Origin: a virus | Strand: one strand, 5' to 3' | IMG/VR virus record: IMGVR_UViG_3300003323_001224 | Coordinates: 1-64,000 of that record | DNA: 64,000 bases | In this document: piece by piece, positions 1-64,000 of the stretch | How positions within the stretch are numbered: position 1 is the first letter of the stretch | Layout of the letters: each line of letters opens with the position of its first letter | The notes under the pieces: model-generated | Database searches by the model: none | What the model was told of the DNA's origin: nothing | The model's input: only the letters and a program-made list of their open reading frames with translations | Program-made: the position numbers and the translations under genes

Positions 1-262
1 ATTGATGGAAGAATTTTTATAAAAATACGCGTGTATATGACAGCTACACAATTTAAATCGAAGATCGCTGCTGCCCTTGCGGTTAAGCAGCTCACCACGG
101 ACGTATTGCAGCATGAATACATTCTATCGGTGATCCGAGAGCATACCCACTTGCACGATGAGGCCTATTTATCGAACATTCGTAGCGATTTAGGCGCGAT
201 GATGGGCACATTGTCTCAGGTGATAGAGGTGATTGATGAAACGTACAAAAAAAATACCGCAC

Positions 263-886
263 ATGAAGAATAATGAAAATAGGGTAAGAGTCAATAAGGG
301 GCTGCAACACTGGCTAAGCGGGCAGCCGGCTGAAGTACAGCAGCATTTCTTGCACATGGTGCGGAGCAGATCTTCGGAATTCAAAGAAGCATTCGCCATC
401 GACAAGTTAGGGGCCATGATGGGGGTACACGCGCTGATAGATGAAGTAATGGTCCGATCAAACAGGGAGAACAGCTGTAAGAAGGGGTGCGCCTTTTGCT
501 GCCACATTAATGTGGATGTAACTGATCCAGAAGCAGCATTGATAGCGCAGCATTGCCGTGAAAAGAATATAAAGGTAGATGTCAACTATCTACATGAAAG
601 ACTCCGCAATAGAAAAATGGAGGTGGCACTAAGCAAAGCAGCTGCCTGCGTTTTTTTGAAAAATAACGAATGCAGCATCTACGAGGTGCGGCCTTTGGCT
701 TGTCGCTCCTATCTGGTCGTCAACGAGCCTCAATATTGCGATGCTGTGACTTACCGCCCACCGGCACATGGCACATTGGTCGTCAACGATCCATATGTTG
801 AACTCGAACTTTCAGCGCTCTACGATGCGTTGAAAGCGAAGAATGCGGAGCGCATGGAAAGAATGTTATTAAGGTACTTTAAATAA
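263..886 (+). CDS. YkgJ/FliB-like cysteine-cluster (putative Fe-S) protein
   Basis: Motifs CKKGCAFCC, CVFL and CSIYEVRPLACR; ATG at 263 chosen as start. Confidence 0.75.
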   Translation: MKNNENRVRVNKGLQHWLSGQPAEVQQHFLHMVRSRSSEFKEAFAIDKLGAMMGVHALIDEVMVRSNRENSCKKGCAFCCHINVDVTDPEAALIAQHCREKNIKVDVNYLHERLRNRKMEVALSKAAACVFLKNNECSIYEVRPLACRSYLVVNEPQYCDAVTYRPPAHGTLVVNDPYVELELSALYDALKAKNAERMERMLLRYFK

Positions 887-892
887 TGTTTT

Positions 893-1156
893 ATGAAATT
901 AACTGTCGGAGATGCATTGCTCTTGCTCTCTAAATATCCGAAAGATATGCGCATTATGGTCGAAGGCTACGAAGAGGGGTTTGATGACCCCGAGATACAT
1001 CAGCATTTTGTAGTACCGATCAAAGAACCTGATGAGTGGAACGGGGAATATATGCCGTATAAAATGGACGGAGAACAGGTGAATGGCATTGTAAATGCAT
1101 TAGTTCTTCATAGAAGAACTTACAATACAAATAAAATCAACGTTTCCGGATCGTAA
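893..1156 (+). CDS. hypothetical phage protein
   Basis: Tightly packed ORF within the operon. Confidence 0.55.
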   Translation: MKLTVGDALLLLSKYPKDMRIMVEGYEEGFDDPEIHQHFVVPIKEPDEWNGEYMPYKMDGEQVNGIVNALVLHRRTYNTNKINVSGS

Positions 1157-1168
1157 CTGGACACTAAT

Positions 1169-1411
1169 ATGGGAAATAAAAAAGCAAGATGGACTGAGAA
1201 GGGGTTGGTTAGATTCGTCGCTGACGTGCCACCAGATATGGCGGAAGCGTTCGATGAATTATTGCTCCTAACAGGAGAAACGGAGCGCAAAAAAGGTTTT
1301 CAGAAATTCGTCACATGGGCCAGTCATTTTTCAAGATGGCAGGAATTCCTAAAGGAAATGAAATTAGAGTATTTAGAAAAAGCGCTGAAGGAGGAAAAGA
1401 AAAAACGATAA
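1169..1411 (+). CDS. hypothetical protein
   Basis: Packed ORF within the operon. Confidence 0.5.
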   Translation: MGNKKARWTEKGLVRFVADVPPDMAEAFDELLLLTGETERKKGFQKFVTWASHFSRWQEFLKEMKLEYLEKALKEEKKKR

Positions 1412-1435
1412 TCTTAAACCCTAAACGAACAATGT

Positions 1436-1771
1436 ATGAAAAGGCAACGAATGGTTTTGAAAAGAGCTGCTGTAGTGTTAGGCGCATTGGATAACGATGT
1501 AAGGTTTGAGATCGTTGTCCTCTTGCTTGACAGGGGCGCCATGGAATTTGCGGATTTACGCCAAATGTTGGCGCCAATCAAGCAACCAGCATTGAGTATG
1601 AACTTGAATGTACTAAAACATGCAAAACTGATTTCGGTGGGGCAAGATGGCAAGGGGCGTAATGATCCGACGAAGCGTTATTCGGCTCAACGGCAGAAAA
1701 TAGAAACTGTATTAAGATGTGCCAATGCGCTGGCGGCGATTGCTCCGGGTGATCTAGTAGGACCGGATTGA
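1436..1771 (+). CDS. ArsR-type winged-HTH protein
   Basis: ALDNDVRFEIVVLL...IKQPALSMNLNVLKHAKLI matches the ArsR pattern. Confidence 0.7.
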   Translation: MKRQRMVLKRAAVVLGALDNDVRFEIVVLLLDRGAMEFADLRQMLAPIKQPALSMNLNVLKHAKLISVGQDGKGRNDPTKRYSAQRQKIETVLRCANALAAIAPGDLVGPD

Positions 1772-1784
1772 GCCGGTCCTACTT

Positions 1785-2363
1785 TTACCAGCCATAGACA
1801 TCTTGTTTTCGGTTATTAAAGAGATCATGATTGTAGTTTACTTCTTTTTTAGCATTGGACGAGTAGCCGGGCCGCTGGAGGGCAGCGAAAGGGTAGCAAA
1901 CTTTGTATATTCCCCCTGTTTGCGCATCATCTATATGCGAATCGTCTGGCGTAGAGAGAAATCGATCATAGTAGGAGCTATGAATCATATAACAATGAAA
2001 GCCAGCCGGGCGCTGAACTACATTGGTCTCTCCATCGGACATTAGCATAAACTCCCCGTAAGTCCCTCCCAGATACAGGTCATAAAATCTAGGCTTATTC
2101 CGCAAAAACCATTCCCACCCATCCTCTGCCGGAAACATTACATCACTCTCCATAATGCATACTTCTTCCAGATTGTGAAATTTAGCTAACGCCACCAGAT
2201 TCTTGTGGGACGCATTAATGCAATGCGCTACTGACCAATCACCAGGGCATTGAACAGGAAAATGCACCTGGTATTGCGTAATGCCCTGTCGCTGTAGTTC
2301 ATCGGAGCACGCCTGCCAATAGCTGTCGGGGAGGCGGGGGTCATGAAGGACGTAGATGATCAT
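1785..2363 (-). CDS. glycosyltransferase, GT25-like
   Basis: Motifs SHKNL, IMESDV, YDLYLGG and FHCYMI. Confidence 0.6.
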   Translation of the reverse strand: MIIYVLHDPRLPDSYWQACSDELQRQGITQYQVHFPVQCPGDWSVAHCINASHKNLVALAKFHNLEEVCIMESDVMFPAEDGWEWFLRNKPRFYDLYLGGTYGEFMLMSDGETNVVQRPAGFHCYMIHSSYYDRFLSTPDDSHIDDAQTGGIYKVCYPFAALQRPGYSSNAKKEVNYNHDLFNNRKQDVYGW

Positions 2364-2701
2364 TATGGAGGGAATAAAAGATTTTCAATTAATTTTTTTA
2401 TGAGATCGCCTTCGCAGGGGTTTGGAGCGCAGTAGCAAACTAAAAAGATGTCATGCGTGGAAGCAGCCTTCACCATGCGACGAAATTCCGCAGATTGCGC
2501 GCTGGTTGCGTCTGCGAGTTTATCCAGCAACCAAGGGTTATACTTCTTCAGTGCCTCTTCACGCCCAGAGACGAAGTATCTGGCAGCTGTTTTTTTAGAG
2601 GAATTCCCCCAGCTGTATGGGTTGCCCATCACGCTACCACGACCAATATAAAAGTCATAGGCAGTAGGAATGTGCTTTTTCTTATTGACGACAGTGACCA
2701 A
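2363..2701 (-). CDS. DUF4326-like protein
   Basis: Motifs YIGRGSVMGNPY and LVCYCAPNPCEGD. Confidence 0.75.
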   Translation of the reverse strand: MVTVVNKKKHIPTAYDFYIGRGSVMGNPYSWGNSSKKTAARYFVSGREEALKKYNPWLLDKLADATSAQSAEFRRMVKAASTHDIFLVCYCAPNPCEGDLIKKLIENLLFPP

Positions 2702-2833
2702 TTATTTTACCGATTGAAAAGCCAAATATAAAACCACATAGCCAAAGCAGCCAAAGTGGTAAAACATGTATGACAAGATCAGAAATTATCATTCCAAGCA
2801 CAAAAGCCGCGGTATATGCAAAAGTAGTACGTG

Positions 2834-3949
2834 TCATATAAATCTAAATTTGCCGAGCGTAACTCCTTTCCAACGCTCAAAATCGTATACATTACTGACG
2901 GCTGTAGTCTGCGGAAATCCTTCAATCAGTAAGTCGCAGCGGTATTTAAATTCATTTAACGTAGTGTCCAAATGATACACATAATTGGCTTCTGGCTCTG
3001 TGTCATGAACGATGATGACGGTAGCCTTATCCGCATATTCATAAAGCAATTTATAACGTTCGATAGCTGGTGCGCAGTCAATAAAAACGATGGAGATCGG
3101 CAGATCGTAGCCGCCATATAAATTTTCATAGCTATCCTCTGCAATCCAGCACGAAACGCCTTCAAATATTTCTGCCCATTCTTTGTTAGTCTCATAGGAA
3201 ATAAATGTTCGCTGCTGTAACTCACAATATCTATATAATAGCATCGTACTCCCGTATCCAGCGCCAAATTCCAACACCACTCCAGGTTTGATATGCTCCA
3301 AAGCCATCCATAACATGGGGCGGTGTGAGCTATACTTATCGTCTACACAAAAGAAACTAGCCGGGTAATAAATGTCGTTCAATTTTGACTGCATGCATTT
3401 AAAGATCTGCCAATAACCAGTTTTCCAAGGACGCGCATCTTGTGCCCTAGCTGGTTCGACAAAAAGATGCGCAGGCCATGGATCGAGCAATCTCCCACCC
3501 ATAATACTATCCCATACCCCTTCCTGGTCCCAGTTATCGCAGATGATAATACCACCATCTGTTATTTTTGTCAGCGCTGCGGCGATGCATTCATCACGGT
3601 AGCTGCCGTCGATGACGATGATATCGAATTGCCCATCGTATTCATAAATAGCCTGAACGTAGGCGCTTTTCAATTCAACCTCCCCAGCAACGACTGGCCG
3701 ATGAATCAGTTTACCATCCGCGCCCCCCATATACAATATCCACATGCCGTCTGCCTCTACTGTACATACTTCTTTGGCATGATGACGCCACCATGTTGTA
3801 CTATGCCCGCCGCCATATTCAAATACCCGTTTATCTTTTAAATCCCAGGTTTTCAGAACATCCAAAAAAGTTTTGGTGAACCAGGGGAAAACGAGTCCAT
3901 TGCGTTCATCAATGTATTGCGTATCTGGATGAGGGGGTGGTAAAGGCAT
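2834..3949 (-). CDS. tandem class I SAM-dependent methyltransferase (two domains)
   Basis: Two motif-I sites (VFEYGGGHST, VLEFGAGYGST), each followed by an IDG/IDC motif. Confidence 0.75.
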   Translation of the reverse strand: MPLPPPHPDTQYIDERNGLVFPWFTKTFLDVLKTWDLKDKRVFEYGGGHSTTWWRHHAKEVCTVEADGMWILYMGGADGKLIHRPVVAGEVELKSAYVQAIYEYDGQFDIIVIDGSYRDECIAAALTKITDGGIIICDNWDQEGVWDSIMGGRLLDPWPAHLFVEPARAQDARPWKTGYWQIFKCMQSKLNDIYYPASFFCVDDKYSSHRPMLWMALEHIKPGVVLEFGAGYGSTMLLYRYCELQQRTFISYETNKEWAEIFEGVSCWIAEDSYENLYGGYDLPISIVFIDCAPAIERYKLLYEYADKATVIIVHDTEPEANYVYHLDTTLNEFKYRCDLLIEGFPQTTAVSNVYDFERWKGVTLGKFRFI

Positions 3950-4377
3950 TATTTTAGCGTTTTAAAAATTGAAACATAATACTGCTCCAGGTATTTCCAG
4001 ACCGCATCCGATCCTTCCCGTACGAGCAGATCGAATACGGGTTCGGCTTGCAGATCGCTCCCATCCCCAAAGCACTTGCCACCAATCCATTCGCATTCAT
4101 GGAAGGGATGATCTTCTTCGTAATCATTTAAAGGAAGGGGGGAATGATAACTCAAAAAAGCGCCTTTTGGCCGAATGGATTTTCTTGCTTGCCTATCATA
4201 ATCCAACGACTCTATAAAAACATGGGGGAGATACCAATTAGTAAAAGCCGTAAAAGATACTGCACCTAAATCGCCTTTGAGCACCATAAATAAAGAGCAA
4301 TCACCTATGCCATAGTTCTTGCCAGGATTAGGATCGCGTTTATCCCATGCGGGTGATATTTGAATGATGCGTTCCAT
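3949..4377 (-). CDS. hypothetical phage protein
   Basis: Translationally coupled ORF. Confidence 0.55.
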   Translation of the reverse strand: MERIIQISPAWDKRDPNPGKNYGIGDCSLFMVLKGDLGAVSFTAFTNWYLPHVFIESLDYDRQARKSIRPKGAFLSYHSPLPLNDYEEDHPFHECEWIGGKCFGDGSDLQAEPVFDLLVREGSDAVWKYLEQYYVSIFKTLK

Positions 4378-4528
4378 TATTTCAATGCAGACGCTGAATA
4401 ATATTTTGCAGGGGATCGGCGAAGATTACTTTCTGCAAAAGATGTCATCACATTTCCAATTGATTCAGGGAGATGTTTGGCAGAGGTGGTGACAACCTGT
4501 TTCACCAGATCAGCCACCATCTCCCTTT

Positions 4529-4732
4529 CTAAAAAGGGACGACAGGAATTTTGATTTGATCCATTTGTTCCCGGTATTCGGCGGGAATCTGACTGGCAGC
4601 GAACATCAAAACCGACTGTTCATCCTTGGCAATATGCGAACGGATGTCTTGTACAATTTTTGGCTTTGCACCTTCTTCTTTGATTTGTTTTTCGGTAGGC
4701 TCGAAAAGAATGGCGTACTGATACAGTTTCAT
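4529..4732 (-). CDS. small hypothetical phage protein
   Basis: Coupled ORF. Confidence 0.5.
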   Translation of the reverse strand: MKLYQYAILFEPTEKQIKEEGAKPKIVQDIRSHIAKDEQSVLMFAASQIPAEYREQMDQIKIPVVPF

Positions 4733-5049
4733 ATATTAAAGTATTTAATGACATTATTCTCACCTTCAGGAACGAAACCGCGTTTTTCGATAAGATGCTT
4801 TTTGAATGGTTGGTTAAAAAATTCCATGATACGGAGGTTTCGTTTATCTCGCTTACAACTAGCTTCAAACCATTCGAGCACATCTTCAAAATGTCCATTT
4901 CCAGGTGTTCGGTTAAAAATGGCAATGATATCATACGAGGTGCCGGAATCATCATAGAGACCATAACAGGTTCCCACACGGAAAGAAATGCATCCAGTCA
5001 AAGAATGGTATGATGCTTCAAAATCCAAATTATGAGTAGTCCTGAACAT
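4729..5049 (-). CDS. hypothetical protein, possibly GNAT-like
   Basis: RTPGNGHF...LIEKRGF resembles GNAT motifs only weakly. Confidence 0.35.
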   Translation of the reverse strand: MFRTTHNLDFEASYHSLTGCISFRVGTCYGLYDDSGTSYDIIAIFNRTPGNGHFEDVLEWFEASCKRDKRNLRIMEFFNQPFKKHLIEKRGFVPEGENNVIKYFNI

Positions 5050-5193
5050 TCCATATAAAGACCTCCAGGGACTTCGGAGGCCGAGCGTAAAGACGCCCAG
5101 TCGCGCGTATCAAACAAAACGATGCCACCTCCCATGTAAAAGACAACAGCTGATGACCAATATATCAAAGAGCTGGCATTGCCCTTTGCGCAA

Positions 5194-6015
5194 TTATTTC
5201 ATCAGTCCTACATATTCATCTCTATATTGCTTCATCCAAGTATGATCATCATGCGGATAGATTGATTCGAATAAAGAGAAAATCCTATTAAAGTTTTCCT
5301 CTGTGTACCCTGGACGGGGTAGATGCGCATCGATGATATCCGGTGCAACTACCCAGCCATCCCGGTCAGCGCGGCGGGCCGCAAACTGCGTTCCAGGCTT
5401 GGCACGATCATGCTCTATTATGAGATCCGTCATGGCTGAAAGATGCTGGTAGGCGGTCTCCTGGTCCTTCGCCCAGTAGTTACCCCTAAAATGCTCCGCT
5501 TCCAGCTCGCCTAAAAGATCATCCAGGCATTTTTGCAGGATGCGTCCATTGATGCGCATAAAACTGCGCCAGCCAACAGCCGGGGCAATGATGTAACACA
5601 TAGGTACCTGTCCTTCAGGAACCAAATCAATACCTATCACATTGATCCAACCAGTATAATCGAATTGCTGCCAATATTCCTCGTTAAATACGCACATATC
5701 GGCATCAGAAGTTATTAGTATATCCGTTGGATCGATTTTGGGTATGGCTGCCGCATATAGGCGGGCGCACTGCGCATAGGTTGCTTGTTTATGCGGCGGA
5801 GCGCTAAATCGAAAAAAACGGGTTGTCGGTGCTATTTTGCTGCACCAACCATTAGCAAAGCCTAAACGTAATATTTCACCATCCGTCATTGCTGACGGCA
5901 TATCCGGGAATATTATAATACTGTCAATTCCCAGCTTATACCAGCTATAAACAGCAAAAGGAAGATTAAAGGCATACAGATCATCCGCCGTGCAACTCAG
6001 GATCGCTTTCATCAT
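5194..6015 (-). CDS. putative GT-A fold glycosyltransferase
   Basis: ITSDADM DxD motif, WAKDQE, and position in the glycosyltransferase cluster. Confidence 0.5.
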   Translation of the reverse strand: MMKAILSCTADDLYAFNLPFAVYSWYKLGIDSIIIFPDMPSAMTDGEILRLGFANGWCSKIAPTTRFFRFSAPPHKQATYAQCARLYAAAIPKIDPTDILITSDADMCVFNEEYWQQFDYTGWINVIGIDLVPEGQVPMCYIIAPAVGWRSFMRINGRILQKCLDDLLGELEAEHFRGNYWAKDQETAYQHLSAMTDLIIEHDRAKPGTQFAARRADRDGWVVAPDIIDAHLPRPGYTEENFNRIFSLFESIYPHDDHTWMKQYRDEYVGLMK

Positions 6016-6294
6016 GAGAAGGTGATTTACGTTTTAATTTTTTGCCCATGTGGACCAGCGCATAGGCAGCGGAGAGCGCACGCGTATCGAATAGCCCATC
6101 GGAGCCCAATTCGGTATGAGGATTGCGCAATAGATATTGTACCTGTCCCTCGTGTTCTTCCACTACAATGACAAACTCATTCCTTTGTAACAAGGCGTAG
6201 TTCATGAATTACAGCATTTACACAGAATAATTAATGCGATGATTAAAAGTAAGCAGCCTAAATTATCTCCTATTTCAATTTCCTGTTTAGACAT

Positions 6295-6984
6295 TTATAT
6301 TCCATTAATAAAAAATAAACATTTCAGCGCATTGTAGGGAGTCTGATAATAGGCTACAAAATCTTGATCTTCGCCTGTGTGCGTGATACCTATTTCATGC
6401 AATACCATACTGGCAGCACTTTGATCCTGGCGCGCATGCAGGAACAAAGGATGGCGGCTGTCTTCCTCATTTCGGGTGCGATGCCCCTTAAACATCTCGT
6501 CAGCACACATCAAATCCCAGTATTCAAAGAATTGCTTACCATTAGGATTGTCGATGTTAATACCCACCGCTCCGGTGGCGAATTCAGAAACATCATTCAA
6601 TTCTTCGCGGTTTTCAATTCCCACATATTCCAACAACCTGTCAGGGGCGGTTTGCGCGAGACTATATCCTGACTTGAATAAGTATAAGCCATTTTCTTGA
6701 ATATAATCAAAGATGGGCATGGGATTATTGATCGCCCAAAAAGACGCATCCAACCACAATACAATCTTATATCCTCGTTTAAATGCTTCCGCGAACGCGT
6801 ACGGCTTAAAGGCGTACGGATTTTCGTTATGCGGAGGACAACCCGGAGGATATTCATCCCGCCAAAATAAAAAGTCTCCAGGGTAACCGTGATAGATAAG
6901 AGAGCGTTCGAGCCGGTCTATACCTTTTGCATACCAGCCGCCGATCCCGGCGCTAATAATCAGGGGCTTTGTAGATAACTCCAT
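6295..6984 (-). CDS. putative nucleotide-sugar transferase
   Basis: Motifs YAFKPY, VLWLDAS and HARQDQS. Confidence 0.6.
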   Translation of the reverse strand: MELSTKPLIISAGIGGWYAKGIDRLERSLIYHGYPGDFLFWRDEYPPGCPPHNENPYAFKPYAFAEAFKRGYKIVLWLDASFWAINNPMPIFDYIQENGLYLFKSGYSLAQTAPDRLLEYVGIENREELNDVSEFATGAVGINIDNPNGKQFFEYWDLMCADEMFKGHRTRNEEDSRHPLFLHARQDQSAASMVLHEIGITHTGEDQDFVAYYQTPYNALKCLFFINGI

Positions 6985-7039
6985 ACAATGATACAAAAGT
7001 TTTTGAAAAACCAATCAATTTTTTATTGATTGATAAAAA

Positions 7040-7639
7040 TTATTTTATGCCGTATCTTTCGTTGAAAGGGGTAGAAGTGTGTCGGTAGTAGTAGAGAGGG
7101 TGGGGTATGTGAATCTCAGTTTTCAGCAACGGTTTGATAAGCTGGGCAAACCTGTGATCCTCACCCCACCTTATATGTGGTATTTTCACTTTCCTGCAAA
7201 TTTCCGTTTTGATAGGAGTTTTAAAAAAAGGTGTGCGTACATGATCATACCCCCCGACATTTTCTCCCCAATCTACATATTCCAAGCTAAAACGTGAAGT
7301 GCTATCAACGCCATCAATATTGCATAGCTCCAGGAATGTAATGCAATCAGGCGCATGCTGGATGGCATCCAATATTAACGGTATAGCATCAGCTGAGATC
7401 ATGTCGTCATCATCGATTTGCCAAGAATATGTGCCATTGCAATTGGTATATAACTTCTCCCTCTTCTCACCGATGGTCATTTCCTTATCGTCGCATAATG
7501 AAATAATTTCCACTTCGCTTTCCAGTTCGTTCGCCTTGATCATGTATTCCAGTTTAGCAATCAGATCTTCAAAAAGCTCTTTTCGATCATGCGTCGTTGG
7601 TATTTGAATTGAAAGCAGCTTCTGAAAGTTGGTTCCCAT
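7040..7639 (-). CDS. glycosyltransferase family 2
   Basis: Motifs LSIQIPT, IDDDD and GEDHRF; start at MGTNFQ. Confidence 0.75.
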   Translation of the reverse strand: MGTNFQKLLSIQIPTTHDRKELFEDLIAKLEYMIKANELESEVEIISLCDDKEMTIGEKREKLYTNCNGTYSWQIDDDDMISADAIPLILDAIQHAPDCITFLELCNIDGVDSTSRFSLEYVDWGENVGGYDHVRTPFFKTPIKTEICRKVKIPHIRWGEDHRFAQLIKPLLKTEIHIPHPLYYYRHTSTPFNERYGIK

Positions 7640-8333
7640 ATTGATCCAAAAGAAAGTTTTTAGATTTACGATAAATGTAATTAAGCTCATCCTCAGCCCA
7701 CAACGCCTGCTGCCGGCGATATTGTTCATCCCAATCTGCAAGTCCATAGGCTGGATGGTAATGATCAAAAATCTGCGTCCCCATGTATACATAGCATCCG
7801 CGCAACTTAGCCGCCTCTTGAGCCTCGTTATCGCACCATAGGCTTTTATAAGAAGGGTGGTATATGTATCCATCCCGATCGTAATATTTTCGATCAATGA
7901 TCGTCATGGTGCATAACATGTTCCTGGCTGTGCTATCCGGGAAATGGAGGAACTTGTCAGGACCATTGCAGCGAAAGCCTTCCCTGATCAGCTCATCCCA
8001 TCCGTAGACCGTGAAGCGCATATCATCAGAAAAATTGACCAGGATATCCCAGTCGTCAACAATAGTTTCTCTATTGATCGCATCAATTTTCGATTTTGAT
8101 CTTCCAATTGAAATTTGCAGGTGGGGATAGTGTATTTTTGATCTTACCTTCTCTAATTCAGCCTTTATTTCGGGCAAAAAATCACCGGCAGAAAACATCG
8201 TATAGTCATCAACATCTAAGGCTGGAGCAATGGTAATATTACCCTTGTCAGCCGCCATATCGATGATGTTGTGCAGCCCCTCAAAAAAGCGAGCAGGACG
8301 GCTCCTGCTCGCGTATTTCACTAAGATATGCAT
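7587..8333 (-). CDS. GT2-like glycosyltransferase
   Basis: Motifs KIDAINR, FSDDMRF, LWCDNE and HYHP. Confidence 0.65.
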   Translation of the reverse strand: MHILVKYASRSRPARFFEGLHNIIDMAADKGNITIAPALDVDDYTMFSAGDFLPEIKAELEKVRSKIHYPHLQISIGRSKSKIDAINRETIVDDWDILVNFSDDMRFTVYGWDELIREGFRCNGPDKFLHFPDSTARNMLCTMTIIDRKYYDRDGYIYHPSYKSLWCDNEAQEAAKLRGCYVYMGTQIFDHYHPAYGLADWDEQYRRQQALWAEDELNYIYRKSKNFLLDQYGNQLSEAAFNSNTNDA

Positions 8334-8665
8334 CAGAGATTGAGTGTCGCGGTGTCGAACTTTGACTTATGAGTATGTTGATCAGATAAAGCAGCCGGTT
8401 CAGCATCTTTCGGCGCCTCAACGCTTTGTGCATTACCACTTGGCGCAGGTATTGCAGGCAAATCAACCGCGGTAGTTTCCTGGACCTCGTTCCCTTTAAT
8501 ATAATCATATGCTGCGTTCCAAATCGGCGCAATTAATTTCGGATCGGTGTTGTAGGAAAAAATACGTACAATGTCTAAGCGCAGCAGTTCATCAGCGCCA
8601 TTTGATTTTGATTTACGCGGCTGGCGAGGATTTTTGACCTGTGCAGCCTTTTTGGGTCTTGCCAT
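8333..8665 (-). CDS. hypothetical protein with basic N-terminus
   Basis: Coupled ORF. Confidence 0.5.
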   Translation of the reverse strand: MARPKKAAQVKNPRQPRKSKSNGADELLRLDIVRIFSYNTDPKLIAPIWNAAYDYIKGNEVQETTAVDLPAIPAPSGNAQSVEAPKDAEPAALSDQHTHKSKFDTATLNL

Positions 8666-8714
8666 GTAATGTATATTTTTTGATAGTTAAGAATCTTCTC
8701 CGCTATGCGTGATT

Positions 8715-8975
8715 TTATTCATATTGCCATGTCGCCGCCTTAACAGCATTCATCTGCGCATCTTCAGCATGCGAAATTGCCTTCGAATAATAACGTTTTG
8801 CCCCCTGACTTTCAGCCTTTGAACGCATATGGTCATGAAATTGAATGATAGCAGCATATTGCTGTTTAATCGCCTCAACAGTAGGATTGGAAGAAGGATT
8901 GAAGGTTATGCCTACTGCCTTCTCTCCAAAGGATAATTCCCTTGTCTCATTTTGAACGCTTTGATTTTCTGTCAT
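8715..8975 (-). CDS. Acb2/Tad1-like helical-hairpin protein (putative anti-defence nucleotide sponge)
   Basis: FGEKAVGITFNPS...KRYYSKAISHAEDAQMNAVKAATW pattern, recognised from memory. Confidence 0.5.
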   Translation of the reverse strand: MTENQSVQNETRELSFGEKAVGITFNPSSNPTVEAIKQQYAAIIQFHDHMRSKAESQGAKRYYSKAISHAEDAQMNAVKAATWQYE

Positions 8976-8985
8976 ATATTTGATT

Positions 8986-9294
8986 TTAGATGATAGCCCA
9001 CACATCGCTCATGATGCCGGTCGTTGGCCCGTTCATGAACTTATATATGATGCCGTTAAACTCCTGTTCCACACCTGTGCCTTTGGGATATAAAATCCGC
9101 TCTCCTGGCTGGAGGTAGGGCGCTACGTCTTCAGATACGATGATGACCGTCCCTTCTTCCAGTGGATTGTTATTGGCTAGTGGGATGATGATCCCGCGTA
9201 CCTCTTTTTCACGGGGCGCATCAGGTCGAACTAAAATTTTACTACCGATACATTTAACTTTTGGTTTATCTTGCTGTAATGAAACTACCTCCAT
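8986..9294 (-). CDS. groES: GroES/Cpn10 co-chaperonin
   Basis: KILVRPD, GIIIP, GTVIIV and LQPGERILY pattern. Confidence 0.75.
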   Translation of the reverse strand: MEVVSLQQDKPKVKCIGSKILVRPDAPREKEVRGIIIPLANNNPLEEGTVIIVSEDVAPYLQPGERILYPKGTGVEQEFNGIIYKFMNGPTTGIMSDVWAII

Positions 9295-9572
9295 ATATCG
9301 AGTTTAAATTCGTCGATCAATCAGATACTGACCTACTTTATGAGTGTGTCATGCAAACCGAAGAGCCTGGTTATTATGCGATCGTATGCAAAGCATATGA
9401 TCCTGGCCCCCCTCTTGAAGTTATTCACAGACAAGATGAGGTTATACAAATTGCTGGCTATGAAATTTACCTGTGGTTTCGCGGTTCCTTATTTAACAGA
9501 TATTTCGCCTTAATTACGCCGCAGCCCAAAATGGAGATACAAGAATTTCTATCTAAAATGGCCAATTGGTAT

Positions 9573-10004
9573 TTACTCAGCGTAATTGGGCAGCGACTTT
9601 CTGAATTCGAGCGTTTTCGCATGTAATTTTAAATTCAGGCAATTTCTTACCAGCCGCATTTTTCTAAGTAAATGCAGATCCCGATCAGCATCATGTTTAT
9701 CGAAAACCAAATGTAATCGTGCGCCATCGCGTTTGTAATCTTCCACTTTGCGGCGGGCAGCTATCATCATTTCCTTATAGCGTAGTGTTTTGCGATTATA
9801 CTCCGTATCCTCAATTCCAGCGTAAGTACAAATATCCTGCATGGTATATCCCCGTTCCTTAGCGCACGCAATAAAAACCATTCGCGCAGTGCCGGTATCG
9901 TGTTTATCAGCATCCCTTGCCGTCTGCAAAAATTCCAATCCAGTTCTATCAAGTACAAAATTCAACCGGATGGCATGTTCTATATCTTGCAACGTTACAT
10001 TCAT
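9573..10004 (-). CDS. hypothetical protein, possible HTH
   Basis: ARMVFIACAKERGYTMQDIC is an HTH-like segment; start uncertain. Confidence 0.4.
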   Translation of the reverse strand: MNVTLQDIEHAIRLNFVLDRTGLEFLQTARDADKHDTGTARMVFIACAKERGYTMQDICTYAGIEDTEYNRKTLRYKEMMIAARRKVEDYKRDGARLHLVFDKHDADRDLHLLRKMRLVRNCLNLKLHAKTLEFRKSLPNYAE

Positions 10005-10477
10005 CGAAGATTGCTTAATTTTTGCATGGTAGCTGTCACGGGGCTTAAAGCCCCCGCTCCTAGTGTCGGGCCATTTTTGTACCATTGCTTATCGAGCATA
10101 TCTGTGATCAAATTATTGGGCGATTCTCTTGCCCCCGCTATTGGACCTTGTCCTAATTGCCCCGTTCGCATAATTAAATCGTTAACCTCAGCGTCTTTCG
10201 ATCCCATATCATAAAAACGTTGAAGCCGCTGCTCCGGAGAAAGTGCTACCATATCTGGCCGCTGATTATGCGTGGTCATTTGAATTAACATTCTTCGGGC
10301 CAGATCCGGCCCGAGTTGTCCTCTCAAATAAGAATAAACGCTTTGCGCATTTTCATTAATGGTGCTCCAGTATCCTTTTCCTACAAATGAAGATAGCGCA
10401 TCGCGAACGTTCAGGTAGTCTTCCGGACGTAGAGGGCCACGAGGCGGAGTAACCGCTACTGGTGGCAATGGTCCCAT
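10001..10477 (-). CDS. hypothetical protein
   Basis: First ORF of the leftward operon. Confidence 0.5.
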   Translation of the reverse strand: MGPLPPVAVTPPRGPLRPEDYLNVRDALSSFVGKGYWSTINENAQSVYSYLRGQLGPDLARRMLIQMTTHNQRPDMVALSPEQRLQRFYDMGSKDAEVNDLIMRTGQLGQGPIAGARESPNNLITDMLDKQWYKNGPTLGAGALSPVTATMQKLSNLR

Positions 10478-10545
10478 AAAAAGAGAGATTTAAATGATAG
10501 ATAGGCGTTACAAAAATAATTAGTTTTGCGAGATAACAAAATAAA

Positions 10546-11172
10546 ATGCATAAAATAATTTCTGCACAAAATAAAATCATCGTACAGATTGAAAAGAAGT
10601 TTTATGATACCGTTGCTGCACCGGGCGGCATGCAATTTTACCAGGACACTACATTTAATCCGCAAGAATTTTCGATGATCGAAGCTACCGTTGTGTCTCC
10701 GCGCCCTCGCTGTGTATTGAATCGCCACGATTATTTTGGTTTTAATGAATTTCCCAACACCGGCGATACTGTCATGGTCCGATATGACATGGTATACGCA
10801 TATGTTGATCAGCCAGATCGCGCTACCGCCATCCACAAAAACGTTATACTGCATAATGACCAGGAATATTGGCGCGCTGATATCCTCCAGGTATTTGCCG
10901 TAAAAATTAACAAAGGTTGGCGGATGCTGAATCAATACGTAATGTGTGATTTGGTTCAACAGAAGCGGGATATCGGTGAAGTATTGATACTGCCTGAGCA
11001 CCTACGCACGGAAATTAGGCGGGATATAATGCGCGTAAGGCACATTACCCATCCTGCCATTACCCCCGGCTCCATTATATATTGCGCACCCAATGCCGCC
11101 CAGCAGTATAAAATTGGACAAGACGAGTTTTATATCATTAAGCAATCCCACATCCAAGGCGTAGCAGTGTAG
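10546..11172 (+). CDS. GroES-like (duplicated fold) phage protein
   Basis: ATVVSPRP...GDTVMVRY and ITPGSIIY...FYIIKQSHI resemble Cpn10 strands. Confidence 0.4.
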   Translation: MHKIISAQNKIIVQIEKKFYDTVAAPGGMQFYQDTTFNPQEFSMIEATVVSPRPRCVLNRHDYFGFNEFPNTGDTVMVRYDMVYAYVDQPDRATAIHKNVILHNDQEYWRADILQVFAVKINKGWRMLNQYVMCDLVQQKRDIGEVLILPEHLRTEIRRDIMRVRHITHPAITPGSIIYCAPNAAQQYKIGQDEFYIIKQSHIQGVAV

Positions 11173-11177
11173 AATGT

Positions 11178-11247
11178 AGTGTCTGTTTCGGTCGGATTTT
11201 GATGGAATAGTCTCGCATCGATATAATCGACCGGATTAATTTCGTCC
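11178..11247 (+). promoter_or_regulatory. putative late promoter, copy 1
   Basis: AGTGTCTGTTTCGGTCGGATTT, then TAATTTCG (variant of Bacteroidota -7 TAnnTTTG) starting 59 nt after the motif start, then ATG 3 nt later; same geometry as the copy at 30147. Confidence 0.55.
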
Positions 11248-11931
11248 ATGGCGCTCGATGCGGATTATAAATTCCTAAATTTTTGGGTCAATAAAGAACA
11301 AGGTGCCTACTTCTCCTTTGAGGAACTTGACCTCATAGTGGACAGGGCGCAGATGTCTTTGTATAATGACTATTATAATAAGTTCGGAGCAAGCCAGCGC
11401 CTGAACGATGCCTTAGCTCCTTTTAAAAAGGAGTTTATCTTCACGCAAGCCACCTGTCCGGATGGGCTTATTCTACTTCCAGATGAGTACCAGAACCTCC
11501 TCAGCGTTCATACCATCGTTCAGGATGCCCGGACAGGCTTGCCGGTAAATCGGCCAGTCCCTATTCTTAATGAGGATGAAAAAGTAGCAAGAGACAATAG
11601 CCAGATCTATCCGCCCAGCTTATGGGACCCTTACGGTATGATCACAGTGAATTGGGACATCCAGCTCTATCCGCAAAGCGCCATGGCGGGAAAAGTTTTT
11701 TACTTACGCAGACCACAGGCGCCATTTTATGCTTATTACATTGTAAGTGGACGTGTCCCCGTCTATGACCCCGTTAATTCGGTGCAATTGGAATGGGCAG
11801 AGAAGGATAAGGACTCTATTTTGATCAAAGCCCTTTCCTATCTAGGCATCAACATCAGCGAACAAGACATTATTCAATACGCTGAAATGAAAAGCGGCCA
11901 GAACCTGAGTAATTCACCAGATAAAATATAG
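11248..11931 (+). CDS. tail ring/adaptor protein (crAss-like)
   Basis: Size, position, and FYLRRP / ALSYLGINI motifs. Confidence 0.55.
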   Translation: MALDADYKFLNFWVNKEQGAYFSFEELDLIVDRAQMSLYNDYYNKFGASQRLNDALAPFKKEFIFTQATCPDGLILLPDEYQNLLSVHTIVQDARTGLPVNRPVPILNEDEKVARDNSQIYPPSLWDPYGMITVNWDIQLYPQSAMAGKVFYLRRPQAPFYAYYIVSGRVPVYDPVNSVQLEWAEKDKDSILIKALSYLGINISEQDIIQYAEMKSGQNLSNSPDKI

Positions 11932-11933
11932 GT

Positions 11934-12599
11934 ATGGCTACTACGAAATACCGATTGGCTGAGGAAATTATGCTGCTACTAAATGGCGGTAGAATCGGGG
12001 ATGCTTCCAAGTACCATATTCGCGAAATTATTATATCCGTATGCCAGGCGGCGAACCAGTTATTGAAATTAGAATATTTCAACACAACATTACCGATAGG
12101 AGAGATGATTCCCAGCGGTGCGGCAATTGCTACGTATGAAAATATTCTTGTGAAAAAATGGAGCAACACTAGTATGATAACGCTGCCTGCTATGCCATTG
12201 CGGCTACCTCGCAACATAGGCGTTTATCAAATCTTTCCGCAATCGGACTATTTCGCAGAATTTATTCCGATGAAATTGGAGCAGGCGGGATTGATCCGAT
12301 CGCAAGGTATCGTTAATGATTTATCTGGATACATCGGCTATGAAACGGCGGGTCTTGATGTCATATTCACCAAAGATTTGACGCTGCCCAATACAGACGT
12401 TTATGTGTCGGTGCGATTAGTGATATTGGATTTCACGCAATATGGAGATTGGGACCCGTTGCCGCTACCACCGGAAATGGAATGGCAGATCAAGCAGGAA
12501 GTAGTGAAGCTATATAGTATTGAAAAAATTCCGGATAAACTCGTTGAACCATTGGTCAAAGAGGGCAACGTACCTACTACGCAACAACAGCAAACATAA
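11934..12599 (+). CDS. tail ring protein
   Basis: Position between ring and muzzle genes; PLPLPPEM motif. Confidence 0.5.
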   Translation: MATTKYRLAEEIMLLLNGGRIGDASKYHIREIIISVCQAANQLLKLEYFNTTLPIGEMIPSGAAIATYENILVKKWSNTSMITLPAMPLRLPRNIGVYQIFPQSDYFAEFIPMKLEQAGLIRSQGIVNDLSGYIGYETAGLDVIFTKDLTLPNTDVYVSVRLVILDFTQYGDWDPLPLPPEMEWQIKQEVVKLYSIEKIPDKLVEPLVKEGNVPTTQQQQT

Positions 12600-12685
12600 A
12601 AAACCCGCTGATTAACTGGCTCAGCGGGCGAAGCCTTTGCTGATCTATTACCAATGGTAAAGACACGACAAATATAATAATTTTT

Positions 12686-13447
12686 GTGGTCTACCAAAGC
12701 CTTGATAATATTACCCGTTCATTGCTTTTGCAAAAAGGCTTGCCGTTGCATTACTATCTGCAATTTTTAAAGTATTGTGCCGATGGGTTCAGGGAGCTGT
12801 GTATTGACAGCATGAGAGCGATCAATACAAAAATTATTACTATTGATCGGCGCAATATGGCAGCGGATCTTCCATGCGATTACATCGATTGGATAAAGGT
12901 GGGCGTTCCGCAAGGCCAGTTTGTGCAGCCGTTGGTCCAACGAACATCTATAAACAGGTTGACTAAATATACGACAACTGGACAGCCAACAACCTACGGG
13001 ACGCCCAACACAGTAAATATGGACTTCCCCTTCTGGCCCGGGTACTGGATGTTTCAAAACATCGACGACCTGGGAGAGAACGTAGGTCGCTTATTTGGTT
13101 ATAATACAGCATTTACCTCCAACAGCTTTAAAGTCATTCCCGAACGGGGGCAGATACAGTTGAACGAGGCCATTAACGCAAATGTAATTGTACTGGAGTA
13201 CATCAGCTCAGGCATGACCATTGACAACGTAACGAAAGTAGACCCACTTTGTCAGGCGTGTTTAGAGGCATATATGGATTGGAAATACAAGCAACATTCT
13301 ACGCGTTTTTCTCAAGGCGAGGCAGAAGCAGCGTTCCAACATTATAAAATAGAATATCGGCGGTTTAGAGCACGAAAAAATGAGCTTACTCCCTATGACA
13401 TTCGAAATATCATTTATAAGAATTATATAGCAGCTCCCAAAACATAA
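12686..13447 (+). CDS. tail ring protein
   Basis: LPCDYIDWIKVG and VIVLEYIS motifs; position. Confidence 0.5.
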   Translation: MVYQSLDNITRSLLLQKGLPLHYYLQFLKYCADGFRELCIDSMRAINTKIITIDRRNMAADLPCDYIDWIKVGVPQGQFVQPLVQRTSINRLTKYTTTGQPTTYGTPNTVNMDFPFWPGYWMFQNIDDLGENVGRLFGYNTAFTSNSFKVIPERGQIQLNEAINANVIVLEYISSGMTIDNVTKVDPLCQACLEAYMDWKYKQHSTRFSQGEAEAAFQHYKIEYRRFRARKNELTPYDIRNIIYKNYIAAPKT

Positions 13448-16400
13448 TGCAGCACGAAAAAAATTATTGGGAAGGATTATTGAATGCGGACGATGGCGAT
13501 GCATTTATACAGCTTACCGAATATATAAACTGTACGGATTTTCGTTTTGGCATCTTACCAGATCAAAACGTTTCCAAACAGTTACAAGCCAACGGAGGGA
13601 CTGCCTTAATTCCTAACGCTGGTCTACCATCTGGTGAAAATATAACAATTGGTATTGCTTATGATGACCCTCATAAGCGTACAGTGTATTTTACGTGGAA
13701 CAGCTTAGCGGAACATTGCATATGGTGTTTCGATCAATACGCCGGTGTGATATATAAGATACTGTCTAGTTCGCAGGTGACGGGGGGGCTGTCATTCGAT
13801 AAAGATCACTTGATCCATTCAGCAAGAGTCGCAAATGGATGTGTGTACTGGACCGACGATCTCAATGAGCCTCGTCGTATAAATATTGATGCAGGGATCA
13901 AAATGAACCAATCCGGCTACATTACATCAACGATGCCGTACATCTCGCCTCTTTCCCAAGCGATAATAACAGTAATCAGGAGGCAACCCGGGCTTCCGCC
14001 CAATGCGATCCCATTTACCTCTTCCGTTCTCGCGGATCGGACAGGTTTAGAATCATTTACCTTTTCATATCGTTACATTTATAGGGATTATGAATCATCT
14101 ACACTGTCTGCACAATCATCCGCAGTCTTGTTTAATTCGGATGGCAATCCGAATAATGCAATCAATGCTTCGATTCCTTTTGCAGAACATATAGATCAGG
14201 ACGTTATTGAGATCGATATGGTGGCTAACTACCTGGTGACAGGGGGCGCCTTTATCATTCATTCCTGGAGGAAATCGATAGCCTCAGATGCTGCGGAAAT
14301 AGCAGCTCATAATAACGGTACGACCCCGTTAACCTACTTGTTTTACAATAATACGGCTGGGATCGCGCTTGATCTGGCTTATGCAAACAAGATCTTCGAT
14401 GTAGTACCTATTGCATCAAAGACGCTGGAACTGGCAAAGAATAGATTATATTTCGCAAATATTCTCACCGGGTATACATCGCCTACAACAACCTCGCTTA
14501 ATTTCGCGCCAATAACCATAGATTTTGATGGGAGCGGTTCAGTTATTACGGGGGAATGGTTCTTATTGAAATACGTAACATTTACAGGGTTTGTTTCGAC
14601 TTATGTTCTTCAGACCACGCACAATTTTATTGAATATCCTCCCGGTGCGGTTCAAATATTTACCTGGAGTACGACCGTACCCCCCTTCCCAACGAGCGTA
14701 AATTTCACCGATTTGACTTTCAGGGGCAATTCTCCATTTCAAGCTGCCAAGAGCCTAAACTCGGCTGCGTTAGCTGTTGCTTCTTATATAGACCAGGGAC
14801 GTTCCTCTAATATATTGAGTGCACCAAGCCCTAGTAATAACTTTGGCACCGTATTCAAATCAAATGCTCAATATCAGATCGCGATTCATTTTAAGGATAA
14901 CTATGGCAGAGAATGCGGTGCCGTGACACTACCGGCATTTACATTGAACACACCTGATACAGGTTTAACTACATCGACTTTCTATAAATATATAACGTGG
15001 TCATTGAGTAATGCAAACGCGGTGAATGAAATACCTGATTTTGCTTATTACTATTCCATAGATATTACCAAGTGCTTACGCACCAGATTTTTTGTGCAAT
15101 CGTTAGGAGCCATGATATACGCTGCCAAGGATGCAGATGGAAACTACACATTCACAACGACAACTTATTCATTACAAAATTTTGGAATAGCCATTGATCT
15201 CACCATACTCAATGCGTACGGTATGGGATATTTATTTACGCAAGGCGATTTTGTTGAACTATATGTCAACGGTAACCTGCAAGTGCTGCCGGTCATAGCG
15301 CAGTCGGCTCAATACGTTATTTGTAAGTTAGCCGATGTAGGCACGCTTAGTCCTGCAACAGGGATATTTGAAATTTACACCCCATATCAATCGCAAGCCA
15401 ATGAGCCTTTTTTTGAACAGGGGCAACTATATACCATATTAAATCCTGGAACGCCCAGCAAAATGTATAGTGCCGTTTCGGGCAACTTATCCGGGGATGT
15501 AACGATTTTGAGGCGCGACAACAGCGGTGCTATCTATTTCACAGAGGCTATGAGCCCGCAGGATAAGATGTATAAATACTGGTTTACCAATGCAGGACGC
15601 CCCATTTTCGTAGATTATATTGGGCAGGTCAGAAAAACAAGTTCTTATCAATTCAGTAATACATTCATTGCAGGTTCGCAAAACAATGGGTTATCGACTT
15701 TCGATGCATTGGATAGTGGGGATATCGGTTCTGACTTCGGCGCCATTCAAAAGCTACAATTAAGCAGCAAAGTGCAGAAGATCGGTTCCGTGATGCTGGC
15801 TATCTGCGATGGGCCGGCGACGGCTTCGATGTACCTGGGAGAGAATACACTTATTAGCCAAACAGGGGATGCGGTAGTGGCACAAGCGAATACGGTAGTG
15901 GGCAGTATACATGAATTAAAAGGGGCATTCGGTACACTGCATCCGGAAAGCGTGTTGGAATTTCGAGGTAATATTTATTGGTTCGATGTACAAAACGGCA
16001 AAGTTGTACAATATGCTGAAAATGGTTTATTCGCAATCAGCAATTACAAGATGAGTCGTTTTTGGAAGTTGTTCAGTGATCAATATAAAGCAATGACTGC
16101 TGAACAGATTGAGGCTTTAGGGAATAGACCTTTTATCTTTTCATGCGTGGACCCTCAATCTGAAGATCTGCTTTTTTCCGTGCCAAAGGTATTGCAGTCG
16201 GCCCCAAATGGAAATCTTCCGGACTATCCCAGCATTCCATATCCCTTCGATATTTACGATGGAATCGGGAAAACATTGGTCTATAAATTAACAGCGCAAC
16301 CGAATCGATGGCAGGGGTCATATAGTTTTCAACCAGATTACATGTTTTACCTGGGAAATGAATTGTATTCATTTAAAAATGGGGAGTTGTACATCCATAA

Positions 16401-16803
16401 CCAACAGCAGAACTACTGCCAATATTATGGCGTTCAATACTTCCCCGCTGTTATGTTTTTATGCAACCAGCAATTGAACAAACCCAGGCTTCCGAAGAAT
16501 ATCAGCGCGGAAGCAAACAAGCCCCCGTCTTTTGTATACCTTATGACGCGCTACCCCTATATCCAGGCTACGGATGCTTTAAGTTCAGATTTTGTGAACA
16601 AAGAAGGAATATTCTATGCCGATGTGATGAGGAATAAATTAGATCCGCGCTTCAACAATGAGTATGGGAAGGCGTTGGTTGCCGGTGAGGAACTTAGAGC
16701 TACGGCCATCTATGTAATGGCGCAATGGGATGCTACACAGGGCAACATACAGGTAAAATTTTTCAACATCTCCTATGCGCTTAGTCTGGGACAACCAGTA
16801 TGA
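13447..16803 (+). CDS. tail muzzle/stabilisation protein (P22 gp10-like, crAss-like)
   Basis: 1118 aa; YWTDDLNEPRRINI, NRLYFAN, GAIQKL, HPESV..GNIYWFD and FVNKEG motifs. Confidence 0.7.
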   Translation: MQHEKNYWEGLLNADDGDAFIQLTEYINCTDFRFGILPDQNVSKQLQANGGTALIPNAGLPSGENITIGIAYDDPHKRTVYFTWNSLAEHCIWCFDQYAGVIYKILSSSQVTGGLSFDKDHLIHSARVANGCVYWTDDLNEPRRINIDAGIKMNQSGYITSTMPYISPLSQAIITVIRRQPGLPPNAIPFTSSVLADRTGLESFTFSYRYIYRDYESSTLSAQSSAVLFNSDGNPNNAINASIPFAEHIDQDVIEIDMVANYLVTGGAFIIHSWRKSIASDAAEIAAHNNGTTPLTYLFYNNTAGIALDLAYANKIFDVVPIASKTLELAKNRLYFANILTGYTSPTTTSLNFAPITIDFDGSGSVITGEWFLLKYVTFTGFVSTYVLQTTHNFIEYPPGAVQIFTWSTTVPPFPTSVNFTDLTFRGNSPFQAAKSLNSAALAVASYIDQGRSSNILSAPSPSNNFGTVFKSNAQYQIAIHFKDNYGRECGAVTLPAFTLNTPDTGLTTSTFYKYITWSLSNANAVNEIPDFAYYYSIDITKCLRTRFFVQSLGAMIYAAKDADGNYTFTTTTYSLQNFGIAIDLTILNAYGMGYLFTQGDFVELYVNGNLQVLPVIAQSAQYVICKLADVGTLSPATGIFEIYTPYQSQANEPFFEQGQLYTILNPGTPSKMYSAVSGNLSGDVTILRRDNSGAIYFTEAMSPQDKMYKYWFTNAGRPIFVDYIGQVRKTSSYQFSNTFIAGSQNNGLSTFDALDSGDIGSDFGAIQKLQLSSKVQKIGSVMLAICDGPATASMYLGENTLISQTGDAVVAQANTVVGSIHELKGAFGTLHPESVLEFRGNIYWFDVQNGKVVQYAENGLFAISNYKMSRFWKLFSDQYKAMTAEQIEALGNRPFIFSCVDPQSEDLLFSVPKVLQSAPNGNLPDYPSIPYPFDIYDGIGKTLVYKLTAQPNRWQGSYSFQPDYMFYLGNELYSFKNGELYIHNQQQNYCQYYGVQYFPAVMFLCNQQLNKPRLPKNISAEANKPPSFVYLMTRYPYIQATDALSSDFVNKEGIFYADVMRNKLDPRFNNEYGKALVAGEELRATAIYVMAQWDATQGNIQVKFFNISYALSLGQPV

Positions 16804-16886
16804 AGAAAGCCGCATGGATATGCGGCTCGATTTAGTGTAATGGTTCTGAAACCACTATAGACTGAAGCAAATGTACAAAAAAAATC

Positions 16887-17609
16887 ATGAACCCACTCAG
16901 CTTGCTCAACTTAGGTGTAGGAGGCATAGGCGCCATTGGCGGTCTTGTCAATATGTTCGGCAGCGGCAACAAGCTGGCGTCGCTGTATAAACAGGACCCC
17001 ACCTACACGGCTAACCCCATCGCCAACCAACGCATGGGGATGGCGCAGACCCTGCTGAACGCCCGCATGCCTGGGGCTACAGCGATGGAGCGTAATATAT
17101 ATGGTAATCAGGCAAATCAATTAGCTAATGTCAACAGAAATGCGACAGATGCCAGCCAGGCTCTGGCGTTAGGTGCCGCTGCACAAGGGCAAACGAATCA
17201 GGCATTTCAAAATCTGGGCACACAGGAACAGCAGGACTATTATAATAGGTTGCAGAACCTAACCAGTGCACAGCAAGGGGTGATCGCTGAAGGGGATAAG
17301 GTGTATCAAGATAAAGTACGGCGCTTTAACGACTTGGCTTCGTTGAAGGGCGCGCAGATGCAGAATACACAGAACGCATGGAACAGTCTGGCCAATCTGG
17401 GATTTGGCGCTGCCGGCATATCTTCTATGTGGGGTGGGGGCGGCGCTGGTGGCAATAACAGAATGGTAAATCCTTCTGCCGCAGCTAATAGTTTCATGGG
17501 CATGAATCCGGCTGCAACTGGCAATTCTGTTGGCGGGAGTTATGCGCCCGGCTGGATAAACCCCTATGCAGCTCAAGGCATGAATCCTACGTGGATGCAA
17601 CAATTTTAA
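16887..17609 (+). CDS. putative internal virion/ejection protein
   Basis: Rich in G/A/Q/N with hydrophobic ends; position. Confidence 0.55.
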   Translation: MNPLSLLNLGVGGIGAIGGLVNMFGSGNKLASLYKQDPTYTANPIANQRMGMAQTLLNARMPGATAMERNIYGNQANQLANVNRNATDASQALALGAAAQGQTNQAFQNLGTQEQQDYYNRLQNLTSAQQGVIAEGDKVYQDKVRRFNDLASLKGAQMQNTQNAWNSLANLGFGAAGISSMWGGGGAGGNNRMVNPSAAANSFMGMNPAATGNSVGGSYAPGWINPYAAQGMNPTWMQQF

Positions 17610-17613
17610 GAAG

Positions 17614-19512
17614 ATGGCACTTAATGCGAATGAATTTATTTTACCCGGTTTTGGCGGCGGCGATCCAGCTGCCGCGCTCCAGACCTTCGGCAATAAGCTG
17701 TATTTGAGGAATATGCAGGCTGAGCGACTTCGCCTTGCTAAAGAAGGTAAGCGTCAACAGGCTGGCAAGTTCCTAGAGGACTACCTTTCACCTAAAGACT
17801 ATTTGACGGGAACCGCCTATGATCCGGTCATCAACCAGGGATTACAAGCTGCATTACAGCACGGGGCTGCATTAGCTGAGCAGGGGGCGGATATACCGCA
17901 GCTGTTGACGCAGCTTGGCCCCATGATGGGGCAGATTACTGAGTACAGTACAAAAGCAAAAGCGATCAATAGTCAAATTGACAATCAGATTAAAGAAATG
18001 CGGGCCATGGGTTATGCGGGTCATGACTATATGAAAGTGGCGGACATGGCCCGTAAAATGGCCTTTCATCAGTTCGACCCAAATACGGGACAAGATGTAG
18101 GGCTAAATGAAATTTCCAAGGTTGACCCATCGGTAAATTGGGTGCAACGTGCAATTCAGGAACATCCGGAAGAGGTGACAACGGCTGAAGGGCTAGACCA
18201 GTATGTGAAGAATTATCCGCAGGTAAAAAACTCTACGGATGCAACGACTTATACGCCTAGTGGACAAATGAGTCGGAATAAAGTGAATCTCGTTGGACAG
18301 GGCTATTTGCAACCGGAGGTAGATGAAAGAGGAGTTGTAACAGGGTTAGTGCCCGCCTACGAGCATGCAACAGATCAGGGACAACCTATTTTGCACGACT
18401 TCGTAAATAATGAAGGCAAGCATGTAACTGCTCCTGTCCGTTTATTGGATGAGGGATACTTCAATGAAGCAGTAAGTCATAAAGGCATCGGCGATTGGCT
18501 GAGAGGACAGGTCAAACAACATCTTAATGAATACCAAACACGCACCGGTCAGCCTATAGACATGAATAGCGTGCAAGCGCATCAGGTAGCGAGGGCTATA
18601 ATGTACGATGAACTGAAGCGCCGCTCTCCCGGCAGCATCCAGTACCAGGATGTCATTGGTAAACCCAGCGCCGCGCAGGTTCAACTGAACACGTTTGGCG
18701 ATAAGCGGCAGCAGGCATACGACAATACGATGGGGAAAATGGATGCTTATAATGAATTGGGCATCCCTTACCCTGGAGCGACAAAGAGTGAAAAACCTTT
18801 GAATCCCATTGAGACAATACACCAGTTGTTCAAAAATAATGAAAACTATCTCACAGGAGATTTTGAAACAATTAATGGCCATGACGTGATAGATGTAACA
18901 CCGAATTTCAAAGGGGGGCTTTTCAAATTTGGAAAAGGGCAAAGTGGAACTTACTCTCATGTTTACTTTGACCCACGTCGTCGTAAATTAATGTTAGAAG
19001 ACGCTGAGGGGGGTAAGATTGTCGAACAGGGCGAACAAGGGTTAAAGGAATTCGCTAAGAAAATTGCAGCTGTGAATAATGTAAATCCAGATGTTGTAGA
19101 TCCAAGCTTTAGAAATGCTGGGTATAACAATAAAAATCAGACATATTCGAATACAGATTTGCCTGCTGCTATACAACAGCGATATACAGATCTTGCAAAT
19201 GAAAGAGAAGCGAAAATAAATAAGAGTATTGATGATTTTATAACCAATAAAAATTGGGATGCCTTGAAGGGGATTAAAACCCCTCAAGGAAAAATCACAG
19301 ATGTCAGTAGCGCATGGTATGGCGGTAAGTACAAAATAGAATATAAGGACAAGAATGGCACTACACAGGTAAAGCGAATTAAAGATAAGGCAGAGCTTGA
19401 GCAGTTTATTAAGGGAACAATAAGCACTTCTCAACCAGCAACCGCAGTAAAATCGGATAGCACATCCAAAAAAGAACCTTCGGATATAGACCTCATTAAT
19501 AAATATCGGTAG
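17614..19512 (+). CDS. putative ejection protein
   Basis: 632-aa helical ORF in the ejection block. Confidence 0.5.
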   Translation: MALNANEFILPGFGGGDPAAALQTFGNKLYLRNMQAERLRLAKEGKRQQAGKFLEDYLSPKDYLTGTAYDPVINQGLQAALQHGAALAEQGADIPQLLTQLGPMMGQITEYSTKAKAINSQIDNQIKEMRAMGYAGHDYMKVADMARKMAFHQFDPNTGQDVGLNEISKVDPSVNWVQRAIQEHPEEVTTAEGLDQYVKNYPQVKNSTDATTYTPSGQMSRNKVNLVGQGYLQPEVDERGVVTGLVPAYEHATDQGQPILHDFVNNEGKHVTAPVRLLDEGYFNEAVSHKGIGDWLRGQVKQHLNEYQTRTGQPIDMNSVQAHQVARAIMYDELKRRSPGSIQYQDVIGKPSAAQVQLNTFGDKRQQAYDNTMGKMDAYNELGIPYPGATKSEKPLNPIETIHQLFKNNENYLTGDFETINGHDVIDVTPNFKGGLFKFGKGQSGTYSHVYFDPRRRKLMLEDAEGGKIVEQGEQGLKEFAKKIAAVNNVNPDVVDPSFRNAGYNNKNQTYSNTDLPAAIQQRYTDLANEREAKINKSIDDFITNKNWDALKGIKTPQGKITDVSSAWYGGKYKIEYKDKNGTTQVKRIKDKAELEQFIKGTISTSQPATAVKSDSTSKKEPSDIDLINKYR

Positions 19513-19518
19513 TAGCAA

Positions 19519-22500
19519 ATGGCAGAAGAGGAGATTATAGCATCCCCAGAAGAAGAGCAGCAAGTCGATGACCAGCCTCAAGGCCCTGGTCCAGGCCCTC
19601 AATTACCTGAAGCTAATCAAAGGGAGCTGGCCAATATAATACGAAAGATGCAGGCGGATAATATTCCGGACGATAGGATCAAGTCAGTTGTGCATACTTA
19701 CTATAGCAAATATGCAACAGCCCCTATTGAGCAACCGAACTATAGACAGATCCCCCGAGAACAAAGACGCCAGGAGGGCGTAACTCCCACTCAGCAAACT
19801 GAACAGCGCTTGGATATCAGCCAAGATCCGAACGCTGTCGCCCGCAGGGAACGATATGGTAACATGCGCAAGCAGGCCATCCAGGAAATAGAAAGTCCCG
19901 AATGGCAGAAAAAGATATTTGGGGGCGAAAGACCCGCATTGACAGATTATCCGGATATGCCCGTGCAGGCTTTTCAAAAAGTAAATCCAAAAGCGCTGGA
20001 TGAGTATCTCAATACGGTTGATCTCGACCCTGCTAATAAATATTGGCTACGCAATCAGCTATTAAATTATGGTAAGTTCCGCCAGTCGCAATTTTATGTT
20101 GAGCAAAGAGCAAAGGCAAAGATTGACGCTATGCCGGAAGCCGATCGTAATAATGAGGTGCTTGTCAATAAGGCCTATCAACAAGCTTCTCAAGAATTTG
20201 ACAAGCATGAGACGGATGCGATAGCTAATAGGCTTAATAATATCGGCCTGGATGACAGACCGCTGCGAGGTTCATCGCCCTTTCACGATCAGATCACCGG
20301 GGCTAACAAGGCGCTTATGGGGGTTATGAATTATGCTGCTGACTTGGGACAGCAGGTAAGCTCCATCTTGGAGCTGGGGCATGTGCCTGGATTAAGCGAT
20401 TTAGGGTACAAGCTCAAAACAACTGCTGATAATCTAAAAGCCAAAAATGAAATTCCGCAAAATGGGGAAGCAGGGAATTTACTTGCTGGAGAAATTCTTC
20501 CCATGGCGTTGGATATGGAAGCGCTCCGTAGGCTAACGGGAGCAGCGGGAAGACCATTATATCGTTCACTAGCGGGAGCAAGAGCTTCCGGGACATTAGG
20601 CAAATTCGCCGAGGGGGCTTTAGGAGGGGTGGCGGTAAGCCCCGTGAATAGTTATATCATCGCCCATCAATACTATAATGATCTGGTTAAAAACGGGGAA
20701 GAGCCTGGCAAAGCGGCTACGAAGGCCGATCAGCTGCTGGGTAAAAACCTGGCGACGGACATGCTAATGACGCCATTGCAAATGGGCTTGTTGAAAATAC
20801 CGGCAGGAAACTGGATTAAGAAAGCATTGCTCGTTGCTCCAGCTGAAGGGGTTGTCGCCGGCACCCATTTCACTTTACAGGATTTCAATCAAAAGAGCAC
20901 AGAGAATCCGGCCATGCATATCATGGATTACCTGGGAAATGGAGAATGGAAAAGTCCTTTCATAACTGGCGCAGCTTTGGGAATGCTCCAGAAGAGCGCT
21001 GTCGATGCGATGGAAAACTGGAGTGTGAATTCCGAAAGCAGGAATATGTTTTCGTTTGGTCGCCAATATGGCGGCGATGTGCGCCGTAGTCTCCCCAGCA
21101 ATGAAACGATAGCGAACAATGTACTTGCCGCTATGGAGATAAAAGATGTGCCTAGAAGGACCAATGAATTAAAGGAGCTTACCAATACGTTGCACGAAGA
21201 GGGCATCTACTCCAAGAAAGAACTGGACATTGTTGATGGGATTATAGATGATGTGAGCGCCGTAAAAGATAAGGTGCCAAAATTTGGCTCACCGCAGCAG
21301 CGAATGGCGGTATTTAATGAATTACTCAACATCCATTCTACAGAGAAATTTCTTGCTCAAGCCGGAAACGAGGCGGGCGAAAAATACATTAATGAATTCA
21401 ATAAAGCAAGTCAGGCCCGCATTCAGCGCATTTTAGCCGGTGAAGAACCATTGTATTTTATTAACGGCAATGAAACAAACAAAGAGCAATTGTTAAGAGC
21501 ATTGAATGAAAACCCGGAACTACTCGAAAGCAAAGGTGTAAAAATTGATATTCATAACGACCCTACTACGATAAAGCAAATTGAACAATTAAAAACGGAA
21601 AGAGATGCCATTCAAAAGCAAAGCGCAACAGCGCCTGATGTTCGCCCTGCATCCGACAATAGCGAAGCGATGGGCGGACGAAATGAAGGCGAACGGCCAG
21701 TCGATCAAGAAGCTGCCGGAGAAGAAACAGGAGAAGAAGAGCTGAATAAAATGCCTGGAGCAGATAAAGTCGCTGAAGAAATAGACAGCGGCAAGATTAC
21801 CGATGATGACCTGTTACGCACTATACAATCGTCTATCAATGAAACACAACAATCATTACAGGAACTTCCTGAAGGCGCTCCAGCAGAAGCCGGAGGTGAT
21901 CAAACTAATGGAGGGGTTGGACAGGGAAGCGAGACGGAGGGTGCTGCATCAGTCCTTCCTGAAACTGGCGAAAGGGCAACACCTGGAGACCAGGATACAG
22001 GCACCGAACCCCTATCCAGTGATACAGGCACCGCAGACGAGGCTGGGGTAGTACAAGAGGCGGGCATGCCATCCGCCTACATTCCGGAGTTTTATGAACA
22101 GGATGTAAAACCAACACTCAAAAACATCTCTGAGAATATTAGCGATGCCTATAACCTACTGAAAAGGGCCTATGATCCTCGTGCCGGTGTTTCAGAAAAG
22201 GCGTTGACGCATATCATGAAGGCGCTGGGCGATCGCAACCACGTTATGGCGATAATGGATGCCGGAATGCGCTCTTTTGAAAAGATGTTTAATAAAATGC
22301 CTGATCAGGATCGGATCGATTTTATTGATCGCATGAAGCGCGGTGTGCCACAGGCGACGCCAGAGCTGGATAAAGTGGCAAAGCTGATTCGCGGGTTGGA
22401 TGACGCGCTGTATTCGGAGCTAAATAAATTCAAGGCGAATATACCATGGAAAGAAAATCACTTTCGGGTATTATGGAAAGAGATCCCTGGTTCAAAAAGC

Positions 22501-24660
22501 GGGAAAGAGCAATTCTTTACTGGTAACCGGCCATTTGAAGGCAACCGTGGCTTTATGCACCGGGCCACGCTGGCGGATATGTCAGAGGGGATTAAGCGAG
22601 GTGGTGTACCTGTGTCAACCAATCCTATTACCATGTTTAAAATAGCCTACGCGGATGGCATGAAATACATCACCGCGCAGCGCATGTGGGAAGGTTTGAA
22701 AAAGGATAAGCTCGTAAAATTTGTTCGGCTGGGGCAAGATCCGCCAGAGGGATTTGTTAAGCTCAATGATCGGTTGGCGAATGTGTACTTCCGCACCCCT
22801 GGAGAACAAACATTGCAGTCAGCTCCAGCAGCAAATGCGATGCCGCATAAACCAGGAACAGTAATACCCATACCTGAAGGCCATGCTGTTTATCAAGGGC
22901 AGCTCCATGAAGTTGAATACAAGCCGGGTGTAGGACCTGTGAAAGCTGGTGAATATTGGATCGACAAAGGTGCCGGCAGGCTATTGAATAATTTTCTTTC
23001 GCGTGATCATATTCGAGAAACCCGTATAGGCCGTGGTCTAATGGAGATCAAAAATCTTTATACAGCAGCTGAATTGGGATACAGTGGCTTCCATGCACTA
23101 GCTGAAGGACTGGAAGCGATAGGCTCACAGATCGGCACCGGCATTCGTAAAATGGTTAACCTCGGGGATTTTAAAGGTGGGGTGAAAGACATCATTACGT
23201 CGCCCGCTTCGTTGAAAACAACAGCCTCCTTAGGGGCAAGAGCGATAAAATATGCAACGAGTGAACAATTCAGGCAATCCAAAATGGGACAAGAATTCCT
23301 TCGGAGGATGCCTGACATAGATCAATACATCGATGATATGTTCCAGGGCGGTGGATTATTGAAACAGCATGAGGATTTTCAAGCCAAAACAAAAGAGATT
23401 TTTCAAGAACAGTTTAATAAAAAAAATTATATCGGAGCTGCTGTACGGGCGATTCCCGCTATCAATGATCTGGTAATGAGTCCACTTTTTCAAATTTACA
23501 TTCCACGCCTTAAAGTTGGCATGTTTATGAAAGAATTCCCGCTAAGACTTCAGGAAAATGCCGAAAGATTAGCAAAGGGAGATGTTACCCGGCAGCAGCT
23601 GGCGCGAGAAACAATTGATTTCGTTGATGACCGATTGGGCGAAATGAATTTCGATAACCTTTTTTGGAATAAGACGTTCAAAACTGCTCAACAATTCTTT
23701 TTACGTTCAGTTACGTGGAAATTGGGTTCTATTAGAGCCATAGGTGGGATATTACCAGAGCAATTTCGCGAATTCAAGGCAGCGGCGGATGAGGGGCGGA
23801 AACCCAAATTAATGCCAAAAGCAGCTTGGGCCTTGGGCCTCGTGACGATGCAAGTAGCTTTAGCTACGCTCATTCAACATATGCTTGCGCATAAAGATAT
23901 CGAATCGGGAACAGATCTCGTAGCGCCACAGATCAATCCGGATGATCCTACTGAAAGAACAGTATTGCCGACCTATATTAAAGACTTCCTCCACATCTAT
24001 CATAGCGCCACGTCCAAAGATAAACTTAGCTACATTACCTCATCGACAGCGGGGCAGCTCAGTAAACTGTATGACTTATGGCAGAATAAAGATTTCTATG
24101 GATATGAAATACGGGATGCGAATGCAGGCTTCTTAAAGCAAGCGGAACAATCGCTGTTATATGTAGCCCCTAAACCTTTTTCCGCCTCTTCTACCTACGA
24201 AATGATTAAAAGTGGCGAACCCTGGAGCAAGGCACTTCTCAGTTTTGCTGGTCTACAAAAAGCACCTGGGTGGTTAACCCACACCGATCTTGAAAACAAG
24301 ATCATGGAATTGTACGGCGAAAGAAATGCTGGCACGAAGCCTTATAATGAAAGGGAGGCAAACCAGGTAAAGAAAGAAATTAGGCAATTATTCAAAGAGG
24401 GGGAGAATGATGCGGCTCACGAAAAACTGGATCAGGCAATTAAAGGAGGCATTATCCGTAGGTCACAAGTTAAAAATCTCGTGCAATCTGCTCGCAAGAG
24501 CGGGGACGCCTCTCAATATTTCTTTTCCCGCCTGCCTTTTGACGATAAACGGGCTTTATACGAAGACATGAACGAGGAAGAAAAAAAGATCTACGACCCG
24601 AAAGGCAAACTAAAAGCACAATTGGAACAATTGCAACGCGATAAAGAAAAAGAAGAATGA
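19519..24660 (+). CDS. large ejection/polyvalent virion protein
   Basis: 1713 aa with hydrophobic helices and an acidic linker; LPD38-like C-terminal region. Confidence 0.55.
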   Translation: MAEEEIIASPEEEQQVDDQPQGPGPGPQLPEANQRELANIIRKMQADNIPDDRIKSVVHTYYSKYATAPIEQPNYRQIPREQRRQEGVTPTQQTEQRLDISQDPNAVARRERYGNMRKQAIQEIESPEWQKKIFGGERPALTDYPDMPVQAFQKVNPKALDEYLNTVDLDPANKYWLRNQLLNYGKFRQSQFYVEQRAKAKIDAMPEADRNNEVLVNKAYQQASQEFDKHETDAIANRLNNIGLDDRPLRGSSPFHDQITGANKALMGVMNYAADLGQQVSSILELGHVPGLSDLGYKLKTTADNLKAKNEIPQNGEAGNLLAGEILPMALDMEALRRLTGAAGRPLYRSLAGARASGTLGKFAEGALGGVAVSPVNSYIIAHQYYNDLVKNGEEPGKAATKADQLLGKNLATDMLMTPLQMGLLKIPAGNWIKKALLVAPAEGVVAGTHFTLQDFNQKSTENPAMHIMDYLGNGEWKSPFITGAALGMLQKSAVDAMENWSVNSESRNMFSFGRQYGGDVRRSLPSNETIANNVLAAMEIKDVPRRTNELKELTNTLHEEGIYSKKELDIVDGIIDDVSAVKDKVPKFGSPQQRMAVFNELLNIHSTEKFLAQAGNEAGEKYINEFNKASQARIQRILAGEEPLYFINGNETNKEQLLRALNENPELLESKGVKIDIHNDPTTIKQIEQLKTERDAIQKQSATAPDVRPASDNSEAMGGRNEGERPVDQEAAGEETGEEELNKMPGADKVAEEIDSGKITDDDLLRTIQSSINETQQSLQELPEGAPAEAGGDQTNGGVGQGSETEGAASVLPETGERATPGDQDTGTEPLSSDTGTADEAGVVQEAGMPSAYIPEFYEQDVKPTLKNISENISDAYNLLKRAYDPRAGVSEKALTHIMKALGDRNHVMAIMDAGMRSFEKMFNKMPDQDRIDFIDRMKRGVPQATPELDKVAKLIRGLDDALYSELNKFKANIPWKENHFRVLWKEIPGSKSGKEQFFTGNRPFEGNRGFMHRATLADMSEGIKRGGVPVSTNPITMFKIAYADGMKYITAQRMWEGLKKDKLVKFVRLGQDPPEGFVKLNDRLANVYFRTPGEQTLQSAPAANAMPHKPGTVIPIPEGHAVYQGQLHEVEYKPGVGPVKAGEYWIDKGAGRLLNNFLSRDHIRETRIGRGLMEIKNLYTAAELGYSGFHALAEGLEAIGSQIGTGIRKMVNLGDFKGGVKDIITSPASLKTTASLGARAIKYATSEQFRQSKMGQEFLRRMPDIDQYIDDMFQGGGLLKQHEDFQAKTKEIFQEQFNKKNYIGAAVRAIPAINDLVMSPLFQIYIPRLKVGMFMKEFPLRLQENAERLAKGDVTRQQLARETIDFVDDRLGEMNFDNLFWNKTFKTAQQFFLRSVTWKLGSIRAIGGILPEQFREFKAAADEGRKPKLMPKAAWALGLVTMQVALATLIQHMLAHKDIESGTDLVAPQINPDDPTERTVLPTYIKDFLHIYHSATSKDKLSYITSSTAGQLSKLYDLWQNKDFYGYEIRDANAGFLKQAEQSLLYVAPKPFSASSTYEMIKSGEPWSKALLSFAGLQKAPGWLTHTDLENKIMELYGERNAGTKPYNEREANQVKKEIRQLFKEGENDAAHEKLDQAIKGGIIRRSQVKNLVQSARKSGDASQYFFSRLPFDDKRALYEDMNEEEKKIYDPKGKLKAQLEQLQRDKEKEE

Positions 24661-25250
24661 GCGGATTATATAATAAGAAGTCGTTCGAGCATTGTCAATT
24701 CAACCCAATGCATACAGGGAAGATGCTACAGGCCTTTCCTGTGATTAATGAGATCATATTGCCTGAATGGGTTGATGATATGCTGGATACGATCATACGC
24801 TATACCATCATGGTATATGATCCTAAGAGCCCGTTGACGGTAGGAGAAAGAGATTTAAACTACCGCAAAGGGATCGCCATGGAATTGTTAGAAGTGACAG
24901 ATGAGGAGACCATGCAAGCCTTTTACACTTGCAACTATCCGAACCTTGTTGAATTCACTGTAAAATACCTGATCCGATTTATACGCAGTCGCGAATGGGC
25001 AGCTATCTGCGCATTTGAAGCCAAATATTGGGAGGCCATTAAGTTGATTATGCTACCCATTTCTACTGATAAGTCTGACAAAGAGCAGTTAGAAGCCGCC
25101 AATAAAAAAGATGTCTTATCAGCAAGCATAGATGAAGGGTTAAATAAACTGGACCTCTATTACCGCAGGTTCTTCGGCGACGATGAAGAGATGCTCAATC
25201 GCGCGAAGCGGCGTCTTACACCGGAATTAATGGCCGGAAAAGTTACGTAA
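24657..25250 (+). CDS. hypothetical protein, possible terminase small subunit
   Basis: Directly upstream of TerL. Confidence 0.4.
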   Translation: MSGLYNKKSFEHCQFNPMHTGKMLQAFPVINEIILPEWVDDMLDTIIRYTIMVYDPKSPLTVGERDLNYRKGIAMELLEVTDEETMQAFYTCNYPNLVEFTVKYLIRFIRSREWAAICAFEAKYWEAIKLIMLPISTDKSDKEQLEAANKKDVLSASIDEGLNKLDLYYRRFFGDDEEMLNRAKRRLTPELMAGKVT

Positions 25251-27254
25251 ATGTATTATCCCATTGAGAACGGGACCGTGGAGGTCATACAGGACTATCC
25301 CTGTCAACTGCCCCCTGTTGGCTATGGAAAGAATAGGCTGACGGGCGAAGTGGAATACGTAGGTATTGTAAAGACCGATGCAAAGAAGGAAAAACAAAAA
25401 TGGAAAAGGTTTGAACTGCCGAAGGATTATGAGAAGAAAAAGAAACAGGAAGAGCAGCGCCAAAAGGAAGAACCAGATCATTATAATCCTGACCTGGAAA
25501 AGATCCGGACACAACATTGGAAATACCGCCTCTGCGGTTTTTGGTTATATATAAATGGCATACCGACCTACATTCCGCCGTCCTATTATATGTATCTGCA
25601 ATGGTGCCCGCTGGATATTGGTTACCCGGCTTATCGTGATACGGATAGGAGATTTTTTTATGTATGGGAATATTGCGTGGAAGATCCGCGCTGTGCTGGT
25701 CTGATTGATATTGAACGCCGACGGATGGGAAAAACCTATAAGAGCGGGTCTATATTACTAGACAGAACATCGATAGCCAGCCACCACCACGGCGGTATAC
25801 AAAGCAAGACAGGACAGGATGCCAAGGCGGTCTTTTTAAAGACAGTAGTTCCGTTTTTTAAAAAATACCCTGATTTCTTTCGGCCAGTATTTGATCAATC
25901 CAAGGGTATGTCACCGACCACTGAGCTAAGGTTTTTTCAGACCAGTATTAAAGGCAAACGCGCCAGCGAGATCGTCGATGCGCCTGAATTGGAATCATGG
26001 ATTGATTGGGGAACAGCAGAACCTTTTCATTATGACGGATCGAAGTTGAATACTTATGTGTGCGATGAATTTGGCAAAACCCTTGAATCGAGCGTTGTTG
26101 ACCGTTGGGATGTAGTCCGCTTCTGTTTAGATCAAGATGGAGATTGGTGCGGTAAAGCTCTCTTTACTTCTACAATAGAAGAGATGGAGAACGGCGGGGT
26201 AGATGCGAAAAAATTATGGGAAAATAGCAATCCCGCTGATAGAAATGAGAATGACAGAACCAAAACAGGACTATACAGATTTTTCTTACCTGCATACGAA
26301 ACGACATATTTTGATGAATATGGTATGCCAGAAGTTGAGAGAGCAAAAACTTTCTACCTGAATGAACGGGCGGGCTTGGTGAAGGACCCAAGACAGTTGT
26401 CATCTATCATTAGAAAGAATCCTTTCTCGATTGAAGAGGCATTTCGAATCGATGGAGATACGTGTTTATTCGATGCGATGAAATTAAATGATCAACTGGA
26501 TTTTTTGTCCTGGCGAGAGAACATAACAGAACGTGGAAACTTCGAATGGGAGAATGGAGAACGTTACACAAAAGTGGTTTGGAAGAAAAATGCGAACGGT
26601 AGATTTGAGATGCCTGTCGGTTTTCATTTCGACAATCCAAACGAAGTAAAAAAGATTAATGATCAGTTTATACCCCAGAATAATGTTCGGTTTGTATGCG
26701 GATGCGACCCTTTTAAATATGACCGCGTAAAAGATCAGCGCCGTTCCGATTGCGCGGCATTTGTATTCCAAAAATTCTCCCCAGGAGATGATACGTTTAA
26801 TGATTCGTTTGTTTGTAGATACAAACATAGGGCACCAACCACGGGCATGCAATATGATGATGTCATTAAGATGTGTTGGTATTTCGGCTGTCAGTGCCTT
26901 TTTGAATGCAATATCGATAACTGGAAAGAATATTTTAGGAATGCACATTGTTGGGCATTCCTGATGATCTTACCTGGAGAATCAGATCCGGGTCTTTACG
27001 CCGATGGAGGCGGTAAAACCCATCAGCTAATATGCGACTTGACTGAAGATTATATTGATAAGAATATTAAAAAGGTACTGTTTAAAGCGATGATTGAGGA
27101 TTGGTTGCTGTTTAAGTTGGACAAGACAACCGACTTCGATGAAACCATGGGCGCCGGCTATACATTGATTGCAGCTCGAAAGAAGCTCTACAGAAAAAAT
27201 GGAGATATCCAGCGTGACCTGACAGACTTTTTCAGAATTTATAAAGCAAGTTAA
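25251..27254 (+). CDS. terL: terminase large subunit
   Basis: Walker A RRRMGKT, Walker B YVCDEFGK, nuclease motifs GCDP and FDETMG. Confidence 0.9.
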   Translation: MYYPIENGTVEVIQDYPCQLPPVGYGKNRLTGEVEYVGIVKTDAKKEKQKWKRFELPKDYEKKKKQEEQRQKEEPDHYNPDLEKIRTQHWKYRLCGFWLYINGIPTYIPPSYYMYLQWCPLDIGYPAYRDTDRRFFYVWEYCVEDPRCAGLIDIERRRMGKTYKSGSILLDRTSIASHHHGGIQSKTGQDAKAVFLKTVVPFFKKYPDFFRPVFDQSKGMSPTTELRFFQTSIKGKRASEIVDAPELESWIDWGTAEPFHYDGSKLNTYVCDEFGKTLESSVVDRWDVVRFCLDQDGDWCGKALFTSTIEEMENGGVDAKKLWENSNPADRNENDRTKTGLYRFFLPAYETTYFDEYGMPEVERAKTFYLNERAGLVKDPRQLSSIIRKNPFSIEEAFRIDGDTCLFDAMKLNDQLDFLSWRENITERGNFEWENGERYTKVVWKKNANGRFEMPVGFHFDNPNEVKKINDQFIPQNNVRFVCGCDPFKYDRVKDQRRSDCAAFVFQKFSPGDDTFNDSFVCRYKHRAPTTGMQYDDVIKMCWYFGCQCLFECNIDNWKEYFRNAHCWAFLMILPGESDPGLYADGGGKTHQLICDLTEDYIDKNIKKVLFKAMIEDWLLFKLDKTTDFDETMGAGYTLIAARKKLYRKNGDIQRDLTDFFRIYKAS

Positions 27255-27782
27255 ATGGAACAAGAAGTTTGGAAAGACATCCAGGGCTATGAAGGATATT
27301 ATCAAATTTCGAATCTCGGCAGGTGCAAATCTTTAGCGAAGACTGTTCGTGGTAGGCGTGGCGCACTTGCGGAGAGGATATTAAAGCCACAATTTAATGG
27401 GCATTATTATCACCTCAGATTATCAAAGGATTCAATTTGCATGATGCATCTTTTGCATCGACTAATTGCTACGGCTTTTATCCCTAATCCTAAAAATCTT
27501 CCAGTAGTCAATCATTTAGATGGGGATAAGCTAAATAACAAAGTTTCAAATTTGGAATGGACAACTATTGGTGATAATACGCGGCATGCCATTAATGAGC
27601 TGGGAATTGTCTTGGGTGGTGAAAAACATCATGCAGCTAAGCTGACAGAAAAGAAAGTTAAGAAAATAATAGAGCTGGCAAATACAGGCCTATCCCATAG
27701 CAAAATAGCTAAAATGTTCAGTGTCAGCAGGCCGAATATAAGTTATATCGCTAGGGGTGCGACGTGGAAACATGTAAAATAA
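27255..27782 (+). CDS. NUMOD4-HNH homing endonuclease
   Basis: WKDIQGYEGYYQISNLGR and HRLIA..F..VNHLDGDKLNN..NLEW, plus C-terminal HTH. Confidence 0.9.
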   Translation: MEQEVWKDIQGYEGYYQISNLGRCKSLAKTVRGRRGALAERILKPQFNGHYYHLRLSKDSICMMHLLHRLIATAFIPNPKNLPVVNHLDGDKLNNKVSNLEWTTIGDNTRHAINELGIVLGGEKHHAAKLTEKKVKKIIELANTGLSHSKIAKMFSVSRPNISYIARGATWKHVK

Positions 27783-27790
27783 TTTAAATC

Positions 27791-30136
27791 ATGGAACAAG
27801 AACAATTATTTCAGGCATATCCTTCCCATAACATCGATCCAAGAAAGAAAGATAAAGCATGGGCTATGCAATATCTCAAGGCCGGATGGTATGACTGGAA
27901 TTATACTATACCACGTACCATATTTTACAACTCTGCGGATAAGTACGAGGAACTTCGACTATACGCCAACGGGAAACAACCAATTTCGAAATATAAGAAG
28001 CTTATGGGCGTAGATGAACAGACAAACCAGACATACCTCAATCTGGATTGGTCTGTTCGTCCTTTCATCGCGCAAAAGCGAGATGTTGCTATTAGCAAAA
28101 TGATGCAGCAGGGACATACGATTGTTGCAACACCGATAGATCCTACGGCCAAAGCAGAGCTGGATAAATTCTTTGCGGAAGTTAAGGCCAAGATCGCCAT
28201 GCGGCAGGTATTGGAACAACAGAACCCAGAGTTGGCACAGCATCCCATGCTCCAGCCACAACCTGGTGAGCCTGTCGATTGGGAAGAAATGCAGATGAGG
28301 ATAGATTTTGGTGAGCAATTCAACCGTGCCAAGGATGCGGAAGAAGCCATACAGTTGGGCTTTTATGAGAATAGTCTTGAACAATTCATAAAAAAACTTT
28401 ATGAAGATCTTTTCGATCTCGGTGTGGCCGGTTACAGAGAATGGCTGGGAGATGATAACAAGCCAAAATTCCGAAATGTAAATCCGGAGGCCGTTGTTAC
28501 CAGTATATGCAAGTGGGCCGATTTCAGAGATATGATCCATGCAGGTGAGGCCATTGACGTATCGGTCATCGACTTGGCTGAGTTGGAAGAAGATGGAAAG
28601 CCGGTATTCACGGAAGAGCAGATCCAGAATATCATTAACAACGTCGCAGGGAAATGGAGCAACCCTTCTATGGTTGGCAGGAGCACCAACTATTTCAAGC
28701 CATACGATAAATGGAAGGCAAAAGTCTTGGATATGGAATTCTATTCTTATAATGATTATGATTATAAGATCGGCAAAGATAGCCGTGGCAATACCAGGGT
28801 GAGCAGAGAAGAATACCGGGATAAGCCTTCTGAGAAGACTACGCGCAAAAGGATTAAGGTGGTATATTGTTGCAAATGGGTGATAGGGACCGACTATGCA
28901 TACGATTTCTATCTTAAAGAAGATATGAAACGTTCAGTTGATCCGAAGAAAAAGGCAGAAACGCAGCTCAGCTTCCGTTTTATTGCGACTAACTTTTATG
29001 AAATGCGGGCGCTTGGAATGATGGAAAGGCTTCGACCATTGATTGATGAATATCAGATCGATATTTATAAAGTACAGAACATAGCTAATCGTATTGTACC
29101 CAACGGATGGTGGATAGATTTAGATGCGTTGGAAAATGTGGCGCTCAATAAAGGCGGGGAAAATATGAAGCCAATCGATTTGATACAAATGTTTATGGAG
29201 ACAGGTGTATTGGTGGGGAGATCACAGGGCGTCATGGGCGATAACGTCAACTATAAGCCCATTATCCCCATTCAAAATTCAATAGCCGCCGAGCTGGTAG
29301 CCTACTACCAGAAAATGGAAATCACCATGAACCAGATTCAGGCAATGATAGGCTTGAACGATATTACCGATGCCAGTACTCCAAATCCAAAATTGCTAAA
29401 TGGGGTTGCAACCATGATGGATCAGGGTACTAACAATTCCCTGTATCCAATGATACAAGCCAAAAAGCATCTGATGACCCTGTTAGCTAATGATGTTTTA
29501 ATTCGAATACAACAAGGTCTGCGCAAAGGGGGCGTAGCGGGATATGCTCCGGCATTGAATACGAACACGCTCAAATTTATTCAAGTTTCCGAAACGCTAA
29601 CGCTTCGCGATTACGGTATTATGTTGGAAGAAAAGCCGACAGATGAACAGAAGCAGATGTTGATACAACAAATGCAATTTGATATTCAAAATGGATTCCT
29701 GGATACCAGCGATGTGTTTTACGTTATTAATGTCTATAACATCAAACAGGCACAACAAATATTGGCGTATCGGGCCAAACGGAATAAACAGGCAATTGAG
29801 CAACAGAAGCAAGCCGCGGCAGCACAGACGATACAAGGGCAACAGCAGAGCGCGATGCTATCCGCCCAAGCTGCCCAGCAATTGGAAATGATCAAGCACC
29901 GAAATGCGATGGAATTGCAGCAATTGAAAGGCGTCCAGGCGCTGGATGAAATTCGCTTAAAAATGGGTATGCAGGCGGCCTCAACAACAGAAACGAATCA
30001 AACGAAGGTTGCTACACAAATGATAGCTGCTCAATCACAAGAGAAGATGCAGAAGCGGGACTTGGGCATGCCGGAAGAGGAAGAACCTGGAGAGATTGCC
30101 ATGGAGAGAAATATACCTGAAGAAGAGATGATGTAA
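27791..30136 (+). CDS. portal protein (crAss-like)
   Basis: 781 aa following TerL; LRLYANGKQPISKYK..YLNLDW motif and coiled C-terminus. Confidence 0.8.
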   Translation: MEQEQLFQAYPSHNIDPRKKDKAWAMQYLKAGWYDWNYTIPRTIFYNSADKYEELRLYANGKQPISKYKKLMGVDEQTNQTYLNLDWSVRPFIAQKRDVAISKMMQQGHTIVATPIDPTAKAELDKFFAEVKAKIAMRQVLEQQNPELAQHPMLQPQPGEPVDWEEMQMRIDFGEQFNRAKDAEEAIQLGFYENSLEQFIKKLYEDLFDLGVAGYREWLGDDNKPKFRNVNPEAVVTSICKWADFRDMIHAGEAIDVSVIDLAELEEDGKPVFTEEQIQNIINNVAGKWSNPSMVGRSTNYFKPYDKWKAKVLDMEFYSYNDYDYKIGKDSRGNTRVSREEYRDKPSEKTTRKRIKVVYCCKWVIGTDYAYDFYLKEDMKRSVDPKKKAETQLSFRFIATNFYEMRALGMMERLRPLIDEYQIDIYKVQNIANRIVPNGWWIDLDALENVALNKGGENMKPIDLIQMFMETGVLVGRSQGVMGDNVNYKPIIPIQNSIAAELVAYYQKMEITMNQIQAMIGLNDITDASTPNPKLLNGVATMMDQGTNNSLYPMIQAKKHLMTLLANDVLIRIQQGLRKGGVAGYAPALNTNTLKFIQVSETLTLRDYGIMLEEKPTDEQKQMLIQQMQFDIQNGFLDTSDVFYVINVYNIKQAQQILAYRAKRNKQAIEQQKQAAAAQTIQGQQQSAMLSAQAAQQLEMIKHRNAMELQQLKGVQALDEIRLKMGMQAASTTETNQTKVATQMIAAQSQEKMQKRDLGMPEEEEPGEIAMERNIPEEEMM

Positions 30137-30146
30137 TGTGGAAACG

Positions 30147-30216
30147 AGTGTCGATTTCGGTCAGATTTAAATCGAAAAATTACCGATAGCTTCCATGGTG
30201 CTTAATAATTTTGAAG
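30147..30216 (+). promoter_or_regulatory. putative late promoter, copy 2
   Basis: AGTGTCGATTTCGGTCAGATTT, then TAATTTTG (TAnnTTTG) starting 59 nt after the motif start, then ATG 3 nt later. Confidence 0.55.
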
Positions 30217-30543
30217 ATGCCAGAATACTATAAAAAAGTAGTCTGTAAGCAATTCACGCTCACGCCTGCCGAAAAAGAGGCTATTGATACTGGATGTACC
30301 ATCTACTTTGAAGGACAGCCCGTGAAGCAATCCGGGGGCGGTAGATACCACATATTATTACCTCTTGAAGACCGGTTATACCCCGTGCATGAGACCGACT
30401 GGATAATTAAGCATCCTGCGGTCGAGATTAAAAGAGACCACGAGTTTCGCGCTCAATATATAGAAGTAGAAGCGTTTGATCCTATTGCCACACAACAGAA
30501 GCTAGAGGCTTTCATGCGCGATAAAAACCAACAATCATTATGA
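30217..30543 (+). CDS. hypothetical protein
   Basis: ORF coupled to the scaffold gene; ATG at 30217. Confidence 0.5.
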   Translation: MPEYYKKVVCKQFTLTPAEKEAIDTGCTIYFEGQPVKQSGGGRYHILLPLEDRLYPVHETDWIIKHPAVEIKRDHEFRAQYIEVEAFDPIATQQKLEAFMRDKNQQSL

Positions 30544-31664
30544 ATAAGTTTTTTGCCGATGAGGCGACTCCCGCAGGGGGTGGTGCGGCGCTTGATATCG
30601 CAGCGGCGCTTGCTAAGAATGGGGTTATGACAACAGAAGATACTGCACCTGAGATCCCCAATATCGTGATCAGTACACATAAAGAAGAAAAACTTGCGGA
30701 CGCTGAACCGGCTAAATCTGAACCAGCTCCAGCACCAGCTCCGCAGGAAACTACAATAGAAAAGCCTGTCGAAAGTGCCGCCCCTGAAACAGTACCAGCG
30801 GTAAGTGATTGGCGAGAAGAATTAAAAAGGGCCGAAAAGGCGGAAATCCTTAAAGAACTTGGGTTCGATGAAAGAATGATTGGTTTTTATAACACCTGGG
30901 CAACCGGTGGGGATGTCGGGAATTACCTCAAAGCCGTTTCGATCGACTATACAAAAATGACCCCCGAACAGCTGTTGAAACAACAATTGTTTGAAAGCTA
31001 TCCTGAATTTTCGGCAGAAGATCTTGAAGAGCTTTTTAGGGCAAAAGTGGTAGATCAGTATAAGCTTGACCCGGAAGTTTATTCCGAACAAGAGGTAAGA
31101 AGAGGCAAATTGCTATTGCAAGCAGATGCAAAAGCAATTCGCGAAAGTATGATTGAAAAACAAAAACAATACATACTTAGTGCAAAGCCTCCCCAGATGC
31201 CGGATTATCGTAAAGAGGCAGAAGAGCAGGCAAAGGCGCGGGATGAGGCCAATATGAAAGTGCTAGAAGAATACAAAGCAGCACTCAATAACCATCCTGC
31301 CACAAAAGAGTTGGTAAATAATAAGCGGTTGGTAATAGGACAAGGCGAAGATACCTTTAACTATGAGGTATCTGATCCAGGTAAAGCACTCGCAGTACTC
31401 CAAGATCCACGCTTATGGGCACAAAGCATTTGGAACGCAGATGGGACTCCTAATATAGAGCGACAACTTTTTTTAGCTGCTGCTGTACTCGATCATGAAG
31501 CCGTTGCGCGGGAGATTTTTAAAGCCGGAAAGGCGATAGGAGCCAAACAAGTCATCGAACCCATTGAGAATGCGAAAAAGATGGAAAACCCATCAACTAC
31601 GAGCGGGCCTGCCCTAACACCTGCGCAGGCGCTGGCAAAAAATGGCGTTCTCACTCACGGATAA
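30540..31664 (+). CDS. capsid scaffolding protein
   Basis: Acidic, Pro-rich and helical; directly upstream of the major capsid gene. Confidence 0.6.
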   Translation: MNKFFADEATPAGGGAALDIAAALAKNGVMTTEDTAPEIPNIVISTHKEEKLADAEPAKSEPAPAPAPQETTIEKPVESAAPETVPAVSDWREELKRAEKAEILKELGFDERMIGFYNTWATGGDVGNYLKAVSIDYTKMTPEQLLKQQLFESYPEFSAEDLEELFRAKVVDQYKLDPEVYSEQEVRRGKLLLQADAKAIRESMIEKQKQYILSAKPPQMPDYRKEAEEQAKARDEANMKVLEEYKAALNNHPATKELVNNKRLVIGQGEDTFNYEVSDPGKALAVLQDPRLWAQSIWNADGTPNIERQLFLAAAVLDHEAVAREIFKAGKAIGAKQVIEPIENAKKMENPSTTSGPALTPAQALAKNGVLTHG

Positions 31665-31704
31665 GTCTGGCCCAATACCATTAATATATTAAACTCTACC
31701 AGAC

Positions 31705-33054
31705 ATGGCAGCAGGAGCACAAGGCACCTTAAACAAAGCGTTTATCAGTGCCATTTCTTTCCTCGATCAAAGGGACATCAACCCCAATTTATTGAATATT
31801 CAGCGGGACGATCAGTTTACGGATATTATGAAACTGGTGGGTCGGTACAAAGAGGCAAAGGTGCCGACTTATAACCATTTCGTCAACAACCCCGTATTTG
31901 CGACGGGAACAATATCCTCAGTGTCCAGCGGATATGGTACGGCCATCATGACCGTCGTCCTCACTTCCGCGACATCTGGTTATGCACGTGTAGGTGATCT
32001 TGCACGTTCAAATAATACTAACATGGTGGGGCAACAGGCATGGGTCTCCCAGGTTACAAGTGTATCCGGAGTGGATACCATCAAATTACAGTCGGTCAAT
32101 AATATGCCGCTGTATGGCGTTGCTAACGATATCCTATCTTTCTCCTCCAACGCGTTTGGTGAAAAATCCGATGCGCCGGTCAACCGGAAATATGGCGTAA
32201 CCCGGTACGTCAATCAGGTGCAAATCTTCCGTGAAGTGGATGAGATCACAGATGTACAGAAAGTTTCCAAGGTGGAAATTACGGTTGAGGGGCAACCGTA
32301 TTATACGCCCGTTCAGCACATCTATAAGTTGATTGCACTGAATGGTTTTATTTCTGCGCAAATGATCATTGGCGTGCAGTCATCTACACTCTTCTCGGAT
32401 GCTGCACCTTATTTAGCTGACGCTAACGGGAATCCCATTCAAACGACCATGGGGCTCGACGAGTATGTCACCACCTATGGGATGACCAGCACTGTTACCA
32501 CATTGGGGACAGTTGGCTTCACGGATGTGAATAATCTCATCGACAATTTCCTTTCGAAGAAGGCGCCTCATCAGTATATGGGGTGGGGCGGCAGTAAATC
32601 TAAACGTCCATATGATGTATGGTTAAAGAATCTCGGCTCATCTGGCGTCAATTCAGTACGTATGGTGGTCGATGGAAAAAGTGTGGATATGGAAGTTGAT
32701 CAATTTTCTTATGGAAATTTCGAATTTCAATTCATTAACCTTCCCATTTTTGACCAGCCGGAATTAATGGGACCCACCGTGCTGCCTGATGTTAATGGTT
32801 CCATTTATTGGACGCCAAAAGATAAGATTCAGGTCGTCGGCGGAGGTATGGAAGCACGTATGCAGATCAGGTATCTTCCAAAGGCGATGGCGGGTGGCAC
32901 CAGCATAAGTAATGGTATCATTACGGAATGGAATACCGGTGCACTGGCGCCCATTCCGACCAATGATTCCATGTACTGGCGTACAAACTGGTATACTAAC
33001 CAGGGCCTGGAAGTTTTGGGGGCCACCGTCTTTCAAAAGCAAAGAGTGGTTTAA
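31705..33054 (+). CDS. major capsid protein
   Basis: 449 aa after the scaffold; FGEKS..NQVQIFRE and TTMGL motifs; followed by a hairpin. Confidence 0.75.
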   Translation: MAAGAQGTLNKAFISAISFLDQRDINPNLLNIQRDDQFTDIMKLVGRYKEAKVPTYNHFVNNPVFATGTISSVSSGYGTAIMTVVLTSATSGYARVGDLARSNNTNMVGQQAWVSQVTSVSGVDTIKLQSVNNMPLYGVANDILSFSSNAFGEKSDAPVNRKYGVTRYVNQVQIFREVDEITDVQKVSKVEITVEGQPYYTPVQHIYKLIALNGFISAQMIIGVQSSTLFSDAAPYLADANGNPIQTTMGLDEYVTTYGMTSTVTTLGTVGFTDVNNLIDNFLSKKAPHQYMGWGGSKSKRPYDVWLKNLGSSGVNSVRMVVDGKSVDMEVDQFSYGNFEFQFINLPIFDQPELMGPTVLPDVNGSIYWTPKDKIQVVGGGMEARMQIRYLPKAMAGGTSISNGIITEWNTGALAPIPTNDSMYWRTNWYTNQGLEVLGATVFQKQRVV

Positions 33055-33077
33055 TCTCAGTATCCCTTCCACATACA

Positions 33078-33103
33078 GAGGAAGAGCCCGTAAGCTCTTC
33101 CTC
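33078..33103 (+). terminator. hairpin after the major capsid gene
   Basis: GAGGAAGAGC-ccgtaa-GCTCTTCCTC. Confidence 0.6.
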
Positions 33104-33128
33104 ATCTAATAAACCAAAAATCAAATCT

Positions 33129-34007
33129 ATGCTTCGCATTTACAAGGACCTGAACAATATTTCACCCGAGCTGCGGAAAAAACTAAATGAAGAACTAAAA
33201 GCAGTAGGCAAGATTGTAAAATATAAGTTTTACATCGCAAAAAAGAACCCCGATCCCGAGCACAAGCCTAATGAAGAGTATCTCTATCCTGCTCTTTATA
33301 CTCTTACCCCGGTCGTATTCTTTATCCCGGATGGAGAAGATAGGCGACAAGTAAGGATCGGACTGTTTGATACTATTGTGAGAAACAAAGATCAGGACGA
33401 GGAAAAATTCAATAGGGTGGCTTTGCATAATAGAGATGAAGGTATCCTAACCTTGGACCTGACACAACGAGAACATCAGGAGATGTTTGAATATTTGGAA
33501 CTTCATCCGAAAAATGAAAATGGTTTTTTCCGAGATAAGAACATCCCTGCCATGTTCTGCCGTATCGATGAGCTAAAGGAAGCTAAACAACGTTTGCGTA
33601 CACGGGAAATGAGGGGGCAGGCTATGATGGTGGCAACAAGATTAGACGAAGAAACGACGCGCAGTTTCGCCGCTGCAATGAACTGGAACGACTTGGATGA
33701 CTATGAAATCTTAAAGGATAAGATCACTACACTAGCTGATCAAGATCCTGAGTTTTTCAGAAAAGTAATTGATGATCCTTCTTTGGAGTTTAGAGCGACC
33801 GTCAAAAGAGCCATAGATGCAAATATTGTTAGTTGGCATCCGGCTGAAGGTAAATTAACCTGGACCTCTAATAATGGCACTATTTGCGTATTAGATCGTA
33901 ACAGTGCCGAAAAATATATTGAATCATTGGGCGAATGGCTAATGACCTCTAAGAACGGCCCTGAAACATTTAAAAAGATCAAAGCACTTCTTAGCGGCAA
34001 GGCCTAG
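33129..34007 (+). CDS. protein downstream of the major capsid gene (crAss-like)
   Basis: EYLELHPKN and AIDANIV motifs; position. Confidence 0.55.
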   Translation: MLRIYKDLNNISPELRKKLNEELKAVGKIVKYKFYIAKKNPDPEHKPNEEYLYPALYTLTPVVFFIPDGEDRRQVRIGLFDTIVRNKDQDEEKFNRVALHNRDEGILTLDLTQREHQEMFEYLELHPKNENGFFRDKNIPAMFCRIDELKEAKQRLRTREMRGQAMMVATRLDEETTRSFAAAMNWNDLDDYEILKDKITTLADQDPEFFRKVIDDPSLEFRATVKRAIDANIVSWHPAEGKLTWTSNNGTICVLDRNSAEKYIESLGEWLMTSKNGPETFKKIKALLSGKA

Positions 34008-34075
34008 CAATTGTTTAGATTTTGATTTTGGTTTATCGCTTTGTCTTCACCTGGCGATTTTATTAAAGATAGAAA

Positions 34076-35320
34076 ATGGCAGATCTGTCACAATACATAT
34101 CTATTGCTGTAGTGTTGGACAAAAGCCAACCAAGCCCCATTTTTCGTATTGTTGATAATAGCAACTATCCGCTGGGTGTGGCGCAAACGATTGCGGGGAT
34201 CTTGAGTGTAACCCAGCCAGATAATATTACCATTCAGAATACGGATTTCTCACAGCCAGATATATACTGGAATACGAGTGCCCTCGTACCTGCTGATCTT
34301 GAGCTGAGATTAGATAATACGGGCAGCTTCCAAAGAGGAGGCAGCGGCTATCGTATTATTTATACAGTTCGGGCGCCTGGGTATGATGATACTATTTTGA
34401 CGAAAGTCTTTTCGCTTTCTTACACTCCTCCTGCCATTGTCATCACCAATAATTTTGATATATTCACGCCGGATCTATCCGTCCAAGATAGCACCAACTA
34501 CAACCAATTATCCCTAGATTTTATTTCCGTTGTCAGGGCGTGGTTAGCGAACATTATTTCTGTTGAAGGCACCACGCAAATCATCAGCGGGACCGATCAG
34601 GTGTTCGATCTCAATTATCTTGGGAGTTACTACGACTCCCAATATGATATTACCCTATCCATCACTCCTCAATGGCGCTTACAGGGGACATCCAATTTTG
34701 TTACGATCATCGATGAATTGGCCGATGACATTACGCTCTATGCGCAAATACCGCCTTCATTAGCTGACCTACAAGTAGACCTTGCGACACTCAAAAGTGA
34801 ACTTGATGCAGCAGTCTGTGATTGCAATTTATACCGCATATTGTTTGATCGATACAATTTAGCTAATTCCATCTATTCGCAATTGGTGGCAAGAGGACAG
34901 GCAGGGTCGTTGTCTGGATTGGATGTATATATATATCAACTGGAAAAGATTTTCAATAATAATGTTAACCCCACCTATGAAAACACGAATGAGATAATTC
35001 CGGCTTATGACTGGAATACCGGTGGCGGAGGCAGTGTGGCTTGGACCAATATAACCGGAAAGCCCAGTTCTATCACTGTTGAATGGGTCGTCGGGCAAAT
35101 GGGGTATCCTGGTGAAGGGGCGACTACTTACACGAATACTAATATGGTCAATGTACCCGTAAGTAGGATTTATGTTTTTCGAAACGGATTTCCGCAATTC
35201 TCCTCCAATCCGCCAGATGGAGACACCTATTACACTAAGAATCTTGCTGATAACTTCCTGACTTTTTCGGTAGCGTTGGGTCTAAACGAAAAAATTATCA
35301 TACTCATACTTCCTCTATAA
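34076..35320 (+). CDS. virion structural/tail hub protein
   Basis: Beta-rich, with the fibre-type motif VAWTNITGKP; contains a CRISPR protospacer. Confidence 0.5.
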   Translation: MADLSQYISIAVVLDKSQPSPIFRIVDNSNYPLGVAQTIAGILSVTQPDNITIQNTDFSQPDIYWNTSALVPADLELRLDNTGSFQRGGSGYRIIYTVRAPGYDDTILTKVFSLSYTPPAIVITNNFDIFTPDLSVQDSTNYNQLSLDFISVVRAWLANIISVEGTTQIISGTDQVFDLNYLGSYYDSQYDITLSITPQWRLQGTSNFVTIIDELADDITLYAQIPPSLADLQVDLATLKSELDAAVCDCNLYRILFDRYNLANSIYSQLVARGQAGSLSGLDVYIYQLEKIFNNNVNPTYENTNEIIPAYDWNTGGGGSVAWTNITGKPSSITVEWVVGQMGYPGEGATTYTNTNMVNVPVSRIYVFRNGFPQFSSNPPDGDTYYTKNLADNFLTFSVALGLNEKIIILILPL

Positions 35321-37749
35321 TGAAGCTGTTTTTAACATTAGTCTCCGTTATTTTTTGCTTTTTGGCACCGGGGCAAACCATTCAATACTTAGGGAGTCCA
35401 ACGACTCAAATATATGTTCGAGGACAACTGCGCATTGACACGGTGGTATATTTTCCTTTGCGGGATACTAATTTTACGCCTTCTCAGGTTGGTGCGCTCG
35501 TAGTAAAATCAACCGTGCCATATCTTTGGACCGGTACAAAATGGACGGCGATCGCTACAGGCAATCCTATATGGGGAACCCTGCAAGGAACGCTTGCTGA
35601 TCAGACTGACCTGCAAAGCGCCCTGAACGCCAAACAAAATAGTTTATCAGCAGGATATGGCATAAAGATAGCCACCAACACGGTTCTTTTCGATAGCGCT
35701 ACTGTGCGTAAGGTAGATACGATCTATCGACAGAATGATTCCACACTCATTTTTACGGTTAACGGCGCAACGAGATCAGTTTTGTTACGGGGGACTGCTG
35801 CGGGCGGCATTAATTCACTAGTACTTAATGTGCCTTCGACGGTGTTTAGCGACCCGATCACTTTTAATAATACCGGAGGCGCATGGTCTGGAACCATGGC
35901 CCTGGTAAACCAGGATGCGAATACTTTTTTCGGTGGTCCCTCTATTGGGTCCCCTGGACAACCTTCTTTCAGAGCATTAGCAACGGCAGATCTACCCACT
36001 GGTATCCCTAATGCGAACTTGCAAAATGCTAGTATTGGCGTATCGATTGGCAGTAGCGGCACCAACATTACTGCCAGCCCCAGCCCTGTTGCATTAGGAT
36101 CTACAATTACGATATCGATCCCGACCGCCAGCTCAGCGGCGAGAGGGGCGCTGACTGCAAATGATTGGACATTTTTCAATGGCAAACTAGATAGCATTCA
36201 TATTTCCAATGATTCGGTTTACAATTGCGTAAATGGAGATTGCAGCCTGGTAAGTGTGTTACCTATACTTACTGTCTCATTTAATCAGGGATTGTTCGAT
36301 AGTGCAAATACTATACAATTGGGTGAACCTTTGAATGAGAGTGGGAATCCTGCTCAATTTTACCAGCATCGGGAAATTCCTTTAGGCGGTAAGTCTTTAA
36401 CTTGGTGGGATACGGCCAATAACGTCCTGGGGGGTAGGTTGGTTTTGAATGACACCCAATATACCAGTCTAATAGGCAATGTAAAGGTGCAGATGCGGCA
36501 ATTTGCCGATCGGGGCAACGATGCACATATGTGGAATACATGGTATCCACGGAATTATACCACCTTGTATGCCGCCGGGAAACCGAATGGCGCTCCCATG
36601 AAGGCGCTTGGCTGGAGCTGGGGTTATTCGGAGAATACATCTGGAGGTCTCCCCGCACCGGATAATGTGTTTGGCGGCGGATATAATATTGTGAATGCCA
36701 CTGCGCGCGCAGATACAGGGGACGCTGCCCTATCATTGCGGGTTGAAACAAATTTCAATGTACTGGGCACATACGGAGCCTTTGAAATGCATTGGCCTGA
36801 GTTGACGCGATTCAGTGGCACCCAACAACGGGTCAACAGCTGGTATTCAGATAAAACGACCGGAAATACTTTATGGGAAAGCAATCTAAACAACCATGAA
36901 TACAAGAAAATCTTTCAGCATGTAGGAGAAGATTGGCTTCAATTCAATTCCAACGGGGATGACTATCCAAGCATAACGATGACGGGGACGCACAATGCTG
37001 GCATTGATGGATTGATACAAATGGTAGACAGCAACGGTCATTCAGTGCAATTGCGAAGCATTGATGGAGACTTTAGTTTTATACAAAACAGCGTATATAA
37101 TACTCAGCCGCTTTATATTGATCCAAGTGCCATTATTTATTTAAATAATCGCTTTACTAATGCCGCTCCCGTTGGCTACACCGTTATTGGCAATTATGAT
37201 GACGGATCGCAGCCTTCTGGCGTAGCTACAGCGCAATTGGCTGTTACGAGTCAGCACAAGGGATTTTTGCCGCCCATCATGACGACCACACAGATGAACG
37301 CGATAACTTCTCCAGCAGCTGGGTTATGTATTATCAATTCTACGGATAAACAATTGGCTGTTTTTTCCAATTTTTATTGGGAAACACATCCCGGATTAGT
37401 TGGCGAGGCGGATGTGACGGGGCAGACAGGTTCTGTTAATTTGGTAACTTTTGAGCCGGTCACCAATGGAACATACCGGGTGGGTGGCTATATTACCATT
37501 TCGGCAATTTCTACAGACGTCATTCAATTACAGGTAACCTATACCGATGAGACAAGCACCAATCGGACAGTTGCCTTTTATCCCATGGGCGCAGCAACCC
37601 CGAGCCTTTCCACAACTGGCTTTTATGTTTTTCCCACTGTGGATATTCGCGCTCAAGCGGCTAATCCTATTACGGTAAGCGCTACGCTTACCGTTGGAGG
37701 GGGTAGCATTACTTATGACGCAGGAGGTTCACTTATGCGTATAAAATAA
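35320..37749 (+). CDS. tail fibre-like protein with N-terminal signal peptide
   Basis: Fibre repeats WGTLQGTLADQTDLQSALNAKQ, PSFRAL..DLP and KGFLPPIMTTTQMNAI; signal-like N-terminus MKLFLTLVSVIFCFLAPG-Q. Confidence 0.6.
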   Translation: MKLFLTLVSVIFCFLAPGQTIQYLGSPTTQIYVRGQLRIDTVVYFPLRDTNFTPSQVGALVVKSTVPYLWTGTKWTAIATGNPIWGTLQGTLADQTDLQSALNAKQNSLSAGYGIKIATNTVLFDSATVRKVDTIYRQNDSTLIFTVNGATRSVLLRGTAAGGINSLVLNVPSTVFSDPITFNNTGGAWSGTMALVNQDANTFFGGPSIGSPGQPSFRALATADLPTGIPNANLQNASIGVSIGSSGTNITASPSPVALGSTITISIPTASSAARGALTANDWTFFNGKLDSIHISNDSVYNCVNGDCSLVSVLPILTVSFNQGLFDSANTIQLGEPLNESGNPAQFYQHREIPLGGKSLTWWDTANNVLGGRLVLNDTQYTSLIGNVKVQMRQFADRGNDAHMWNTWYPRNYTTLYAAGKPNGAPMKALGWSWGYSENTSGGLPAPDNVFGGGYNIVNATARADTGDAALSLRVETNFNVLGTYGAFEMHWPELTRFSGTQQRVNSWYSDKTTGNTLWESNLNNHEYKKIFQHVGEDWLQFNSNGDDYPSITMTGTHNAGIDGLIQMVDSNGHSVQLRSIDGDFSFIQNSVYNTQPLYIDPSAIIYLNNRFTNAAPVGYTVIGNYDDGSQPSGVATAQLAVTSQHKGFLPPIMTTTQMNAITSPAAGLCIINSTDKQLAVFSNFYWETHPGLVGEADVTGQTGSVNLVTFEPVTNGTYRVGGYITISAISTDVIQLQVTYTDETSTNRTVAFYPMGAATPSLSTTGFYVFPTVDIRAQAANPITVSATLTVGGGSITYDAGGSLMRIK

Positions 37750-37755
37750 AATGCT

Positions 37756-39036
37756 ATGAAGAAAACTCTCTTTATTATACTGTCTTTTTTGCAAACTTTA
37801 TTAGTCGAGGGGCAGGACAGTCTTGTTCCTAACGGCACAATCATTGGAAACCAAACGGCTATTCCCATACCTGTTGGTCCATCGGGTGCGGCGCTGGGGC
37901 AAGCCTTGATCTACTATCCGGATGATTATTTTCAGGCTCAAAATGCAAATAAAAGATATCCATTGTATGTATTTCTCCATGGCGCAGGAGAAGGGAGATA
38001 TCTGAATATATCTGAGGTTACCAATACCTCTTTGCCCTATTTAATCAAGGGTGGGTTAAAGCCATATGGCATAGATCAGCTAACAGGTGACACCATTAAA
38101 TTCATTGTGATAAGTCCTCATTGTGCCCGGTGTAACGGCTCTTATTCTTATCCCCAACTCCAATATACAATACCTTACTTATTTAAGGCATATCGTGTGG
38201 ATACTTCTTGTGTGTGGGTAGGTGGTCTCTCTGCCGGTGCACGCGGTACTTGGAGTGTAGTGATGGGGGGTAAGGTAGGCGATACGGCACTGGGCAAACG
38301 GATCACGGGCATTATGCCAATGGCCAACGGAGGATATGACGAGTACCTTTCTTCGTTAGGTCCGAACCTTGATACTATTGCCAGGCGCGGCCTGGGTTGT
38401 CTATATGTGATTGGCGACCAGGACCCGGGCTATAACAGCATTGGTTTTTTCGCTTACCAAGCCGTTATGCGCAAATATTCATTGCCCGGTAGATATTTTG
38501 ATAGTGTAATAATTGGCGGCACACACAGCGCCAATGTTTGGAATCCTCCTTTTTTATTGACCTCGCGGTTATGGTCGAAAATCATGAATGCATGGACGCA
38601 AATGTGGTCGATGAGGAAAAAAATGGATACATCGCCGATACCCAACCCACTTAAAGCCAGGATATGGATCGACAGTCTTGTCATCCATTATCCAAATACT
38701 TCAGTGCAATTAGCGGACTCTTCTGAGGGAAAGCACAATTTTGTCAGTTGGGGTGCAACAAATTATCCAACAGGATCGCCAGGTAGATGGGCAGGAGGGT
38801 ATACCTTCTATGATATGCTTTACGCAAATTTAGTTGAGGGGGCATATAAAATTCAATTAGTGATAGGAGATAATTTCGGAAATACGGATACCGCCTTTGT
38901 CAATTTGAGAGTCTATGGGCCTCCGATTTGCCCGGTTCCCCGCACGTTAGTTGGATTGGAAATGACAATTATCAATGGCGCTCTAGCCTGGAAATTGACC
39001 TATTCTGATGGCTTCGTTGAAATTAAACAACAATAA
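37756..39036 (+). CDS. secreted alpha/beta hydrolase (esterase/peptidase-like) with Ig/PKD-like C-terminus
   Basis: Signal peptide; YPLYVFLHGAGE; nucleophile GLSAG; GDQD; GGTH. Confidence 0.7.
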   Translation: MKKTLFIILSFLQTLLVEGQDSLVPNGTIIGNQTAIPIPVGPSGAALGQALIYYPDDYFQAQNANKRYPLYVFLHGAGEGRYLNISEVTNTSLPYLIKGGLKPYGIDQLTGDTIKFIVISPHCARCNGSYSYPQLQYTIPYLFKAYRVDTSCVWVGGLSAGARGTWSVVMGGKVGDTALGKRITGIMPMANGGYDEYLSSLGPNLDTIARRGLGCLYVIGDQDPGYNSIGFFAYQAVMRKYSLPGRYFDSVIIGGTHSANVWNPPFLLTSRLWSKIMNAWTQMWSMRKKMDTSPIPNPLKARIWIDSLVIHYPNTSVQLADSSEGKHNFVSWGATNYPTGSPGRWAGGYTFYDMLYANLVEGAYKIQLVIGDNFGNTDTAFVNLRVYGPPICPVPRTLVGLEMTIINGALAWKLTYSDGFVEIKQQ

Positions 39037-39037
39037 A

Positions 39038-39292
39038 ATGAATAATAATTTTTTTGCAGAATTTATTTCTCGTCTTGGGAAAAGCAACCCCAAATTCTTT
39101 GATTACATACAAATAGTCGCATTGGGCTTAGGTGCATTGTCCACTGCCTTCAAATTCATCGACGCGCACAACACCGTCTTGCCTGATTGGCTGCAATGGA
39201 TTAAAAGTACAAGCGTGCTGATTGGAAGCGCCATTGCATTGGTCATGGGGCAGTTGCCTAATAAGGATGTCAATAATCTTACAAAAAAATAA
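39038..39292 (+). CDS. putative holin
   Basis: Small, two hydrophobic segments, upstream of the endolysin. Confidence 0.55.
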   Translation: MNNNFFAEFISRLGKSNPKFFDYIQIVALGLGALSTAFKFIDAHNTVLPDWLQWIKSTSVLIGSAIALVMGQLPNKDVNNLTKK

Positions 39293-39295
39293 ACT

Positions 39296-39760
39296 ATGAG
39301 CCTGAAGTCATTTATTGCCGGTATATGGTCCGCTATTAAAGGACTATTTCATAATCTGGCTGAAGAAGAAAAAAAATTGCTACCGATCGTCATTGGTGTT
39401 GTGAACAACATTAAATATGTCACCGATACTCCTATCGCAGATGTTGTAACGGCTTTGATTCCCGGCGATGTGGATGATAAAATTCGGGAAAAACTGCAAG
39501 CTTTTTTACCGAAGATCTTACTGGAATTGAATATGCTGAATACGTGTCAGCAGCTGCCGGATACGAATGCTCAATTACAATGCATTCTGAATAACCTTAA
39601 ACTATCCAGCGATCAGGCAAAGGATATTTACTATCATGGATTGGCTTCACTCATTCTCACTGAGCTTTCAGATGGGAAATTAAGCTGGTCCGACTGCACT
39701 GCCATCGCAGAGTATTATTATAAGAAGATTTGGAAAGAACAACCCGCTCAGGCAGCTTAA
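39296..39760 (+). CDS. hypothetical lysis-cassette protein
   Basis: Amphipathic N-terminus; position. Confidence 0.45.
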   Translation: MSLKSFIAGIWSAIKGLFHNLAEEEKKLLPIVIGVVNNIKYVTDTPIADVVTALIPGDVDDKIREKLQAFLPKILLELNMLNTCQQLPDTNAQLQCILNNLKLSSDQAKDIYYHGLASLILTELSDGKLSWSDCTAIAEYYYKKIWKEQPAQAA

Positions 39761-39860
39761 AAATAGAGTCCTCATCAGGAATGACGAGGACTAGTTTAAA
39801 CCTAAACACCCGCTCTCAATGCTGAAAAGCGACTGTTACTTCGTAAATATAGGGAAATAT

Positions 39861-40325
39861 ATGAAAGATCCAAAAAATCAGGCCATAATAGATCGCCTCC
39901 ATCCTATTTTCCGTCCCATAGCCGTCAATTTTATAGAGGAGATTGAAAAAGATTTCGGCGTCACTATACATATTGATAGTGGATACAGGAGCTTTACTGA
40001 GCAACAGGGTATTTATAACCAAGGTAGAAGCAAGCCGGGAAAGATCATTAGTTGGGCAAAGCCCGGTAGTAGCTGGCACAATTATGGTTTAGCCATTGAC
40101 ATCTGTCCTTGGGCGGCGGATCATAGTAAGCTGGATTGGAACTATGATTTCAGTAAATGGCGCGCATGTGCGGAAAAGTATCGGCTGACGTGGGGTGGTA
40201 ATTTCCCTAAAGGTAAAATAGATGAAGATCATTATGAGTACAAGGCGGGGTACACAATTAAGCAGTTATTACAAAAACACATTGCTGGCGATTTTATTCC
40301 CGGAACTGAATATGTAAAATTATAA
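39861..40325 (+). CDS. endolysin, peptidase M15 (L-Ala-D-Glu type)
   Basis: SGYRS..EQ..Y.QGR, SWHNYGLAID, WGG and DEDHYE motifs. Confidence 0.9.
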   Translation: MKDPKNQAIIDRLHPIFRPIAVNFIEEIEKDFGVTIHIDSGYRSFTEQQGIYNQGRSKPGKIISWAKPGSSWHNYGLAIDICPWAADHSKLDWNYDFSKWRACAEKYRLTWGGNFPKGKIDEDHYEYKAGYTIKQLLQKHIAGDFIPGTEYVKL

Positions 40326-40573
40326 TGGAAGACAAGGAGCTGCTTATACGGCAAACGGTACTTATCGAAGAGATTGTAAAAAAAGTAACGATTATAGAGG
40401 GGCGTTTAAATCAGCTAAACGATGAAGAAGTGAGGGAATTGGCGACACAGCAGGCGGTAATCAGCGAAAAGGTAGCACGTCTGGAAACCATAATCTATGG
40501 TGCGCTGAGTATCATTTTTATCCAAATAGTTGCATTAATATTTTTATGGATACAAGCAGCGAAAAAAATTTGA
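40325..40573 (+). CDS. coiled-coil protein with C-terminal transmembrane helix (XhlA-like)
   Basis: Coiled coil followed by a single hydrophobic helix. Confidence 0.55.
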   Translation: MEDKELLIRQTVLIEEIVKKVTIIEGRLNQLNDEEVRELATQQAVISEKVARLETIIYGALSIIFIQIVALIFLWIQAAKKI

Positions 40574-40974
40574 TGGCTCAGATAGCTGAATTAAAGAAGG
40601 AGTCTATTCGGAACGCTCGTCCAATATTTGATGCGCTGATAGCGCAATGCGTTGAAGCGGCTATAGTGGATATGAAGGATGGGACGATATTATACACCAC
40701 CGAAGCTGCTCATAAGCTTTTTGGTTATGTCAATGGAGAAATAGATGGAGGGAACATTAAAATGCTGATGCCGGAGCGTTTTAGAACAATCCATGATGGG
40801 CATCTGATAAATTTTGCGCACAGTCCAAAACAAAGGGGTATGGGAGCTGCTGCCATGGATCTTTATGGCGTGACAAAGAAAGGAGAAGAATTTCGGATTG
40901 AAATCAGTCTCTATCCAGTCGAGGCTATCGGGCGGCAATGTGTGGTAGTAACCTTTATGAGAACCAGGCAATAA
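40573..40974 (+). CDS. stand-alone PAS domain protein (FixL-like)
   Basis: EAAIVDMKDGTIL..AAHKLFGY..LMPERFRTIH..LYGVTKKGEEFRIEISL. Confidence 0.85.
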   Translation: MAQIAELKKESIRNARPIFDALIAQCVEAAIVDMKDGTILYTTEAAHKLFGYVNGEIDGGNIKMLMPERFRTIHDGHLINFAHSPKQRGMGAAAMDLYGVTKKGEEFRIEISLYPVEAIGRQCVVVTFMRTRQ

Positions 40975-41225
40975 AAAGAGTCCCATTGCTGGGACTCTAC
41001 CCTTGAAAACATACATGTATCTCGAAATAGCCATTAAAATTCAAAAATAAAGTTGGATTTTCAAAAAATATTTTTTTCCTTTGCTGAGATATGAATTGTT
41101 GTAACACGATATTTGTTTTCTCATCCCTCCCGCCGCAAGTCGTTAGGCGACCGGGAGGGTAATGTTGTTTTTCTTCTGGCTGAAGAATACCCCAGCCCCG
41201 GCAGCAATGCTGGGGTTCTTTTTTT

Positions 41226-41301
41226 CGGGTAGTGCGGAAGTGGTCATCCTCCGTGCCTTGGAAGCACGGCAACGCTGGTTCGAATCCAGTCTACCCGACC
41301 A
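41226..41301 (+). tRNA. tRNA-Pro(TGG)
   Basis: Acceptor CGGGTAG/CTACCCG; anticodon arm CGTGC-CT-TGG-AA-GCACG; TTCGAAT; encoded CCA. Confidence 0.85.
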
Positions 41302-41390
41302 GGAAGGTATGCCAGGCGGTTGGTAGCGCCAGCCTGTCTTGAAAACAGGAACCCATTCAGTTGGGCGGGGTTCGAATCCTCTGCCTTCCG
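41302..41390 (+). tRNA. tRNA-Ser(TGA)
   Basis: Anticodon arm CCTGT-CT-TGA-AA-ACAGG; long variable arm; TTCGAAT. Confidence 0.75.
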
Positions 41391-41396
41391 CAAATG

Positions 41397-41424
41397 AAAA
41401 GGGCACCTTGTTTTTGGTGCCCTT
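41397..41424. terminator. hairpin terminator (U-tract on minus strand)
   Basis: aaaaGGGCACC-ttgttttt-GGTGCCC. Confidence 0.65.
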
Positions 41425-41445
41425 GTAGCGAGAGCGGGAATCGAA
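41425..41445 (-). repeat. duplicate of the tRNA-Met 3' end (candidate attP core)
   Basis: GTAGCGAGAGCGGGAATCGAA matches 41898-41918 at 20/21. Confidence 0.6.
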
Positions 41446-41476
41446 GCGGTGCTGCCCGATCATGCAGCCCAGGCTC

Positions 41477-41896
41477 CTATTGCACTTGCTCTGAACTTAC
41501 ATATTCCGGTCTATCAAACGCGTCTCTTCTACGACAAGATATCTCAAAATTTTTCTTTTGATCGTTCCATTTTACTGTAATCATGAACTGTCCTGGTAGC
41601 CATTGCTGCTCTGTACAATGCAAATATCCGTGATCAGCCGGCGCATATCTGCCTGCAATGTAATAATAGATCGAGTCGCCTAATCCATGGCGCCTCTCTA
41701 TTCGAACCCATTTACCAGGCGTTAACAAGATTCCGTTAAGCTCTTGTTCACCATGCAAGGCGCAGCCAAATTCGAGATACTTTTTGTCCAGGTTCATCAC
41801 CCATAAAGTATCTACTTGGTTACACATTGTAGCAGAATGCTGTGCGGATGCGGTGTAACTCATCAGCACAACAAGTACTGTTGCGATCATTCTCAT
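41477..41896 (-). CDS. secreted hypothetical protein
   Basis: Signal peptide ending TASA-Q; flanked by tRNA 3'-end repeats. Confidence 0.6.
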   Translation of the reverse strand: MRMIATVLVVLMSYTASAQHSATMCNQVDTLWVMNLDKKYLEFGCALHGEQELNGILLTPGKWVRIERRHGLGDSIYYYIAGRYAPADHGYLHCTEQQWLPGQFMITVKWNDQKKNFEISCRRRDAFDRPEYVSSEQVQ

Positions 41897-41897
41897 A

Positions 41898-41972
41898 GTA
41901 GCGAGATCGGGAATCGAACCCGAGACCTTTGAGTTATGAATCCAATGCTCTTACCATCTGAGCTATCTCGCC
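41898..41972 (-). tRNA. tRNA-Met(CAT), elongator type
   Basis: GGCGAGATAGCTCAG...TT-CAT-AA...GGTTCGATTCCCGATCTCGCTA. Confidence 0.85.
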
Positions 41973-41995
41973 TTTAAATGCAAGATAGCAAAAAA

Positions 41996-43363
41996 TTAAA
42001 ATTTCCTTGAAAAATCATGCTCCATATTTCCTAGCATAAGGCCTAACCCATCCTTTAAATATTCTTCCGTCATGCTGGGTGTAGCATGCCCGCAGTATTG
42101 TTGGATAAGCGCAATAATAACCCCCCCCATGTACATATGGATGCAGCGGGTATGCTTCCAGGAATAATTAGTTAATTTAGGTGAAAATCCTCCAGGCTCC
42201 CGTACTTCATCCCTGAATTTGTCGCTAAAAAAAGCGCGATTCGTAGGGACCGGTCCCGGTGGCCCATCTATACCAAAGATGTAGTAGTGACCCGGACAAT
42301 CCTTTAAACCCATTCTGATAAAAAGTTCTATCAGTTCCGGTTCCATGTGAATGAATCTGCCGCGCCCCTTTTTTGCCTTTTCGTCGGGAATCATTAATTT
42401 ATTTCGACCCCAAAGAATATTTTCCACTTGTAAGTTACGTGTTTCCTTATCAGGCCGGGTGCCCGTGTAGTATATTACCTCACTAAAATCATGCAGGTAT
42501 TTTCCCCAATAAGGGACAGCCAGAATTGCCTTTTTCACAGCCGGTATGATACTATCTTCAAAAGGAGTATGCCTGATCTTAGTTCCCTTCCTCATCAACT
42601 CGACACCTTCAGCAGGGCTTTTGCTTATAATCTGTAGTTCGTCTTTACAATAATTAAAAAATGTAACAAACTTTTTTACCTTATCATTGTATGTCAAAGG
42701 CGCCCATTCCTTTTCCTCTCTCTTTGCCGCGAGAAAATCTTCCAGGTCATCTTGCGTGAAGGTCGCAATATCATCATACCACTGGCTTTCTTCCAATAGC
42801 GTATTTTTAGCTATATGCTTTTTCAACAAATTCAAGGGCACTGCATATGACTTTCGGTTCACTTCATCATAGTGTTGCAAAAAAAGCTCACTGGCCGCAT
42901 TCAAGGTAATGACCTGCTTTTTAGCTTTCTTTTCTGCCTCTTGTTCGGCTAAGATCCTATTATACTCGTCTATCTCATATTGGAATGGGCTGAAGCCATT
43001 CTCTAGCTCTTTAAGCATGGTGGCCAACAGCTGGAGCGCAAATTCAGGGTCCTGCGCGACTCCTTTGAAAACGCGAAAACGTTCCCATTCTCCCGGCGCA
43101 TTGTGTCGCTGTTGCAATACGGGCGGTAGCCCAGGAGGCACCTTAAAATAGTATTCAATATACTTTTTCTTCCCCTCAACGAGCTTGGGCGGTTTCCAGG
43201 TTATGTATTTTCCCGTTGACACTTTTTTGGCAATTTCCTTTGTCAAAAATACGAACTTTTTGATTTTCAGGTCTTTGTTTTTTTTAGGGTTGATCGCGTG
43301 TATCAACTCGGCATTTTCGACTTCCGGAGTATTGCTGATTTTCAGCGCTTTAGATTTTTGCAT
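41996..43363 (-). CDS. int: tyrosine recombinase/integrase
   Basis: Catalytic motifs YYTGTRP (R), YSWKHT and CGH..SMTEEY (Y); start at MQKSK. Confidence 0.9.
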   Translation of the reverse strand: MQKSKALKISNTPEVENAELIHAINPKKNKDLKIKKFVFLTKEIAKKVSTGKYITWKPPKLVEGKKKYIEYYFKVPPGLPPVLQQRHNAPGEWERFRVFKGVAQDPEFALQLLATMLKELENGFSPFQYEIDEYNRILAEQEAEKKAKKQVITLNAASELFLQHYDEVNRKSYAVPLNLLKKHIAKNTLLEESQWYDDIATFTQDDLEDFLAAKREEKEWAPLTYNDKVKKFVTFFNYCKDELQIISKSPAEGVELMRKGTKIRHTPFEDSIIPAVKKAILAVPYWGKYLHDFSEVIYYTGTRPDKETRNLQVENILWGRNKLMIPDEKAKKGRGRFIHMEPELIELFIRMGLKDCPGHYYIFGIDGPPGPVPTNRAFFSDKFRDEVREPGGFSPKLTNYSWKHTRCIHMYMGGVIIALIQQYCGHATPSMTEEYLKDGLGLMLGNMEHDFSRKF

Positions 43364-43471
43364 GGTGATCTTTTTTAGGCGATTTTGGCAATTTTTTGAC
43401 AATTTTTCTGAGCCAAATCTACATCGAATTCGCCATTTCTGCAATTAAATCCGGAGGATTTTACAATTAGG

Positions 43472-45740
43472 GTTGTGAATTCCTTTTAAAATTGAACGCT
43501 CAGTAACTAGAATACAAACTGATGTTCAACCTTTACTGTTGTAATTACATTTACAAAAAGTGCATTCAACATTGATACATATTACGGCAAGCAACATGAA
43601 TGTTGTGACTTCCTTTTCAAACATATTATTTAGGGAGGGCAATAAAATAAGATGGATTATAAAGCATTATAGTCGTACTATCCTTAGTACGCTACTAAGC
43701 TTGCGTTGTGACTTCCTTGTTCAGTGGTTCAATATCTTGCGATCTTCTCTAAAAAACAACAGTCAATGAGTGGCCAAAACTCTGGCAGTTGTGAATTCCT
43801 TTCAAAATGGATTTTCCTACAACCCAAGCTGCGTAGGTAAACCTTCCTGTTGTTGTGATTTCCTTTTAAATAGATGCAGCCTACAATTCCCCTTCAACTA
43901 ACTTTCAAAGCCATATAACCATTTTCTCGTTGTGATTTCCTTTTAAATAGATGCAGCCTACAACTGGTGAGTAGGTTGTTGTTTCCGAGGAGCAGTTGTG
44001 ACTTCCTTTCAAAATTAAGCTTCCTACAGCCAACCTCCTCTATCCTTATATTCCTGAGTTGTTGTGACTTCCTTTCAAAATTGAGCTTTCTACAACAAAT
44101 GCTTAAAATTGGATTCCATAGCCATAGTTGTGAATTCCTTTCAAAATTAAGCTTCCTACTACTGGACAGGGCCTGGGGTAACAGGACATAGGTTGTGATT
44201 TCCTTTCAAAATTAAGCTTCCTACAAAGTATAGCTTTTTGGATATTTTTCACGGTAGTTGTGACTTCCTTTCAAAGGAAAGGTTCTTGCAACTTTCATAG
44301 GTGGGGTTTACATTGTTATCGAGTTGCGACTTCATTTCAAAAATTGAGGTTGATACAAATGGCGCCCCTGGACAAGTTCTTTGTCACCGTTGTGACTTCC
44401 TTTCGAAATCAAGCTTTCTACAACCCTAGCCCACATAGGCACGGGATACCATTGGTTGTGACTTCCTTTCGAAATTAAGCTTTCTACAACTCATTAATCC
44501 TGCCTCCGCTTATCGTTCCTGTTGTGAATTCATTTCAAAATTAAGCTTCCTACAACAATTATGGCAAATATATATAACGACTCCTAAGTTGTGACTTCCT
44601 TTCAAAATTAAGCTTCCTACAACCCCTGGCGATTAACGTGACGTCCCATTAATGTTGTGACTTCCTTTCAAAATTAAGCTTCCTACAACCAAACAATGTC
44701 ATACTTTTATAATTAACTCGTTGTGACTTCCATTCAAAATTAAGCTTCCTACAACTAAGTTCACGAACATCATATGAAGATAGGAGTTGTGACTTCCTTT
44801 CAAAATTAAGCTTCCTACAACCAGCCGACGGGCGGCTATTTAAATAGGTTTGTTGTGACTTCCTTTGAAAATAAAGCTTCCTACAACAGTCAGCCCAATT
44901 ATAAGAGATACACCTATGTTGTGACTTCCTTTAAAAATAAAGCCTCCTACAACTTACCAAAACCAGTGACAACAACGGGACGTGTTGTGACTTCCTTTCA
45001 AAATTAAGCTTCCTACAACAATGTTCGATCATTCCTTTTTTGAAAGTACGTTGTGACTTCCTTATAAGCTTCCTACAACCGGCGCATGGCATGGGTACGC
45101 AAATGAAGTGTTGTGACTTCCTTTCAAAATTAAGCCTCCTACAACACATCAGCAGCGCAGATACCGGCAATTGCCGTTGTGACTTCCTTTCAAAATTAAG
45201 CTCCCTACAACAAAAATGAAAAAGGTTTACAATGTCTCGTAGTTGTGACTTCCTTTCAAAATAAAGCTTCCTACTACGGTCGATGTTTTGATAAGTCATC
45301 ACTCATAGTTGTGACTTCCTTTGAAAATAAAGCTTCCTACAACTGTTGTGAGCAACTACGTATAGGCGTGCTCTGTTGCGACTTCCTTTAAAAATAACCT
45401 TCCTACAACAGCGTGCCCAAGATCAGCTACGACGCCAATGTTGTGACTTCCTTTCAAAATTAAGCTTCCTGCAACCAGCAACCAATCCTCAATCATTGCT
45501 TTGAAGTTGTGACTTCCTTTCAAAAATAAGCTTCCTACAACAGGACCTGATAACAGGCCACACGACATTACGTTGTGAATTCCTTTCAAAATTAAGCTTC
45601 CTACAACCGAGATCCTTTTCACGTCAAACGACCAGCAGGTTGTGAATTCCTTTCAAAATTAAGCTTCCTACAACAGGCCCAGTCCGCTCCCGTCCGTCAG
45701 CCGCGTTGTGAATTCCTTTCAAAATTAAGCTTCCTACAAC
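43472..45740 (-). CRISPR. CRISPR array, ~34 repeats of 36 nt, ~30-nt spacers
   Basis: Plus-strand consensus GTTGTGA(C/A)TTCCTTTCAAAATTAAGCTTCCTACAAC with ~66-nt period. Repeats degenerate toward 43472, so the leader is on the right and transcription is on the minus strand. Confidence 0.97.
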
Positions 45741-45834
45741 CTGTTTCGCTAGAAAGCACACCTCTCCTGCATTACAGCCTATATTGTCACAATAAAAATG
45801 CGAAACATTCTCGAAAAAATGAGAATAATAAATT
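45741..45834 (-). promoter_or_regulatory. CRISPR leader
   Basis: Largely AT-rich non-coding stretch next to the most uniform repeats. Confidence 0.55.
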
Positions 45835-45915
45835 AAAAAAAGGATTCAGGAGTGCTTCACGGCCTCCCGCTCAGGACGTACAACCGCCCCCTAATATTTT
45901 CAAAGAACTTGATGA
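45835..45915 (-). ncRNA. candidate tracrRNA/scaffold
   Basis: Two hairpins, a GUUGUA loop and a UGAAUCCUUUU tail complementary to the repeat 3' end. Confidence 0.5.
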
Positions 45916-45919
45916 GATT

Positions 45920-47014
45920 TTATTGTATCAAAAGTTCAATCCCAAACTTTTTGCATTTGTATTGTATCATGTTTATCAATCCATGATACGACCAGTTTCT
46001 TAACAAGAACTGATTTTTTGGATCTTTCGCTTCCTCCTCTTTCTCCTTCTGATCAACGAGAATCAATTTGCCGCATCGATATGCGACGCACAAATCTACC
46101 AATTTCTTACTATAACTGTGCAATTTGGTCTGCACATAATGTCTTTCTTCTTCAGAGAAACGTTCAGTGGCTTGCAGCTTCCGTTTTCTACCTTTGCCTC
46201 CTTTGTTGAACCGAGCGGCTCTTTGCGCTCTTCTTAGTCCCTCTTGTATACTAATTCTACCGTATAAGAACTCATCTTTGGTCCCGATGGATAATTCCTT
46301 TCTATTTACTTTGGCCACAATAGGTACATCCAGGCTGAGAGAAGCTGTCATAGCAACGTCCACATCCAAAACTACTGGTTTTTTTTCAATTTCAAAGACT
46401 GCTAATAAAAAAATTTTCTTTTTCTTCAACTGTATAGAACTATCGCAAAGAGAATGTATGCCTTTCAAAGCTTCCTCCATCAGCAACCGGTTATTGCTAA
46501 AGTCATAACCGAAATGCGTTCGAAACGGAATGCCCCACACTTCAAATTTGTAATTTTCGCTGTCTTCAGATAAAGACCAATTGCGCATAAGAATAGTTGG
46601 CAGCGGCATTGGAATGTCTCGGCGATAGGTTCGCAAAGCGCGCTTTCCGGAAAAATATTCCTTCCGCTCCTTGCTAATGTTTGCTGTGACGAGGTTGTTT
46701 ATCGCAGAAACACTTGCCATTGGCGCCTCGCCCTTGAACTTTTTTGAATTTACCTGGTAGGTTGTATTGGGACGGCTCGTAGTTAATATCCCCTCTTCCG
46801 CTTTAATTCTATCCTTCAATGTGATTTTGAAATCATCATGAAGATAAAAGAATTCGGAAATATTTTCCTGAAAATATTGATGGGTGGCCGTGTGGTTAGC
46901 AGCCCTAAATATTATTTCATTCCATTTGCGCAATTTTGCATAATTATCTTTAAACTCTTTTTTATCAGAATCTATAAATAATTGAATTTTTCTTGTTATG
47001 ATATTTTTAGCCAT
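45920..47014 (-). CDS. cas12f: nuclease-dead Cas12f/TnpB-family RNA-guided protein
   Basis: ITRKIQL, GGKGRKRK, HSYSKKLVD..CGKL and LLRNWSY..IQYK..GI motifs. RuvC-I GxDLG is replaced by ASLSL, RuvC-II Glu by LILVDQ, and the protein ends before the zinc finger and RuvC-III. Confidence 0.8.
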   Translation of the reverse strand: MAKNIITRKIQLFIDSDKKEFKDNYAKLRKWNEIIFRAANHTATHQYFQENISEFFYLHDDFKITLKDRIKAEEGILTTSRPNTTYQVNSKKFKGEAPMASVSAINNLVTANISKERKEYFSGKRALRTYRRDIPMPLPTILMRNWSLSEDSENYKFEVWGIPFRTHFGYDFSNNRLLMEEALKGIHSLCDSSIQLKKKKIFLLAVFEIEKKPVVLDVDVAMTASLSLDVPIVAKVNRKELSIGTKDEFLYGRISIQEGLRRAQRAARFNKGGKGRKRKLQATERFSEEERHYVQTKLHSYSKKLVDLCVAYRCGKLILVDQKEKEEEAKDPKNQFLLRNWSYHGLINMIQYKCKKFGIELLIQ

Positions 47015-47106
47015 TAGGTATTATTTCGGGCAAAATATGCGAAATTAGTTACATTGGCAAATAAACTTCGATGTTAGCGGGGCAATTAAATAATTGAGAT
47101 AATCAT

Positions 47107-47872
47107 TCAATTTTTGTATTCTGAATTCGGCTTGACATCCTCCATCCCCATGAACTCATCAATAGGTTGGATAATGTATTTATCGTTGCTTATGATGTCG
47201 ATTAAAATAAGTGATTGACCCAATCGTTCTGATTTAAAATTGGTATGTCTTAGAGATCCCCTGATAGCACCCTGCGCTTCATTCAAATCCCAAAAGAAGA
47301 GACCTTTCCATATTCGGTGTGCATGCATAACAACAAATAGTTGTCCTCTTTTAGGCATTACTTTTTCTTTATTTCGATAGATTTCGGTCATCATTATTTC
47401 GTGGTTTTATTTGCTTCGTGTGCATTGTAAATAAATTTCACGGCTTCACCCGCGCATTTAATAAAATCGACATCAATAAATTTTTTGCCCATTGCGTGAA
47501 TTCTCCAGGTCGATTTTTTGCCAATTTGATATTTACCACTTCCTGGAGAACCATACTCCAATATAATCTTTAATCTATAAATATTGGCAACCGCTTCCAG
47601 CGCGGCAATTGCGTCTATTGCGGATGGACCTTTCATTAATTATCGCCGGCTTTTTCAATTTGATCATTCCATTTCACAAGCCCTGGCATGATCTGAGCCA
47701 AAGCATGGACGAGTTCTTTAGGATCTACTCCGGGTCCCAATACGACTCGATATTTGTCTTCGCCGAGTTCTTTCACAAGGCATAACATGGGCCATCCATT
47801 TGTTTGGTTGCACAATTCTTTTATGTTGCGCAAAATTTCGCTCGTCAGTTCTTTTCGTGTTTCTTCGGTCAT
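47107..47872 (-). CDS. three small coupled hypothetical ORFs (47107-47394, 47394-47636, 47636-47872)
   Basis: Overlapping stop and start codons. Confidence 0.5.
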
Positions 47873-47873
47873 A

Positions 47874-47944
47874 GGTGCGGTCGCCGGATTCGAACCGATC
47901 TTTAGGGTTATGAGCCCTATGTGCTGCCGTTACACTACCCCGCA
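47874..47944 (-). tRNA. tRNA-Met(CAT), initiator-like
   Basis: Anticodon arm TAGGG-CT-CAT-AA-CCCTA with three consecutive G-C pairs; TTCGAAT. Confidence 0.75.
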
Positions 47945-47952
47945 AAATTACA

Positions 47953-48025
47953 GTTCTCCCTACGGGATTCGAACCCGTGATGACGCCGTGAAAGGGCGCC
48001 GACTTAACCGCTTGTCGAAGGGAGC
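47953..48025 (-). tRNA. tRNA-Glu(TTC)
   Basis: Anticodon arm GCGCC-CT-TTC-AC-GGCGT; GGTTCGAATCC. Confidence 0.85.
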
Positions 48026-48026
48026 G

Positions 48027-48122
48027 GGTGCGGAGGGGAGGATACGAGCCCCCACGAAATTAACCTAGAATAAATTTCCATTCATTAGACTGAATGCCGT
48101 CTACCAGTTCCGGCACCTCCGC
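48027..48122 (-). tRNA. atypical tRNA-Leu-like gene with CTA in the anticodon loop (possible pseudo-tRNA)
   Basis: Acceptor GCGGAGG/CCTCCGC; D-loop GGAACTGGTAGAC; anticodon arm ATTCA-GTCTAA-TGAAT; T-loop CTCGTAT. Confidence 0.55.
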
Positions 48123-48138
48123 AAATCCAATACTTTAA

Positions 48139-48458
48139 AATAGGGGCAGGTCGTATCCTGCCTGCCCCCAATCATTGTTACGGTTTACAAGACCGCTGCT
48201 GATAATGAGTCAGCTGGCAAATTGAAGTTTTCAAACAGCCTAATGCTCATGCTGTCGTCTGACGATCTACCATCTGATCTACCCCCCCTCCGGGGCGGCT
48301 GCTCCGGAGGGGGGGACAGGACTCGAACCTGCGACTTTCAGATTACCGACTGCTTGACTTCAACAAGTGAAACTTAGCTTAAAGCTTTTGACGCAATGCT
48401 TACGCTCATATCTAGGATCTGTTTAAGCTGATGCTAAAGCTAAAGCTTTGTCAAAGAT
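48139..48458 (-). ncRNA. candidate ~320-nt structured RNA with a circularly permuted tRNA-like domain
   Basis: tRNA 3' half precedes the 5' half at 48251-48353; AGC hexamer repeats; terminal hairpin at 48143-48169. Confidence 0.65.
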
Positions 48459-49250
48459 TTATTTTCCGTGAATATATCCAAAGATCTTTTCAGCTGTTAG
48501 GCCAGACTGTACAACTTCAACTTCATTGGCTTTTGCCAAAGCCTCCCGCACTGACTCCTTAAGTTTACTAAGCCTATACAACATTGCCGCTCTATCGCGA
48601 TGGGAAATCTCACCGGAAAAATGCTGTACTGTCTGCATCCCCAAAACGACTTGCGTATCCTTAGAAGCTATTTGAGGCTTATAACCAGATCCATCCTTTA
48701 GCAGTTGAATATTTGGATCGGGGAGAATGTATGATTCCTTCAAGGTAGTTCTATTGGCACTTTCGAAAACTTCTGTTTCCCAAATATTTTCTGACTTCAT
48801 CTCGCTGTCGTTGGATCGCACCCATTTGATATCATCTCTCCGGACAGGTAGCGTTTCGTACATTTTTGATAATTCTTTCGAATCCAAAAATGACCGCAAG
48901 CGCAAAAGTTCAAGTGTCGTATACTTCCCCCAATCTTCGCCATCAACAATAAGATTGGCGGTCGCTTTGCCGGTGGCATTTGTCGCCTCAATGGCAAACA
49001 AATTTGTTATGTGATCGCCGCAGGTGTCCAGAAAATATTTGAGATACTCCGGCACTGAATTTTGTACCGGTTTGAATCCCCTTTTCGAAGGTTCATCTAA
49101 GTAATCGCCTTCTGCTTGATAAGTTTGCCGCACTCCCACGAAAATTTGGGACTTATGCTTATCAGCAAAAGTGGCTACATATTCCTTCAGCAATGCATTG
49201 TACTGAGTACCTGAATGTTCTGTTTTGGCAAGCAAAGCATTTTGTTTCAT
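48459..49250 (-). CDS. uncharacterised long helical-hairpin protein (possibly DUF7873-like)
   Basis: F.G..QTY, ATANLIVDG, LELLRLRSFL, ETLPVR, FSGEIS and ALAKANEVE motifs; start at MKQNALL. Confidence 0.6.
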   Translation of the reverse strand: MKQNALLAKTEHSGTQYNALLKEYVATFADKHKSQIFVGVRQTYQAEGDYLDEPSKRGFKPVQNSVPEYLKYFLDTCGDHITNLFAIEATNATGKATANLIVDGEDWGKYTTLELLRLRSFLDSKELSKMYETLPVRRDDIKWVRSNDSEMKSENIWETEVFESANRTTLKESYILPDPNIQLLKDGSGYKPQIASKDTQVVLGMQTVQHFSGEISHRDRAAMLYRLSKLKESVREALAKANEVEVVQSGLTAEKIFGYIHGK

Positions 49251-49267
49251 AATCCTTTTTTTTAATT

Positions 49268-49341
49268 GTTCCGCAACCACGGATCGAACGTGGCACTCCC
49301 TGCTTAAAAGGCAGGTGCTCTAACCACTGAGCTATTGCGGA
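49268..49341 (-). tRNA. tRNA-Lys(TTT)
   Basis: Anticodon arm CCTGC-CT-TTT-AA-GCAGG; GTTCGATCC. Confidence 0.85.
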
Positions 49342-50284
49342 TTAATTCATCTTTTTCCTTTGCTGCATCCAAAAATCATTTACTTGTTTGAAAATATGCT
49401 CCCACCACGCTGTCAATTCATCTATATTGGGATTCGCATGGCTCTCTTTCATCTTATCGATTAATACCATGATACCACCCATAAAAGCCTCTTTCATCAT
49501 TTGCCATTGATCTGGTGGCGTAATGCTTTTAAACAATGATAAACGTTCCATGAAAGTTTCATATTCTTTGTCCAAATCCATAACGATTAATTCGATTTAG
49601 GTCGCTGCATTATTTTTCTCTCAATCGTCATGAATTCACTTCCCGAAAGCAACAAATCCGTTCCGTATTTCGTCCTTACCTTCATTCTCAGATCTCGCCC
49701 CGTTTTACTTTTTGGATCGGCGGCGCTGCCATCCAATTCGCACATTTCCACAAAATCGGTCTCCTCTCCTGACCATTCATGTCCAGGTAGCACAAGTATT
49801 TTTCGCCCTTGAAAGAAAGCGTTCAGGTCACCAATAGTTTTAAATTTTTTCATTGCGTATTCATTTATCCAAAAACGGTATCCCTGACTTTATCTCCATA
49901 TGTATATGGTATTGCAATTGTGTTTTGGCTGAATTAATGATCTTGCCCGCCAACTGGCTAATGTGGCCAATCTCTTTCACATTTACCTGACCCTTTCTAG
50001 CTTGCTCATAATACGACAATAGATCTTCTCTCAGATCGGTGATACCAATAATTTTTTCAGGGTGTTCCATTTTTCAAAGTCCACTTTAATGCTTGAAGGA
50101 TAATTATACAATCAACAAGATCGGTTTGTTTCATTAAAATTCTTCTATAATATGGCCTATCAGCTGTTGGTATCTTCCATGCACATATCATCCATGCAAC
50201 ATGCATAGCTCGTTGCCTATTTATGTTTCGTTCACAATGGTTGGAACAAATAGAACAGCCACATAAAAGTTGGTCATTACCCAT
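49342..50284 (-). CDS. four small hypothetical ORFs (49342-49581, 49587-49853, 49861-50070, 50057-50284)
   Basis: Packed, co-oriented ORFs. Confidence 0.45.
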
Positions 50285-50285
50285 G

Positions 50286-50357
50286 CTCCCGCACCTGGAT
50301 TCGAACCAGGGACCTAGAGATCCAAATTCTCTTATTCTACCGCTGAACTATGCGGGG
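50286..50357 (-). tRNA. tRNA-Gln(TTG)
   Basis: Anticodon arm AGAGA-AT-TTG-GA-TCTCT; GGTTCGAATCC. Confidence 0.85.
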
Positions 50358-50627
50358 TTATAGCATTCGTATTTTACTTAACTTTTCTCTATATAGCTTC
50401 TCCCTATTCACCCAAAATTCCTTTGGTACCTTCGTAACTTCTTCCAGCTTGCCTGCAAGATCTTGCGTGATCTTTTTATCCCCTTTTAATAGCCTCCACG
50501 TCATGTTGCCCGATAGTCCTAATCTTTCTGCCAACATTCTCACATTCCATCCTCTATCTTCCATTATCTCTTTTAGCGTATCCCCAGGGCAGGATAATAA
50601 TTCGAGTTCAATCTTTTTGTTGCTCAT
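50358..50627 (-). CDS. HigA-like Xre antitoxin (orphan)
   Basis: PGDTLKE..LAERLG..ITQDLAGKLE..FWVN matches the HigA signature. Confidence 0.75.
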   Translation of the reverse strand: MSNKKIELELLSCPGDTLKEIMEDRGWNVRMLAERLGLSGNMTWRLLKGDKKITQDLAGKLEEVTKVPKEFWVNREKLYREKLSKIRML

Positions 50628-50889
50628 GTGCTTCCAGTTTATATTCCTGCGGCCATTTATCTCCTGTCCATAAAATAGGCGAAGTCAAGGCTAATTGTTG
50701 TAAATTAAATTCTTCTTGAATTTCTGCAATGTCATCACCTCCTATAGCATGTCCACGATCACCATACGATGTTGGCTTACCTTCTTCATCGTAATATACT
50801 GTCCTTATCTCCAGGTAGACCGAAGATTCGATACCAGAAAAATTTTGTTCAATAGCCATTACGCGATAATTCCAAGTCATAATTCTCAT
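50608..50889 (-). CDS. hypothetical phage protein
   Basis: WNYRV..VYYDEEGKP motif, common in phages. Confidence 0.55.
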   Translation of the reverse strand: MRIMTWNYRVMAIEQNFSGIESSVYLEIRTVYYDEEGKPTSYGDRGHAIGGDDIAEIQEEFNLQQLALTSPILWTGDKWPQEYKLEAHEQQKD

Positions 50890-51031
50890 TTTAATAAAGC
50901 GAGTTGCCCATCACGCGCACCTGGGCCAGGTGTTGAACCGAAGTCTCGCCAGTCCGCCGGAAAGGAGAGATAATCGTGCGCTTATTGACTCGCTCAGGAT
51001 TTACCCCTTTATAAATCCTACACCGTAAGAA

Positions 51032-51105
51032 GGTGGCACCGGGCAGAGTCGAACTGCCTACGCCGGGATTTTCGGTCCCGCGCTCTACCGCTGAGCTACG
51101 ATGCC
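51032..51105 (-). tRNA. tRNA-Phe(GAA), with C33
   Basis: Anticodon arm CGGGA-CC-GAA-AA-TCCCG; GTTCGACTC. Confidence 0.8.
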
Positions 51106-52380
51106 TTTTTAGATAACCTATAGACGACAATTGCCCATATAAAAGCTGCAATCTGCACCGCTAACCAAAAAACCGTCCCTGATCTCACCTGACCATGAAA
51201 ATAATACATATCCTTCCCCACATCACTCATGCTAACCAAAACCATCACGGCATTGAAACAAACCACGTTCTTTGGCCAATCAATTTCTAATATCATATTT
51301 TTTATGCTCGTTTGCGACAACGATAAAAAATAATCCAGGTATAGATGGTAACCCTCACCTTTAAATAAACACTCATTCAATTTCAGTTATATATCTGTGC
51401 TCATCCGTTTTTACCTTAAAGCCTAAGTGCCTTATGTAATCATCCAACATGAAAAACTTATTACCATTCGAAATAATCCTGACATCTTTCTTCCAAAACG
51501 GCTTCAATTTCCCTTTGTTGAAGATGATAACATCGCCTACGTCTACACTCACCAAATGAACTAAGCTAATAATAAATTCTTTTTCTTCCACGTTTTGCCA
51601 AGCTTCAACTAATTTGTAGGCTCTTTCCAGGTCTATAGCGACCCCCTCTTCATAAGTAATCGAAATCCATTGAATGTCACCCAGGACCTTTCCCTCATCA
51701 AATAGATCTGCGGCCTTCATTAAATGATTCATATGCGCCGGAGCCGCAATAATCAATAGATTTGCCTTATGGCTCATAGCCAAACTTCTTTAATACAGGG
51801 ATCGTCGTTTTGAAAACGCTCTAATCTATGAAGCCCTAACCGCTGGAGATGCGTTTCGATGGGTGCGTAATTATCCTCGATCATGTCAGGCAGTTGGTTA
51901 GGTTTGGGAGATCCTGAACCAACAATGAACCAACGCCTAAGCACAAATTTTCCAGGATAATCAGGTGGATTATAATAAACGCAATAATGCGTCACAAAGA
52001 TGCTCATAGGATGAAAGTTAAATGGAGCGGGTTCCCTGGCCTTCGATACAAATTGCAATCATATGAATTCCTTGACCCCCGCCCCGCAACGAATGTATTA
52101 AATAATTTGAAAAAATAAAATTTATTTAATCAATTTTTTTTTGATTGGGTTAACCGGTAATAAATATAAATATGCCATCAATACCTTTCTTTTCAACATT
52201 CATGGGCACAAATACCACCGACTCCAACAAGCAGTCCACATGTACTACTTTGGCCTCAATGTTACCACTTTCATCTTGCGTGCCCGCAATAGGCACGAAT
52301 ATGGCGTCTTTCTGATCCTGCTTGCCGCAGATAGGACAGGTGTCGCCGTCGCGTTCGTATTGTGATGGGAAGGTTTTCAT
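51096..52380 (-). CDS. four small hypothetical ORFs (51096-51380, 51373-51783, 51774-52058, 52150-52380)
   Basis: Packed, co-oriented ORFs. Confidence 0.45.
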
Positions 52381-52504
52381 TCGTCACCAAATTTTACGGG
52401 ATAGCCTAAAAATTCAAGCAGACGGATCACATCGGCCTCTTTGTATCCTATCTCGCCCAGCTCAATTTCCACTATCGCAGTCACTGTATTAATTACGAAG
52501 TTCA

Positions 52505-54013
52505 TTATCTGGAGATCTTTGGAAGTTCATTAGCCGATGTATCAACTTTCAATTTTTCAATTTCGACAGGGCGCCCTTTTCCATCCCGCTCCCTATATAA
52601 ATTCCACGCTTCTATCATCCAGTGGACCTTGGCATTCGAGGAGGTTCTGCCATTTGCCCTATCAGCTTTATTTCCCCAATTTAAAAGCTCTTTCCTCAAG
52701 AAATAAATTTGTGAGCCATCGTACCTACTGATTCCCTCTCCCGTAGCTAACTTTTCCATGAAAGTATGCCCCTCCGTTTTGTGCTTCGATGTGAAGGCAT
52801 AGTACATACCAGTCCATTGCGTTAAAGTCAACATGGTTTTAGGAGCGTTTTTTTTGGGCACCGTATCAGCCCAAGACATGCACTCTTTCAATTTTCTATA
52901 ATTCCGCTCATCCTTGATCCATTTGTTGATGTCGTGATTAGTAACATTGACACGCTTAGTCGTCACTACACCATATTCTAGCAACAAAATAATAAACTTT
53001 ACGCAGGCGGCTGCCTGATTGGCATTGGGCACATTTTCAACCGAAAGCGTATCGCCTGGAGTTCTTTTCCTACCAGAATCAACAACTTCGAAGGCTTCAA
53101 CCGGTGAGCCGGTAAAAATAACCATATTGTATGTTTTACCCGCTTTTATCATCGCTAACAATTTATGTTGCCCATCGTACAATTTCCCATTAATATCAAT
53201 CCCAATAGTTGCTTGGTTTGTATCAATCCATAATTCATTAGCCATTTGTTCCGCATGTCCAAAAACTTCTTCCAGATAAATGTGCCTATTTTTTGTATTA
53301 AGCATCATTATATCTTCTGCCATTGTCGGGGTAACATCGATAATTATTTTGCCTTTTGTGGGCGTCGCCTTTTTTATTCTTTCTATAATATCAGTATCCG
53401 GTCTTTCCTTTGCTGGTTTTACATTTTGGATAAATCTTTGATTGTATTTCAATTTTTTATGATAGTTGCTTTCATTGGCTTCGTTTTCGTTTCTTTCTAT
53501 TTTCTCAATTTTAACTTGGTAGAATTTTTGTCCTGAAACTGGAACCAGTGAACACTCGACGATGACAGAAGCACCTTGTTTTATGGGTTTGGGAATCATT
53601 TGCCCATTAGCTTTTGCGACTTCCAGGAACTGTTCTATGATTCTCTTGCTATCCGATTTTCCCACTTTAAATTTGACATCATCATCTTTCTGCACAACTT
53701 CAATAGCAGTAGCATTGTTTCGCAAATGATCGCTTTGCGGGTCTATTTGACAAAGAATTTCTCCGTAATTCTTTCCTATAAAAAATATGATAGCTGCTAT
53801 GTCCGTATGTTCTCTGAAGAAATTTCCGGCGCGTAAAATATAGGAAAAACCGCCAAAACGAGCGTCAGCGGTTTGAATGATAATTTGAAAATCATAGGTG
53901 ATGATTGTTTTCCCTTTGATGACAAGCTTACCGGGGACACTGCCTTGTCTTAGGTATTTTACAAAGGTGGCATCATCCATTGGTTTTCCCGGCCTAATTA
54001 AATCGGTACTCAT
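52505..54013 (-). CDS. protein with a C-terminal ParB/DGQHR-like domain
   Basis: VTPTMAE..NTKNR..IGIDINGKLYDGQHKLLA..VDSGRKRT. Confidence 0.7.
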   Translation of the reverse strand: MSTDLIRPGKPMDDATFVKYLRQGSVPGKLVIKGKTIITYDFQIIIQTADARFGGFSYILRAGNFFREHTDIAAIIFFIGKNYGEILCQIDPQSDHLRNNATAIEVVQKDDDVKFKVGKSDSKRIIEQFLEVAKANGQMIPKPIKQGASVIVECSLVPVSGQKFYQVKIEKIERNENEANESNYHKKLKYNQRFIQNVKPAKERPDTDIIERIKKATPTKGKIIIDVTPTMAEDIMMLNTKNRHIYLEEVFGHAEQMANELWIDTNQATIGIDINGKLYDGQHKLLAMIKAGKTYNMVIFTGSPVEAFEVVDSGRKRTPGDTLSVENVPNANQAAACVKFIILLLEYGVVTTKRVNVTNHDINKWIKDERNYRKLKECMSWADTVPKKNAPKTMLTLTQWTGMYYAFTSKHKTEGHTFMEKLATGEGISRYDGSQIYFLRKELLNWGNKADRANGRTSSNAKVHWMIEAWNLYRERDGKGRPVEIEKLKVDTSANELPKISR

Positions 54014-54165
54014 AAAATTGATTTCGGTTATTGATTCTGGTTATTAATCAAAAAAATATTGATTAGAATTTGAAGTTATAATTTTTTTAACTAAATTTAT
54101 CTCCCCCCCTTAAAATAAAGTCGGATTATCAATAGTTAAAAGCCTCGTCATGCGTAGAAAGAAAC

Positions 54166-54621
54166 CTAAAAAGTACCTTCAGCTTTCCATTTCTCCAGCT
54201 GCGCTAATCGGTCCTGTTCGATTATTGCCTCTGCCTCCATCCTATCCTTCGCTGGTAAAGAAGAAAAAACAATACTCATTAAATAAGCGACTTCGGCCCG
54301 AAGCCTGATAATTTCCTTCGCCTGTTCGCTCAACACCTTCTCTTCTTCTACTTTGGCCATTACAGGCTTCAGAAATTTCTTGTGCGCTACTTTGATCTTG
54401 TAAAGCAACTCTTGAGGGGCCGGCTTGTTTTTTTTCTCCCTCGTCAGCCACCGGCTTATGGTCTCCCGTGCTACGCCTGCTCTCGTGGCAATAGCAGTTT
54501 GATCCAACGTATACCCGGACGCTTGTATTATTTCGTCAATCAGGGAACGGAGAGGTGGCTGTGCAAGTGACTGCTTTGCCATTTGTGAAACGTTTTGGGG
54601 TAAATCTTGATTTTTTTTCAA
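54166..54621 (-). CDS. HTH repressor (CI-like)
   Basis: HTH QTAIATRAGVARETISRW; divergent from a Cro-like gene; start may be 54582. Confidence 0.65.
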   Translation of the reverse strand: MKKNQDLPQNVSQMAKQSLAQPPLRSLIDEIIQASGYTLDQTAIATRAGVARETISRWLTREKKNKPAPQELLYKIKVAHKKFLKPVMAKVEEEKVLSEQAKEIIRLRAEVAYLMSIVFSSLPAKDRMEAEAIIEQDRLAQLEKWKAEGTF

Positions 54622-54624
54622 CGT

Positions 54625-54720
54625 TCAATCAAAAAAATTTTGATTGACTGAAATCTCGTCAAAAATTGATCACATGTGATCGTGTGTGACTACATGTGAC
54701 TATATTTGATCGTGATGGAT
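54625..54720. promoter_or_regulatory. divergent promoter/operator region
   Basis: 10-bp periodic TGA(T/C)-led units at 54667-54716, palindrome GATCACATGTGATC, TATATTTG -7 box, and inverted repeat TCAATCAAAA..TTTTGATTGA. Confidence 0.6.
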
Positions 54721-54750
54721 GCAATATACTAAACGCTATCCAATTCGACA

Positions 54751-54990
54751 ATGAATTCGACACTAATATCTAAGAAAAAAGTCAGAGAAATTTTTGAAGT
54801 GCTGAGCGAGAGCGAGTTAAGGCAGCTCGAAGATCGCGTTGCGGGGTATGGTTGGCTGAGCGATACGGCACGCAGGGCGGAGGTACATGTCAATACGATC
54901 AAAAAAATCTTGATGAAGGGGTATGGCTACCCGACAACTATTCAAAAAATTCGCAACATCCTGACCCATGAAAATAGTACACATCAATAA
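54751..54990 (+). CDS. Cro-like HTH protein
   Basis: HTH SDTARRAEVHVNTIKKIL. Confidence 0.55.
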   Translation: MNSTLISKKKVREIFEVLSESELRQLEDRVAGYGWLSDTARRAEVHVNTIKKILMKGYGYPTTIQKIRNILTHENSTHQ

Positions 54991-55123
54991 AGGGAAAATA
55001 CGCCGGGAGGCCGTGCAGGACCAGCTGCAACGGGATATGCGTACCCATTTGATCTCTCTGGCCAAGAAAAGCGCCCGGCGCAAAATGGCGCAACTGCTTA
55101 ACCAATCAACCAATATATAATAT

Positions 55124-55801
55124 ATGTCCCAACAACTCACGACTACCAGCACCGAAGATGTCCTCTCGTCCGTCGTCATCCATGGGGATCTTTCCAAATT
55201 AACGGATACACAAAAAGTCATCTATTATCGCCAATTCTGCGATTCATTAGGACTCAATCCCCTTACGCAACCCTTTGCCATTATTAAATTCCAGGGGAAA
55301 GAAGTACTCTATGCGAAGAAGGATGCTACCGAACAGTTGCGTAAAGTGCATGGCATCAGCGTCACCGATCTCACCGGCGAGGTACAGCATGATAGCACCT
55401 ATGTCGTTACCTGTAAAGTTCGGGATAAGCAGGGGAAAACAGACATCGCCACCGGCGTGGTTGCGCTGGAAGGGCTTAAAGGTGCCCCACTCTCCAATGC
55501 AAAAATGGTGGCAGAAACCAAAGCCAAGCGCCGCGCTACTCTGAGCATCTGCGGTCTCGGTATGATGGACGAATCGGAGATCGGCACTGTAGATGGGAGC
55601 TACGTGACAGTAGACGTTCCTGTTCAGGAAAAATCATCCGCCAAACCGCCCTTGACAGATAAAGCTTTCGGTCAAGCAGTGGAGCGCATCCAGAAAGGGG
55701 AAAAAGGATTGATCGAAAAGCTCAGGCAGTCCTACGCGCTATCGCAGGCGCAAATCGATACGCTTGTAGGAATGGAGGATGCTAATATTGTCAGCGCATG
55801 A
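55124..55801 (+). CDS. single-strand annealing recombinase (RecT/Bet-like)
   Basis: FC..LGLNPLT..LYAKK..MVAETKAKRRA motifs. Confidence 0.65.
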   Translation: MSQQLTTTSTEDVLSSVVIHGDLSKLTDTQKVIYYRQFCDSLGLNPLTQPFAIIKFQGKEVLYAKKDATEQLRKVHGISVTDLTGEVQHDSTYVVTCKVRDKQGKTDIATGVVALEGLKGAPLSNAKMVAETKAKRRATLSICGLGMMDESEIGTVDGSYVTVDVPVQEKSSAKPPLTDKAFGQAVERIQKGEKGLIEKLRQSYALSQAQIDTLVGMEDANIVSA

Positions 55802-56540
55802 AAAAGATAATCACCATAGAAATTGAGGAACCTCGGCAGGCACATGATAATTTAGCCGATCTACTATGTTGGTGGCAAGGGTATATGGCCGGCCTTAAAG
55901 CCGCAGCACCGTATACCGACACAAATTTTGTAGCCGATAATGGCATAGCGACAGCGCGTATTATTTTGAATAAAATTAAAGCTGCGTTATGCGAATCAAA
56001 CTAACCCCTGAGCAAGAAAACGCCTTGTGGGTGTTAATCTTCTGCCTGGGCAGCATATTAATTGTTCTTCTTATACTTATTTTCTTATGACAGAAATATA
56101 TGAACTGGAATGCGGGGACATTAAGCAACGTGGATCGCTGGCGGAGCTTATCAAGCTCAGCGGAACATTGGCGGCAGGACTTCCGCGTCAATTTTTTCTC
56201 ATTAAAAAATCTAAACTCAATGGCGCATCTTATCAAGACGAACCCGCAACATGTCTGGAATCTGGATGGCAGCAAGCTGGAAGGGGAAGTGGCGGCAGCT
56301 CAGGAGAGGAAAAACTACCTGCATGAGCTAGAGATCCCTCACTTTTTGCAAGCCAAGCAAGGACGCGTCTCGATGATCATTCCCGCTGACATGCCCCTGG
56401 CTGTTGATGATGTCCTCACCAATGAATATGGCTGGGAAGGGGTGGTCGTAGACATCCTGGAGCGCAGACCGGCCAGGGGCGAGTGGGGGGGCAGGAAAGT
56501 AGACTATGTGCGGGTGCAGTTTTTATAAAAATGGTTTCAT

Positions 56541-57407
56541 ATGGAACATGGAAGAGACGCTGCGCGCAAGATTCGAAAGGTGGGGCAAAGAAAAAGAGAA
56601 TGCTCTTCATGCAATGCGCCTATCGAGGAGACACGCTGGACTTCTAGTCGGTATTGCAGGGAATGTGCAAAAAAAATGGAGGATAAAGAGAAGAAGAAAG
56701 CTAGAAATCATTCTCCTGACCAACTGCTGAAGAATATTTGTCGTTCAAAAGCACGTAACGCTTTAAAGAGTGGAAAAATATTACGGCAGATTTGTGAAAT
56801 ATGCGGCGCAACACAAACTGAAATGCACCACGATGATTATTCGAAACCATTAGATGTTAGATGGTTTTGTAAACGTTGCCATGTTAAAAAACATAAATAT
56901 GAACGCATGAGCCTTTCTCAAAAAAGTTGGCGCGCAGAATATAAACGCATGTACTATGCGGATCTTAAAAAAAGATCACCCGCCTTTTATGAATCAGGCG
57001 GCGGAGATAGCTACCAAATACCAATACCTTCAGAAAAGAACACGAATGGCCTGACCAAAATTATTATGAAATTCTTAAAACTCAAAGGTCACTACGCTAA
57101 CCGAATCAACACGCAGGGACAGGCGCGCATGGGGCGGAAGATTGTATATTACGAAGCTTTCACTAATAAGCCGGTATATGCGGAAGGAATTACATACACA
57201 AAAGGCACTACCCGGCGCGGCACGCCCGACATCGACGCCATCATATATGGCAAAACCGTGAAGATCGAAGTGAAGGTCGGTCGTGACAGCATGCGCGATG
57301 AGCAATGGGATGAGAAATGCGCTATTGAATCAGCTGGCGGATTCTACTTCATCGCGCGTAGCATGCAACCTTTTTATGAATGGTACATTGAAACTTTTGA
57401 AAAATGA
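56541..57407 (+). CDS. Zn-finger/HNH-like plus VRR-NUC (PD-(D/E)XK) nuclease
   Basis: CxxC pairs and HHDDYSKPL..C..CH, then GTPDI..KIEVK..Q..GGFY. Confidence 0.7.
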   Translation: MEHGRDAARKIRKVGQRKRECSSCNAPIEETRWTSSRYCRECAKKMEDKEKKKARNHSPDQLLKNICRSKARNALKSGKILRQICEICGATQTEMHHDDYSKPLDVRWFCKRCHVKKHKYERMSLSQKSWRAEYKRMYYADLKKRSPAFYESGGGDSYQIPIPSEKNTNGLTKIIMKFLKLKGHYANRINTQGQARMGRKIVYYEAFTNKPVYAEGITYTKGTTRRGTPDIDAIIYGKTVKIEVKVGRDSMRDEQWDEKCAIESAGGFYFIARSMQPFYEWYIETFEK

Positions 57408-57671
57408 ACGTAATTAATATAGATGAAATCGGAATAACAATCCGACCTTGTTCGCCTGATGAAGTGTTGATCATTATAGATGAAAAGAGACGACAGGCAG
57501 CCAAAGTGTTATCGATCGCCGATCTCGCGAATTTTATTACCCAATGTCGAATTCTATTGGAGGAAATGAAATTCACTGCGACATCTTCATGCGCTGACCC
57601 TGATCTGTATTCTACCGGTCCCGATTACCCTTATTAAACAACATTGCATAACGCTACCTATATCAAAAGAC

Positions 57672-60146
57672 ATGGGCGAAACCCTCTCCGCCGTCTGGGA
57701 GCAAGTAAAATCGCTCCTCCATGCCGGTATCTCTGTCATCCCCGTTCGGGATCACGAAGACAAAGGCAAACCGCCCAAAACACCGTACGCCCAGTGGAAA
57801 CAATACCAGGAGCGCGTTACCACCGAACAGGAATTATGGGGCCAGATGGAGCGCCACAATACCGCCGCCGTCGCCATGATCTGCGGCAAGGTTTCAGGCC
57901 ACCTGGAAGCGATCGACATTGATGTAAAGAACTGGCCGGGCATTGATGCCCGGTATTTTGAAGCGATCCGGGAGTTATACCCCGATCTATGGGAGACCAT
58001 CCGTATCCACAGCACGCCTTCGGGCGGCTACCACATATTATACCGGATAGATAGGCCCGGTATACCCGGTAACCAGAAACTTGCCACTGCGGCGGGATCA
58101 ACGCAGGCAGGGATCGAAACAAGGGGGGAGGGGGGCTACGTTGTGGCTCCCCCCTCCCTGGGTTACCAGATCTATAAAGATCGACCGCTTCCCGTCTATA
58201 CCTGGGAACAACGTGAAGCCCTGATCAATCTTGCGAGGAGCTTTGATGAAAAGATCAAGGTCGCAGCAGCCCCTCCCTTACCCAAAAGTAAAAATGACTA
58301 TTATGATGAAAATCCATTCGAACATTTTAATGGTTCACCTGCCGCTGAAGAGATCCTTACTGATCAAGGATGGAGCCGGCTTCGAAATAGAAATAGCAGT
58401 TATCGATATTTTACACGACCGGGTAAATCTGCTGGTATCAGTGCCTCCTTCATTGTCGGGTCCCGACTATACTATATCTTCACTTCCAGCACCCACCTGG
58501 AACCTTCGACCGCCTACAGTCCTTCCGCTCTGCTCTGCCGACTTCGATTTAATGGAGATGGAAAAGCCCTCTACCAATACCTCGTCGAACAGGGCTACGG
58601 CAAAATAAAGTCCCGGATAGAACAACGCCTCGTACGTTCCAAGATCCTCAGCGGCGATGACCTACCCGGCAACGTCTCTTCCGCCGCCAAAGAATTATAT
58701 ACCAAAGAAAAAGACCGCCTATGCAGGACATACGCACACGGCACCTACTGGGTGCAGGACGATATAGACGATGTGGTCAAGATCAACCGGGAACGCTTGT
58801 ACACCGTAGCCTCCGGACTCGGCTTTCGGCACTACAACGGCAAGGTCGTACAGATCGATGGCTATATCGTCCGGTCTGTCACGGACCGGCTGTTCTACGA
58901 TACGCTGAAATCTTACTGCGTAGAAGAAGAAGCAGATTTTCTCGAAGCTATCCGCAACGCATTCGAAGCTTTTGTTCAGAAGGCTGGCGAGTTTACTATT
59001 ACCCGGATCGAGGAGCTAGACGAACGTCATATTCTTACAAGTGCGAAACATACCTCTTTCAAGTTTTATAATAACGGCTTTATCAAGATCTGGGCTACGG
59101 AAATTTCTTTTCATTCATACAGCGAAATTTCTCACTGGCTCATCTGGGAACAACAGATCATCCAAAGAGATTACCAATCTTTTGAAGGTGATGTTACCCA
59201 ATCGCTTTTTTATCAATTCCTGGAAAAGGCCCTCGGCATATCCGACTACTTATGGCAAGTCCTGGGTTATATCATCCATGACTACAAAGATGAAACCATG
59301 GGCTACATCTTCGCCCTTGTCGAAAAGTGCGAAGATCCCCGACAAGGCGGTGGCACCGGCAAAAACCTCCTTTGCAACCTGCTCTCCCATATCACCACGG
59401 TGAAGGTAGTGGCCGGCTCACAAGTCCAGTTGAATGAAAAGCTTCTCCAGTCCTGGAATTACGAAAAGCTCCTGGTCATCAGCGATGTCCCTAAGCGCTT
59501 TGACTGGAGCTTTCTGAAAGAACCTTCCATGGGACACGCCACTAAAAAAAATCTCTTTAAAGATGAAATCGTTATCCCGCCTGATAAAATGTGCAAGTTC
59601 CTGGTCCTTACCAATTATTCTTATGATAATGTTGATGGAGGACTTAGACGACGCATACGGCCACTGGAGTTTACCTCCTTTTTTACCCATTCCGGCGGTG
59701 TGGACGGGCACTTCGGTAGACTCTTTCCCTACGATTGGAATGACCTGGAATGGGCCGCCTACGATCACCTTTTGCATCACGCGATACAACGATACCTGCA
59801 ATCTGATGGTAAGATTCCTGCGACCGATCTTTCCCCTACCGGATGGCTCAAACAGTTCGATCAAACCTATCACTTCGCCACACGGGGATTTATCCAGGAA
59901 CAATGGGACTTCTGGTTACGTAGTGGCTTCATCTCCAACGAAAGTTTTAAACAAGCCTATGACCTTTATTGCAATACCAACGGCATTCATCCACGCTATC
60001 GCCTTACCATGCACAAACTCAACCAGGCCATAAGAGAGTGGTGTGATTACAATAAAGTCTTTTTCGATGTCGATGCGATCGAACGGTATAACAGTATTCC
60101 CTTCCGGGGTAAACGTTTTACTTTGCTGGAGGCGCCACCGTTTTAA
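57672..60146 (+). CDS. bifunctional primase-polymerase with P-loop helicase
   Basis: Prim-Pol motifs AIDIDVK, TPSGGYHILY and ETRGEGGYVVAPPS; Walker A GGTGKN. Confidence 0.85.
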   Translation: MGETLSAVWEQVKSLLHAGISVIPVRDHEDKGKPPKTPYAQWKQYQERVTTEQELWGQMERHNTAAVAMICGKVSGHLEAIDIDVKNWPGIDARYFEAIRELYPDLWETIRIHSTPSGGYHILYRIDRPGIPGNQKLATAAGSTQAGIETRGEGGYVVAPPSLGYQIYKDRPLPVYTWEQREALINLARSFDEKIKVAAAPPLPKSKNDYYDENPFEHFNGSPAAEEILTDQGWSRLRNRNSSYRYFTRPGKSAGISASFIVGSRLYYIFTSSTHLEPSTAYSPSALLCRLRFNGDGKALYQYLVEQGYGKIKSRIEQRLVRSKILSGDDLPGNVSSAAKELYTKEKDRLCRTYAHGTYWVQDDIDDVVKINRERLYTVASGLGFRHYNGKVVQIDGYIVRSVTDRLFYDTLKSYCVEEEADFLEAIRNAFEAFVQKAGEFTITRIEELDERHILTSAKHTSFKFYNNGFIKIWATEISFHSYSEISHWLIWEQQIIQRDYQSFEGDVTQSLFYQFLEKALGISDYLWQVLGYIIHDYKDETMGYIFALVEKCEDPRQGGGTGKNLLCNLLSHITTVKVVAGSQVQLNEKLLQSWNYEKLLVISDVPKRFDWSFLKEPSMGHATKKNLFKDEIVIPPDKMCKFLVLTNYSYDNVDGGLRRRIRPLEFTSFFTHSGGVDGHFGRLFPYDWNDLEWAAYDHLLHHAIQRYLQSDGKIPATDLSPTGWLKQFDQTYHFATRGFIQEQWDFWLRSGFISNESFKQAYDLYCNTNGIHPRYRLTMHKLNQAIREWCDYNKVFFDVDAIERYNSIPFRGKRFTLLEAPPF

Positions 60147-60204
60147 AATGAGCCCCGCGTAGAAACGCAGGGCGTGTTGTTGATGTGTTCTAACTTCAAA
60201 ACAG

Positions 60205-60275
60205 AGACCATCCAGGGAGTCGAACCCTGCTGCACGGTTTTGCAGACCGCGTGCTAACCGCTCACACAGATGGTC
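60205..60275 (-). tRNA. tRNA-Cys(GCA)
   Basis: Anticodon arm GCGGT-CT-GCA-AA-ACCGT; U discriminator. Confidence 0.8.
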
Positions 60276-60768
60276 AGTCCTTTTTCTTCACCTTGTATTT
60301 CGAAGCTTTCTTCTCATTTCTCTTTACTTCGTCCAAAACCCTTTTTATATTCACTCCCATTAGCTCCATTCTCTGTATGGTATATTCGTTACTGTATATC
60401 TTTTTCTGTTTTATTAGGCGCTCAATCTCCTTTAACCAAATATGCAATGGACGATCTTTTTTCCATTGATTACAACCATAGCAGCAATCTACCCTATTTT
60501 CCTTATGATCCAGGCCTCCGCGCGACAAGGGAACCACATGATCCTTTGTTCTATCTAATCCAAAGTCATCAAAATTGCGCCTGCAATATCTACACGTGGC
60601 TTTAAACTTCTTCTGTGCTATCTGCTGGCCTTCTTTTGCTCTTTTTTGTAAATGCACTGCAATATATTCATCGAAAGACATAATCTTTTTAGGCCATTTT
60701 TCGATGAATTCAATCATGTACTTATGAAGGATTTTTAGCTTTCGTGCAGGACTGATTGCGGTACTCAT
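60274..60768 (-). CDS. HNH endonuclease
   Basis: CRYC..TKDHVVPLSRGG..N..CCYGCN..K. Confidence 0.85.
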   Translation of the reverse strand: MSTAISPARKLKILHKYMIEFIEKWPKKIMSFDEYIAVHLQKRAKEGQQIAQKKFKATCRYCRRNFDDFGLDRTKDHVVPLSRGGLDHKENRVDCCYGCNQWKKDRPLHIWLKEIERLIKQKKIYSNEYTIQRMELMGVNIKRVLDEVKRNEKKASKYKVKKKD

Positions 60769-61237
60769 ATATTATCCCCTTCCTTTCTATTACACGGCGG
60801 TAACTTTACGCCGGTGTATTTCACAAGCGATCCTCCTTTCTCTTTATAGCCTACAACAGAATGAGCTGAGCCAATACCATTATAACGTTTTTGATAACGC
60901 TCCAAGTCACAATATATACATATACCTGATCTTGTTTCCTTATTCGCAGCAACTTTTTTCCAAGGACTATTCTTAAAGACATGTCCATTTACCACCAGCG
61001 GTTTCTTCCGTGCTTTGACTTCGGGAAATGTTGGGAGTGCAGTTAAAGTGCAGATAGGCAGCGGTTGCTTAATGCGCGGCACCCAGTCGCTTCCAGGCAT
61101 AATTATACATTGCGCTGCCCCTTTGCTTCCGTTTTTGCTTCCACATGCCGCAATTACATTTATAAATAATGGAGCCTTTAATCACCTGTTCTTCAGGAGG
61201 CGCCTGCGTCCAGCTATGGCTGATAGCTCTGCTCTGC

Positions 61238-61636
61238 TTACGGAGTATCGGTCTTTGCATCTGGTGCTGTTGTAATGTCTGGTAATAGGTTTAATGCAAA
61301 CTTCAATGCTTCTTCCATGCCCATTTCGTAGTTATTAAATACAGGTGTGTTATTTATTTTATTATGATGCAGAATCACTCCATAGAATCCAAATTCAAAC
61401 CCCTTGTTCGTGACGAAATTCTCCCAGTCTGGTTCAACCCATACATAAATTTTATGCCCTTCCCTCAACCACCTGGCCAATAGCGTCTGCGTGATGCCGG
61501 CCATTTCAGACATGATCACCTCTCCAGACGATTGACGCACGAGGACGGGACCTACGAAAGAAACCAGCTTACAGCCTTTCCTTGCGGCTAATAACTGCGT
61601 CTCCCTGGTGACTGCTTCATCTTTTAGTTTGTGCAT
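61238..61636 (-). CDS. phage paralog family member 1
   Basis: ETQLLAARKG..TQTLLARWLRE.H..YE..EEAL..ALNLLPD. Confidence 0.6.
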   Translation of the reverse strand: MHKLKDEAVTRETQLLAARKGCKLVSFVGPVLVRQSSGEVIMSEMAGITQTLLARWLREGHKIYVWVEPDWENFVTNKGFEFGFYGVILHHNKINNTPVFNNYEMGMEEALKFALNLLPDITTAPDAKTDTP

Positions 61637-61640
61637 GTTA

Positions 61641-61874
61641 TCATTTTGAATAACCTAAGAGATCATTTGGTGTGCAATGAAAGATATCACATAATATTAT
61701 TAAGCTGGTAATCGAAGGATGACGGATTGATTTTTCATTTTCCCAGTTATGTATATCACCCTTACTCGTATTAAGCTTGCCTGCCAATTCTTCCAGGGTA
61801 TATTCATACATTTTCCTATACATTTTAATGTTACGCGCTAATACTACATTTAATCTATCATCAACGCTATACAT
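61641..61874 (-). CDS. Xre-family HTH regulator
   Basis: NIKMYRK..TLEELA..IHNWE..PSI..L.DIF. Confidence 0.8.
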   Translation of the reverse strand: MYSVDDRLNVVLARNIKMYRKMYEYTLEELAGKLNTSKGDIHNWENEKSIRHPSITSLIILCDIFHCTPNDLLGYSK

Positions 61875-61970
61875 CGAGTTTACTGAATTTAAAATGAATA
61901 TCCATTTTCAACCAAAAGGAGCGCATAGTAACCGTTCCCGTATATGATTTCATTTACTTGCCAGTCTGTG

Positions 61971-62456
61971 CTATGCATCAGGTAATAAATTTAAAGCTTT
62001 CTGAATAGCTACCTCCCGCGCCATTTCAAACGTTTCATATCGTGTTTGATACAATGGCGTTTTAGGATCTACATTATCCAAAGCAAAAGCTACCGCCAGG
62101 TATCCGGATATGAGATTTTCTTTGAGTATAGGGGCCTGTCCTGAAATAATCCTATGCTTCTCTCTGAGCCAGCGTTCGATGAGATCTTGGGTAGGGCGCC
62201 CGTAAATGTAAAGCGGCAATTTGGAATTTTGTGTTTTATGTGATTCGATTTCAATTTTCATTGCCTCAATTGTTTCCCTATCTCTATTACCTGCTTCCAC
62301 GATTTCAAAGGCTCTTGTTACTAATTGATTGATAGTTGGTTCTCCTATTGCACGAGGAGGTTGTGTGTCTGCGTAAAAAACATTTCTGCACACTTCATCA
62401 AACCCTTTGCGCCTTGCAAGGACAGCTGTTTCAAATGATACCAATTCTTCATGCAT
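61971..62456 (-). CDS. phage paralog family member 2
   Basis: LVSFETAVLARRKGFDE..PTQDLIERWLRE..ALNLLPDA. Confidence 0.6.
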   Translation of the reverse strand: MHEELVSFETAVLARRKGFDEVCRNVFYADTQPPRAIGEPTINQLVTRAFEIVEAGNRDRETIEAMKIEIESHKTQNSKLPLYIYGRPTQDLIERWLREKHRIISGQAPILKENLISGYLAVAFALDNVDPKTPLYQTRYETFEMAREVAIQKALNLLPDA

Positions 62457-62996
62457 CCGGTAACAAATTTAAAGCGTGTTGTAAAGCGGCTTCGCGGGCC
62501 AGTTCGTGAGTATCGAATCTAATACCATTAAATACCATATTAGATAATTCAGTTCCGATCCTGTCATAAACATTTGCCGAAAATTGTGGCGGAACAGGAC
62601 GTCCTAATGTATCATTCCATCCAGGATAGCGGACCATCCAGGATAGCGGACCATCATTATATCTATCCCATGTACCTCCCTCAACCACCTCTCCAGCAGG
62701 TCCTGGGTGGGACGTGCGTATAGCCAGGGAGGGAGCAACAAATTTTTGAATGATGGGAGTTTAAATACTTTCTCAGCTAAACCTAGTGCATTGCGCGTAG
62801 GCTCATCTAAATTTCTTGCATATTCATAATACATTTCATTTGGTGGTGCGTAATTATTCCCTTCAGCAGATATTTCTTTAGGCCCATATATCTTGCCATT
62901 AAACTCATAATACTCCCATCCTTGCCTACACGGCTCATCAAAACCCTTCTTTCGTGCAAGGATGGCGGTCGGATAGGTGATTAGTTCTTCAGTCAT
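62449..62996 (-). pseudogene. phage paralog family member 3, frameshifted by a 17-bp tandem duplication
   Basis: CCATCCAGGATAGCGGA occurs twice at 62617-62650; removing one copy gives a 531-nt intact frame. Confidence 0.75.
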
Positions 62997-62998
62997 GA

Positions 62999-63718
62999 TT
63001 AATTATTTTCTGGTTTATCTCCTGCTATCATCACATATCTATGAAACGTGTGCTTCGGCGATTCAGTCATTATAGTGGTAATTTTATGCTTTATCGGTTC
63101 ACAAGTCCCCACATATTCCCGTAGCGCTTCCGCCGTTTCAAGATCATTAAGCATCACAATCTTAATAAAATATTCTATCAGGTTGGCCAGTCGTAAAGGT
63201 ATGACATCCCCTCTATCATAAAAATCAAGAAGATCTTCTTTAAATACACCACAATATAAAAACTCCCAATTGTCATATCCATTCATCTTTTCTTGCCCAA
63301 AGGAAAGGACGAACCGCCGAAAAATATCCAAATCTTTTTCTTGTATCATGCATCAGTTTTTAGGCGTTCGGTAATATCTCAATCGTAATTCACGCTTCGT
63401 ATCATCTGTTCGGCGCTCTTCCGGCGTCATGGCTACATAGGCATCAAACCAATCTGCCAATTCTTTTCCCTTCTTATTGATATAGTCTAATATTGCCTGT
63501 GCGGAAAACAACTTTTCACAGACCATCAGGTCCATCAGATATTCAATAGTAAGGGCCATGTCTTTTGAATATGCCGAGCGTACCTTTGCCGTTAGTGCCG
63601 CATCCGGACCGGTGAAGATCAGTAAGTGGATCCTCTCCAGCTGTTCACGCGTCAGATCCTTGTGGTCGAACTTAGCAAAGAGCTGCTGCAAGGCTTGTAC
63701 TTCGGTTTCATTGATCAT
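62999..63718 (-). CDS. two related hypothetical ORFs (62999-63349, 63353-63718)
   Basis: Co-oriented; similar LIEYF/TIEYL..A.A...Y segments. Confidence 0.5.
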
Positions 63719-64000
63719 AGTAAGGAATTTAAAAAGGCCCTGATAGATATCGGGGCCGGATTGCTTTACAAAACTTCTAACTGTTTGAATAAAAATAATG
63801 ATTATTCTTTAATATCAAATAAATTTATTAAAAGGGGCTTCCCGTTTTCCCAGCGGTATTGGTTCTGGAGTTCGTGGAGATAGCGGATGGCGATGATGTT
63901 ATAATGCATGTTTTTGGGCCTTACGAAATCGTAGGCGCCAAAGTTAAAAACTAAGCCATCTAAATCGCTTTTCTTTTCAGTGGGTTTGTAACATTTCTTA

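Follow-up and report, generated by a model that had tools for sequence, protein, structure and literature searches.

The closest described relatives of the locus reported here are the dCas12f–sigma-E systems of Bacteroidota, which carry out RNA-guided transcription (Hoffmann et al., Nature 2026, PMC13472631; structure PDB 9n9c). The Fta relative recruits sigma-E together with RNA polymerase, and the C-terminal domain of sigma-E fills the truncated RuvC (bioRxiv 10.1101/2025.06.10.658880). A cluster of CRISPR-linked dCas12f proteins without rpoE has been noted bioinformatically (PMC13472631, Extended Data Fig. 1a,b), and an evolutionary intermediate was proposed by Altae-Tran et al. 2023 (PMC10691335). 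Silencing of DNA by binding also has precedents, in Cas12m and in type IV systems on mobile elements (PMC11656645).

Here we find that a temperate phage carries a truncated Cas12f gene, predicted to be nuclease-dead, followed on the same strand by a tracrRNA-like scaffold RNA and a long CRISPR array. Comparative analysis reveals that the scaffold and the repeat co-vary across related loci, and the few spacers with identifiable matches point to close relatives of the carrier phage itself.

The phage and its truncated Cas12f

The window analysed here (64,000 nucleotides) is part of an IMG/VR record of 76,638 bp (76.6 kb), a phage with a CheckV completeness of 100% that encodes terminase, portal, endolysin, integrase and primase. 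The carrier is a temperate phage, as the initial annotation had held, and the dCas12f locus is cargo beside its integration module. The main features of this region are the following:

41898-41972: tRNA-Met, beside the tyrosine integrase gene
41996-43444, minus strand: tyrosine integrase (phrog_1 integrase match, E 3.9e-25), adjoining the array
43472-45740, minus strand: CRISPR array of 33 repeats of 36 nt with 31 unique spacers, decaying towards 43472
45741-45808, minus strand: A+T-rich putative leader that separates the scaffold RNA from the array and adjoins its best-conserved repeats on the upstream side
45809-45896, minus strand: tracrRNA-like scaffold RNA with two hairpins, between dcas12f and the array
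45920-47014, minus strand: dcas12f gene, a truncated nuclease-dead Cas12f of 364 aa with a full-length match to PDB 9n9c

The phage is probably a temperate soil or root phage of Bacteroidota, and its host probably a root-associated member of Chitinophagaceae. In two of three root-metagenome DNA runs of one study, identity to the window is limited to a handful of short fragments at low depth; the other run contains an 88%-identical variant of the end of the dcas12f gene. No RNA run was found to contain the locus.

Residues 7-363 of the 364-aa ORF align with the PDB entry 9n9c, ‘Nuclease-deactivated Cas12f’ (365 aa), at E 1.4e-91. The weaker PDB matches are active Cas12f and TnpB structures (E from 9e-35 for 9nzo and 5e-26 for 8hr5 to 4e-4), and every PDB sequence match at E<=10 is a Cas12f, TnpB or Cas14. 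The homology comparison proposed in the initial annotation thus places the protein in the Cas12f/TnpB fold family. Alignment with full-length active relatives further reveals that the RuvC-I Asp is replaced by Ser225 and that the RuvC-II position is occupied by Val320/Asp321, a position that is not conserved among the dead homologues. These substitutions lie in the motifs AMTASLSL and LILVDQ, where they had first been read from the letters, and the early stop after GIELLIQ likewise stands: CxxC and RuvC-III motifs are present in two active relatives (L024 and L028), and the phage protein ends ahead of them. Consequently, both the zinc finger and RuvC-III are missing, which is true of each of the 32 homologues aligned. 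The sequence retains no catalytic triad, and dCas12f is accordingly predicted to be cleavage-dead.

The search for homologues returned 513 proteins at E<=1e-10, of which those aligned are all ~360-395 aa long; the closest full-length ones share 89% (P0002) and 67% (P0003) identity with the phage protein. Scans of IMG/VR and metagenomes with the single dCas12f protein gave no match, and a three-sequence profile search of metagenomes returned two distant loci only. We also considered a split nuclease, with RuvC-III supplied by a neighboring gene, and rejected it: the ORFs upstream of dcas12f (95, 80 and 78 aa) have no Cys pairs and match no family.

The initial annotation had remarked on the lack of a sigma partner and of cas1/cas2, and both observations extend to the whole phage. 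Neither Cas1 nor Cas2 has a match in the 76,638-bp record, Sigma70_r2 has no match in that record, and an HMM built from 71 dCas12f-linked sigma-E proteins found no match in the whole phage (best E 0.39). A bound dCas12f could nonetheless recruit a factor encoded elsewhere, be it a host sigma-E whose C-terminal domain binds dCas12f, which would turn binding into RNA-guided transcription, or a nuclease or helicase of host or phage. The closest solved relative does recruit sigma-E and RNA polymerase, likely host families often carry rpoE–dcas12f loci, and a sigma-E-sized ORF lies directly upstream of the gene in 71 of the 79 bacterial loci scored. The lid motif is also conserved in the phage protein, including the Phe that contacts sigma-4 (F337 in Fta, F336 here), so that a host-supplied partner is possible; however, active Cas12f relatives keep the lid motif as well, and its retention therefore says little.

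Phylogeny and gene content argue against such a recruiter. In a rooted maximum-likelihood tree, made by quick search on subsampled rows, the sigma-E-linked forms constitute one clade (SH-aLRT 99), and the clade of the phage protein falls outside it, together with other array-bearing phage lineages. Most phage-borne dCas12f lineages were found without sigma-E: within ~8 kb of the gene, or less at contig ends, none was detected in 11 other viral loci or in one metagenome contig (L036). No partner gene common to the viral dCas12f loci was found, and starting transcription at ~30 sites in rival phages would bring no obvious benefit. We therefore consider recruitment of an external factor unlikely.

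The array and its cognate scaffold RNA

The array lies directly downstream of dcas12f and is co-oriented with it, as first described, although we count 33 repeats where ~34 had been estimated. In crRNA sense the repeat reads GTTGTAGGAAGCTTAATTTTGAAAGGAAGTCACAAC, and 23 of the 33 copies are within 3 mismatches of this consensus. The many diverse spacers noted earlier are confirmed as 31 unique sequences, mostly of 30 nt. The position of the A+T-rich segment 45741-45808 suggests that it acts as a promoter or leader. An exact IMG/VR scan for the repeat gave no match. A survey of homologues for array linkage, one of the checks initially suggested, shows that the repeats beside dCas12f homologues in other loci form one 36-nt family with one orientation, to which the phage repeat belongs.

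The state of the array could be taken to indicate a decaying relic without function, since its repeats have degenerated towards 43472 and some of the inner ones have deletions, and no exact targets are known. Yet the reading frame of dcas12f is intact and has the full-length homologues described above, the repeats nearest the leader are nearly perfect, and the scaffold RNA keeps all of its pairs. Moreover, several phage genomes that are complete or nearly so show the same order of gene, scaffold and array. A relic is, in our judgment, highly improbable.

The segment between gene and array can be aligned with 19 other loci in which dcas12f is followed by a guide scaffold; it corresponds to the 5′ part of that scaffold. 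Its elements are:

45874-45889, minus strand: P1 hairpin, with the loop GUUGUA at 45879-45884
45847-45869, minus strand: P2 hairpin
45837-45849, minus strand: anti-repeat CUGAAUCCUUUUU, with the U-run 45835-45841 as its 3′ end

In the alignment of the 20 loci, pairing amounts to 99.5%, and 7 of the 11 base pairs show compensatory change. A covariance model scores the phage scaffold at 62.8 bits, finds a single copy in the window, and recovers the scaffold in the great majority of other dCas12f loci, always on the strand of the gene. The minimum-energy fold reproduces both hairpins; taken by itself, the scaffold has a weak energy z-score (-1.26), and the case for the structure therefore rests on covariation. 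New here is the helper RNA between gene and array, which represents the 5′ module of the guide scaffold known from dCas12f.

Two separate segments of this RNA follow the repeat across loci. Of 66 positions compared between the hexamer in the P1 loop and the final 6 nt of the cognate repeat, 65 pair, and five compensatory types occur; the anti-repeat segment after P2 pairs with the internal 3′ part of the repeat at -10.3 kcal/mol for cognate and -5.5 kcal/mol for non-cognate combinations. Permutation gives 2e-5 for the loop, and for the anti-repeat the cognate energy was reached in 0 of 50,000 permutations, figures that overstate independence because related sequences share ancestry. The signal is weak when duplexes are scanned over the whole first 100 nt and becomes clear when the two segments, P1 loop and post-P2 tail, are treated one by one. 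We note that the pairing at the phage locus is the weakest of the set, the loop helix having 5 of 6 pairs and the anti-repeat an energy of -7.2 kcal/mol. The covariation of loop and tail with the cognate repeat argues that the scaffold acts like a tracrRNA and that the effector of the array is dCas12f, not a host Cas9 or Cas13b.

This bears directly on the alternative that sees the adjacency to dcas12f as incidental, with the array either captured from a host or used by a host effector such as type II-C Cas9 or type VI-B Cas13b. The first 21 nt of the repeat (plus strand) do match Chitinophagaceae type II-C repeats at 19 of 21 positions, and the type II-C arrays of this family likewise hold ~30-nt spacers. 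The combination of a 36-nt repeat and 30-nt spacers resembles Bacteroidota type VI-B arrays too, which counts on the same side. However, the host II-C repeats are 47 nt long and diverge after position 21, and a common adaptation machinery is the better explanation for the repeat end that they share with the phage; membership in the dCas12f-linked repeat family, in the same orientation to the gene, and the covariation of two scaffold segments tie the repeat to its neighbor. A Cas13b-type array is contradicted by the same covariation. Service to a host effector is, in our view, very improbable.

Spacer targets and proposed working

Three of the 31 spacers match the phage’s own genome at 27-28 of 30 nt (2-3 mismatches, E 2e-8 to 5e-6):

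27081-27110, plus strand: self-like protospacer of spacer 45476-45505, within the gene for the large subunit of terminase
34953-34982, plus strand: self-like protospacer of spacer 44293-44322, within ORF 34076-35320 (414 aa)
G000:73264-73293, minus strand: third self-like site, outside the window, identical at 28 of 30 nt

The terminase protospacer is identical to its spacer at 28 of 30 nt, both differences are synonymous (FKAMIEDWLL is unchanged), and its 5′ flank reads ...ctG. The second site shares 27 of 30 nt with its spacer and differs in one amino acid (5′ flank ...ttT). The third (5′ flank ...ctG) overlaps the end of a gene and is the sole antisense case; here the 5′ G is adjoined by ten matched bases. 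Thus all differences but one in the two coding-region matches are silent, which indicates that the three spacers derive from close relatives of the phage, that is, from competitors.

In both coding-region matches the protospacer is on the coding strand, and crRNAs read in the direction of dcas12f could therefore not pair with the corresponding mRNAs. This speaks further against a host effector, with the site G000:73264-73293 as the one antisense case.

The other 28 spacers have no identifiable match, including no further match to the phage itself, and no spacer has an exact target in the public collections searched. Comparison of the array with GenBank phages gave no match, and comparison with plasmids one chance-level match only (E 0.6). 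An exact IMG/VR scan for the terminase protospacer with the wobble positions left open found no match, and the protospacer is absent from the two closest terminase relatives (L118 and L119; 76-80% amino-acid identity). Across 401 Chitinophagaceae genomes, only repeat-like parts of type II-C arrays were hit, with no spacer-length match. The arrays of two other viral loci (L012 and L022) showed no interpretable match to their own records.

That all three identifiable matches lie in the phage’s own genome could also mean that the array mainly regulates genes of the phage or its host, such as late genes in lysogeny, through partly matched guides. Native Fta targets match over only 13-14 nt (PMC13472631), and bacterial CRISPR-linked dCas12f proteins have been proposed as repressors of efflux operons; two such loci in our set (L040 and L042) adjoin an AcrB pump gene. 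The site at G000:73264-73293, with its 5′ G and ten perfectly matched adjoining bases, makes some self-binding possible. At the other two of the three sites, however, the guide is mismatched at position 3 and at position 8 or 9, which fall within the expected seed. In the Fta homologue the critical region of the guide is the one next to the motif (PMC13472631), and the phage’s own DNA would therefore be spared there. Furthermore, silent third-codon changes fit divergence between relatives and not tuned regulators, 31 diverse spacers without other self matches fit acquired immunity better than a fixed regulon, and the host-family genomes hold no spacer-length match. Regulation of own or host genes as the main role is, we believe, quite unlikely.

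The reading that we favor, and to which we give slightly better than even weight, is a sigma-independent interference between phages that derives from type V-F and acts by binding only. Three kinds of product would be made by the phage: dCas12f (a dimer by homology), one scaffold RNA that acts like a tracrRNA, and, from the 33 repeats of the array, the crRNAs. Each crRNA would retain the 3′ part of the repeat, which would pair with the scaffold at the P1 loop and the anti-repeat, and the spacer that follows would be the guide. On double-stranded DNA that matches the guide, the complex would open the helix next to a short, putative target-adjacent motif on the 5′ side. Since RuvC is both dead and truncated, the complex would stay bound to the DNA, so that binding without cleavage is the expected mode of action and repression the expected outcome. 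The targets would be related phages, whose transcription or replication would be blocked by the bound complex; as a consequence, we propose, the prophage would protect the lysogen and itself against superinfecting relatives. New spacers would come from host adaptation proteins: the 30-nt spacers and the 19/21 identity of the repeat end to Chitinophagaceae type II-C repeats lend indirect support to such uptake in trans by a host Cas1–Cas2.

A broader claim, which we advance tentatively and regard as somewhat doubtful in its entirety, is that dCas12f, tracrRNA and long array together may constitute a self-contained, heritable, natural form of CRISPRi on temperate Bacteroidota phages, which would provide programmable superinfection immunity against related phages without cleavage and be updated through host type II-C adaptation proteins, and which would at the same time be the surviving ancestral stage before the bacterial sigma-E systems for RNA-guided transcription.

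If our reading is correct, a prophage silences related phages with an adaptive, guide-programmed DNA binder and not a nuclease, which would be a new mode of conflict between phages. To our knowledge, silencing by binding has so far been known mainly for plasmids (Cas12m, type IV). The locus would also provide a concrete natural intermediate between Cas12f nucleases and sigma-E-coupled RNA-guided transcription systems, a stage at which the protein is already dead and truncated while a separate tracrRNA and a full array are retained. In addition, the DNA binder, at 364 aa and with a natural dual guide and an array of many guides, would be a candidate for very small multiplex CRISPRi. Because the locus is short (~3.6 kb) and self-contained, it can be cloned and tested directly.

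Comparison with known systems

Like the dCas12f–sigma-E systems, the phage locus encodes a truncated, nuclease-dead protein of the same architecture (~50% identity) with the same lid motif, and in both the gene is followed by a two-hairpin module of the scaffold; at its guide-bordering end, too, the scaffold is the same. Unlike those systems, the phage has no rpoE, their helix-turn-helix and ncRNA partners were not found, and the protein falls outside the sigma-E-linked clade. Their guide is a fused single RNA with a guide part of 14-16 nt, whereas the phage scaffold is a separate tracrRNA-like RNA that ends in an anti-repeat and U-run and is followed by the 33-repeat array. The guides of the dCas12f–sigma-E systems point to susCD promoters, while the phage spacers point to phages.

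The resemblance to the CRISPR-linked dCas12f cluster is closer in layout, with a dead Cas12f beside an array, a structured RNA between them and no sigma factor. The published members are bacterial and proposed to repress efflux operons, as the AcrB-adjoining loci L040 and L042 might; in contrast, the phage locus lies in a complete temperate phage and has a long array with spacers from the phage’s relatives. It also fits the predicted evolutionary stage, a Cas12f that has lost RuvC-III with array and tracrRNA still in place.

With type V-F CRISPR–Cas12f (Cas12f1/Cas14) the locus shares a miniature effector beside its array, a dual guide of crRNA and a tracrRNA whose anti-repeat pairs with the repeat, and a repeat length of 36-37 nt, the guide being placed 3′ of the repeat. 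Unlike the V-F nucleases, its RuvC is dead and truncated, and it lacks the zinc finger as well as cas1/cas2.

In its expected mode of action, a binding-only block carried by a mobile element and aimed at rival elements, the phage locus resembles Cas12m (V-M), Cas12c and type IV systems (PMC11656645). The likeness to Cas12m is confined to this expected mode, as the phage protein is of the Cas12f/TnpB lineage and its RuvC is cut short, whereas Cas12m keeps a full-length RuvC fold. Finally, as in virus-borne arrays aimed at related viruses, the array sits in a viral genome and its spacers match close relatives of the carrier; such arrays usually rely on host Cas effectors, whereas here the cognate dead effector and the scaffold RNA travel together with the array.

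Phage setting, effector and array

The 76,638-bp IMG/VR virus record (G000), of which the window covers the initial 64 kb, is 100% complete by CheckV and is a phage, as its terminase, portal, virion, endolysin, integrase and primase genes attest. We establish the parts of the locus and its surroundings as follows:

25251-27254, terminase large subunit
27791-30136, portal
39819-40325, endolysin
41996-43444, minus strand, tyrosine integrase
43472-45740, CRISPR array, 33 repeat copies of 36 nt
45809-45896, minus strand, scaffold element, exactly one copy in the window by covariance model
45920-47014, minus strand, dcas12f ORF, 364 aa
57672-60146, primase/polymerase

Virion protein genes are also present in the window. 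The dcas12f-array locus sits between the integrase and the early/replication genes, and phage genes consequently lie on either side. Ten tRNA genes are predicted in the phage (41226-41391, 41898-41972, 47874-48123, 49268-51105 and 60204-60275); one odd call (48026-48123, minus strand, 98 nt) has an unreadable anticodon and is unconfirmed by Rfam. Just 3' of the endolysin and a small membrane ORF lies a gene for a 142-aa PAS-domain protein (40546-40974, plus strand; PF13426, E 2e-6), a sensor-type domain unusual in a phage lysis region.

The initial annotation had described a nuclease-dead Cas12f beside an array of ~34 repeats. The motifs it quoted (AMTASLSL, LILVDQ and GIELLIQ) are present in the 364-aa ORF, and its proposed Cas12f/TnpB affinity holds: in a sequence search, the best PDB match is full-length, to 9n9c, "Nuclease-deactivated Cas12f" (365 aa; residues 7-363 aligned, E 1.4e-91, ~50% identity), followed by active Cas12f and TnpB structures. 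The 9n9c entry is the Flagellimonas taeanensis (Fta) protein of a dCas12f-sigma-E system (PMC13472631; bioRxiv 10.1101/2025.06.10.658880). Alignment with two full-length relatives that retain the zinc finger and RuvC-III (L024, L028) places Ser225 at the RuvC-I Asp; the RuvC-II position is variable among dead homologues, and the protein ends immediately past the lid region, as do 32 of 32 aligned homologues. Judged from these features of its sequence, the protein counts as nuclease dead on the same grounds as the 9n9c protein of known structure, as had been claimed.

The array, for which we count 33 repeats (23 within three mismatches of the consensus) and 31 unique spacers, mostly of 30 nt, stands beside the gene as described. 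Repeats near 43472 are degenerate and those near 45740 almost perfect; since decay runs toward 43472, the leader is at the gene-proximal end. The array is also damaged internally, with 6 nt missing from the centre of the repeat at 45050-45085 and only repeat fragments in 150 nt near the old end (43638-43787). That the locus is a relic we nevertheless regard as very improbable.

Pairing between a scaffold RNA and the repeat

A conserved element of ~55 nt, which folds into two hairpins, P1 and P2, stands directly 3' of the stop codon in almost all dCas12f loci. Across 20 aligned loci, pairing in P1/P2 is 99.5%, with two-sided change in 7 of 11 pairs; this covariation was matched by none of 500 shuffles, and the signal was lost once the partners were slid by one to three columns. 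Of the other dCas12f loci scanned with the covariance model built from this alignment, the great majority yield the element, on the strand of the gene and often in tandem. The published single guide RNA of Flagellimonas, whose coding sequence comes immediately after dcas12f, has this element as its 5' part (PMC13472631). In the window and other array-bearing loci, by contrast, the element is unfused, being followed by a short tail, a U-run and then the CRISPR array. Several Pedobacter sigma-E-linked loci (L088, L091 and L092, at 6000-7600) show a further arrangement, with tandem full guide scaffolds after dcas12f (9, 13 and 5 model matches, respectively), that is, guide-RNA arrays of whole scaffolds, not CRISPR repeats.

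The repeats beside dCas12f homologues form one 36-nt family, G(T/G)TGTA…ACA(A/G)C, in constant orientation to the gene, and two segments of the scaffold pair with them. The six bases of the P1 loop pair with the last six, spacer-bordering bases of the repeat at 65 of 66 positions in 11 loci, through five compensatory loop/repeat types: GTTGTA/TACAAC, GCTGTA/TACAGC, GTTGCA/TGCAAC, GCTGCA/TGCAGC and GTTCGG/TCGAAC. A second pairing joins the tail that follows P2 to the inner 3' portion of the cognate repeat (mean -10.3 kcal/mol, versus -5.5 for non-cognate repeats). Permutations reached the loop pairing in a fraction of 2e-5 and the tail pairing in 0 of 50,000, figures that are not true probabilities because the loci share ancestry; the case draws more strength from there being five different compensatory types. 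The window shows the weakest pairing of the set (loop helix 5/6, tail -7.2 kcal/mol), and its three leader-nearest repeats share a variant, …GGAATTCACAAC, that, judged by eye, pairs better with the scaffold tail.

The conservation of the scaffold, the two co-varying segments and the single repeat family together show, as far as comparison of loci can, a dual guide composed of a tracrRNA-like scaffold and a crRNA whose spacer lies 3' of the repeat, and they place the array with dCas12f instead of a host effector.

Spacer targets and spacer uptake

For three spacers, the phage genome itself contains matches far beyond chance (E 2e-8, 8e-8 and 5e-6):

45476-45505, terminase gene, 28/30 nt, both differences synonymous
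44293-44322, 34953-34982 in a 414-aa ORF, 27/30 nt, one amino-acid change
44822-44851, G000:73264-73293, at a gene end beyond the window, 28/30 nt

A translated search with reversed-spacer controls found no further self-like spacers. Because silent differences are the product of divergence between related phages, these three spacers were, by their substitution pattern, derived from close relatives of the carrier. No exact spacer target was found in GenBank phages, PLSDB or 401 Chitinophagaceae genomes, and exact scans of IMG/VR with one protospacer and the repeat gave no match.

At two of the three self-like sites, mismatches fall at guide positions 3 and 8 or 9. As the guide region next to the motif is critical for the Fta protein (PMC13472631), the phage's own copies at these two sites would probably be spared through seed mismatches. 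The third site has ten matched bases following a 5' G; the Fta target motif is 5'-G, and the 5' flanks of the self-like sites are G, G and T, three sites being too few for a motif. That the array regulates genes of the phage itself or of the host seems to us improbable. The best-supported reading, to which we give somewhat better than an even chance, is RNA-guided DNA binding without cleavage against related phages. Expression would take place from the cargo position of the locus beside the integrase, and the dCas12f-guide complex would bind DNA, with repression as the likely outcome, thereby providing programmable superinfection exclusion.

Type II-C arrays of Chitinophagaceae (L136-L139, in genomes G354, G403, G165 and G180) have 47-nt repeats and 29-30-nt spacers and adjoin ORFs of Cas9 size (~1,450-1,520 aa) and Cas1 size (~300 aa), called by length and position alone. 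The first 21 nt of the II-C repeat are identical at 19 of 21 positions to the reverse complement of the window repeat's 3' end, which hints that the two array types may share adaptation machinery. This similarity and the matching spacer size fit uptake of spacers in trans by host II-C adaptation proteins. The same 19/21 likeness is the one point in favour of the array being used by a host effector such as Cas9, which the scaffold-repeat co-variation makes most unlikely by assigning the array to dCas12f.

Partner genes, relatives and known systems

In 71 of 79 scorable bacterial loci, a ~265-aa ORF lies directly upstream of the dCas12f homologue; two of these, scanned with Pfam, belong to the sigma-70 family with an extra C-terminal helix-turn-helix domain. 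An HMM built from the 71 upstream proteins has no match across the complete phage record (best E 0.39), nor in metagenome contig L036 or 11 further viral loci, but does detect sigma-E in L014 and L037. Pfam Sigma70_r2, Cas1 and Cas2 have no match in the phage either. The phage is thus without sigma-E, cas1 and cas2, as initially proposed. The three small ORFs upstream of its dcas12f match no family, and no protein besides dCas12f was found in common between this locus and other viral loci. Beyond the window, a small ORF of 123 aa from the first start codon (153-aa open frame) weakly resembles Sigma70_r4_2 in a helix-turn-helix stretch (G000:65988-66065; 16 bits, under the cut-off); since the sigma-E HMM misses it, this is probably an ordinary phage regulator.

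A survey of homologues also bore out array linkage: at least 13 other IMG/VR contigs carry homologues (identity 35-51%), most with an array directly 3' of the gene, and among them are several phage genomes or proviruses, 72-124 kb long, that are complete or close to it. Our literature search found no paper describing phage-borne dCas12f forms.

Neighbouring genes differ among these relatives. A 171-aa ORF that is conserved between two viral contigs and lacks a Pfam match (L011:7470-7985, L012:7482-7997) occupies the bacterial rpoE position, ending ~16 nt (L011) and 4 nt (L012) before dcas12f, and could be a partner of dCas12f; L012 has an array with a different 37-nt repeat after the gene, and L011 ends within the gene. 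In provirus L013, a 677-aa P-loop gene (AAA_29, SMC-like; 312-2345) overlaps the homologue (2342-3466) by 4 nt, suggesting an operon with an ATPase gene, and an array lies downstream. Six to seven related viral loci (L017-L023) have a conserved ~75-aa ORF, absent from the window, ~400-700 nt upstream of dcas12f, and in several of them arrays flank the gene on both sides.

A quick maximum-likelihood tree (a subsample of 59 rows), with active full-length relatives as the root, gathers the proteins linked to sigma-E into a single derived clade (SH-aLRT 99). Outside it fall the window's clade, with its closest homologues P0002 and P0003, and other array-bearing viral lineages; the nearest neighbour of the sigma-E clade is a group beside AcrB efflux genes. 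The latter group comprises two Chitinophagaceae loci with no adjacent sigma and a ~1,050-1,085-aa ORF directly before dcas12f, an AcrB-type RND efflux pump in L040 (1810-4971; Pfam E 3.5e-230) and putatively the same in L042 (1706-4963), an arrangement in agreement with the efflux-linked dCas12f cluster of Hoffmann et al. Recruitment of a host factor, e.g. sigma-E, by the window protein is unlikely given that the sigma-E-linked clade excludes its lineage and the viral loci share no partner gene.

Altae-Tran et al. 2023 (PMC10691335) proposed that Cas12f lost RuvC-III, after which the array was minimised, tracrRNA and half-repeat fused, and sigma-E was gained. The branching order matches this scenario, as far as such a tree can indicate, and also the CRISPR-linked dCas12f that Hoffmann et al. 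(PMC13472631) refer to as a "distinct cluster". The locus is relevant both to phage biology and to the origin of RNA-guided transcription.

Of the three features that define the sigma-E system, namely an adjacent rpoE, a single fused guide RNA and a position inside the sigma-E-linked clade, the window locus has none, and it consequently lies outside that system as defined. It is an offshoot of type V-F with a dead effector and no adaptation genes, and we expect it to work in the manner of Cas12m.

Follow-up and report, generated by a model that had tools for sequence, protein, structure and literature searches.

The soil or root phage IMGVR_UViG_3300003323_001224, with a genome of 76.6 kb, carries a CRISPR array in which one spacer nearly copies the phage's own large terminase gene. 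Taken alone, similarity between a viral spacer and the terminase of a relative is to be expected. The questions raised by this locus are which effector would use the guide, where the spacer came from, and how the guide would act on siblings of the phage and on the phage itself. Unless noted, positions refer to the window, the whole stretch of DNA that was analyzed (positions 1 to 64,000 of the record). The match involves four features:

45476..45505, minus strand, the spacer under study, flanked by two 36-nt repeats and fourth from the leader end
27081..27110, plus strand, the self-like protospacer in terL, 28/30 to the spacer
27078..27080, plus strand, the 5' flank CTG of this protospacer (guide sense ...GGTACTG)
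25251..27254, plus strand, the terminase large subunit gene, terL (phrog_6681, E 8e-90)

The reverse complement of the spacer aligns without gaps to terL 27081-27110. The initial annotation, made from sequence alone, had reported this 28/30 match, the synonymous nature of both differences and the CTG flank, and all three observations hold. In 100 dinucleotide-preserving shuffles of the window, no match with ≤3 mismatches arose by chance. The differences, at 27083 (C in the spacer allele) and 27089 (A in the spacer allele), are at third positions of the codons for FKAMIEDWLL and leave the peptide unchanged. Relatives of this terL carry a terminase annotation in Flavobacteriia phages.

How the guide meets its target depends on the strand from which the array is read and on the protein that binds the transcript. 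The surrounding locus comprises the following:

41996..43444, minus strand, a tyrosine integrase (PF00589, 8e-10; phrog_1, 4e-25), directly beyond the array
43472..45740, minus strand, the CRISPR array, about 35 repeats of 36 nt with 34 spacers, mostly 30-nt
45741..45834, minus strand, an A/T-rich leader separating the tracr-like RNA from the first repeat, as given by repeat polarity
about 45835..45892, minus strand, a tracr-like scaffold RNA made up of two hairpins and a tail with a terminal U run
45920..47014, minus strand, a nuclease-dead Cas12f (dCas12f) of 364 aa (PDB 9n9c_A, E 1.4e-91)

The array and the tracr-like RNA lie downstream of the dCas12f gene and are co-oriented with it, and the adjacent integrase marks the phage as temperate. 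Two parts of the tracr-like RNA pair with the repeat: the loop of hairpin 1 (GTTGT) with its 3' end (ACAAC), and the tail with its GAAAGGA segment. Homologous scaffolds are present at 16 related loci, and alignment with these revealed compensatory changes in 7 of 11 pairs; the pairing between loop and repeat end covaries across related loci as well. Because of this covariation and the compensatory changes in the scaffold, we read the array on the minus strand, with a guide RNA that is split here between tracr-like RNA and repeat. A BLAST search for a long anti-repeat elsewhere returned none, the true anti-repeat being short and bipartite, and Rfam gave no match to a CRISPR or guide-RNA family.

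The protein encoded next to the scaffold belongs to the dCas12f family. Its residues 7-363 align end to end with residues 9-364 of PDB 9n9c_A ('Nuclease-deactivated Cas12f'), and it also matches NF040570 guided_TnpB (6e-14). Relative to active Cas12f (9nzo_B), the column of the RuvC-I Asp (GVDLG) holds Ser and that of the catalytic Glu of RuvC-II holds Val; the chain ends at ...GIELLIQ, and the zinc finger and RuvC-III are absent. The 513 homologues are about 365 aa long, with every family member stopping at ...GIELIVE, short of the zinc finger and RuvC-III, and the acidic RuvC columns are not conserved across the family alignment. Judged from these losses, the effector is not a cutter and would bind DNA without cleavage. 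Since it is nuclease-dead, sparing self can only mean avoiding binding or silencing, rather than avoiding cleavage.

These assignments bear on several further claims of the initial annotation. The adjoining Cas12f derivative, the minus-strand array and the location of the guide 3' of the repeat support a type V guide. With the orientation now supported independently, by scaffold and covariation, the mismatches to terL do fall at guide positions 3 (27083) and 9 (27089). The guide has the same sense as the terL mRNA and the dCas12f family binds DNA, which favors DNA over RNA as the target, as had been proposed. Characterized dCas12f recognizes a 5'-G TAM (PMC13472631), relies on a 6-nt seed and a 7-bp partial R-loop with a checkpoint at positions 8-9 (PMC13472631; 10.1101/2025.06.10.658880), and forms a full R-loop of 14 bp; mismatches at positions 11-12 are tolerated by the characterized homologue. 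The last base of the CTG flank agrees with this TAM, and positions 3 and 9 both fall where the homologue needs pairing, in line with the suggestion of seed mismatches. One caveat here is that the 5'-G TAM is that of the homologue, and the TAM-contacting residues of the phage protein differ from those of the Fta protein (R90 to Q and H110 to N in the 9n9c alignment). It is plausible that the phage's own terL is spared.

Two other spacers of the array also resemble the carrier's genome:

44822..44851, minus strand, the second self-like spacer, 28/30 to genome positions 73264-73293 (outside the window)
44293..44322, minus strand, the third self-like spacer, 27/30 to 34953-34982
34953..34982, plus strand, the third self-like protospacer, in structural-module ORF 34076-35320, with a TTT flank

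At the second site (73293-73264), which has a CTG flank, guide mismatches are at positions 11 and 20. The G TAM is thus kept and the 10-nt seed is perfect, and hence self-avoidance is not general. As the first mismatch, at position 11, is of a kind that the homologue tolerates, our analysis suggests that the phage probably binds its own DNA here. This site occupies the last 26 nt of a gene, right before a terminator-like hairpin, and its polarity is expected to be non-blocking. At the third site, guide mismatches are at positions 3, 8 and 14, one of them an N/D change and two synonymous. Overall, CTG flanks two of the three self-like sites and TTT the other, and none of the three is a perfect protospacer. 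As side observations, the two self-like sites in essential late genes have polymerase-blocking polarity and are mismatched in the seed, and the only site with TAM and seed intact has a harmless polarity and lies at the very end of a gene.

The differences at these three sites are informative about the donor. The three spacers are 90-93% identical to coding sequences of the carrier itself; of their seven differences in all, six fall at codon position 3 and six are synonymous (binomial P about 0.007). Such a pattern indicates that the donor was coding sequence about 92% identical to that of the phage, belonging to a sibling or an ancestor. All seven differences are within guide positions 1-20, although the TAM-proximal bias is weak (P about 0.05). 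For spacer 45476..45505, the most likely source is the terL of a sibling phage.

The initial annotation likewise traced the spacer to a close relative, and looked to a perfect hit in a related phage as the check. The coding-type pattern supports that origin, but no relative with a perfect match was found, either in exact scans of IMG/VR or in INPHARED (blastn), and so the origin may instead be an ancestral copy of the phage's own gene. Exact scans of four spacers against IMG/VR and a blastn comparison of the array with INPHARED gave no match, nor did the remaining 29 spacers match anything searched. Relatives of terL in IMG/VR and JGI metagenomes, with 42-80% protein identity, all lacked the protospacer, sharing 15-21 of 30 positions at the homologous site. 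Relatives do co-occur with the phage: among root-metagenome contigs from one study, some pieces are identical to it and others 87-90% identical; coverage in the three root-metagenome contig sets excludes 27081-27110, and hence donor alleles there. The arrays of five other dCas12f-bearing viral records contained no long self-match, and the array of a related viral contig had no match in INPHARED.

The reading that best accommodates these data is exclusion of sibling phages through binding alone, by a phage-borne dCas12f system; we put its probability at roughly one half (0.5). A lysogen would meet a sibling phage, and a piece of the sibling's terL, with a coding sequence about 92-93% identical, would be copied as a spacer. 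Because the phage has no cas1 (no Cas1 was detected in the 76.6-kb genome), this step would presumably be carried out in trans by adaptation proteins of the host. Expressed from the prophage, the complex of crRNA, tracr-like RNA and dCas12f would then bind the sibling's terL beside a 5'-G TAM, oriented so that an approaching RNA polymerase would meet the TAM side first. The occupied terL, an essential late gene, would be silenced or obstructed without cleavage, amounting to RNA-guided superinfection exclusion. In the phage's own terL the mismatches, at positions 3 and 9, lie within the seed and early R-loop checkpoint, so that this copy would probably be bound poorly. There are precedents both for viral arrays aimed at related viruses and for binding-only Cas12m on mobile elements (PMC11656645).

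This reading matters in that the only dCas12f role characterized so far is gene activation, by chromosomally encoded proteins acting together with sigma-E; CRISPR-linked relatives that lack sigma-E have been noted and not studied, and our literature search found no paper placing these in phages. The phage locus offers a concrete, testable case of nuclease-dead type V systems mediating phage-versus-phage exclusion by silencing. A second testable idea is that one or two seed mismatches distinguish self from sibling. As a compact dCas12f that is naturally dual-RNA, the system could also serve CRISPRi-type tools. More broadly, and only tentatively, dCas12f arrays of phages may constitute an adaptive, non-cutting superinfection immunity in which siblings are recorded and their late genes silenced, with selection shaping which self-like guides are tolerated.

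We then asked how the phage system relates to known ones. The dCas12f of Bacteroidota directs RNA-guided transcription together with sigma-E (Hoffmann et al., Nature 2026, PMC13472631; 9n9c, 10.1101/2025.06.10.658880). The phage protein is of the same family and length (364 vs 365 aa), with the same C-terminal truncation and loss of RuvC residues; the guide is likewise 3' of a scaffold ending ...ACAAC, and a G flanks two of the three sites. However, the phage locus lacks an rpoE or hth partner and has a tracr-like RNA and an array with 30-nt spacers, in place of a single gRNA with a 14-16-nt guide. Among bacterial dCas12f homologues, 58 of 65 have an ORF of 240-310 aa directly upstream, and the five such ORFs that were scanned all contain Sigma70 region 4, three of them region 2 as well. 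The small ORFs upstream of the phage gene match nothing in Pfam or PHROG. Sigma70_r2 is absent from the 76.6-kb genome, where only a weak r4-like HTH was seen, about 19 kb away. A quickly built tree groups the sigma-E-linked homologues in a single clade (support 99) and places the phage protein outside it.

The neighbors of the phage protein in this tree are a Chitinophagaceae pair encoded next to AcrB (L014 and L016) and a viral group of 11 members. Its closest homologues are 89% and 67% identical. In the viral group, a scaffold followed by a CRISPR array is present at 8 of 11 loci, mostly as mini-arrays; no gene neighboring the phage dCas12f is common to the other viral loci. The AcrB-adjacent pair connects the phage to a 'distinct cluster' of CRISPR-associated dCas12f without rpoE, proposed to be repressors (PMC13472631, Extended Data Fig. 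1a,b). As in that cluster, there is no sigma-E, the array is adjacent, a scaffold RNA lies between gene and array, and there is a link to Chitinophagaceae. Members of the cluster are chromosomal, with guides proposed to act on efflux-pump promoters, whereas the present locus belongs to a temperate phage and its recognizable spacers copy phage late genes.

Other element-borne systems are similar in part. The mini-arrays of the viruses SPV1 and SPV2 (PMC11656645) hold identifiable spacers from close relatives of their carriers, as the phage array probably does, implying competition between viruses. Those arrays, however, use the repeats and effectors of the host and contain 1-2 spacers, while the phage has its own non-cutting effector, a tracr RNA and about 34 spacers. 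Nor are its repeats shared with a host CRISPR system: a degenerate repeat pattern had no match in 185,579 GTDB species genomes, or in viral contigs. On plasmids and prophages, Cas12m (type V-M) and type IV systems (PMC11656645) bind competitors without cleavage, which is the mechanism proposed here. Cas12m is another Cas12 lineage, about 600 aa long and not in need of such a tracr-like RNA. TldR (10.1101/2023.11.30.569447) is similarly a phage-encoded, truncated, nuclease-dead protein of the TnpB lineage with a guide RNA. Its single omega-RNA guide, however, is fixed and directed at a host promoter (fliC), and TldR has neither a CRISPR array nor phage-derived spacers. Active type V-F systems share the tracrRNA and array co-oriented with the effector gene, but the phage genome lacks the adaptation gene cas1 and its protein has lost the RuvC D-E-D triad and the zinc finger.

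Could the guides instead serve to regulate the phage itself? In a lysogen, the complex of dCas12f and crRNA might bind the phage's own late region and lower late-gene expression. If a host sigma-E joined it, the complex might instead initiate transcription near 27126, about 46 bp beyond the TAM and upstream of the HNH endonuclease and portal genes. Characterized members of the family are indeed gene regulators that use partial matches of 13-14 bp, the second self-like site retains TAM and seed, and another phage of the viral group (G005) has a guide whose 13-nt seed matches two of its own gene starts. However, guide position 3 does not match at either the terL or the 34953 site, and the latter has no G flank. 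The sites are within coding sequence rather than promoters, and the second one, before its hairpin, has a polarity that would not block. Within the phage's genome, matches to 10-13 nt of TAM-proximal seed showed no enrichment over those of reversed or shuffled guides. The lack of a sigma-E gene and the position of the protein outside the sigma-E-linked clade further argue against self-regulation. We consider this account unlikely.

The locus might also be a passenger, captured from a bacterial host that had recorded relatives of the phage, its spacers a historical trace with no present function. The array is long, with about 35 repeats compared to 2-5 at most related viral loci; about ten leader-distal (low-coordinate) repeats have decayed and one repeat has an internal deletion. 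The missing cas1 and the nearest bacterial homologues, in Chitinophagaceae at 44-48% identity, would fit such an origin. On the other hand, the dCas12f gene is intact and full length, the scaffold RNA retains all pairs, and repeats near the leader are free of decay. This architecture is found repeatedly in the viral group, and the scan of species genomes described above turned up no array with this repeat. These data make the passenger account improbable.

Finally, a plus-strand array of type II-C or VI-B is rejected by effector, scaffold and covariation. What is left of the II-C case, an orphan viral array that a host Cas9 would use from the plus strand, is highly improbable: one repeat variant, over its first 18 nt, agrees at 17/18 positions with the 47-nt repeat of a cas9-linked array in a Ginsengibacter MAG, and the mismatches would be PAM-proximal here too, but the likeness is marginal (with the repeat alone, E is about 0.7), the phage repeat is 36 rather than 47 nt, the phage has no anti-repeat for the plus strand, and covariation favors the minus strand.

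The 76,638-bp IMG/VR virus record behind the window (its first 64 kb) is complete according to CheckV. The elements of interest are:

25251-27254: terL ORF, terminase large subunit (phrog_6681, E 8e-90)
43472-45740, minus strand: CRISPR array, ~35 direct repeats of 36 nt, spacers mostly of 30 nt
44293-44322: third self-like spacer, matching 34953-34982 (27/30)
44822-44851: second self-like spacer, matching 73264-73293 (28/30)
~45835-45892, minus strand: tracr-like scaffold, in the phage followed by a U-rich stop and then the CRISPR array
45920-47014, minus strand: dCas12f gene, a 364-aa ORF directly past the intact end of the array

The spacer at 45476-45505 is identical at 28/30 positions to the opposite strand of 27081-27110, within terL. 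No chance match with three or fewer mismatches arose in 100 dinucleotide-preserving shuffles. Each of the two differences is synonymous and at a third codon position, and the flank of the terL site reads ...GGTACTG. The initial annotation had described just such a match (28/30, synonymous differences, flank ending CTG), and we confirm it as written. An HNH endonuclease gene (27255-27782; phrog_59, E 3e-50) sits between terL and the portal gene, and its start is 145 nt past the self-like protospacer. Repeats are intact at the high-coordinate end of the array and degrade in the direction of 43472, with increasing degeneracy and irregular spacer lengths (28-67 nt) in the leader-distal part (43472 to ~44360). 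The repeat at 45050-45079 has lost 6 nt internally, leaving 30 nt instead of the usual 36.

A Pfam search of the 364-aa ORF gave no match. NCBIfam gave a sub-threshold match to guided_TnpB and a weak one to Cas12f2, both stopping at the last residue of the ORF. Among solved structures, residues 7-363 align to 9-364 of 9n9c_A, 'Nuclease-deactivated Cas12f' (E 1.4e-91), and active Cas12f chains align more weakly. Opposite the catalytic residues of active Cas12f, the phage protein has Ser at the RuvC-I Asp (GVDLG) and Val at the RuvC-II Glu, and its sequence stops at the point expected for the start of the zinc finger and RuvC-III. A protein search returned 513 homologues (nearly all of ~365 aa among the best 120 listed), and a genome scan found 320 loci among Bacteroidota species genomes. 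In an alignment of 20 homologues, the short C-terminus is common to all 20 and the catalytic columns are unconserved. Judged by its sequence, the phage protein is a member of the nuclease-dead dCas12f family of Hoffmann et al. (PMC13472631), for which a structure has been described (10.1101/2025.06.10.658880).

Just past the dCas12f gene, homologous loci share a conserved element in which a short linker joins hairpin 1 to hairpin 2 and a tail follows. Downstream of it come long single-guide units in one set of loci; in another set, to which eight viral contigs and several Sphingobacteriaceae loci belong, a U-rich stop precedes a true CRISPR array. An alignment of 17 elements supports the two hairpins, with compensatory changes in 7/11 pairs, and the phage copy retains every pair. 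The hairpin-1 loop complements the final 5-6 nt of the repeat at the same locus, and the two vary together (GTTGCA/TGCAAC, GCTGTA/TACAGC, GTTCGG/TCGAAC; GTTGT/ACAAC in the phage). The scaffold tail pairs with mid-repeat sequence. This pairing pattern identifies the phage guide as a split tracr/crRNA and so fixes the minus strand as the one read, repeat 5' and guide 3'. The type V guide proposed earlier thus stands. Because the array is read in this direction, so do the mismatches at guide positions 3 and 9 (counted from the TAM side) and a guide in the sense of the terL mRNA, suited to a DNA-binding effector.

Across the three self-like spacers, 6/7 differences lie at the third codon position (P ~0.007 for at least six by chance) and 6/7 are synonymous, with one N to D change. 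This pattern indicates that the spacers are faithful copies of homologous coding sequences ~92% identical to the phage genes, and that, as read from these sequences, they came from a sibling phage or from an ancestor. Noise or spacer decay as the source of the differences is ruled out by the codon-position pattern. The search of viral databases proposed for a perfect match in a related phage gave none, either in exact IMG/VR scans or in INPHARED. Known terL relatives (42-80% protein identity) share 15-21/30 positions with the spacer at the homologous site, and no sequence as close as ~92% was found in IMG/VR, INPHARED or these relatives. Origin from a close relative, as initially annotated, is therefore supported by the coding-sequence pattern and the ~92% identity, although an ancestor also fits and the relative with a perfect site was not found.

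In one root-metagenome study, some contig segments match the phage exactly, among them the array around the terL spacer, and others are 87-90% identical to it (e.g. 39 differences over 291 nt of portal gene). Diverged relatives of the phage thus co-occur in the root metagenome; the contigs examined do not span the terL site. One low-depth contig from run X2 links 41081 to 46406, with 23 other letters between. Such a form would be without tRNA, integrase, array, tracr RNA and the 3' part of dcas12f, and could be a cassette-free relative or an assembly artefact. The closest bacterial homologues, in Chitinophagaceae, and the root-metagenome habitat are hints to the host only.

Would the self-like sites be bound? 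For binding, the characterised Fta homologue, 47% identical to the phage protein, requires a 5'-G TAM and a perfect TAM-proximal seed, for which six nucleotides were the filter used; its 7-bp partial R-loop must also get past a checkpoint at positions 8-9 to become a 14-bp full R-loop (PMC13472631; 10.1101/2025.06.10.658880). Mismatches at positions 11-12 are tolerated (10.1101/2025.06.10.658880). These rules predict poor targeting of self terL at 27081 (flank G, guide positions 3 and 9 mismatched) and of 34953 (flank T, positions 3, 8 and 14 mismatched), and binding at 73293-73264 (flank G, positions 11 and 20 mismatched). One caveat here is that the phage protein shares only some of the residues with which Fta contacts the TAM duplex, so the Fta TAM may not be that of the phage.

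The site at 73293-73264 sits at the end of a function-unassigned gene, in its last 26 nt, just ahead of a terminator-like hairpin, with its TAM-distal end toward the transcribing polymerase. For dCas9 and dCas12a roadblocks, this is the non-blocking polarity. Both seed-mismatched sites are inside late genes and in the blocking polarity. On the basis of three sites, this arrangement would fit selection against harmful self-silencing; all seven mismatches fall within guide positions 1-20, and their TAM-proximal shift is weak (P ~0.05).

In 58/65 bacterial dCas12f loci, an ORF of 240-310 aa lies immediately upstream, and the five sampled all contain Sigma70 region 4 (three also region 2). Neither Sigma70_r2 nor Cas1 was found anywhere in the phage genome, and the small ORFs upstream of its dCas12f gene are without family match. 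In two Chitinophagaceae genomes (L014:2810-5971, L016:2706-5963), the gene directly before dCas12f encodes an AcrB-type RND efflux protein rather than a sigma factor, an arrangement like the published CRISPR-linked, rpoE-less cluster (PMC13472631). A quick maximum-likelihood tree, in which long branches are uncertain, places the sigma-E-linked proteins in a single clade (support 99) and the phage protein outside it on a long branch, where its neighbours are the two AcrB-linked proteins and an 11-member group encoded on IMG/VR contigs.

The best-supported reading, drawn from sequence comparison, is a phage-borne dCas12f CRISPR system that would bind without cutting and be directed against sibling phages. 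It would unite two known themes, the targeting of relatives by viral arrays and the occupancy-based interference of Cas12m and type IV systems. The phage protein belongs to the sigma-E-less branch, whose members Hoffmann et al. (PMC13472631) proposed to be repressors. The main rival is autoregulation through the phage's own self-like sites: those family members that have been characterised act as regulators, and binding to one self site is probable. Against this, the terL site is seed-mismatched, the self-like sites are within coding sequence, the sigma partner is absent, and the guides' TAM-proximal seeds match the phage's own genome over 10-13 nt no more often than those of reversed or shuffled guides. 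It is also possible that the array was captured from a host and is now passive, as its length and decayed far end would suggest, but the gene, scaffold and leader-proximal repeats are all intact. Use of the plus strand by a host Cas9 would have as its only support a marginal 17/18 likeness between the first 18 nt of a repeat variant, read on the plus strand (44192-44209), and the start of a 47-nt Ginsengibacter repeat. This likeness could hint at shared adaptation machinery or be due to chance. The Ginsengibacter repeat belongs to a large cas9-linked array (G013:C55:900-5400; cas9 at G013:C55:8554-12528) in a MAG that also encodes dCas12f.

Published work already covers the dCas12f family and its CRISPR-linked sub-cluster, as well as viral arrays that target siblings and type V systems that only bind. 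Our literature search found no paper on dCas12f in phages or on self-like spacers in dCas12f-linked arrays.

In another dCas12f phage, of 96 kb (G005, locus L103), the first 13 nt of the guide at 16582 exactly match the phage's own sites at 12185 and 22548 (~0.003 expected per site), both gene starts (ATT-ATG-GCA-ACA-A...), and this guide may, from its sequence, be a case of true self-regulation. In one clade, seven viral contigs (L097-L103) have a conserved ORF of 68-92 aa (mostly ~75 aa) beside dCas12f, 70-450 nt upstream in six loci and 271 nt downstream in L099; no counterpart was found beside the dCas12f gene in the window. At locus L116 (G001), a 13-repeat array is followed by a tandem duplicate of the last ~56 dcas12f codons, scaffold RNA and array start (10150-10700), and one spacer is present twice. 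In the phage of the window, five tRNA genes lie to either side of the integrase and dCas12f module (regions 41226-41298, 41899-41972, 47876-48025 and 49269-49341), and a sub-threshold match to YrlA (Y RNA-like) lies at 48256-48340 on the minus strand.

Follow-up and report, generated by a model that had tools for sequence, protein, structure and literature searches.

A near-self spacer in a phage-borne CRISPR array beside nuclease-dead Cas12f, and its possible role in the exclusion of sibling phages

The genome of a temperate soil phage analysed here carries a CRISPR array in which the spacer at positions 44293-44322 is, by sequence comparison, a diverged copy of a conserved motif in the phage's own late gene at 34076-35320. 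This spacer was probably acquired from a close relative or an ancestor of the phage. Our preferred reading, which we hold with modest confidence, is that it forms one unit of a phage-borne, V-F-derived dCas12f module that would exclude sibling phages by binding, while the phage's own copy of the site is spared. The window, a stretch of 64,000 nt, constitutes the first 64 kb of a 76,638-bp IMG/VR virus rated 100% complete by CheckV, and the array is phage-borne.

The spacer lies on the minus strand and is the 22nd, counting from the leader, of the 29 cleanly delimited spacers (among about 33 units) on which our spacer counts are based. Its plus-strand letters are TTTCATAGGTGGGGTTTACATTGTTATCGA, and its crRNA-sense letters, the reverse complement, are TCGATAACAATGTAAACCCCACCTATGAAA. 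Realigned without gaps, the latter agrees at 27 of 30 positions with TCAATAATAATGTTAACCCCACCTATGAAA, the site at 34953-34982 on the plus strand, inside the late gene. The original prediction had described this alignment accurately: mismatches fall at guide positions 3, 8 and 14 (window positions 34955, 34960 and 34966), the last 16 nt of the spacer are identical to the site, and the 5' flank at 34949-34952 reads ATTT. Shuffled versions of the spacer (n = 300) reached 18-23/30 at best across the whole 76.6-kb genome on both strands, 25 other spacers reached 19-20/30 at most within the window, and the number of matches of at least 27/30 expected analytically across all 29 spacers is ~3e-6. Two of the three differences occupy codon position 3, and the peptide reads FNNNVNPTYE at the site and FDNNVNPTYE in the spacer. 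The spacer alleles at positions 8 and 14 are both present in natural homologues, and a rare PTYE variant is common to the spacer and the phage's own gene.

The gene that contains the site (34076-35320, plus strand) encodes 414 aa, has 133 homologues and is conserved in a family of 74-81-kb phages. The site falls within the motif KIFNNNVNPTY, conserved in the 133 homologues on contigs of that size, and its 5' flank in relatives is set by the conserved K-I-F codons as A-T-(T/C/A)-T. An AlphaFold model of the product (pLDDT 90) has tandem Ig/FN3-like sandwiches, a helical segment and a C-terminal beta domain; Foldseek returned only generic Ig/FN3 matches for it (TM ~0.2), and the ESM Atlas gave scores of 0.76, under the level at which a match is meaningful. 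The product is probably a virion or tail-associated protein, with no named function. Its earlier label as a structural gene is an interpretation: the product belongs to the late block, between portal and tail-like genes, and has no named family. A contig size of 13,527 nt is listed both for a dCas12f that is 67% identical and for a homologue of this target protein that is 78% identical.

The array (43472-45740, minus strand) comprises about 33 units of a 36-nt repeat, which reads GTTGTAGGAAGCTTAATTTTGAAAGGAAGTCACAAC in the crRNA sense, and 30-nt spacers with a mean GC of 0.45 vs 0.43 for the phage. Most repeats are 0-2 positions off the consensus; many carry point mutations, one has a 6-nt deletion, and those at 43472-43964, the end distal to the leader, are decayed. 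The leader (45741-45844, minus strand) separates the first repeat from a tracr-like scaffold RNA (45845-45890, minus strand), which has two conserved stem-loops and is the only copy in the genome. Instead of a single chimeric guide RNA, the locus presents one scaffold, a ~105-nt leader and then a repeat-spacer array; together with dcas12f it spans about 3.6 kb and is self-contained. The scaffold, which is supported by covariation, has 13 pairs, 8 of them with compensatory changes. The loop of stem 1, GTTGTA, is complementary to the repeat end ACAAC. Of 17 scaffold/repeat combinations from related loci, 15 show this loop hexamer paired to the final 6 nt of the repeat, and the two covary, in keeping with a type V-F tracrRNA that pairs with its repeat. 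The scaffold tail TCCTTTT could form a further 7 bp with GAAAGGA of the repeat, a plausible pairing that is no better than in shuffles. An inverted-repeat search for an anti-repeat across 41900-48500 gave nothing clear, and the scaffold was found by comparing loci.

Pairing of the scaffold loop with the 3' end of the repeat fixes the crRNA strand as minus and puts the guide on the 3' side of the repeat, which agrees with the polarity assumed originally, including a motif expected 5' of the protospacer. Bacterial single guides have the same '...ACAAC + guide' layout. Read in this way, the crRNA carries TCGATAAC...TATGAAA 3' of the repeat, and, as this guide has the mRNA sense of the target gene, its pairing partner would be the template strand of the DNA. 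The repeat that precedes the spacer in the crRNA (44323-44359, minus strand) is 37 nt long, with 7 substitutions and 1 insertion relative to the consensus, among them GAAAGGA to GAAATGA and TCACAAC to TCGCAAC. It is the most degenerate internal repeat of the array, which may leave the unit unable to yield a functional crRNA.

The effector gene, dcas12f (45920-47014, minus strand), encodes 364 aa. By phmmer, residues 7-363 of the protein match the PDB entry 9n9c, 'Nuclease-deactivated Cas12f' (E = 1.4e-91, ~50% identical), and the PADLOC Cas12f profile matches with E = 9e-46, the profiles ending at position 339 of 399. In an alignment with the active Cas12f 9nzo, Ser225 takes the place of the RuvC-I Asp and Val320 that of the RuvC-II Glu; the protein ends in GIELLIQ, before the zinc finger and RuvC-III. 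It thus combines full-length Cas12f similarity with RuvC substitutions and a C-terminal truncation and lacks the catalytically competent RuvC of type V-F immunity; judged from its sequence, it cannot cut, as neither RuvC acidic residue is retained and RuvC-III is missing. A frameshifted C-terminus was considered and rejected, as no reading frame for the missing part exists between 45741 and 45919. The conserved family of about 365 aa ends at the same C-terminal point, and a homologue found elsewhere is 89% identical and also 364 aa long. No Cas13b or Cas9 effector was found in the window, where the large ORFs are virion proteins.

Relatives of the phage dCas12f occur on at least 115 IMG/VR contigs, from which 80 viral loci were kept, many of them with short arrays directly downstream of dcas12f. 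In the tree, the phage protein falls among array-linked viral proteins, outside and at the base of the sigmaE-linked clade, and the branches of the truncated viral forms lie below the bacterial clade that is linked to sigmaE. A jackhmmer search with three sigmaE queries found sigmaE directly upstream of dcas12f at 78/80 bacterial loci vs 1/80 viral loci. In the phage genome itself, jackhmmer found no sigmaE, no Sigma70_r2 was detected, and the sole Sigma70_r4_2 match is weak and lies 19 kb from dcas12f. No conserved protein partner was found beside dcas12f.

The genome that hosts this module has terL, portal, endolysin and integrase genes. The tyrosine integrase (41996-43444, minus strand) abuts the decayed end of the array and identifies the phage as temperate. 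Its homologues occupy the equivalent position in related phages without the CRISPR module, and two complete related phages, both without the module, are syntenic with this one. No Cas1 match was found in the 76.6-kb genome, and Pfam, NCBIfam and PADLOC scans of the locus found no cas-like neighbours, including cas1, cas2 and cas4. An island bounded by the tRNA-Met genes at 41898-41972 and 47874-47944 was considered and set aside, as these genes are unrelated in sequence and no direct repeat was found to flank the region. The root-metagenome study that contains the phage also contains diverged relatives (<90% identity); in the three root-metagenome DNA runs the phage appears only as short low-depth contigs alongside such relatives, none of the contigs covering 34953-34982 or 27081-27110. 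Closer relatives are present in Logan assemblies and JGI contigs. No RNA sequencing runs are listed as holding the phage.

The spacer is one of four, among the 29, that resemble the phage's own genome (28, 28, 27 and 24 of 30). The companion at 45476-45505 (minus strand), already proposed to match the large terminase gene, indeed agrees at 28/30 with 27081-27110 on the plus strand within terL (25251-27254); its 5' flank is ACTG, and its mismatches, at guide positions 3 and 9, are at codon third positions and both synonymous. A third spacer (44822-44851, minus strand) matches genome positions 73264-73293 at 28/30 on the minus strand, beyond the window, where a hairpin with the 5' flank TCTG stands at the end of ORF 72678-73289; this site is on the strand opposite to its ORF, which leaves no uniform strand rule. 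The fourth and weaker spacer (44425-44454, minus strand) matches 71809-71838, also beyond the window, at 24/30, with the 5' flank AGAA. Each of the four sites has at least one mismatch within the first 14 guide positions (3/8/14, 3/9, 11 and 7/8/13). The 5' clustering of mismatches that had been proposed did not hold up as a general pattern: over four spacers, 9 of 13 mismatches fall in the first 14 positions, which is not significant (P = 0.09). The near-self differences are mostly of the wobble type.

A search of the spacers against phage and candidate-host genomes, which had been suggested as a check, yielded no exact protospacer for any spacer. Exact and N-masked searches with the spacers and the repeat core against GenBank phages, PLSDB plasmids, IMG/VR and JGI metagenome contigs found nothing beyond chance, and among ~2 Mb of loci that include three related phage genomes none of the 29 spacers exceeded 23/30, near matches in the three genomes being 20-22/30. 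Against five Chitinophagaceae genomes, the array showed repeat-to-repeat similarity only and no spacer-length matches. Altogether, 25 of the 29 spacers are without any match. As no exact protospacer was found, the proposed YTN PAM rests on non-authentic, near-self sites: TTT, CTG and CTG fit at the three strong sites and GAA fails at the one weak site, a tally in which only one site is independent of the motif's own definition. Ten other phage-borne dCas12f arrays (36 spacers in seven records, four of them incomplete) contained no near-self matches.

Four near-self spacers, differences that are mostly of the wobble type and a site within a family-wide conserved motif together lend good support to a sibling or ancestral origin. 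The proposal of repeated acquisition from related phages hence stands as to a close-relative or ancestral source; its acquisition step is harder to place, since a phage without Cas1 would need a host integrase, unless acquisition predates the capture of the module. As for the notion of a sibling-targeting spacer, the effector is nuclease-dead, so that cleavage by dCas12f is excluded and targeting must mean binding. Under the explanation we favour, the module would consist of the nuclease-dead Cas12f, the one tracr-like scaffold RNA and the array of about 33 units, in an accessory region beside the integrase; the spacer would have been taken from a very close relative or an ancestor of the phage and integrated, presumably, by host Cas1-Cas2. 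The dCas12f-tracr-crRNA complex would then, during lysogeny or co-infection, bind relatives that carry the exact site and could interfere by occupancy, as a roadblock to transcription or replication comparable to CRISPRi, resulting in a sequence-specific exclusion of siblings. The phage's own copy would be spared by its three mismatches inside the motif-proximal 14 nt, the most sensitive part of dCas12f guides; seed sensitivity of dCas12f is motif-proximal (PMC13472631, section 6), and a 7-bp partial R-loop has been described (10.1101/2025.06.10.658880). Several observations count against this explanation, namely that characterised dCas12f relatives activate transcription and do not block it, that no exact protospacer was found and other phage-borne dCas12f arrays have no near-self matches, that the third near-self site is on the opposite strand, and that repeat 44323-44359 is degenerate.

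The last of these observations is also the starting point of an alternative that we judge unlikely, if still credible, in which the spacer has the same origin in a relative or ancestor but its unit, and perhaps the whole array, is dead, a decaying passenger captured with dcas12f, and the near-match would serve no function at present. The 7 substitutions and 1 insertion of that repeat, two of them in the part presumed to pair with the scaffold, would be expected of such a relic, as would the many point-mutated repeats, the 6-nt deletion, the decayed distal end and the lack of Cas1 in the genome; further, searches of IMG/VR and JGI contigs for exact repeats and spacers did not turn up this type of array a second time. 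Against this reading stand a dcas12f gene that is intact, of full family length and matched by the 89%-identical homologue, a scaffold RNA that retains both stems and its loop-to-repeat complementarity, and the fact that most repeats stay within two positions of the consensus; the A-to-G change at the repeat end still permits a G-U pair with the scaffold loop. Self-regulation, by contrast, would have the near-self spacers guide dCas12f to the phage's own genome with mismatches tolerated, for example in damping late genes during lysogeny. We consider this decidedly improbable: at every near-self site at least one mismatch falls in the first 14 guide positions, where the seed of relatives is most sensitive, three of the four sites are within or at the end of ORFs and not at promoters, nothing in the genome corresponds to 25 of the 29 spacers, and the synonymous-type differences resemble homologue divergence and not tuned guides. 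These points outweigh, in our view, the appeal of four spacers directed toward the own genome (two of them toward late genes), of a module placed beside the integrase in a lysogeny-type region, and of bacterial relatives that are gene regulators with 14-16-nt guides (PMC13472631).

The same seed mismatches speak against any use on the own genome through RNA-guided transcription, in which the phage dCas12f would recruit a host dCas12f-type sigmaE in trans and transcription would start ~46 bp downstream of matched sites. The protein is ~50% identical to Fta dCas12f, and its branch arises at the base of the clade containing the sigmaE-linked proteins; in the crRNA sense, three of the four sites would drive transcription toward downstream genes, and the 71809 site lies ~90 nt upstream of an ORF start. 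Yet the phage has no sigmaE, the 1/80 viral vs 78/80 bacterial loci with sigmaE and the tree position among array-linked viral proteins, outside the sigmaE-linked clade, point elsewhere, and a host-supplied partner in trans is a pure assumption, making this reading very unlikely. An extremely unlikely one is that the plus strand supplies a II-C-like crRNA precursor that is loaded into host Cas9 and cuts relatives, with dcas12f irrelevant to the spacer. Its basis is that the plus-strand repeat, over its first 22 nt, agrees at 20/22 with the 47-nt repeats of Chitinophagaceae II-C arrays (cas9-cas1-cas2), that those arrays also have 29-30-nt spacers, and that the physical end of the spacer next to the PAM would not change, with an equally fitting mismatch pattern. 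However, none of 401 sampled Chitinophagaceae genomes has fewer than two mismatches in the 22 nt, and no 36-nt version was found; covariation across many loci ties the other repeat strand to the scaffold RNA beside dcas12f, and the decay marks the low-coordinate end as leader-distal, which fits transcription from the dcas12f side.

The II-C resemblance can also be accommodated by an extension of sibling exclusion by occupancy, in which the array would be filled in trans by host II-C Cas1-Cas2 and the lineage would be an array-bearing intermediate on the way to the bacterial sigmaE-coupled systems of RNA-guided transcription. Filling by the host is proposed in view of a repeat that mimics the first part of the II-C repeat and of spacers that share the 30-nt II-C size; with the array then read on the opposite strand by a type V effector, the II-C 3' PAM and the type V 5' motif would be the same flank. 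As a whole, this combination seems quite unlikely.

Type V-F Cas12f (Cas14) is a miniature TnpB-derived nuclease that uses a separate tracrRNA pairing with the repeat and recognises a motif 5' of the protospacer. Like these nucleases (structures 7c7l and 8j12, among others), the phage module has a TnpB-derived miniature effector, a 36-nt repeat with GTTG...CAAC ends and a tracr-like RNA; unlike them, its RuvC centre is destroyed, the zinc finger and RuvC-III are absent, and cas1, cas2 and cas4 are missing. With the RuvC centre destroyed, any interference must work without cleavage by the phage dCas12f. Bacteroidota have dCas12f-sigmaE systems for RNA-guided transcription (Hoffmann et al., Nature 2026, PMC13472631; structures 9n9c and related, 10.1101/2025.06.10.658880), in which transcription starts 45-48 bp from the motif, depending on the guide. 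With these systems the module shares a ~365-aa protein, ~50% identical from end to end and alike in its RuvC substitutions and C-terminal truncation, a homologous two-hairpin scaffold RNA directly downstream of the gene, and a guide 3' of a repeat-like '...ACAAC'. Those systems have a fixed 14-16-nt guide fused to the scaffold, in contrast to the ~33-unit array, 30-nt spacers and dual RNA here; the present module is on a phage, without an HTH partner or the operonic rpoE that codes for a sigmaE with a C-terminal extension, its spacers resemble phage genes and not susCD promoters, its protein is outside the sigmaE-linked clade, and where Fta dCas12f uses M85, R90 and H110 to recognise its 5'-G motif, the phage protein has P, Q and N.

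A CRISPR-associated, sigmaE-less dCas12f cluster has also been reported from bacterial loci, with guides that sometimes match an efflux-pump promoter, suggesting host gene repression (PMC13472631, section 5, Extended Data Fig. 1a,b). That paper does not mention phages for this cluster, the word 'phage' appearing once, in its introduction (PMC13472631). A dead Cas12f, an adjacent array, a covarying RNA between gene and array, the absence of rpoE and a Chitinophagaceae connection are common to the cluster and the phage module, which differs in residing in a complete temperate phage, in its long array and in that its only recognisable matches are near-copies of its own genes. Virus-borne mini-CRISPR arrays, as outlined in an account of interviral conflicts (Medvedeva et al. 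2019, PMC6858448), provide a viral comparison. The array described here is likewise in a virus genome, has no adaptation genes and is proposed to exclude related viruses. The mini-arrays of that account reportedly have one or two spacers, directed at closely related viruses, and a host-copied repeat and rely on host effectors, whereas here the phage itself encodes a dead effector and a scaffold RNA, along with about 33 units, and its matches are imperfect self matches only (24-28/30), with no exact match to another virus.

To date, descriptions of nuclease-dead Cas12f concern gene regulation in bacteria, as activation in combination with sigmaE and as putative repression close to a small number of arrays. 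Here dCas12f occurs in a complete temperate phage, together with a long array in which the only recognisable spacers are near-copies of the phage's own conserved late genes. The own 27/30 and 28/30 sites offer built-in mismatch controls for direct tests of the module, and the branching of truncated viral forms below the sigmaE-linked clade is relevant to the evolution of RNA-guided transcription out of CRISPR immunity. A working module would represent natural phage-against-phage interference by RNA-guided binding without cleavage.

The near-self match of the spacer at 44293-44322 (plus strand, TTTCATAGGTGGGGTTTACATTGTTATCGA) withstood reanalysis. Specifically, in an ungapped alignment, its reverse complement matched 27 of the 30 nt at 34953-34982, within a late gene (34076-35320; 414 aa, probable virion/tail-associated protein), with mismatches at guide positions 3, 8, and 14, a perfect final 16 nt, and ATTT directly 5' of the site, as in the original prediction (position 1 being the 5' end of the guide in the crRNA sense). 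This match is far above chance, as shuffled versions of the spacer (n = 300) gave best matches of 18-23/30 across the whole genome, and the analytic expectation over all spacers is ~3e-6 matches of at least 27/30. The companion match to the large terminase gene (terL, 25251-27254) is equally real (spacer 45476-45505 versus 27081-27110; 28/30, mismatches at 3 and 9, 5' flank ACTG), and the remaining spacers reach no more than 19-20/30 within the window. Across the single 76,638-bp IMG/VR record to which the window belongs (completeness 100%), spacer 44822-44851 matched a hairpin at an ORF end (73264-73293; 28/30, mismatches at 11 and 20, 5' flank TCTG), and spacer 44425-44454 matched 71809-71838 (24/30, mismatches at 7, 8, 13, 21, 23, and 25, 5' flank AGAA). 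In all, 4 of 29 spacers closely resemble this phage's own DNA and derive from its lineage. The near-self match soundly supports the system at 43472-47014 and is not a separate discovery in its own right.

The proposed source of these spacers in related phages is also well supported. The terL differences are synonymous, and two of the three in spacer 44293-44322 fall at codon position 3, the third being Asn to Asp; this pattern looks like divergence between close homologues. The site encodes part of a motif, KIFNNNVNPTY, conserved in 133 homologues whose contigs measure 74-81 kb. The bases that the spacer carries at positions 8 and 14 are also seen at the corresponding site in two related phages (G002 and G003), and a rare Glu after PTY is common to the spacer and this phage. 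The donor appears to be nearer to this phage than any of the relatives read, which give 20-22/30. Mean spacer GC is 0.45 (phage, 0.43); the newest spacer (45675-45704) has 77% G+C and several others 57-59%, versus 43% for the phage, so some spacers may stem from non-sibling sources. No exact protospacer of spacer 44293-44322, the terL spacer, or the newest spacer was found, the last of these in an exact search of IMG/VR, and the array as a whole had no meaningful match in GenBank phages, plasmids, IMG/VR, JGI metagenome contigs, or five Chitinophagaceae genomes. In three root-metagenome runs from one study (26950-35100), short contigs 100% identical to this phage were present together with relatives <90% identical, placing relatives in samples of the same study; none of these contigs spans 34953-34982. 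A 67%-identical dCas12f (P0003) and a 78%-identical homologue of the late-gene product (P0122) are both assigned to a Logan contig size of 13,527 nt, and probably belong to one sibling phage also bearing the module.

The array (43472-45740; ~33 units of a 36-nt repeat and 30-nt spacers) directly follows a tyrosine integrase gene (41996-43444). Its repeats are increasingly decayed toward 43472, so the leader lies at the 45741 end. The distal end (43541-43740) holds repeat remnants at irregular spacings of 62-104 nt, the repeat at 45050-45079 is reduced to 30 nt by a 6-nt internal deletion, and a GAATTCC variant occurs in the first three leader-proximal repeats and in four older ones. Directly upstream, on the minus strand, lies a 364-aa ORF (45920-47014), whose product is a member of the dCas12f family of Hoffmann et al. 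It matched PADLOC Cas12f (E = 9e-46) only to profile position 339 of 399, and PDB 9n9c, "Nuclease-deactivated Cas12f" (365 aa), over its full length (E = 1.4e-91). In alignment with the active Cas12f 9nzo, Ser225 replaces the RuvC-I Asp and Val320 the RuvC-II Glu, and the protein ends in GIELLIQ, short of the zinc finger and RuvC-III. A continuation in another frame was considered; no downstream frame encodes the missing part. This is a family trait rather than a local accident: over 500 homologues, each about 365 aa long, terminate at the same point.

A conserved element lies downstream of dcas12f in every locus (here, 45845-45890, minus strand). RNAalifold on 25 diverse copies gave a pair of stem-loops (13 base pairs in total, 8 with compensatory changes). 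The stem-1 loop hexamer is complementary to the final six repeat bases (gene strand) in 15 of the 17 different scaffold/repeat combinations, the other two being register errors in repeat boundaries, and the partners covary (GTTGTA/CACAAC, GTTCGG/TCGAAC, GCTGTA/TACAGC, GTTGGA/TCCAAC, and ATTTTG/CAAAAT). In bacterial single guide RNAs, "...ACAAC" likewise directly precedes the guide. Together, these observations suggest a split, tracr-plus-crRNA version of the bacterial single guides, with crRNAs predicted as minus-strand transcripts carrying the guide 3' of the repeat, and an adjacent motif that should lie 5' of the protospacer in the crRNA sense; the strand polarity first proposed is borne out. 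A second short duplex, between the tail TCCTTTT and the repeat GAAAGGA, falls where bacterial guides have a stem and is not better than shuffles.

For the proposed motif, the last three bases of the 5' flanks in the crRNA sense are TTT, CTG, CTG, and GAA, all at near-self, non-authentic protospacers that may have been selected for escape. The proposed YTN fits the three strong sites and fails at the weak one; two strong sites defined it, leaving the third as the only independent test (chance, ~0.14). Mismatches are concentrated within guide positions 1-14 in the two spacers originally described (nominal P = 0.02), and over all four spacers the concentration is not significant (9/13; P = 0.09). 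In relatives, Lys-Ile-Phe codons fix the flank of 34953-34982 as A-T-(T/C/A)-T, and because these codons are conserved, the donor base at -1 for spacer 44293-44322 was almost certainly T. The characterized Bacteroidota protein, Fta dCas12f, instead has a single 5'-G motif, whose base pair is stacked on and read by M85, R90, and H110; the phage protein has P, Q, and N there and may well read another motif.

Chitinophagaceae type II-C loci (cas9-cas1-cas2; 47-nt repeat, 29-30-nt spacers) offer a possible route for spacer acquisition in trans and a clue to the host. Such arrays were found in 3 of 401 sampled genomes and in 2 of the 5 genomes searched first (G018, a Ginsengibacter MAG, contig 55, L194:846-12540; G015, contigs 33 and 17; G088; G106; and G367). 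Their repeats begin GTTGTGATTTGCTTTCAA(A/G)A and the phage plus-strand repeat GTTGTGACTTCCTTTCAAAA, the first 22 nt agreeing at 20 positions; similarity is also seen at the leader-distal repeat end and at a few bases where leader and array meet. Part of this likeness may be generic, as GTTG...CAAC ends occur in several CRISPR types. Were the phage array filled by a host II-C integrase, one physical flank would serve as both the 3' PAM of II-C and the 5' motif of type V.

Two complete relatives (74 and 79 kb) are syntenic throughout, integrase included, and lack the 364-aa ORF, suggesting that the module of dcas12f, scaffold RNA, and array is an accessory insert in a variable region. The 3' end of an integrase-adjoining tRNA-Met gene (41898-41972) recurs over 21 nt at 41425-41445 (20/21 identical, 473 bp off); an ORF (41477-41896) lies between the two copies, which resemble an att-type duplication. 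The genome also encodes a portal (27791-30136), an endolysin (39819-40325), and 10 tRNAs (ARAGORN; within 41226-41391, 47874-48123, 49268-51105, and 60204-60275), one of them an unusual 98-nt call (48026-48123; anticodon undetermined). A homing-type NUMOD4/HNH_3 endonuclease gene (27255-27782), between terL and portal, ~150 nt downstream of the terL near-self site, is present in G003 and had no match in G002. Judged only from the dCas12f relatives and the root-metagenome source, the host would be a member of the Chitinophagaceae or another Bacteroidota.

The phage thus carries a dead effector, a cognate scaffold RNA, and an array on the matching strand, with neither adaptation genes nor sigmaE; Cas1 and Sigma70_r2 had no match in its genome. 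We lean, with modest confidence, toward a reading in which the dCas12f-RNA complex would bind relatives carrying exact sites and interfere with them by occupancy, sparing the phage's own copies through mismatches in the motif-proximal guide segment. For dCas12f relatives, this is where complementarity matters most (PMC13472631), with a 7-bp partial R-loop serving as the first checkpoint (10.1101/2025.06.10.658880). At the two late-gene sites, the guide would anneal to the template strand. That the unit is a relic is a less likely alternative, in line with the seven substitutions and one insertion in the repeat preceding spacer 44293-44322. Self-regulation seems doubtful; the phage's own sites are those bearing the mismatches. 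Activation with a host sigmaE in trans is improbable; in the best 80 loci of each collection, dcas12f is directly preceded by a sigmaE (268-283 aa) in 78 bacterial cases, only one viral locus has a sigmaE, and this phage has none. Use of the plus strand by a host Cas9, the strand that resembles the II-C repeats, is very improbable, with the crRNAs predicted from the other strand.

How does this arrangement relate to known systems? Bacteroidota dCas12f and a dedicated sigmaE start transcription at RNA-specified sites (Hoffmann et al., PMC13472631), and from this the phage system departs in two defining features. It fits instead the separate, sigmaE-less dCas12f cluster adjoining CRISPR arrays, possibly repressors (PMC13472631). 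Nor is it type V-F immunity, strictly speaking, since it lacks both an active RuvC and adaptation genes. Closest in concept are virus-borne arrays in conflicts between related viruses (PMC6858448), the phage here bringing its own dead effector. We found no description of a natural phage-encoded dCas12f in the literature searched.

Relatives of the protein occur in at least 115 IMG/VR contigs, many with short arrays just downstream, and no conserved protein neighbor of dcas12f other than sigmaE was found. Among the best 80 of these viral loci, truncated forms of 360-400 aa usually have the scaffold RNA and a short array (3-19 repeats) just downstream, and some longer forms (L035 and L038) retain the zinc finger and RuvC-III. 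A FastTree phylogeny of the best 80 loci per collection, with full-length viral Cas12f as the root, groups the truncated proteins in a single clade whose deepest branches belong to viral, array-linked proteins. An unresolved fork at the base of the clade holding the sigmaE-linked bacterial proteins contains the phage protein together with four viral proteins and one bacterial protein that lacks sigmaE. Phage-borne dead Cas12f hence seems to be common, rather than a one-off.

Follow-up and report, generated by a model that had tools for sequence, protein, structure and literature searches.

A candidate trans-acting guide-RNA scaffold between a nuclease-dead Cas12f gene and a 30-repeat CRISPR array in a phage genome

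An important question raised by this phage locus is whether the 179-nt intergenic stretch which, on the minus strand, separates a 364-aa ORF from the CRISPR array that follows it encodes a tracrRNA, i.e. an RNA that acts in trans on the many guides of the array. By homology and covariation, the element in this stretch is a guide-RNA scaffold that most likely does act in trans on the array, as the sequence-only reading of the locus had proposed: positions 45835-45892, together with a few to ~25 nt upstream, would be a trans-acting tracrRNA of about 58-80 nt for the 30-repeat array, a reading to which we give a probability of roughly 0.8. It is well supported because a hairpin loop covaries with the repeat, the tail pairs better with its cognate repeat than with foreign ones and the part of the repeat concerned is nearly invariant. 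The window, i.e. the whole 64,000-nt stretch of DNA analysed, is part of a 76.6-kb IMG/VR virus record classified as complete by CheckV, and the runs listed as containing parts of the locus are three DNA runs of one root-metagenome study, with no RNA run among them.

The nuclease-dead Cas12f and its genomic setting

The ORF, dcas12f (45920..47014, minus strand), is intact and full length, and its product is the presumed binding partner of the RNA. It matches the NCBIfam model 'guided_TnpB', ending at model position 338 of 389, and aligns over its full length (residues 7-363) with PDB 9n9c, 'Nuclease-deactivated Cas12f' (365 aa; E 1.4e-91). An alignment with the active Cas12f 9nzo shows Ser in place of the RuvC-I Asp and loss of the RuvC-II Glu; the protein is also truncated at its C-terminus, ahead of the Zn finger and RuvC-III. 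It is not a typical Cas12f effector but, given the 9n9c match and the RuvC losses, by its sequence a member of the published nuclease-dead dCas12f family (PMC13472631; 10.1101/2025.06.10.658880).

In Bacteroidota, dCas12f pairs with an ECF sigma factor and drives RNA-guided transcription, using single guide RNAs of 85-105 nt that are encoded directly downstream of the gene and carry a 14-16-nt guide; its TAM is 5'-G, and the guide seen by cryo-EM has the paired regions P1-P4 (PMC13472631; 10.1101/2025.06.10.658880). The phage has no rpoE operon with dcas12f. Sigma70_r2 has no match in the 76.6-kb genome, where only a weak region-4 match occurs 19 kb away, and Pfam gave no match for the small ORFs that precede dcas12f. 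Further upstream lies a gene for a DUF7873 protein (48459-49280, minus strand), and directly beyond the array a phage integrase gene (41996-43444, minus strand); the carrier is probably a temperate phage.

In an IQ-TREE phylogeny of 115 proteins, rooted at the midpoint, the loci with a sigma factor gene upstream form one clade (SH-aLRT 98), and the window protein branches just outside this clade, next to other sigma-less proteins. The 57-row set of the tree in which it falls also includes two Chitinophagaceae loci without a sigma gene, as well as the viral, array-bearing loci L158 and L083. Hoffmann et al. (Nature 2026; PMC13472631) proposed that the single guides collapsed from an older crRNA/tracrRNA pair. 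The tree fits this proposal; since the root is a midpoint root and the window branch is long, the order of events is suggested rather than shown.

A conserved scaffold directly downstream of the gene

The stop codon of dcas12f lies at 45920-45922, and the candidate core of the tracrRNA, a dCas12f guide-RNA scaffold without a fused guide as recognised by a covariance model and RNAalifold, follows immediately downstream on the same strand, from 45892 to 45835. It comprises hairpin 1 (GGGGCG-GUUGUA-CGUCCU, 45873..45890), whose 6-nt loop GUUGUA (45879-45884) would be the short anti-repeat, i.e. the pseudoknot strand, hairpin 2 (CGGGAGGC-CGUGAA-GC-A-CUCCUG, 45847..45869) with a conserved GAGG...CACUC core, and, read directly from the sequence, the tail AAUCCUUUUUUU (45835..45846). 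This tail contains the long anti-repeat AAUCCUUUU, which runs into a U7 run, the likely 3' end and terminator. The hairpins and tail described earlier for the minus strand agree letter by letter with this sequence. Conserved scaffold sequence begins at ~45892, the 5' limit in the sequence-only reading having been 45915, and the stretch between the dcas12f stop and hairpin 1 (45893..45919) is a possible 5' leader or promoter.

Both hairpins are present in the minimum-energy fold (ViennaRNA), but the fold energy of the hairpin region is no better than that of shuffled sequence (z -0.05 to -0.84), and the case for the scaffold therefore rests on comparison. An Rfam scan of 43500-47500 returned nothing relevant. 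We compared 160 homologous loci, 80 bacterial and 80 viral, and in most of them two hairpins followed by an A-rich tail come after the stop codon. The RNAalifold consensus of 29 diverse scaffold copies consists of the same two hairpins: 94.8% of the cells in this alignment are paired and 11 of the 14 pairs show compensatory changes, values that were reached by none of 500 shuffles and compare with pairing of only 35-53% in slid controls. The stem of hairpin 1 contributes five compensatory pairs out of six and hairpin 2 six out of eight, with 97% of its cells paired. The homologues from which this covariation was drawn are at most 51% identical to the window protein, more similar proteins (P0002, 89%; P0003, 67%) being known as well. 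Close relatives of the phage were found neither by protein nor by repeat pattern among viral and metagenome contigs.

The covariance model (R1) built from the 29-copy alignment matches 45833-45892 with 52.9 bits (E 1.4e-13), i.e. the window element scores as well as intact copies. In the ~160 loci the model finds more than 320 scaffold copies, every one of them on the strand of the gene. Across the 76.6-kb phage genome it gives no second scaffold match of note, and the last 12.7 kb of the genome contain no additional scaffold or repeat handle. We attribute to chance a weak match (13 bits, E 0.07) at 4733-4781 of the minus strand, which falls within the 3' end of an ORF. On the strength of conservation, covariation and the model match, the element is a genuine guide scaffold of the dCas12f family, and the comparison across loci shows its two hairpins to be real and conserved.

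Predicted pairing with the repeats and separation from the array

The array (from 45740 down to at least 43788, minus strand) has 30 repeats of 36 nt with spacers of ~30 nt; 27 of the repeats lie within nine mismatches of the consensus, and three are more degenerate. The 3' end of the repeat reads GAAAGGAA[G/U]UCACAAC. Over the 27 repeats, the 14 positions of the 3' handle AAAGGAA-TCACAAC contain only two mismatches, compared with 43 in the 20 positions at the 5' end, and the handle is retained even in repeats with eight or nine changes elsewhere. Its sole variable position, 29 (G/U/A), is the predicted unpaired base between two helices, and the handle is predicted to be the tracrRNA-binding part of the repeat. 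On its own, the repeat has only a weak fold (-3.6 to -4.6 kcal/mol), comparable to that of shuffled sequences, and is therefore unlikely to be a self-sufficient handle of the Cas12a type. Its 5' end (e.g. 45735-45740) starts with GUUGUA, identical to the loop of hairpin 1, so that within the pre-crRNA it can pair with the repeat's own 3' ACAAC; it would compete with the tracrRNA for ACAAC until the 5' part is trimmed.

Two predicted pairings would connect the scaffold with this handle. The loop GUUGU is complementary to the repeat's ACAAC, giving a predicted pseudoknot of 5 bp, not 6, in the window. The tail UCCUUUU is complementary to GAAAGGA, with three extra pairs in the AAUUC variant of the repeat that are lost in the AAGUC variant, to which most repeats belong. 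The long anti-repeat of the window is short, with 7 bp, or 10 bp when a bulge is allowed. The duplex of the tail with GAAAGGA(AUUC) has an energy of -7.1 to -9.7 kcal/mol; among shuffled handles 1-2% do as well, among random 14-mers from the window 4%. Taken alone, this duplex is modestly above chance; it becomes convincing only because the tail occupies the homologous position.

Much of the argument for these pairings comes from the family. In a MAFFT alignment, made with no structure fitting, of 26 natural stretches from scaffold to first repeat, 90% of the cells are paired when the loop columns of hairpin 1 are matched with the six columns that end the first repeat, whereas slid controls for the whole structure of the same 26 modules reach 32-50%. 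In five of the six pseudoknot pairs both sides change, with counts such as UA 19 and CG 7, GC 17, UA 8 and CG 1, or AU 14 and GC 7. In addition to GUUGUA/CACAAC in the window, combinations of loop and repeat end include GCUGUA/UACAGC, GUUGGA/UCCAAC, GUUGCA/UGCAAC, AUUUUG/CAAAAU and AUUUCG/CGAAAC. Because the register of the long anti-repeat shifts by 1-2 nt between clades, it was assessed by duplex energies and permutation. Among 32 unique modules, the cognate long anti-repeat duplex comes to -8.9 kcal/mol versus -4.5 for non-cognate combinations, and the pseudoknot has 5.2 contiguous pairs versus 4.0; neither cognate value was reached in any of 10,000 permutations. The two-part anti-repeat, i.e. 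a loop pairing with ACAAC plus a longer tail duplex, is thus backed in both its parts by covariation across loci. Such covariation had been named beforehand as one way to check the candidate, and it is found in the stems (the 11 of 14 pairs given above) as well as in both pairings with the repeat.

How, then, are scaffold and repeat brought together? In the window, the U7 run and a leader of 94 nt (45741..45834, by direct reading), which carries no fused repeat handle, lie between the scaffold and the first repeat; no ACAAC partner occurs within 75 nt downstream of the anti-repeat, the gap to the array being scored as 92 nt. Since neither a guide of its own nor a repeat-type handle follows the scaffold, the window element is a split variant and not a single guide. 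A T-run of at least five directly follows the anti-repeat in 12 of the 19 scaffolds that lie at least 40 nt from their array (the window and several Sphingobacterium loci among them), but in none of the 36 that lie closer than 40 nt and in only four of 105 fused single guides. The U7 run and the handle-free leader fit a stand-alone RNA that would end at 45835-45841. A terminator scan gave no call because the T-run begins only 6 nt past the stem of hairpin 2; the run may still end the RNA. At the other end, a sigma-70-like site at 45945-45917 is a consensus match only, and in the sequences preceding 234 scaffold copies the Bacteroidota-type promoter box TTTG is not enriched at any particular position. 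In Flagellimonas loci, the stretch from hairpin 1 to the pseudoknot strand spans 66 nt, against ~75 nt for the published dCas12f scaffold (10.1101/2025.06.10.658880). By analogy, ~9 nt may precede hairpin 1 in the window, which would give a tracrRNA of ~66 nt.

Alternatively, scaffold, leader and array could form one precursor, in which the scaffold pairs only in cis with the first repeat and all other spacers stay idle. The published dCas12f family does use single guides (PMC13472631), and in the 36 related modules with an array less than 40 nt away and no T-run the first guide can indeed form in cis. In the window, however, the U7 run and the 94-nt leader stand between scaffold and array, the handle has been kept in all 30 repeats, and spacers resembling sibling phages sit deep in the array (at 45505, 44851 and 44322), all of which makes exclusive action in cis improbable.

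It is similarly improbable that the element is a relic, i.e. a former single guide which, deprived of its 3' half, would at most still terminate dcas12f, with the array being read by another effector, such as a host Cas protein that uses GUUGU...ACAAC repeats. Hairpin 2 with the U-run does resemble an intrinsic terminator, and the anti-repeat energy in the window is modest. Yet the 52.9-bit score is on a par with that of intact copies, the dcas12f ORF has stayed intact, the T-run class recurs in the detached scaffolds of other loci (the 12 of 19 above), and loop and tail match the handle of this very array within a family in which scaffold and repeat co-evolve. Finally, chance hairpins or an ordinary terminator unrelated to CRISPR, for which only the shuffle-like fold energy would speak, are extremely improbable in view of the E-value of 1e-13, the 11 of 14 compensatory pairs, the same position and strand beside homologous genes in ~160 loci and a terminator scan that did not call the site.

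We infer transcription, the RNA ends, crRNA processing, protein binding and the biological role of a trans-acting tracrRNA as follows. The RNA would be made either from a start of its own just past the dcas12f stop codon or from the 3' end of the dcas12f transcript, would end at the U7 run and would supply two protein-binding hairpins. The 3' end of the crRNA repeat would contribute the other half of the scaffold, via GAAAGGA:UCCUUUU in the long duplex and ACAAC:GUUGU in the pseudoknot with the loop, so that tracrRNA and crRNA together would rebuild the four paired regions of the published single guide. A dCas12f dimer carrying this RNA pair would then bind matching DNA without cutting it.

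Split and fused guides, and possible uses of the array

Bacterial sigma-linked loci, those of Flagellimonas for example, show the fused form: the scaffold runs on into ...CACUCACU-AAAUGC-loop-GCAUAUACAAC, after which comes a guide that is conserved between species. Within this fused guide, the tail pairs with the downstream strand, and the loop CUUGUA has its complement in the closing UACAA. Many viral loci and the window differ in that their scaffold ends behind the anti-repeat tail and the repeats of the array that follows terminate in a matching handle. Cutting the single guide inside its third helix would yield exactly the arrangement of the window.

Other loci show further arrangements. 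In the sigma-linked Sphingobacterium loci L007, L018, L021, L022, L024, L025, L026 and L036, scaffold copies that end ...AAAUACCCUUUUUU lie 60-260 nt upstream of arrays whose repeats end ...AGGGUAUACACAAC. By their sequence arrangement, these copies look like tracrRNAs inside sigma-linked loci, for which published work reported no tracrRNA. In the viral loci L107, L105, L110, L111 and L096, the array starts 2-30 nt after the scaffold, with no T-run; here the first repeat can pair in cis as a single guide with a long loop, later repeats would need pairing in trans, and this type of locus is intermediate between the fused and the split form. The closest viral homologue, L158 (51% identity), has identical scaffolds at 4120-4179 and 5336-5395, each with its own array after ~76 nt, whereas the window has one scaffold.

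Overall, the window element shares much with the single guide of the sigmaE-dCas12f systems: a homologous protein (E 1e-91) with the same truncated 365-aa architecture, a position right after the gene, a compact scaffold with a two-hairpin core and, on addition of the repeat handle, the same set of four paired regions. It differs in that its RNA stops after the anti-repeat at a U-run, that the guide and the other strands of two helices would come in trans from a 30-repeat array, and that the genome lacks the sigma factor and belongs to what is probably a temperate phage. Hoffmann et al. detected no tracrRNA-like species in the sigma-linked systems that they tested (PMC13472631). The same study contains a cluster of array-linked, rpoE-less dCas12f genes, which appears only in its Extended Data Fig. 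1a,b, where RNAs preceding the arrays are labelled 'putative gRNAs' (PMC13472631). Like the window, this cluster has a dead Cas12f next to arrays and, in the intergenic stretch that precedes the array, a covarying RNA; its treatment there is bioinformatic only and describes neither a role in trans nor carriage by phages nor spacers against sibling phages.

Cas12f1 also uses two RNAs, which are joined by a long repeat:anti-repeat stem and a 5-7 bp pseudoknot repeat:anti-repeat (PMC11246509), and its effector is a dimer, as we propose for dCas12f in the window. However, the Cas12f1 RNA, ~200 nt in total (PMC12255294), has extra 5' stems, in contrast to the 58-nt core with two stems in the window, and its effector has a Zn finger, RuvC-III and nuclease activity, where that of the window is dead. 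The omegaRNA of TnpB and the guide RNA of TldR stand in an ancestral relationship, with the scaffold 3' of the gene and the guide at the 3' end (PMC13472631); unlike the window system, each of these consists of one RNA, which overlaps the ORF at its 3' end, with one fixed guide and no CRISPR array.

The sequence-only reading had argued that a scaffold of roughly 60-80 nt would be far smaller than a typical Cas12f tracrRNA and therefore attractive as a miniature DNA-binding tool. The size difference holds for the 58-nt core when set against Cas12f1, but compactness had already been published for dCas12f guides, and since programmable DNA binding by dCas12f has also been demonstrated (PMC13472631), neither the small size nor the value as a tool is new, and the window system opens no new class of tool. 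What it offers is a 364-aa DNA binder that could probably be multiplexed from an ordinary CRISPR array. In the literature searched there is no account of a trans-acting split form, of the U-run signature, of carriage by a temperate phage or of a 30-guide array; the main text of the terascale-clustering paper (PMC10910872) contains neither 'Cas12f' nor 'sigma', and a 'Cas12 hacker' preprint, which appears to concern a nuclease-active phage Cas12, was set aside. We thus regard the system as partly new, namely in its trans-acting form, its phage carrier and its large array.

The window presents a two-RNA version of a system known with single guides and, as far as sequence can tell, a crRNA/tracrRNA pair in working order, i.e. 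a 58-nt core with a co-evolving handle; it thereby provides a concrete example of guide-RNA splitting or fusing in evolution. With slightly more conviction than doubt, we take it to represent a natural two-RNA state of dCas12f in which a phage uses 30 guides for nuclease-free silencing of sibling phages, and array-linked dual guides to have preceded the collapse into single guides.

As to the use of the array, three spacers, at 45476-45505, 44822-44851 and 44293-44322, match the phage's own genes at 28, 28 and 27 of 30 positions, their targets being 27081-27110 (plus strand), genome positions 73264-73293 (minus strand) and 34953-34982 (plus strand), respectively. The 5' flanks of these targets are ACTG, TCTG and ATTT, i.e. 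two are 5'-CTG and one is 5'-TTT, and two of the three fit the published 5'-G TAM. The self-like spacers look as if they had been taken from sibling phages. Such near-matches to the phage's own genes make the binding and silencing of sibling phages by means of the dead nuclease the probable role of the system, which points to a use of nuclease-free CRISPR by phages, probably against related phages. The spacer at 44822-44851 differs from its target at genome positions 73264-73293 only at guide positions 11 and 20, so that its first 10 nt, beside the G flank, are identical to the phage's own sequence. Should no more than ~14-16 nt of the guide count, as in published dCas12f, this spacer might bind the phage's own genome and thereby contribute to self-regulation.
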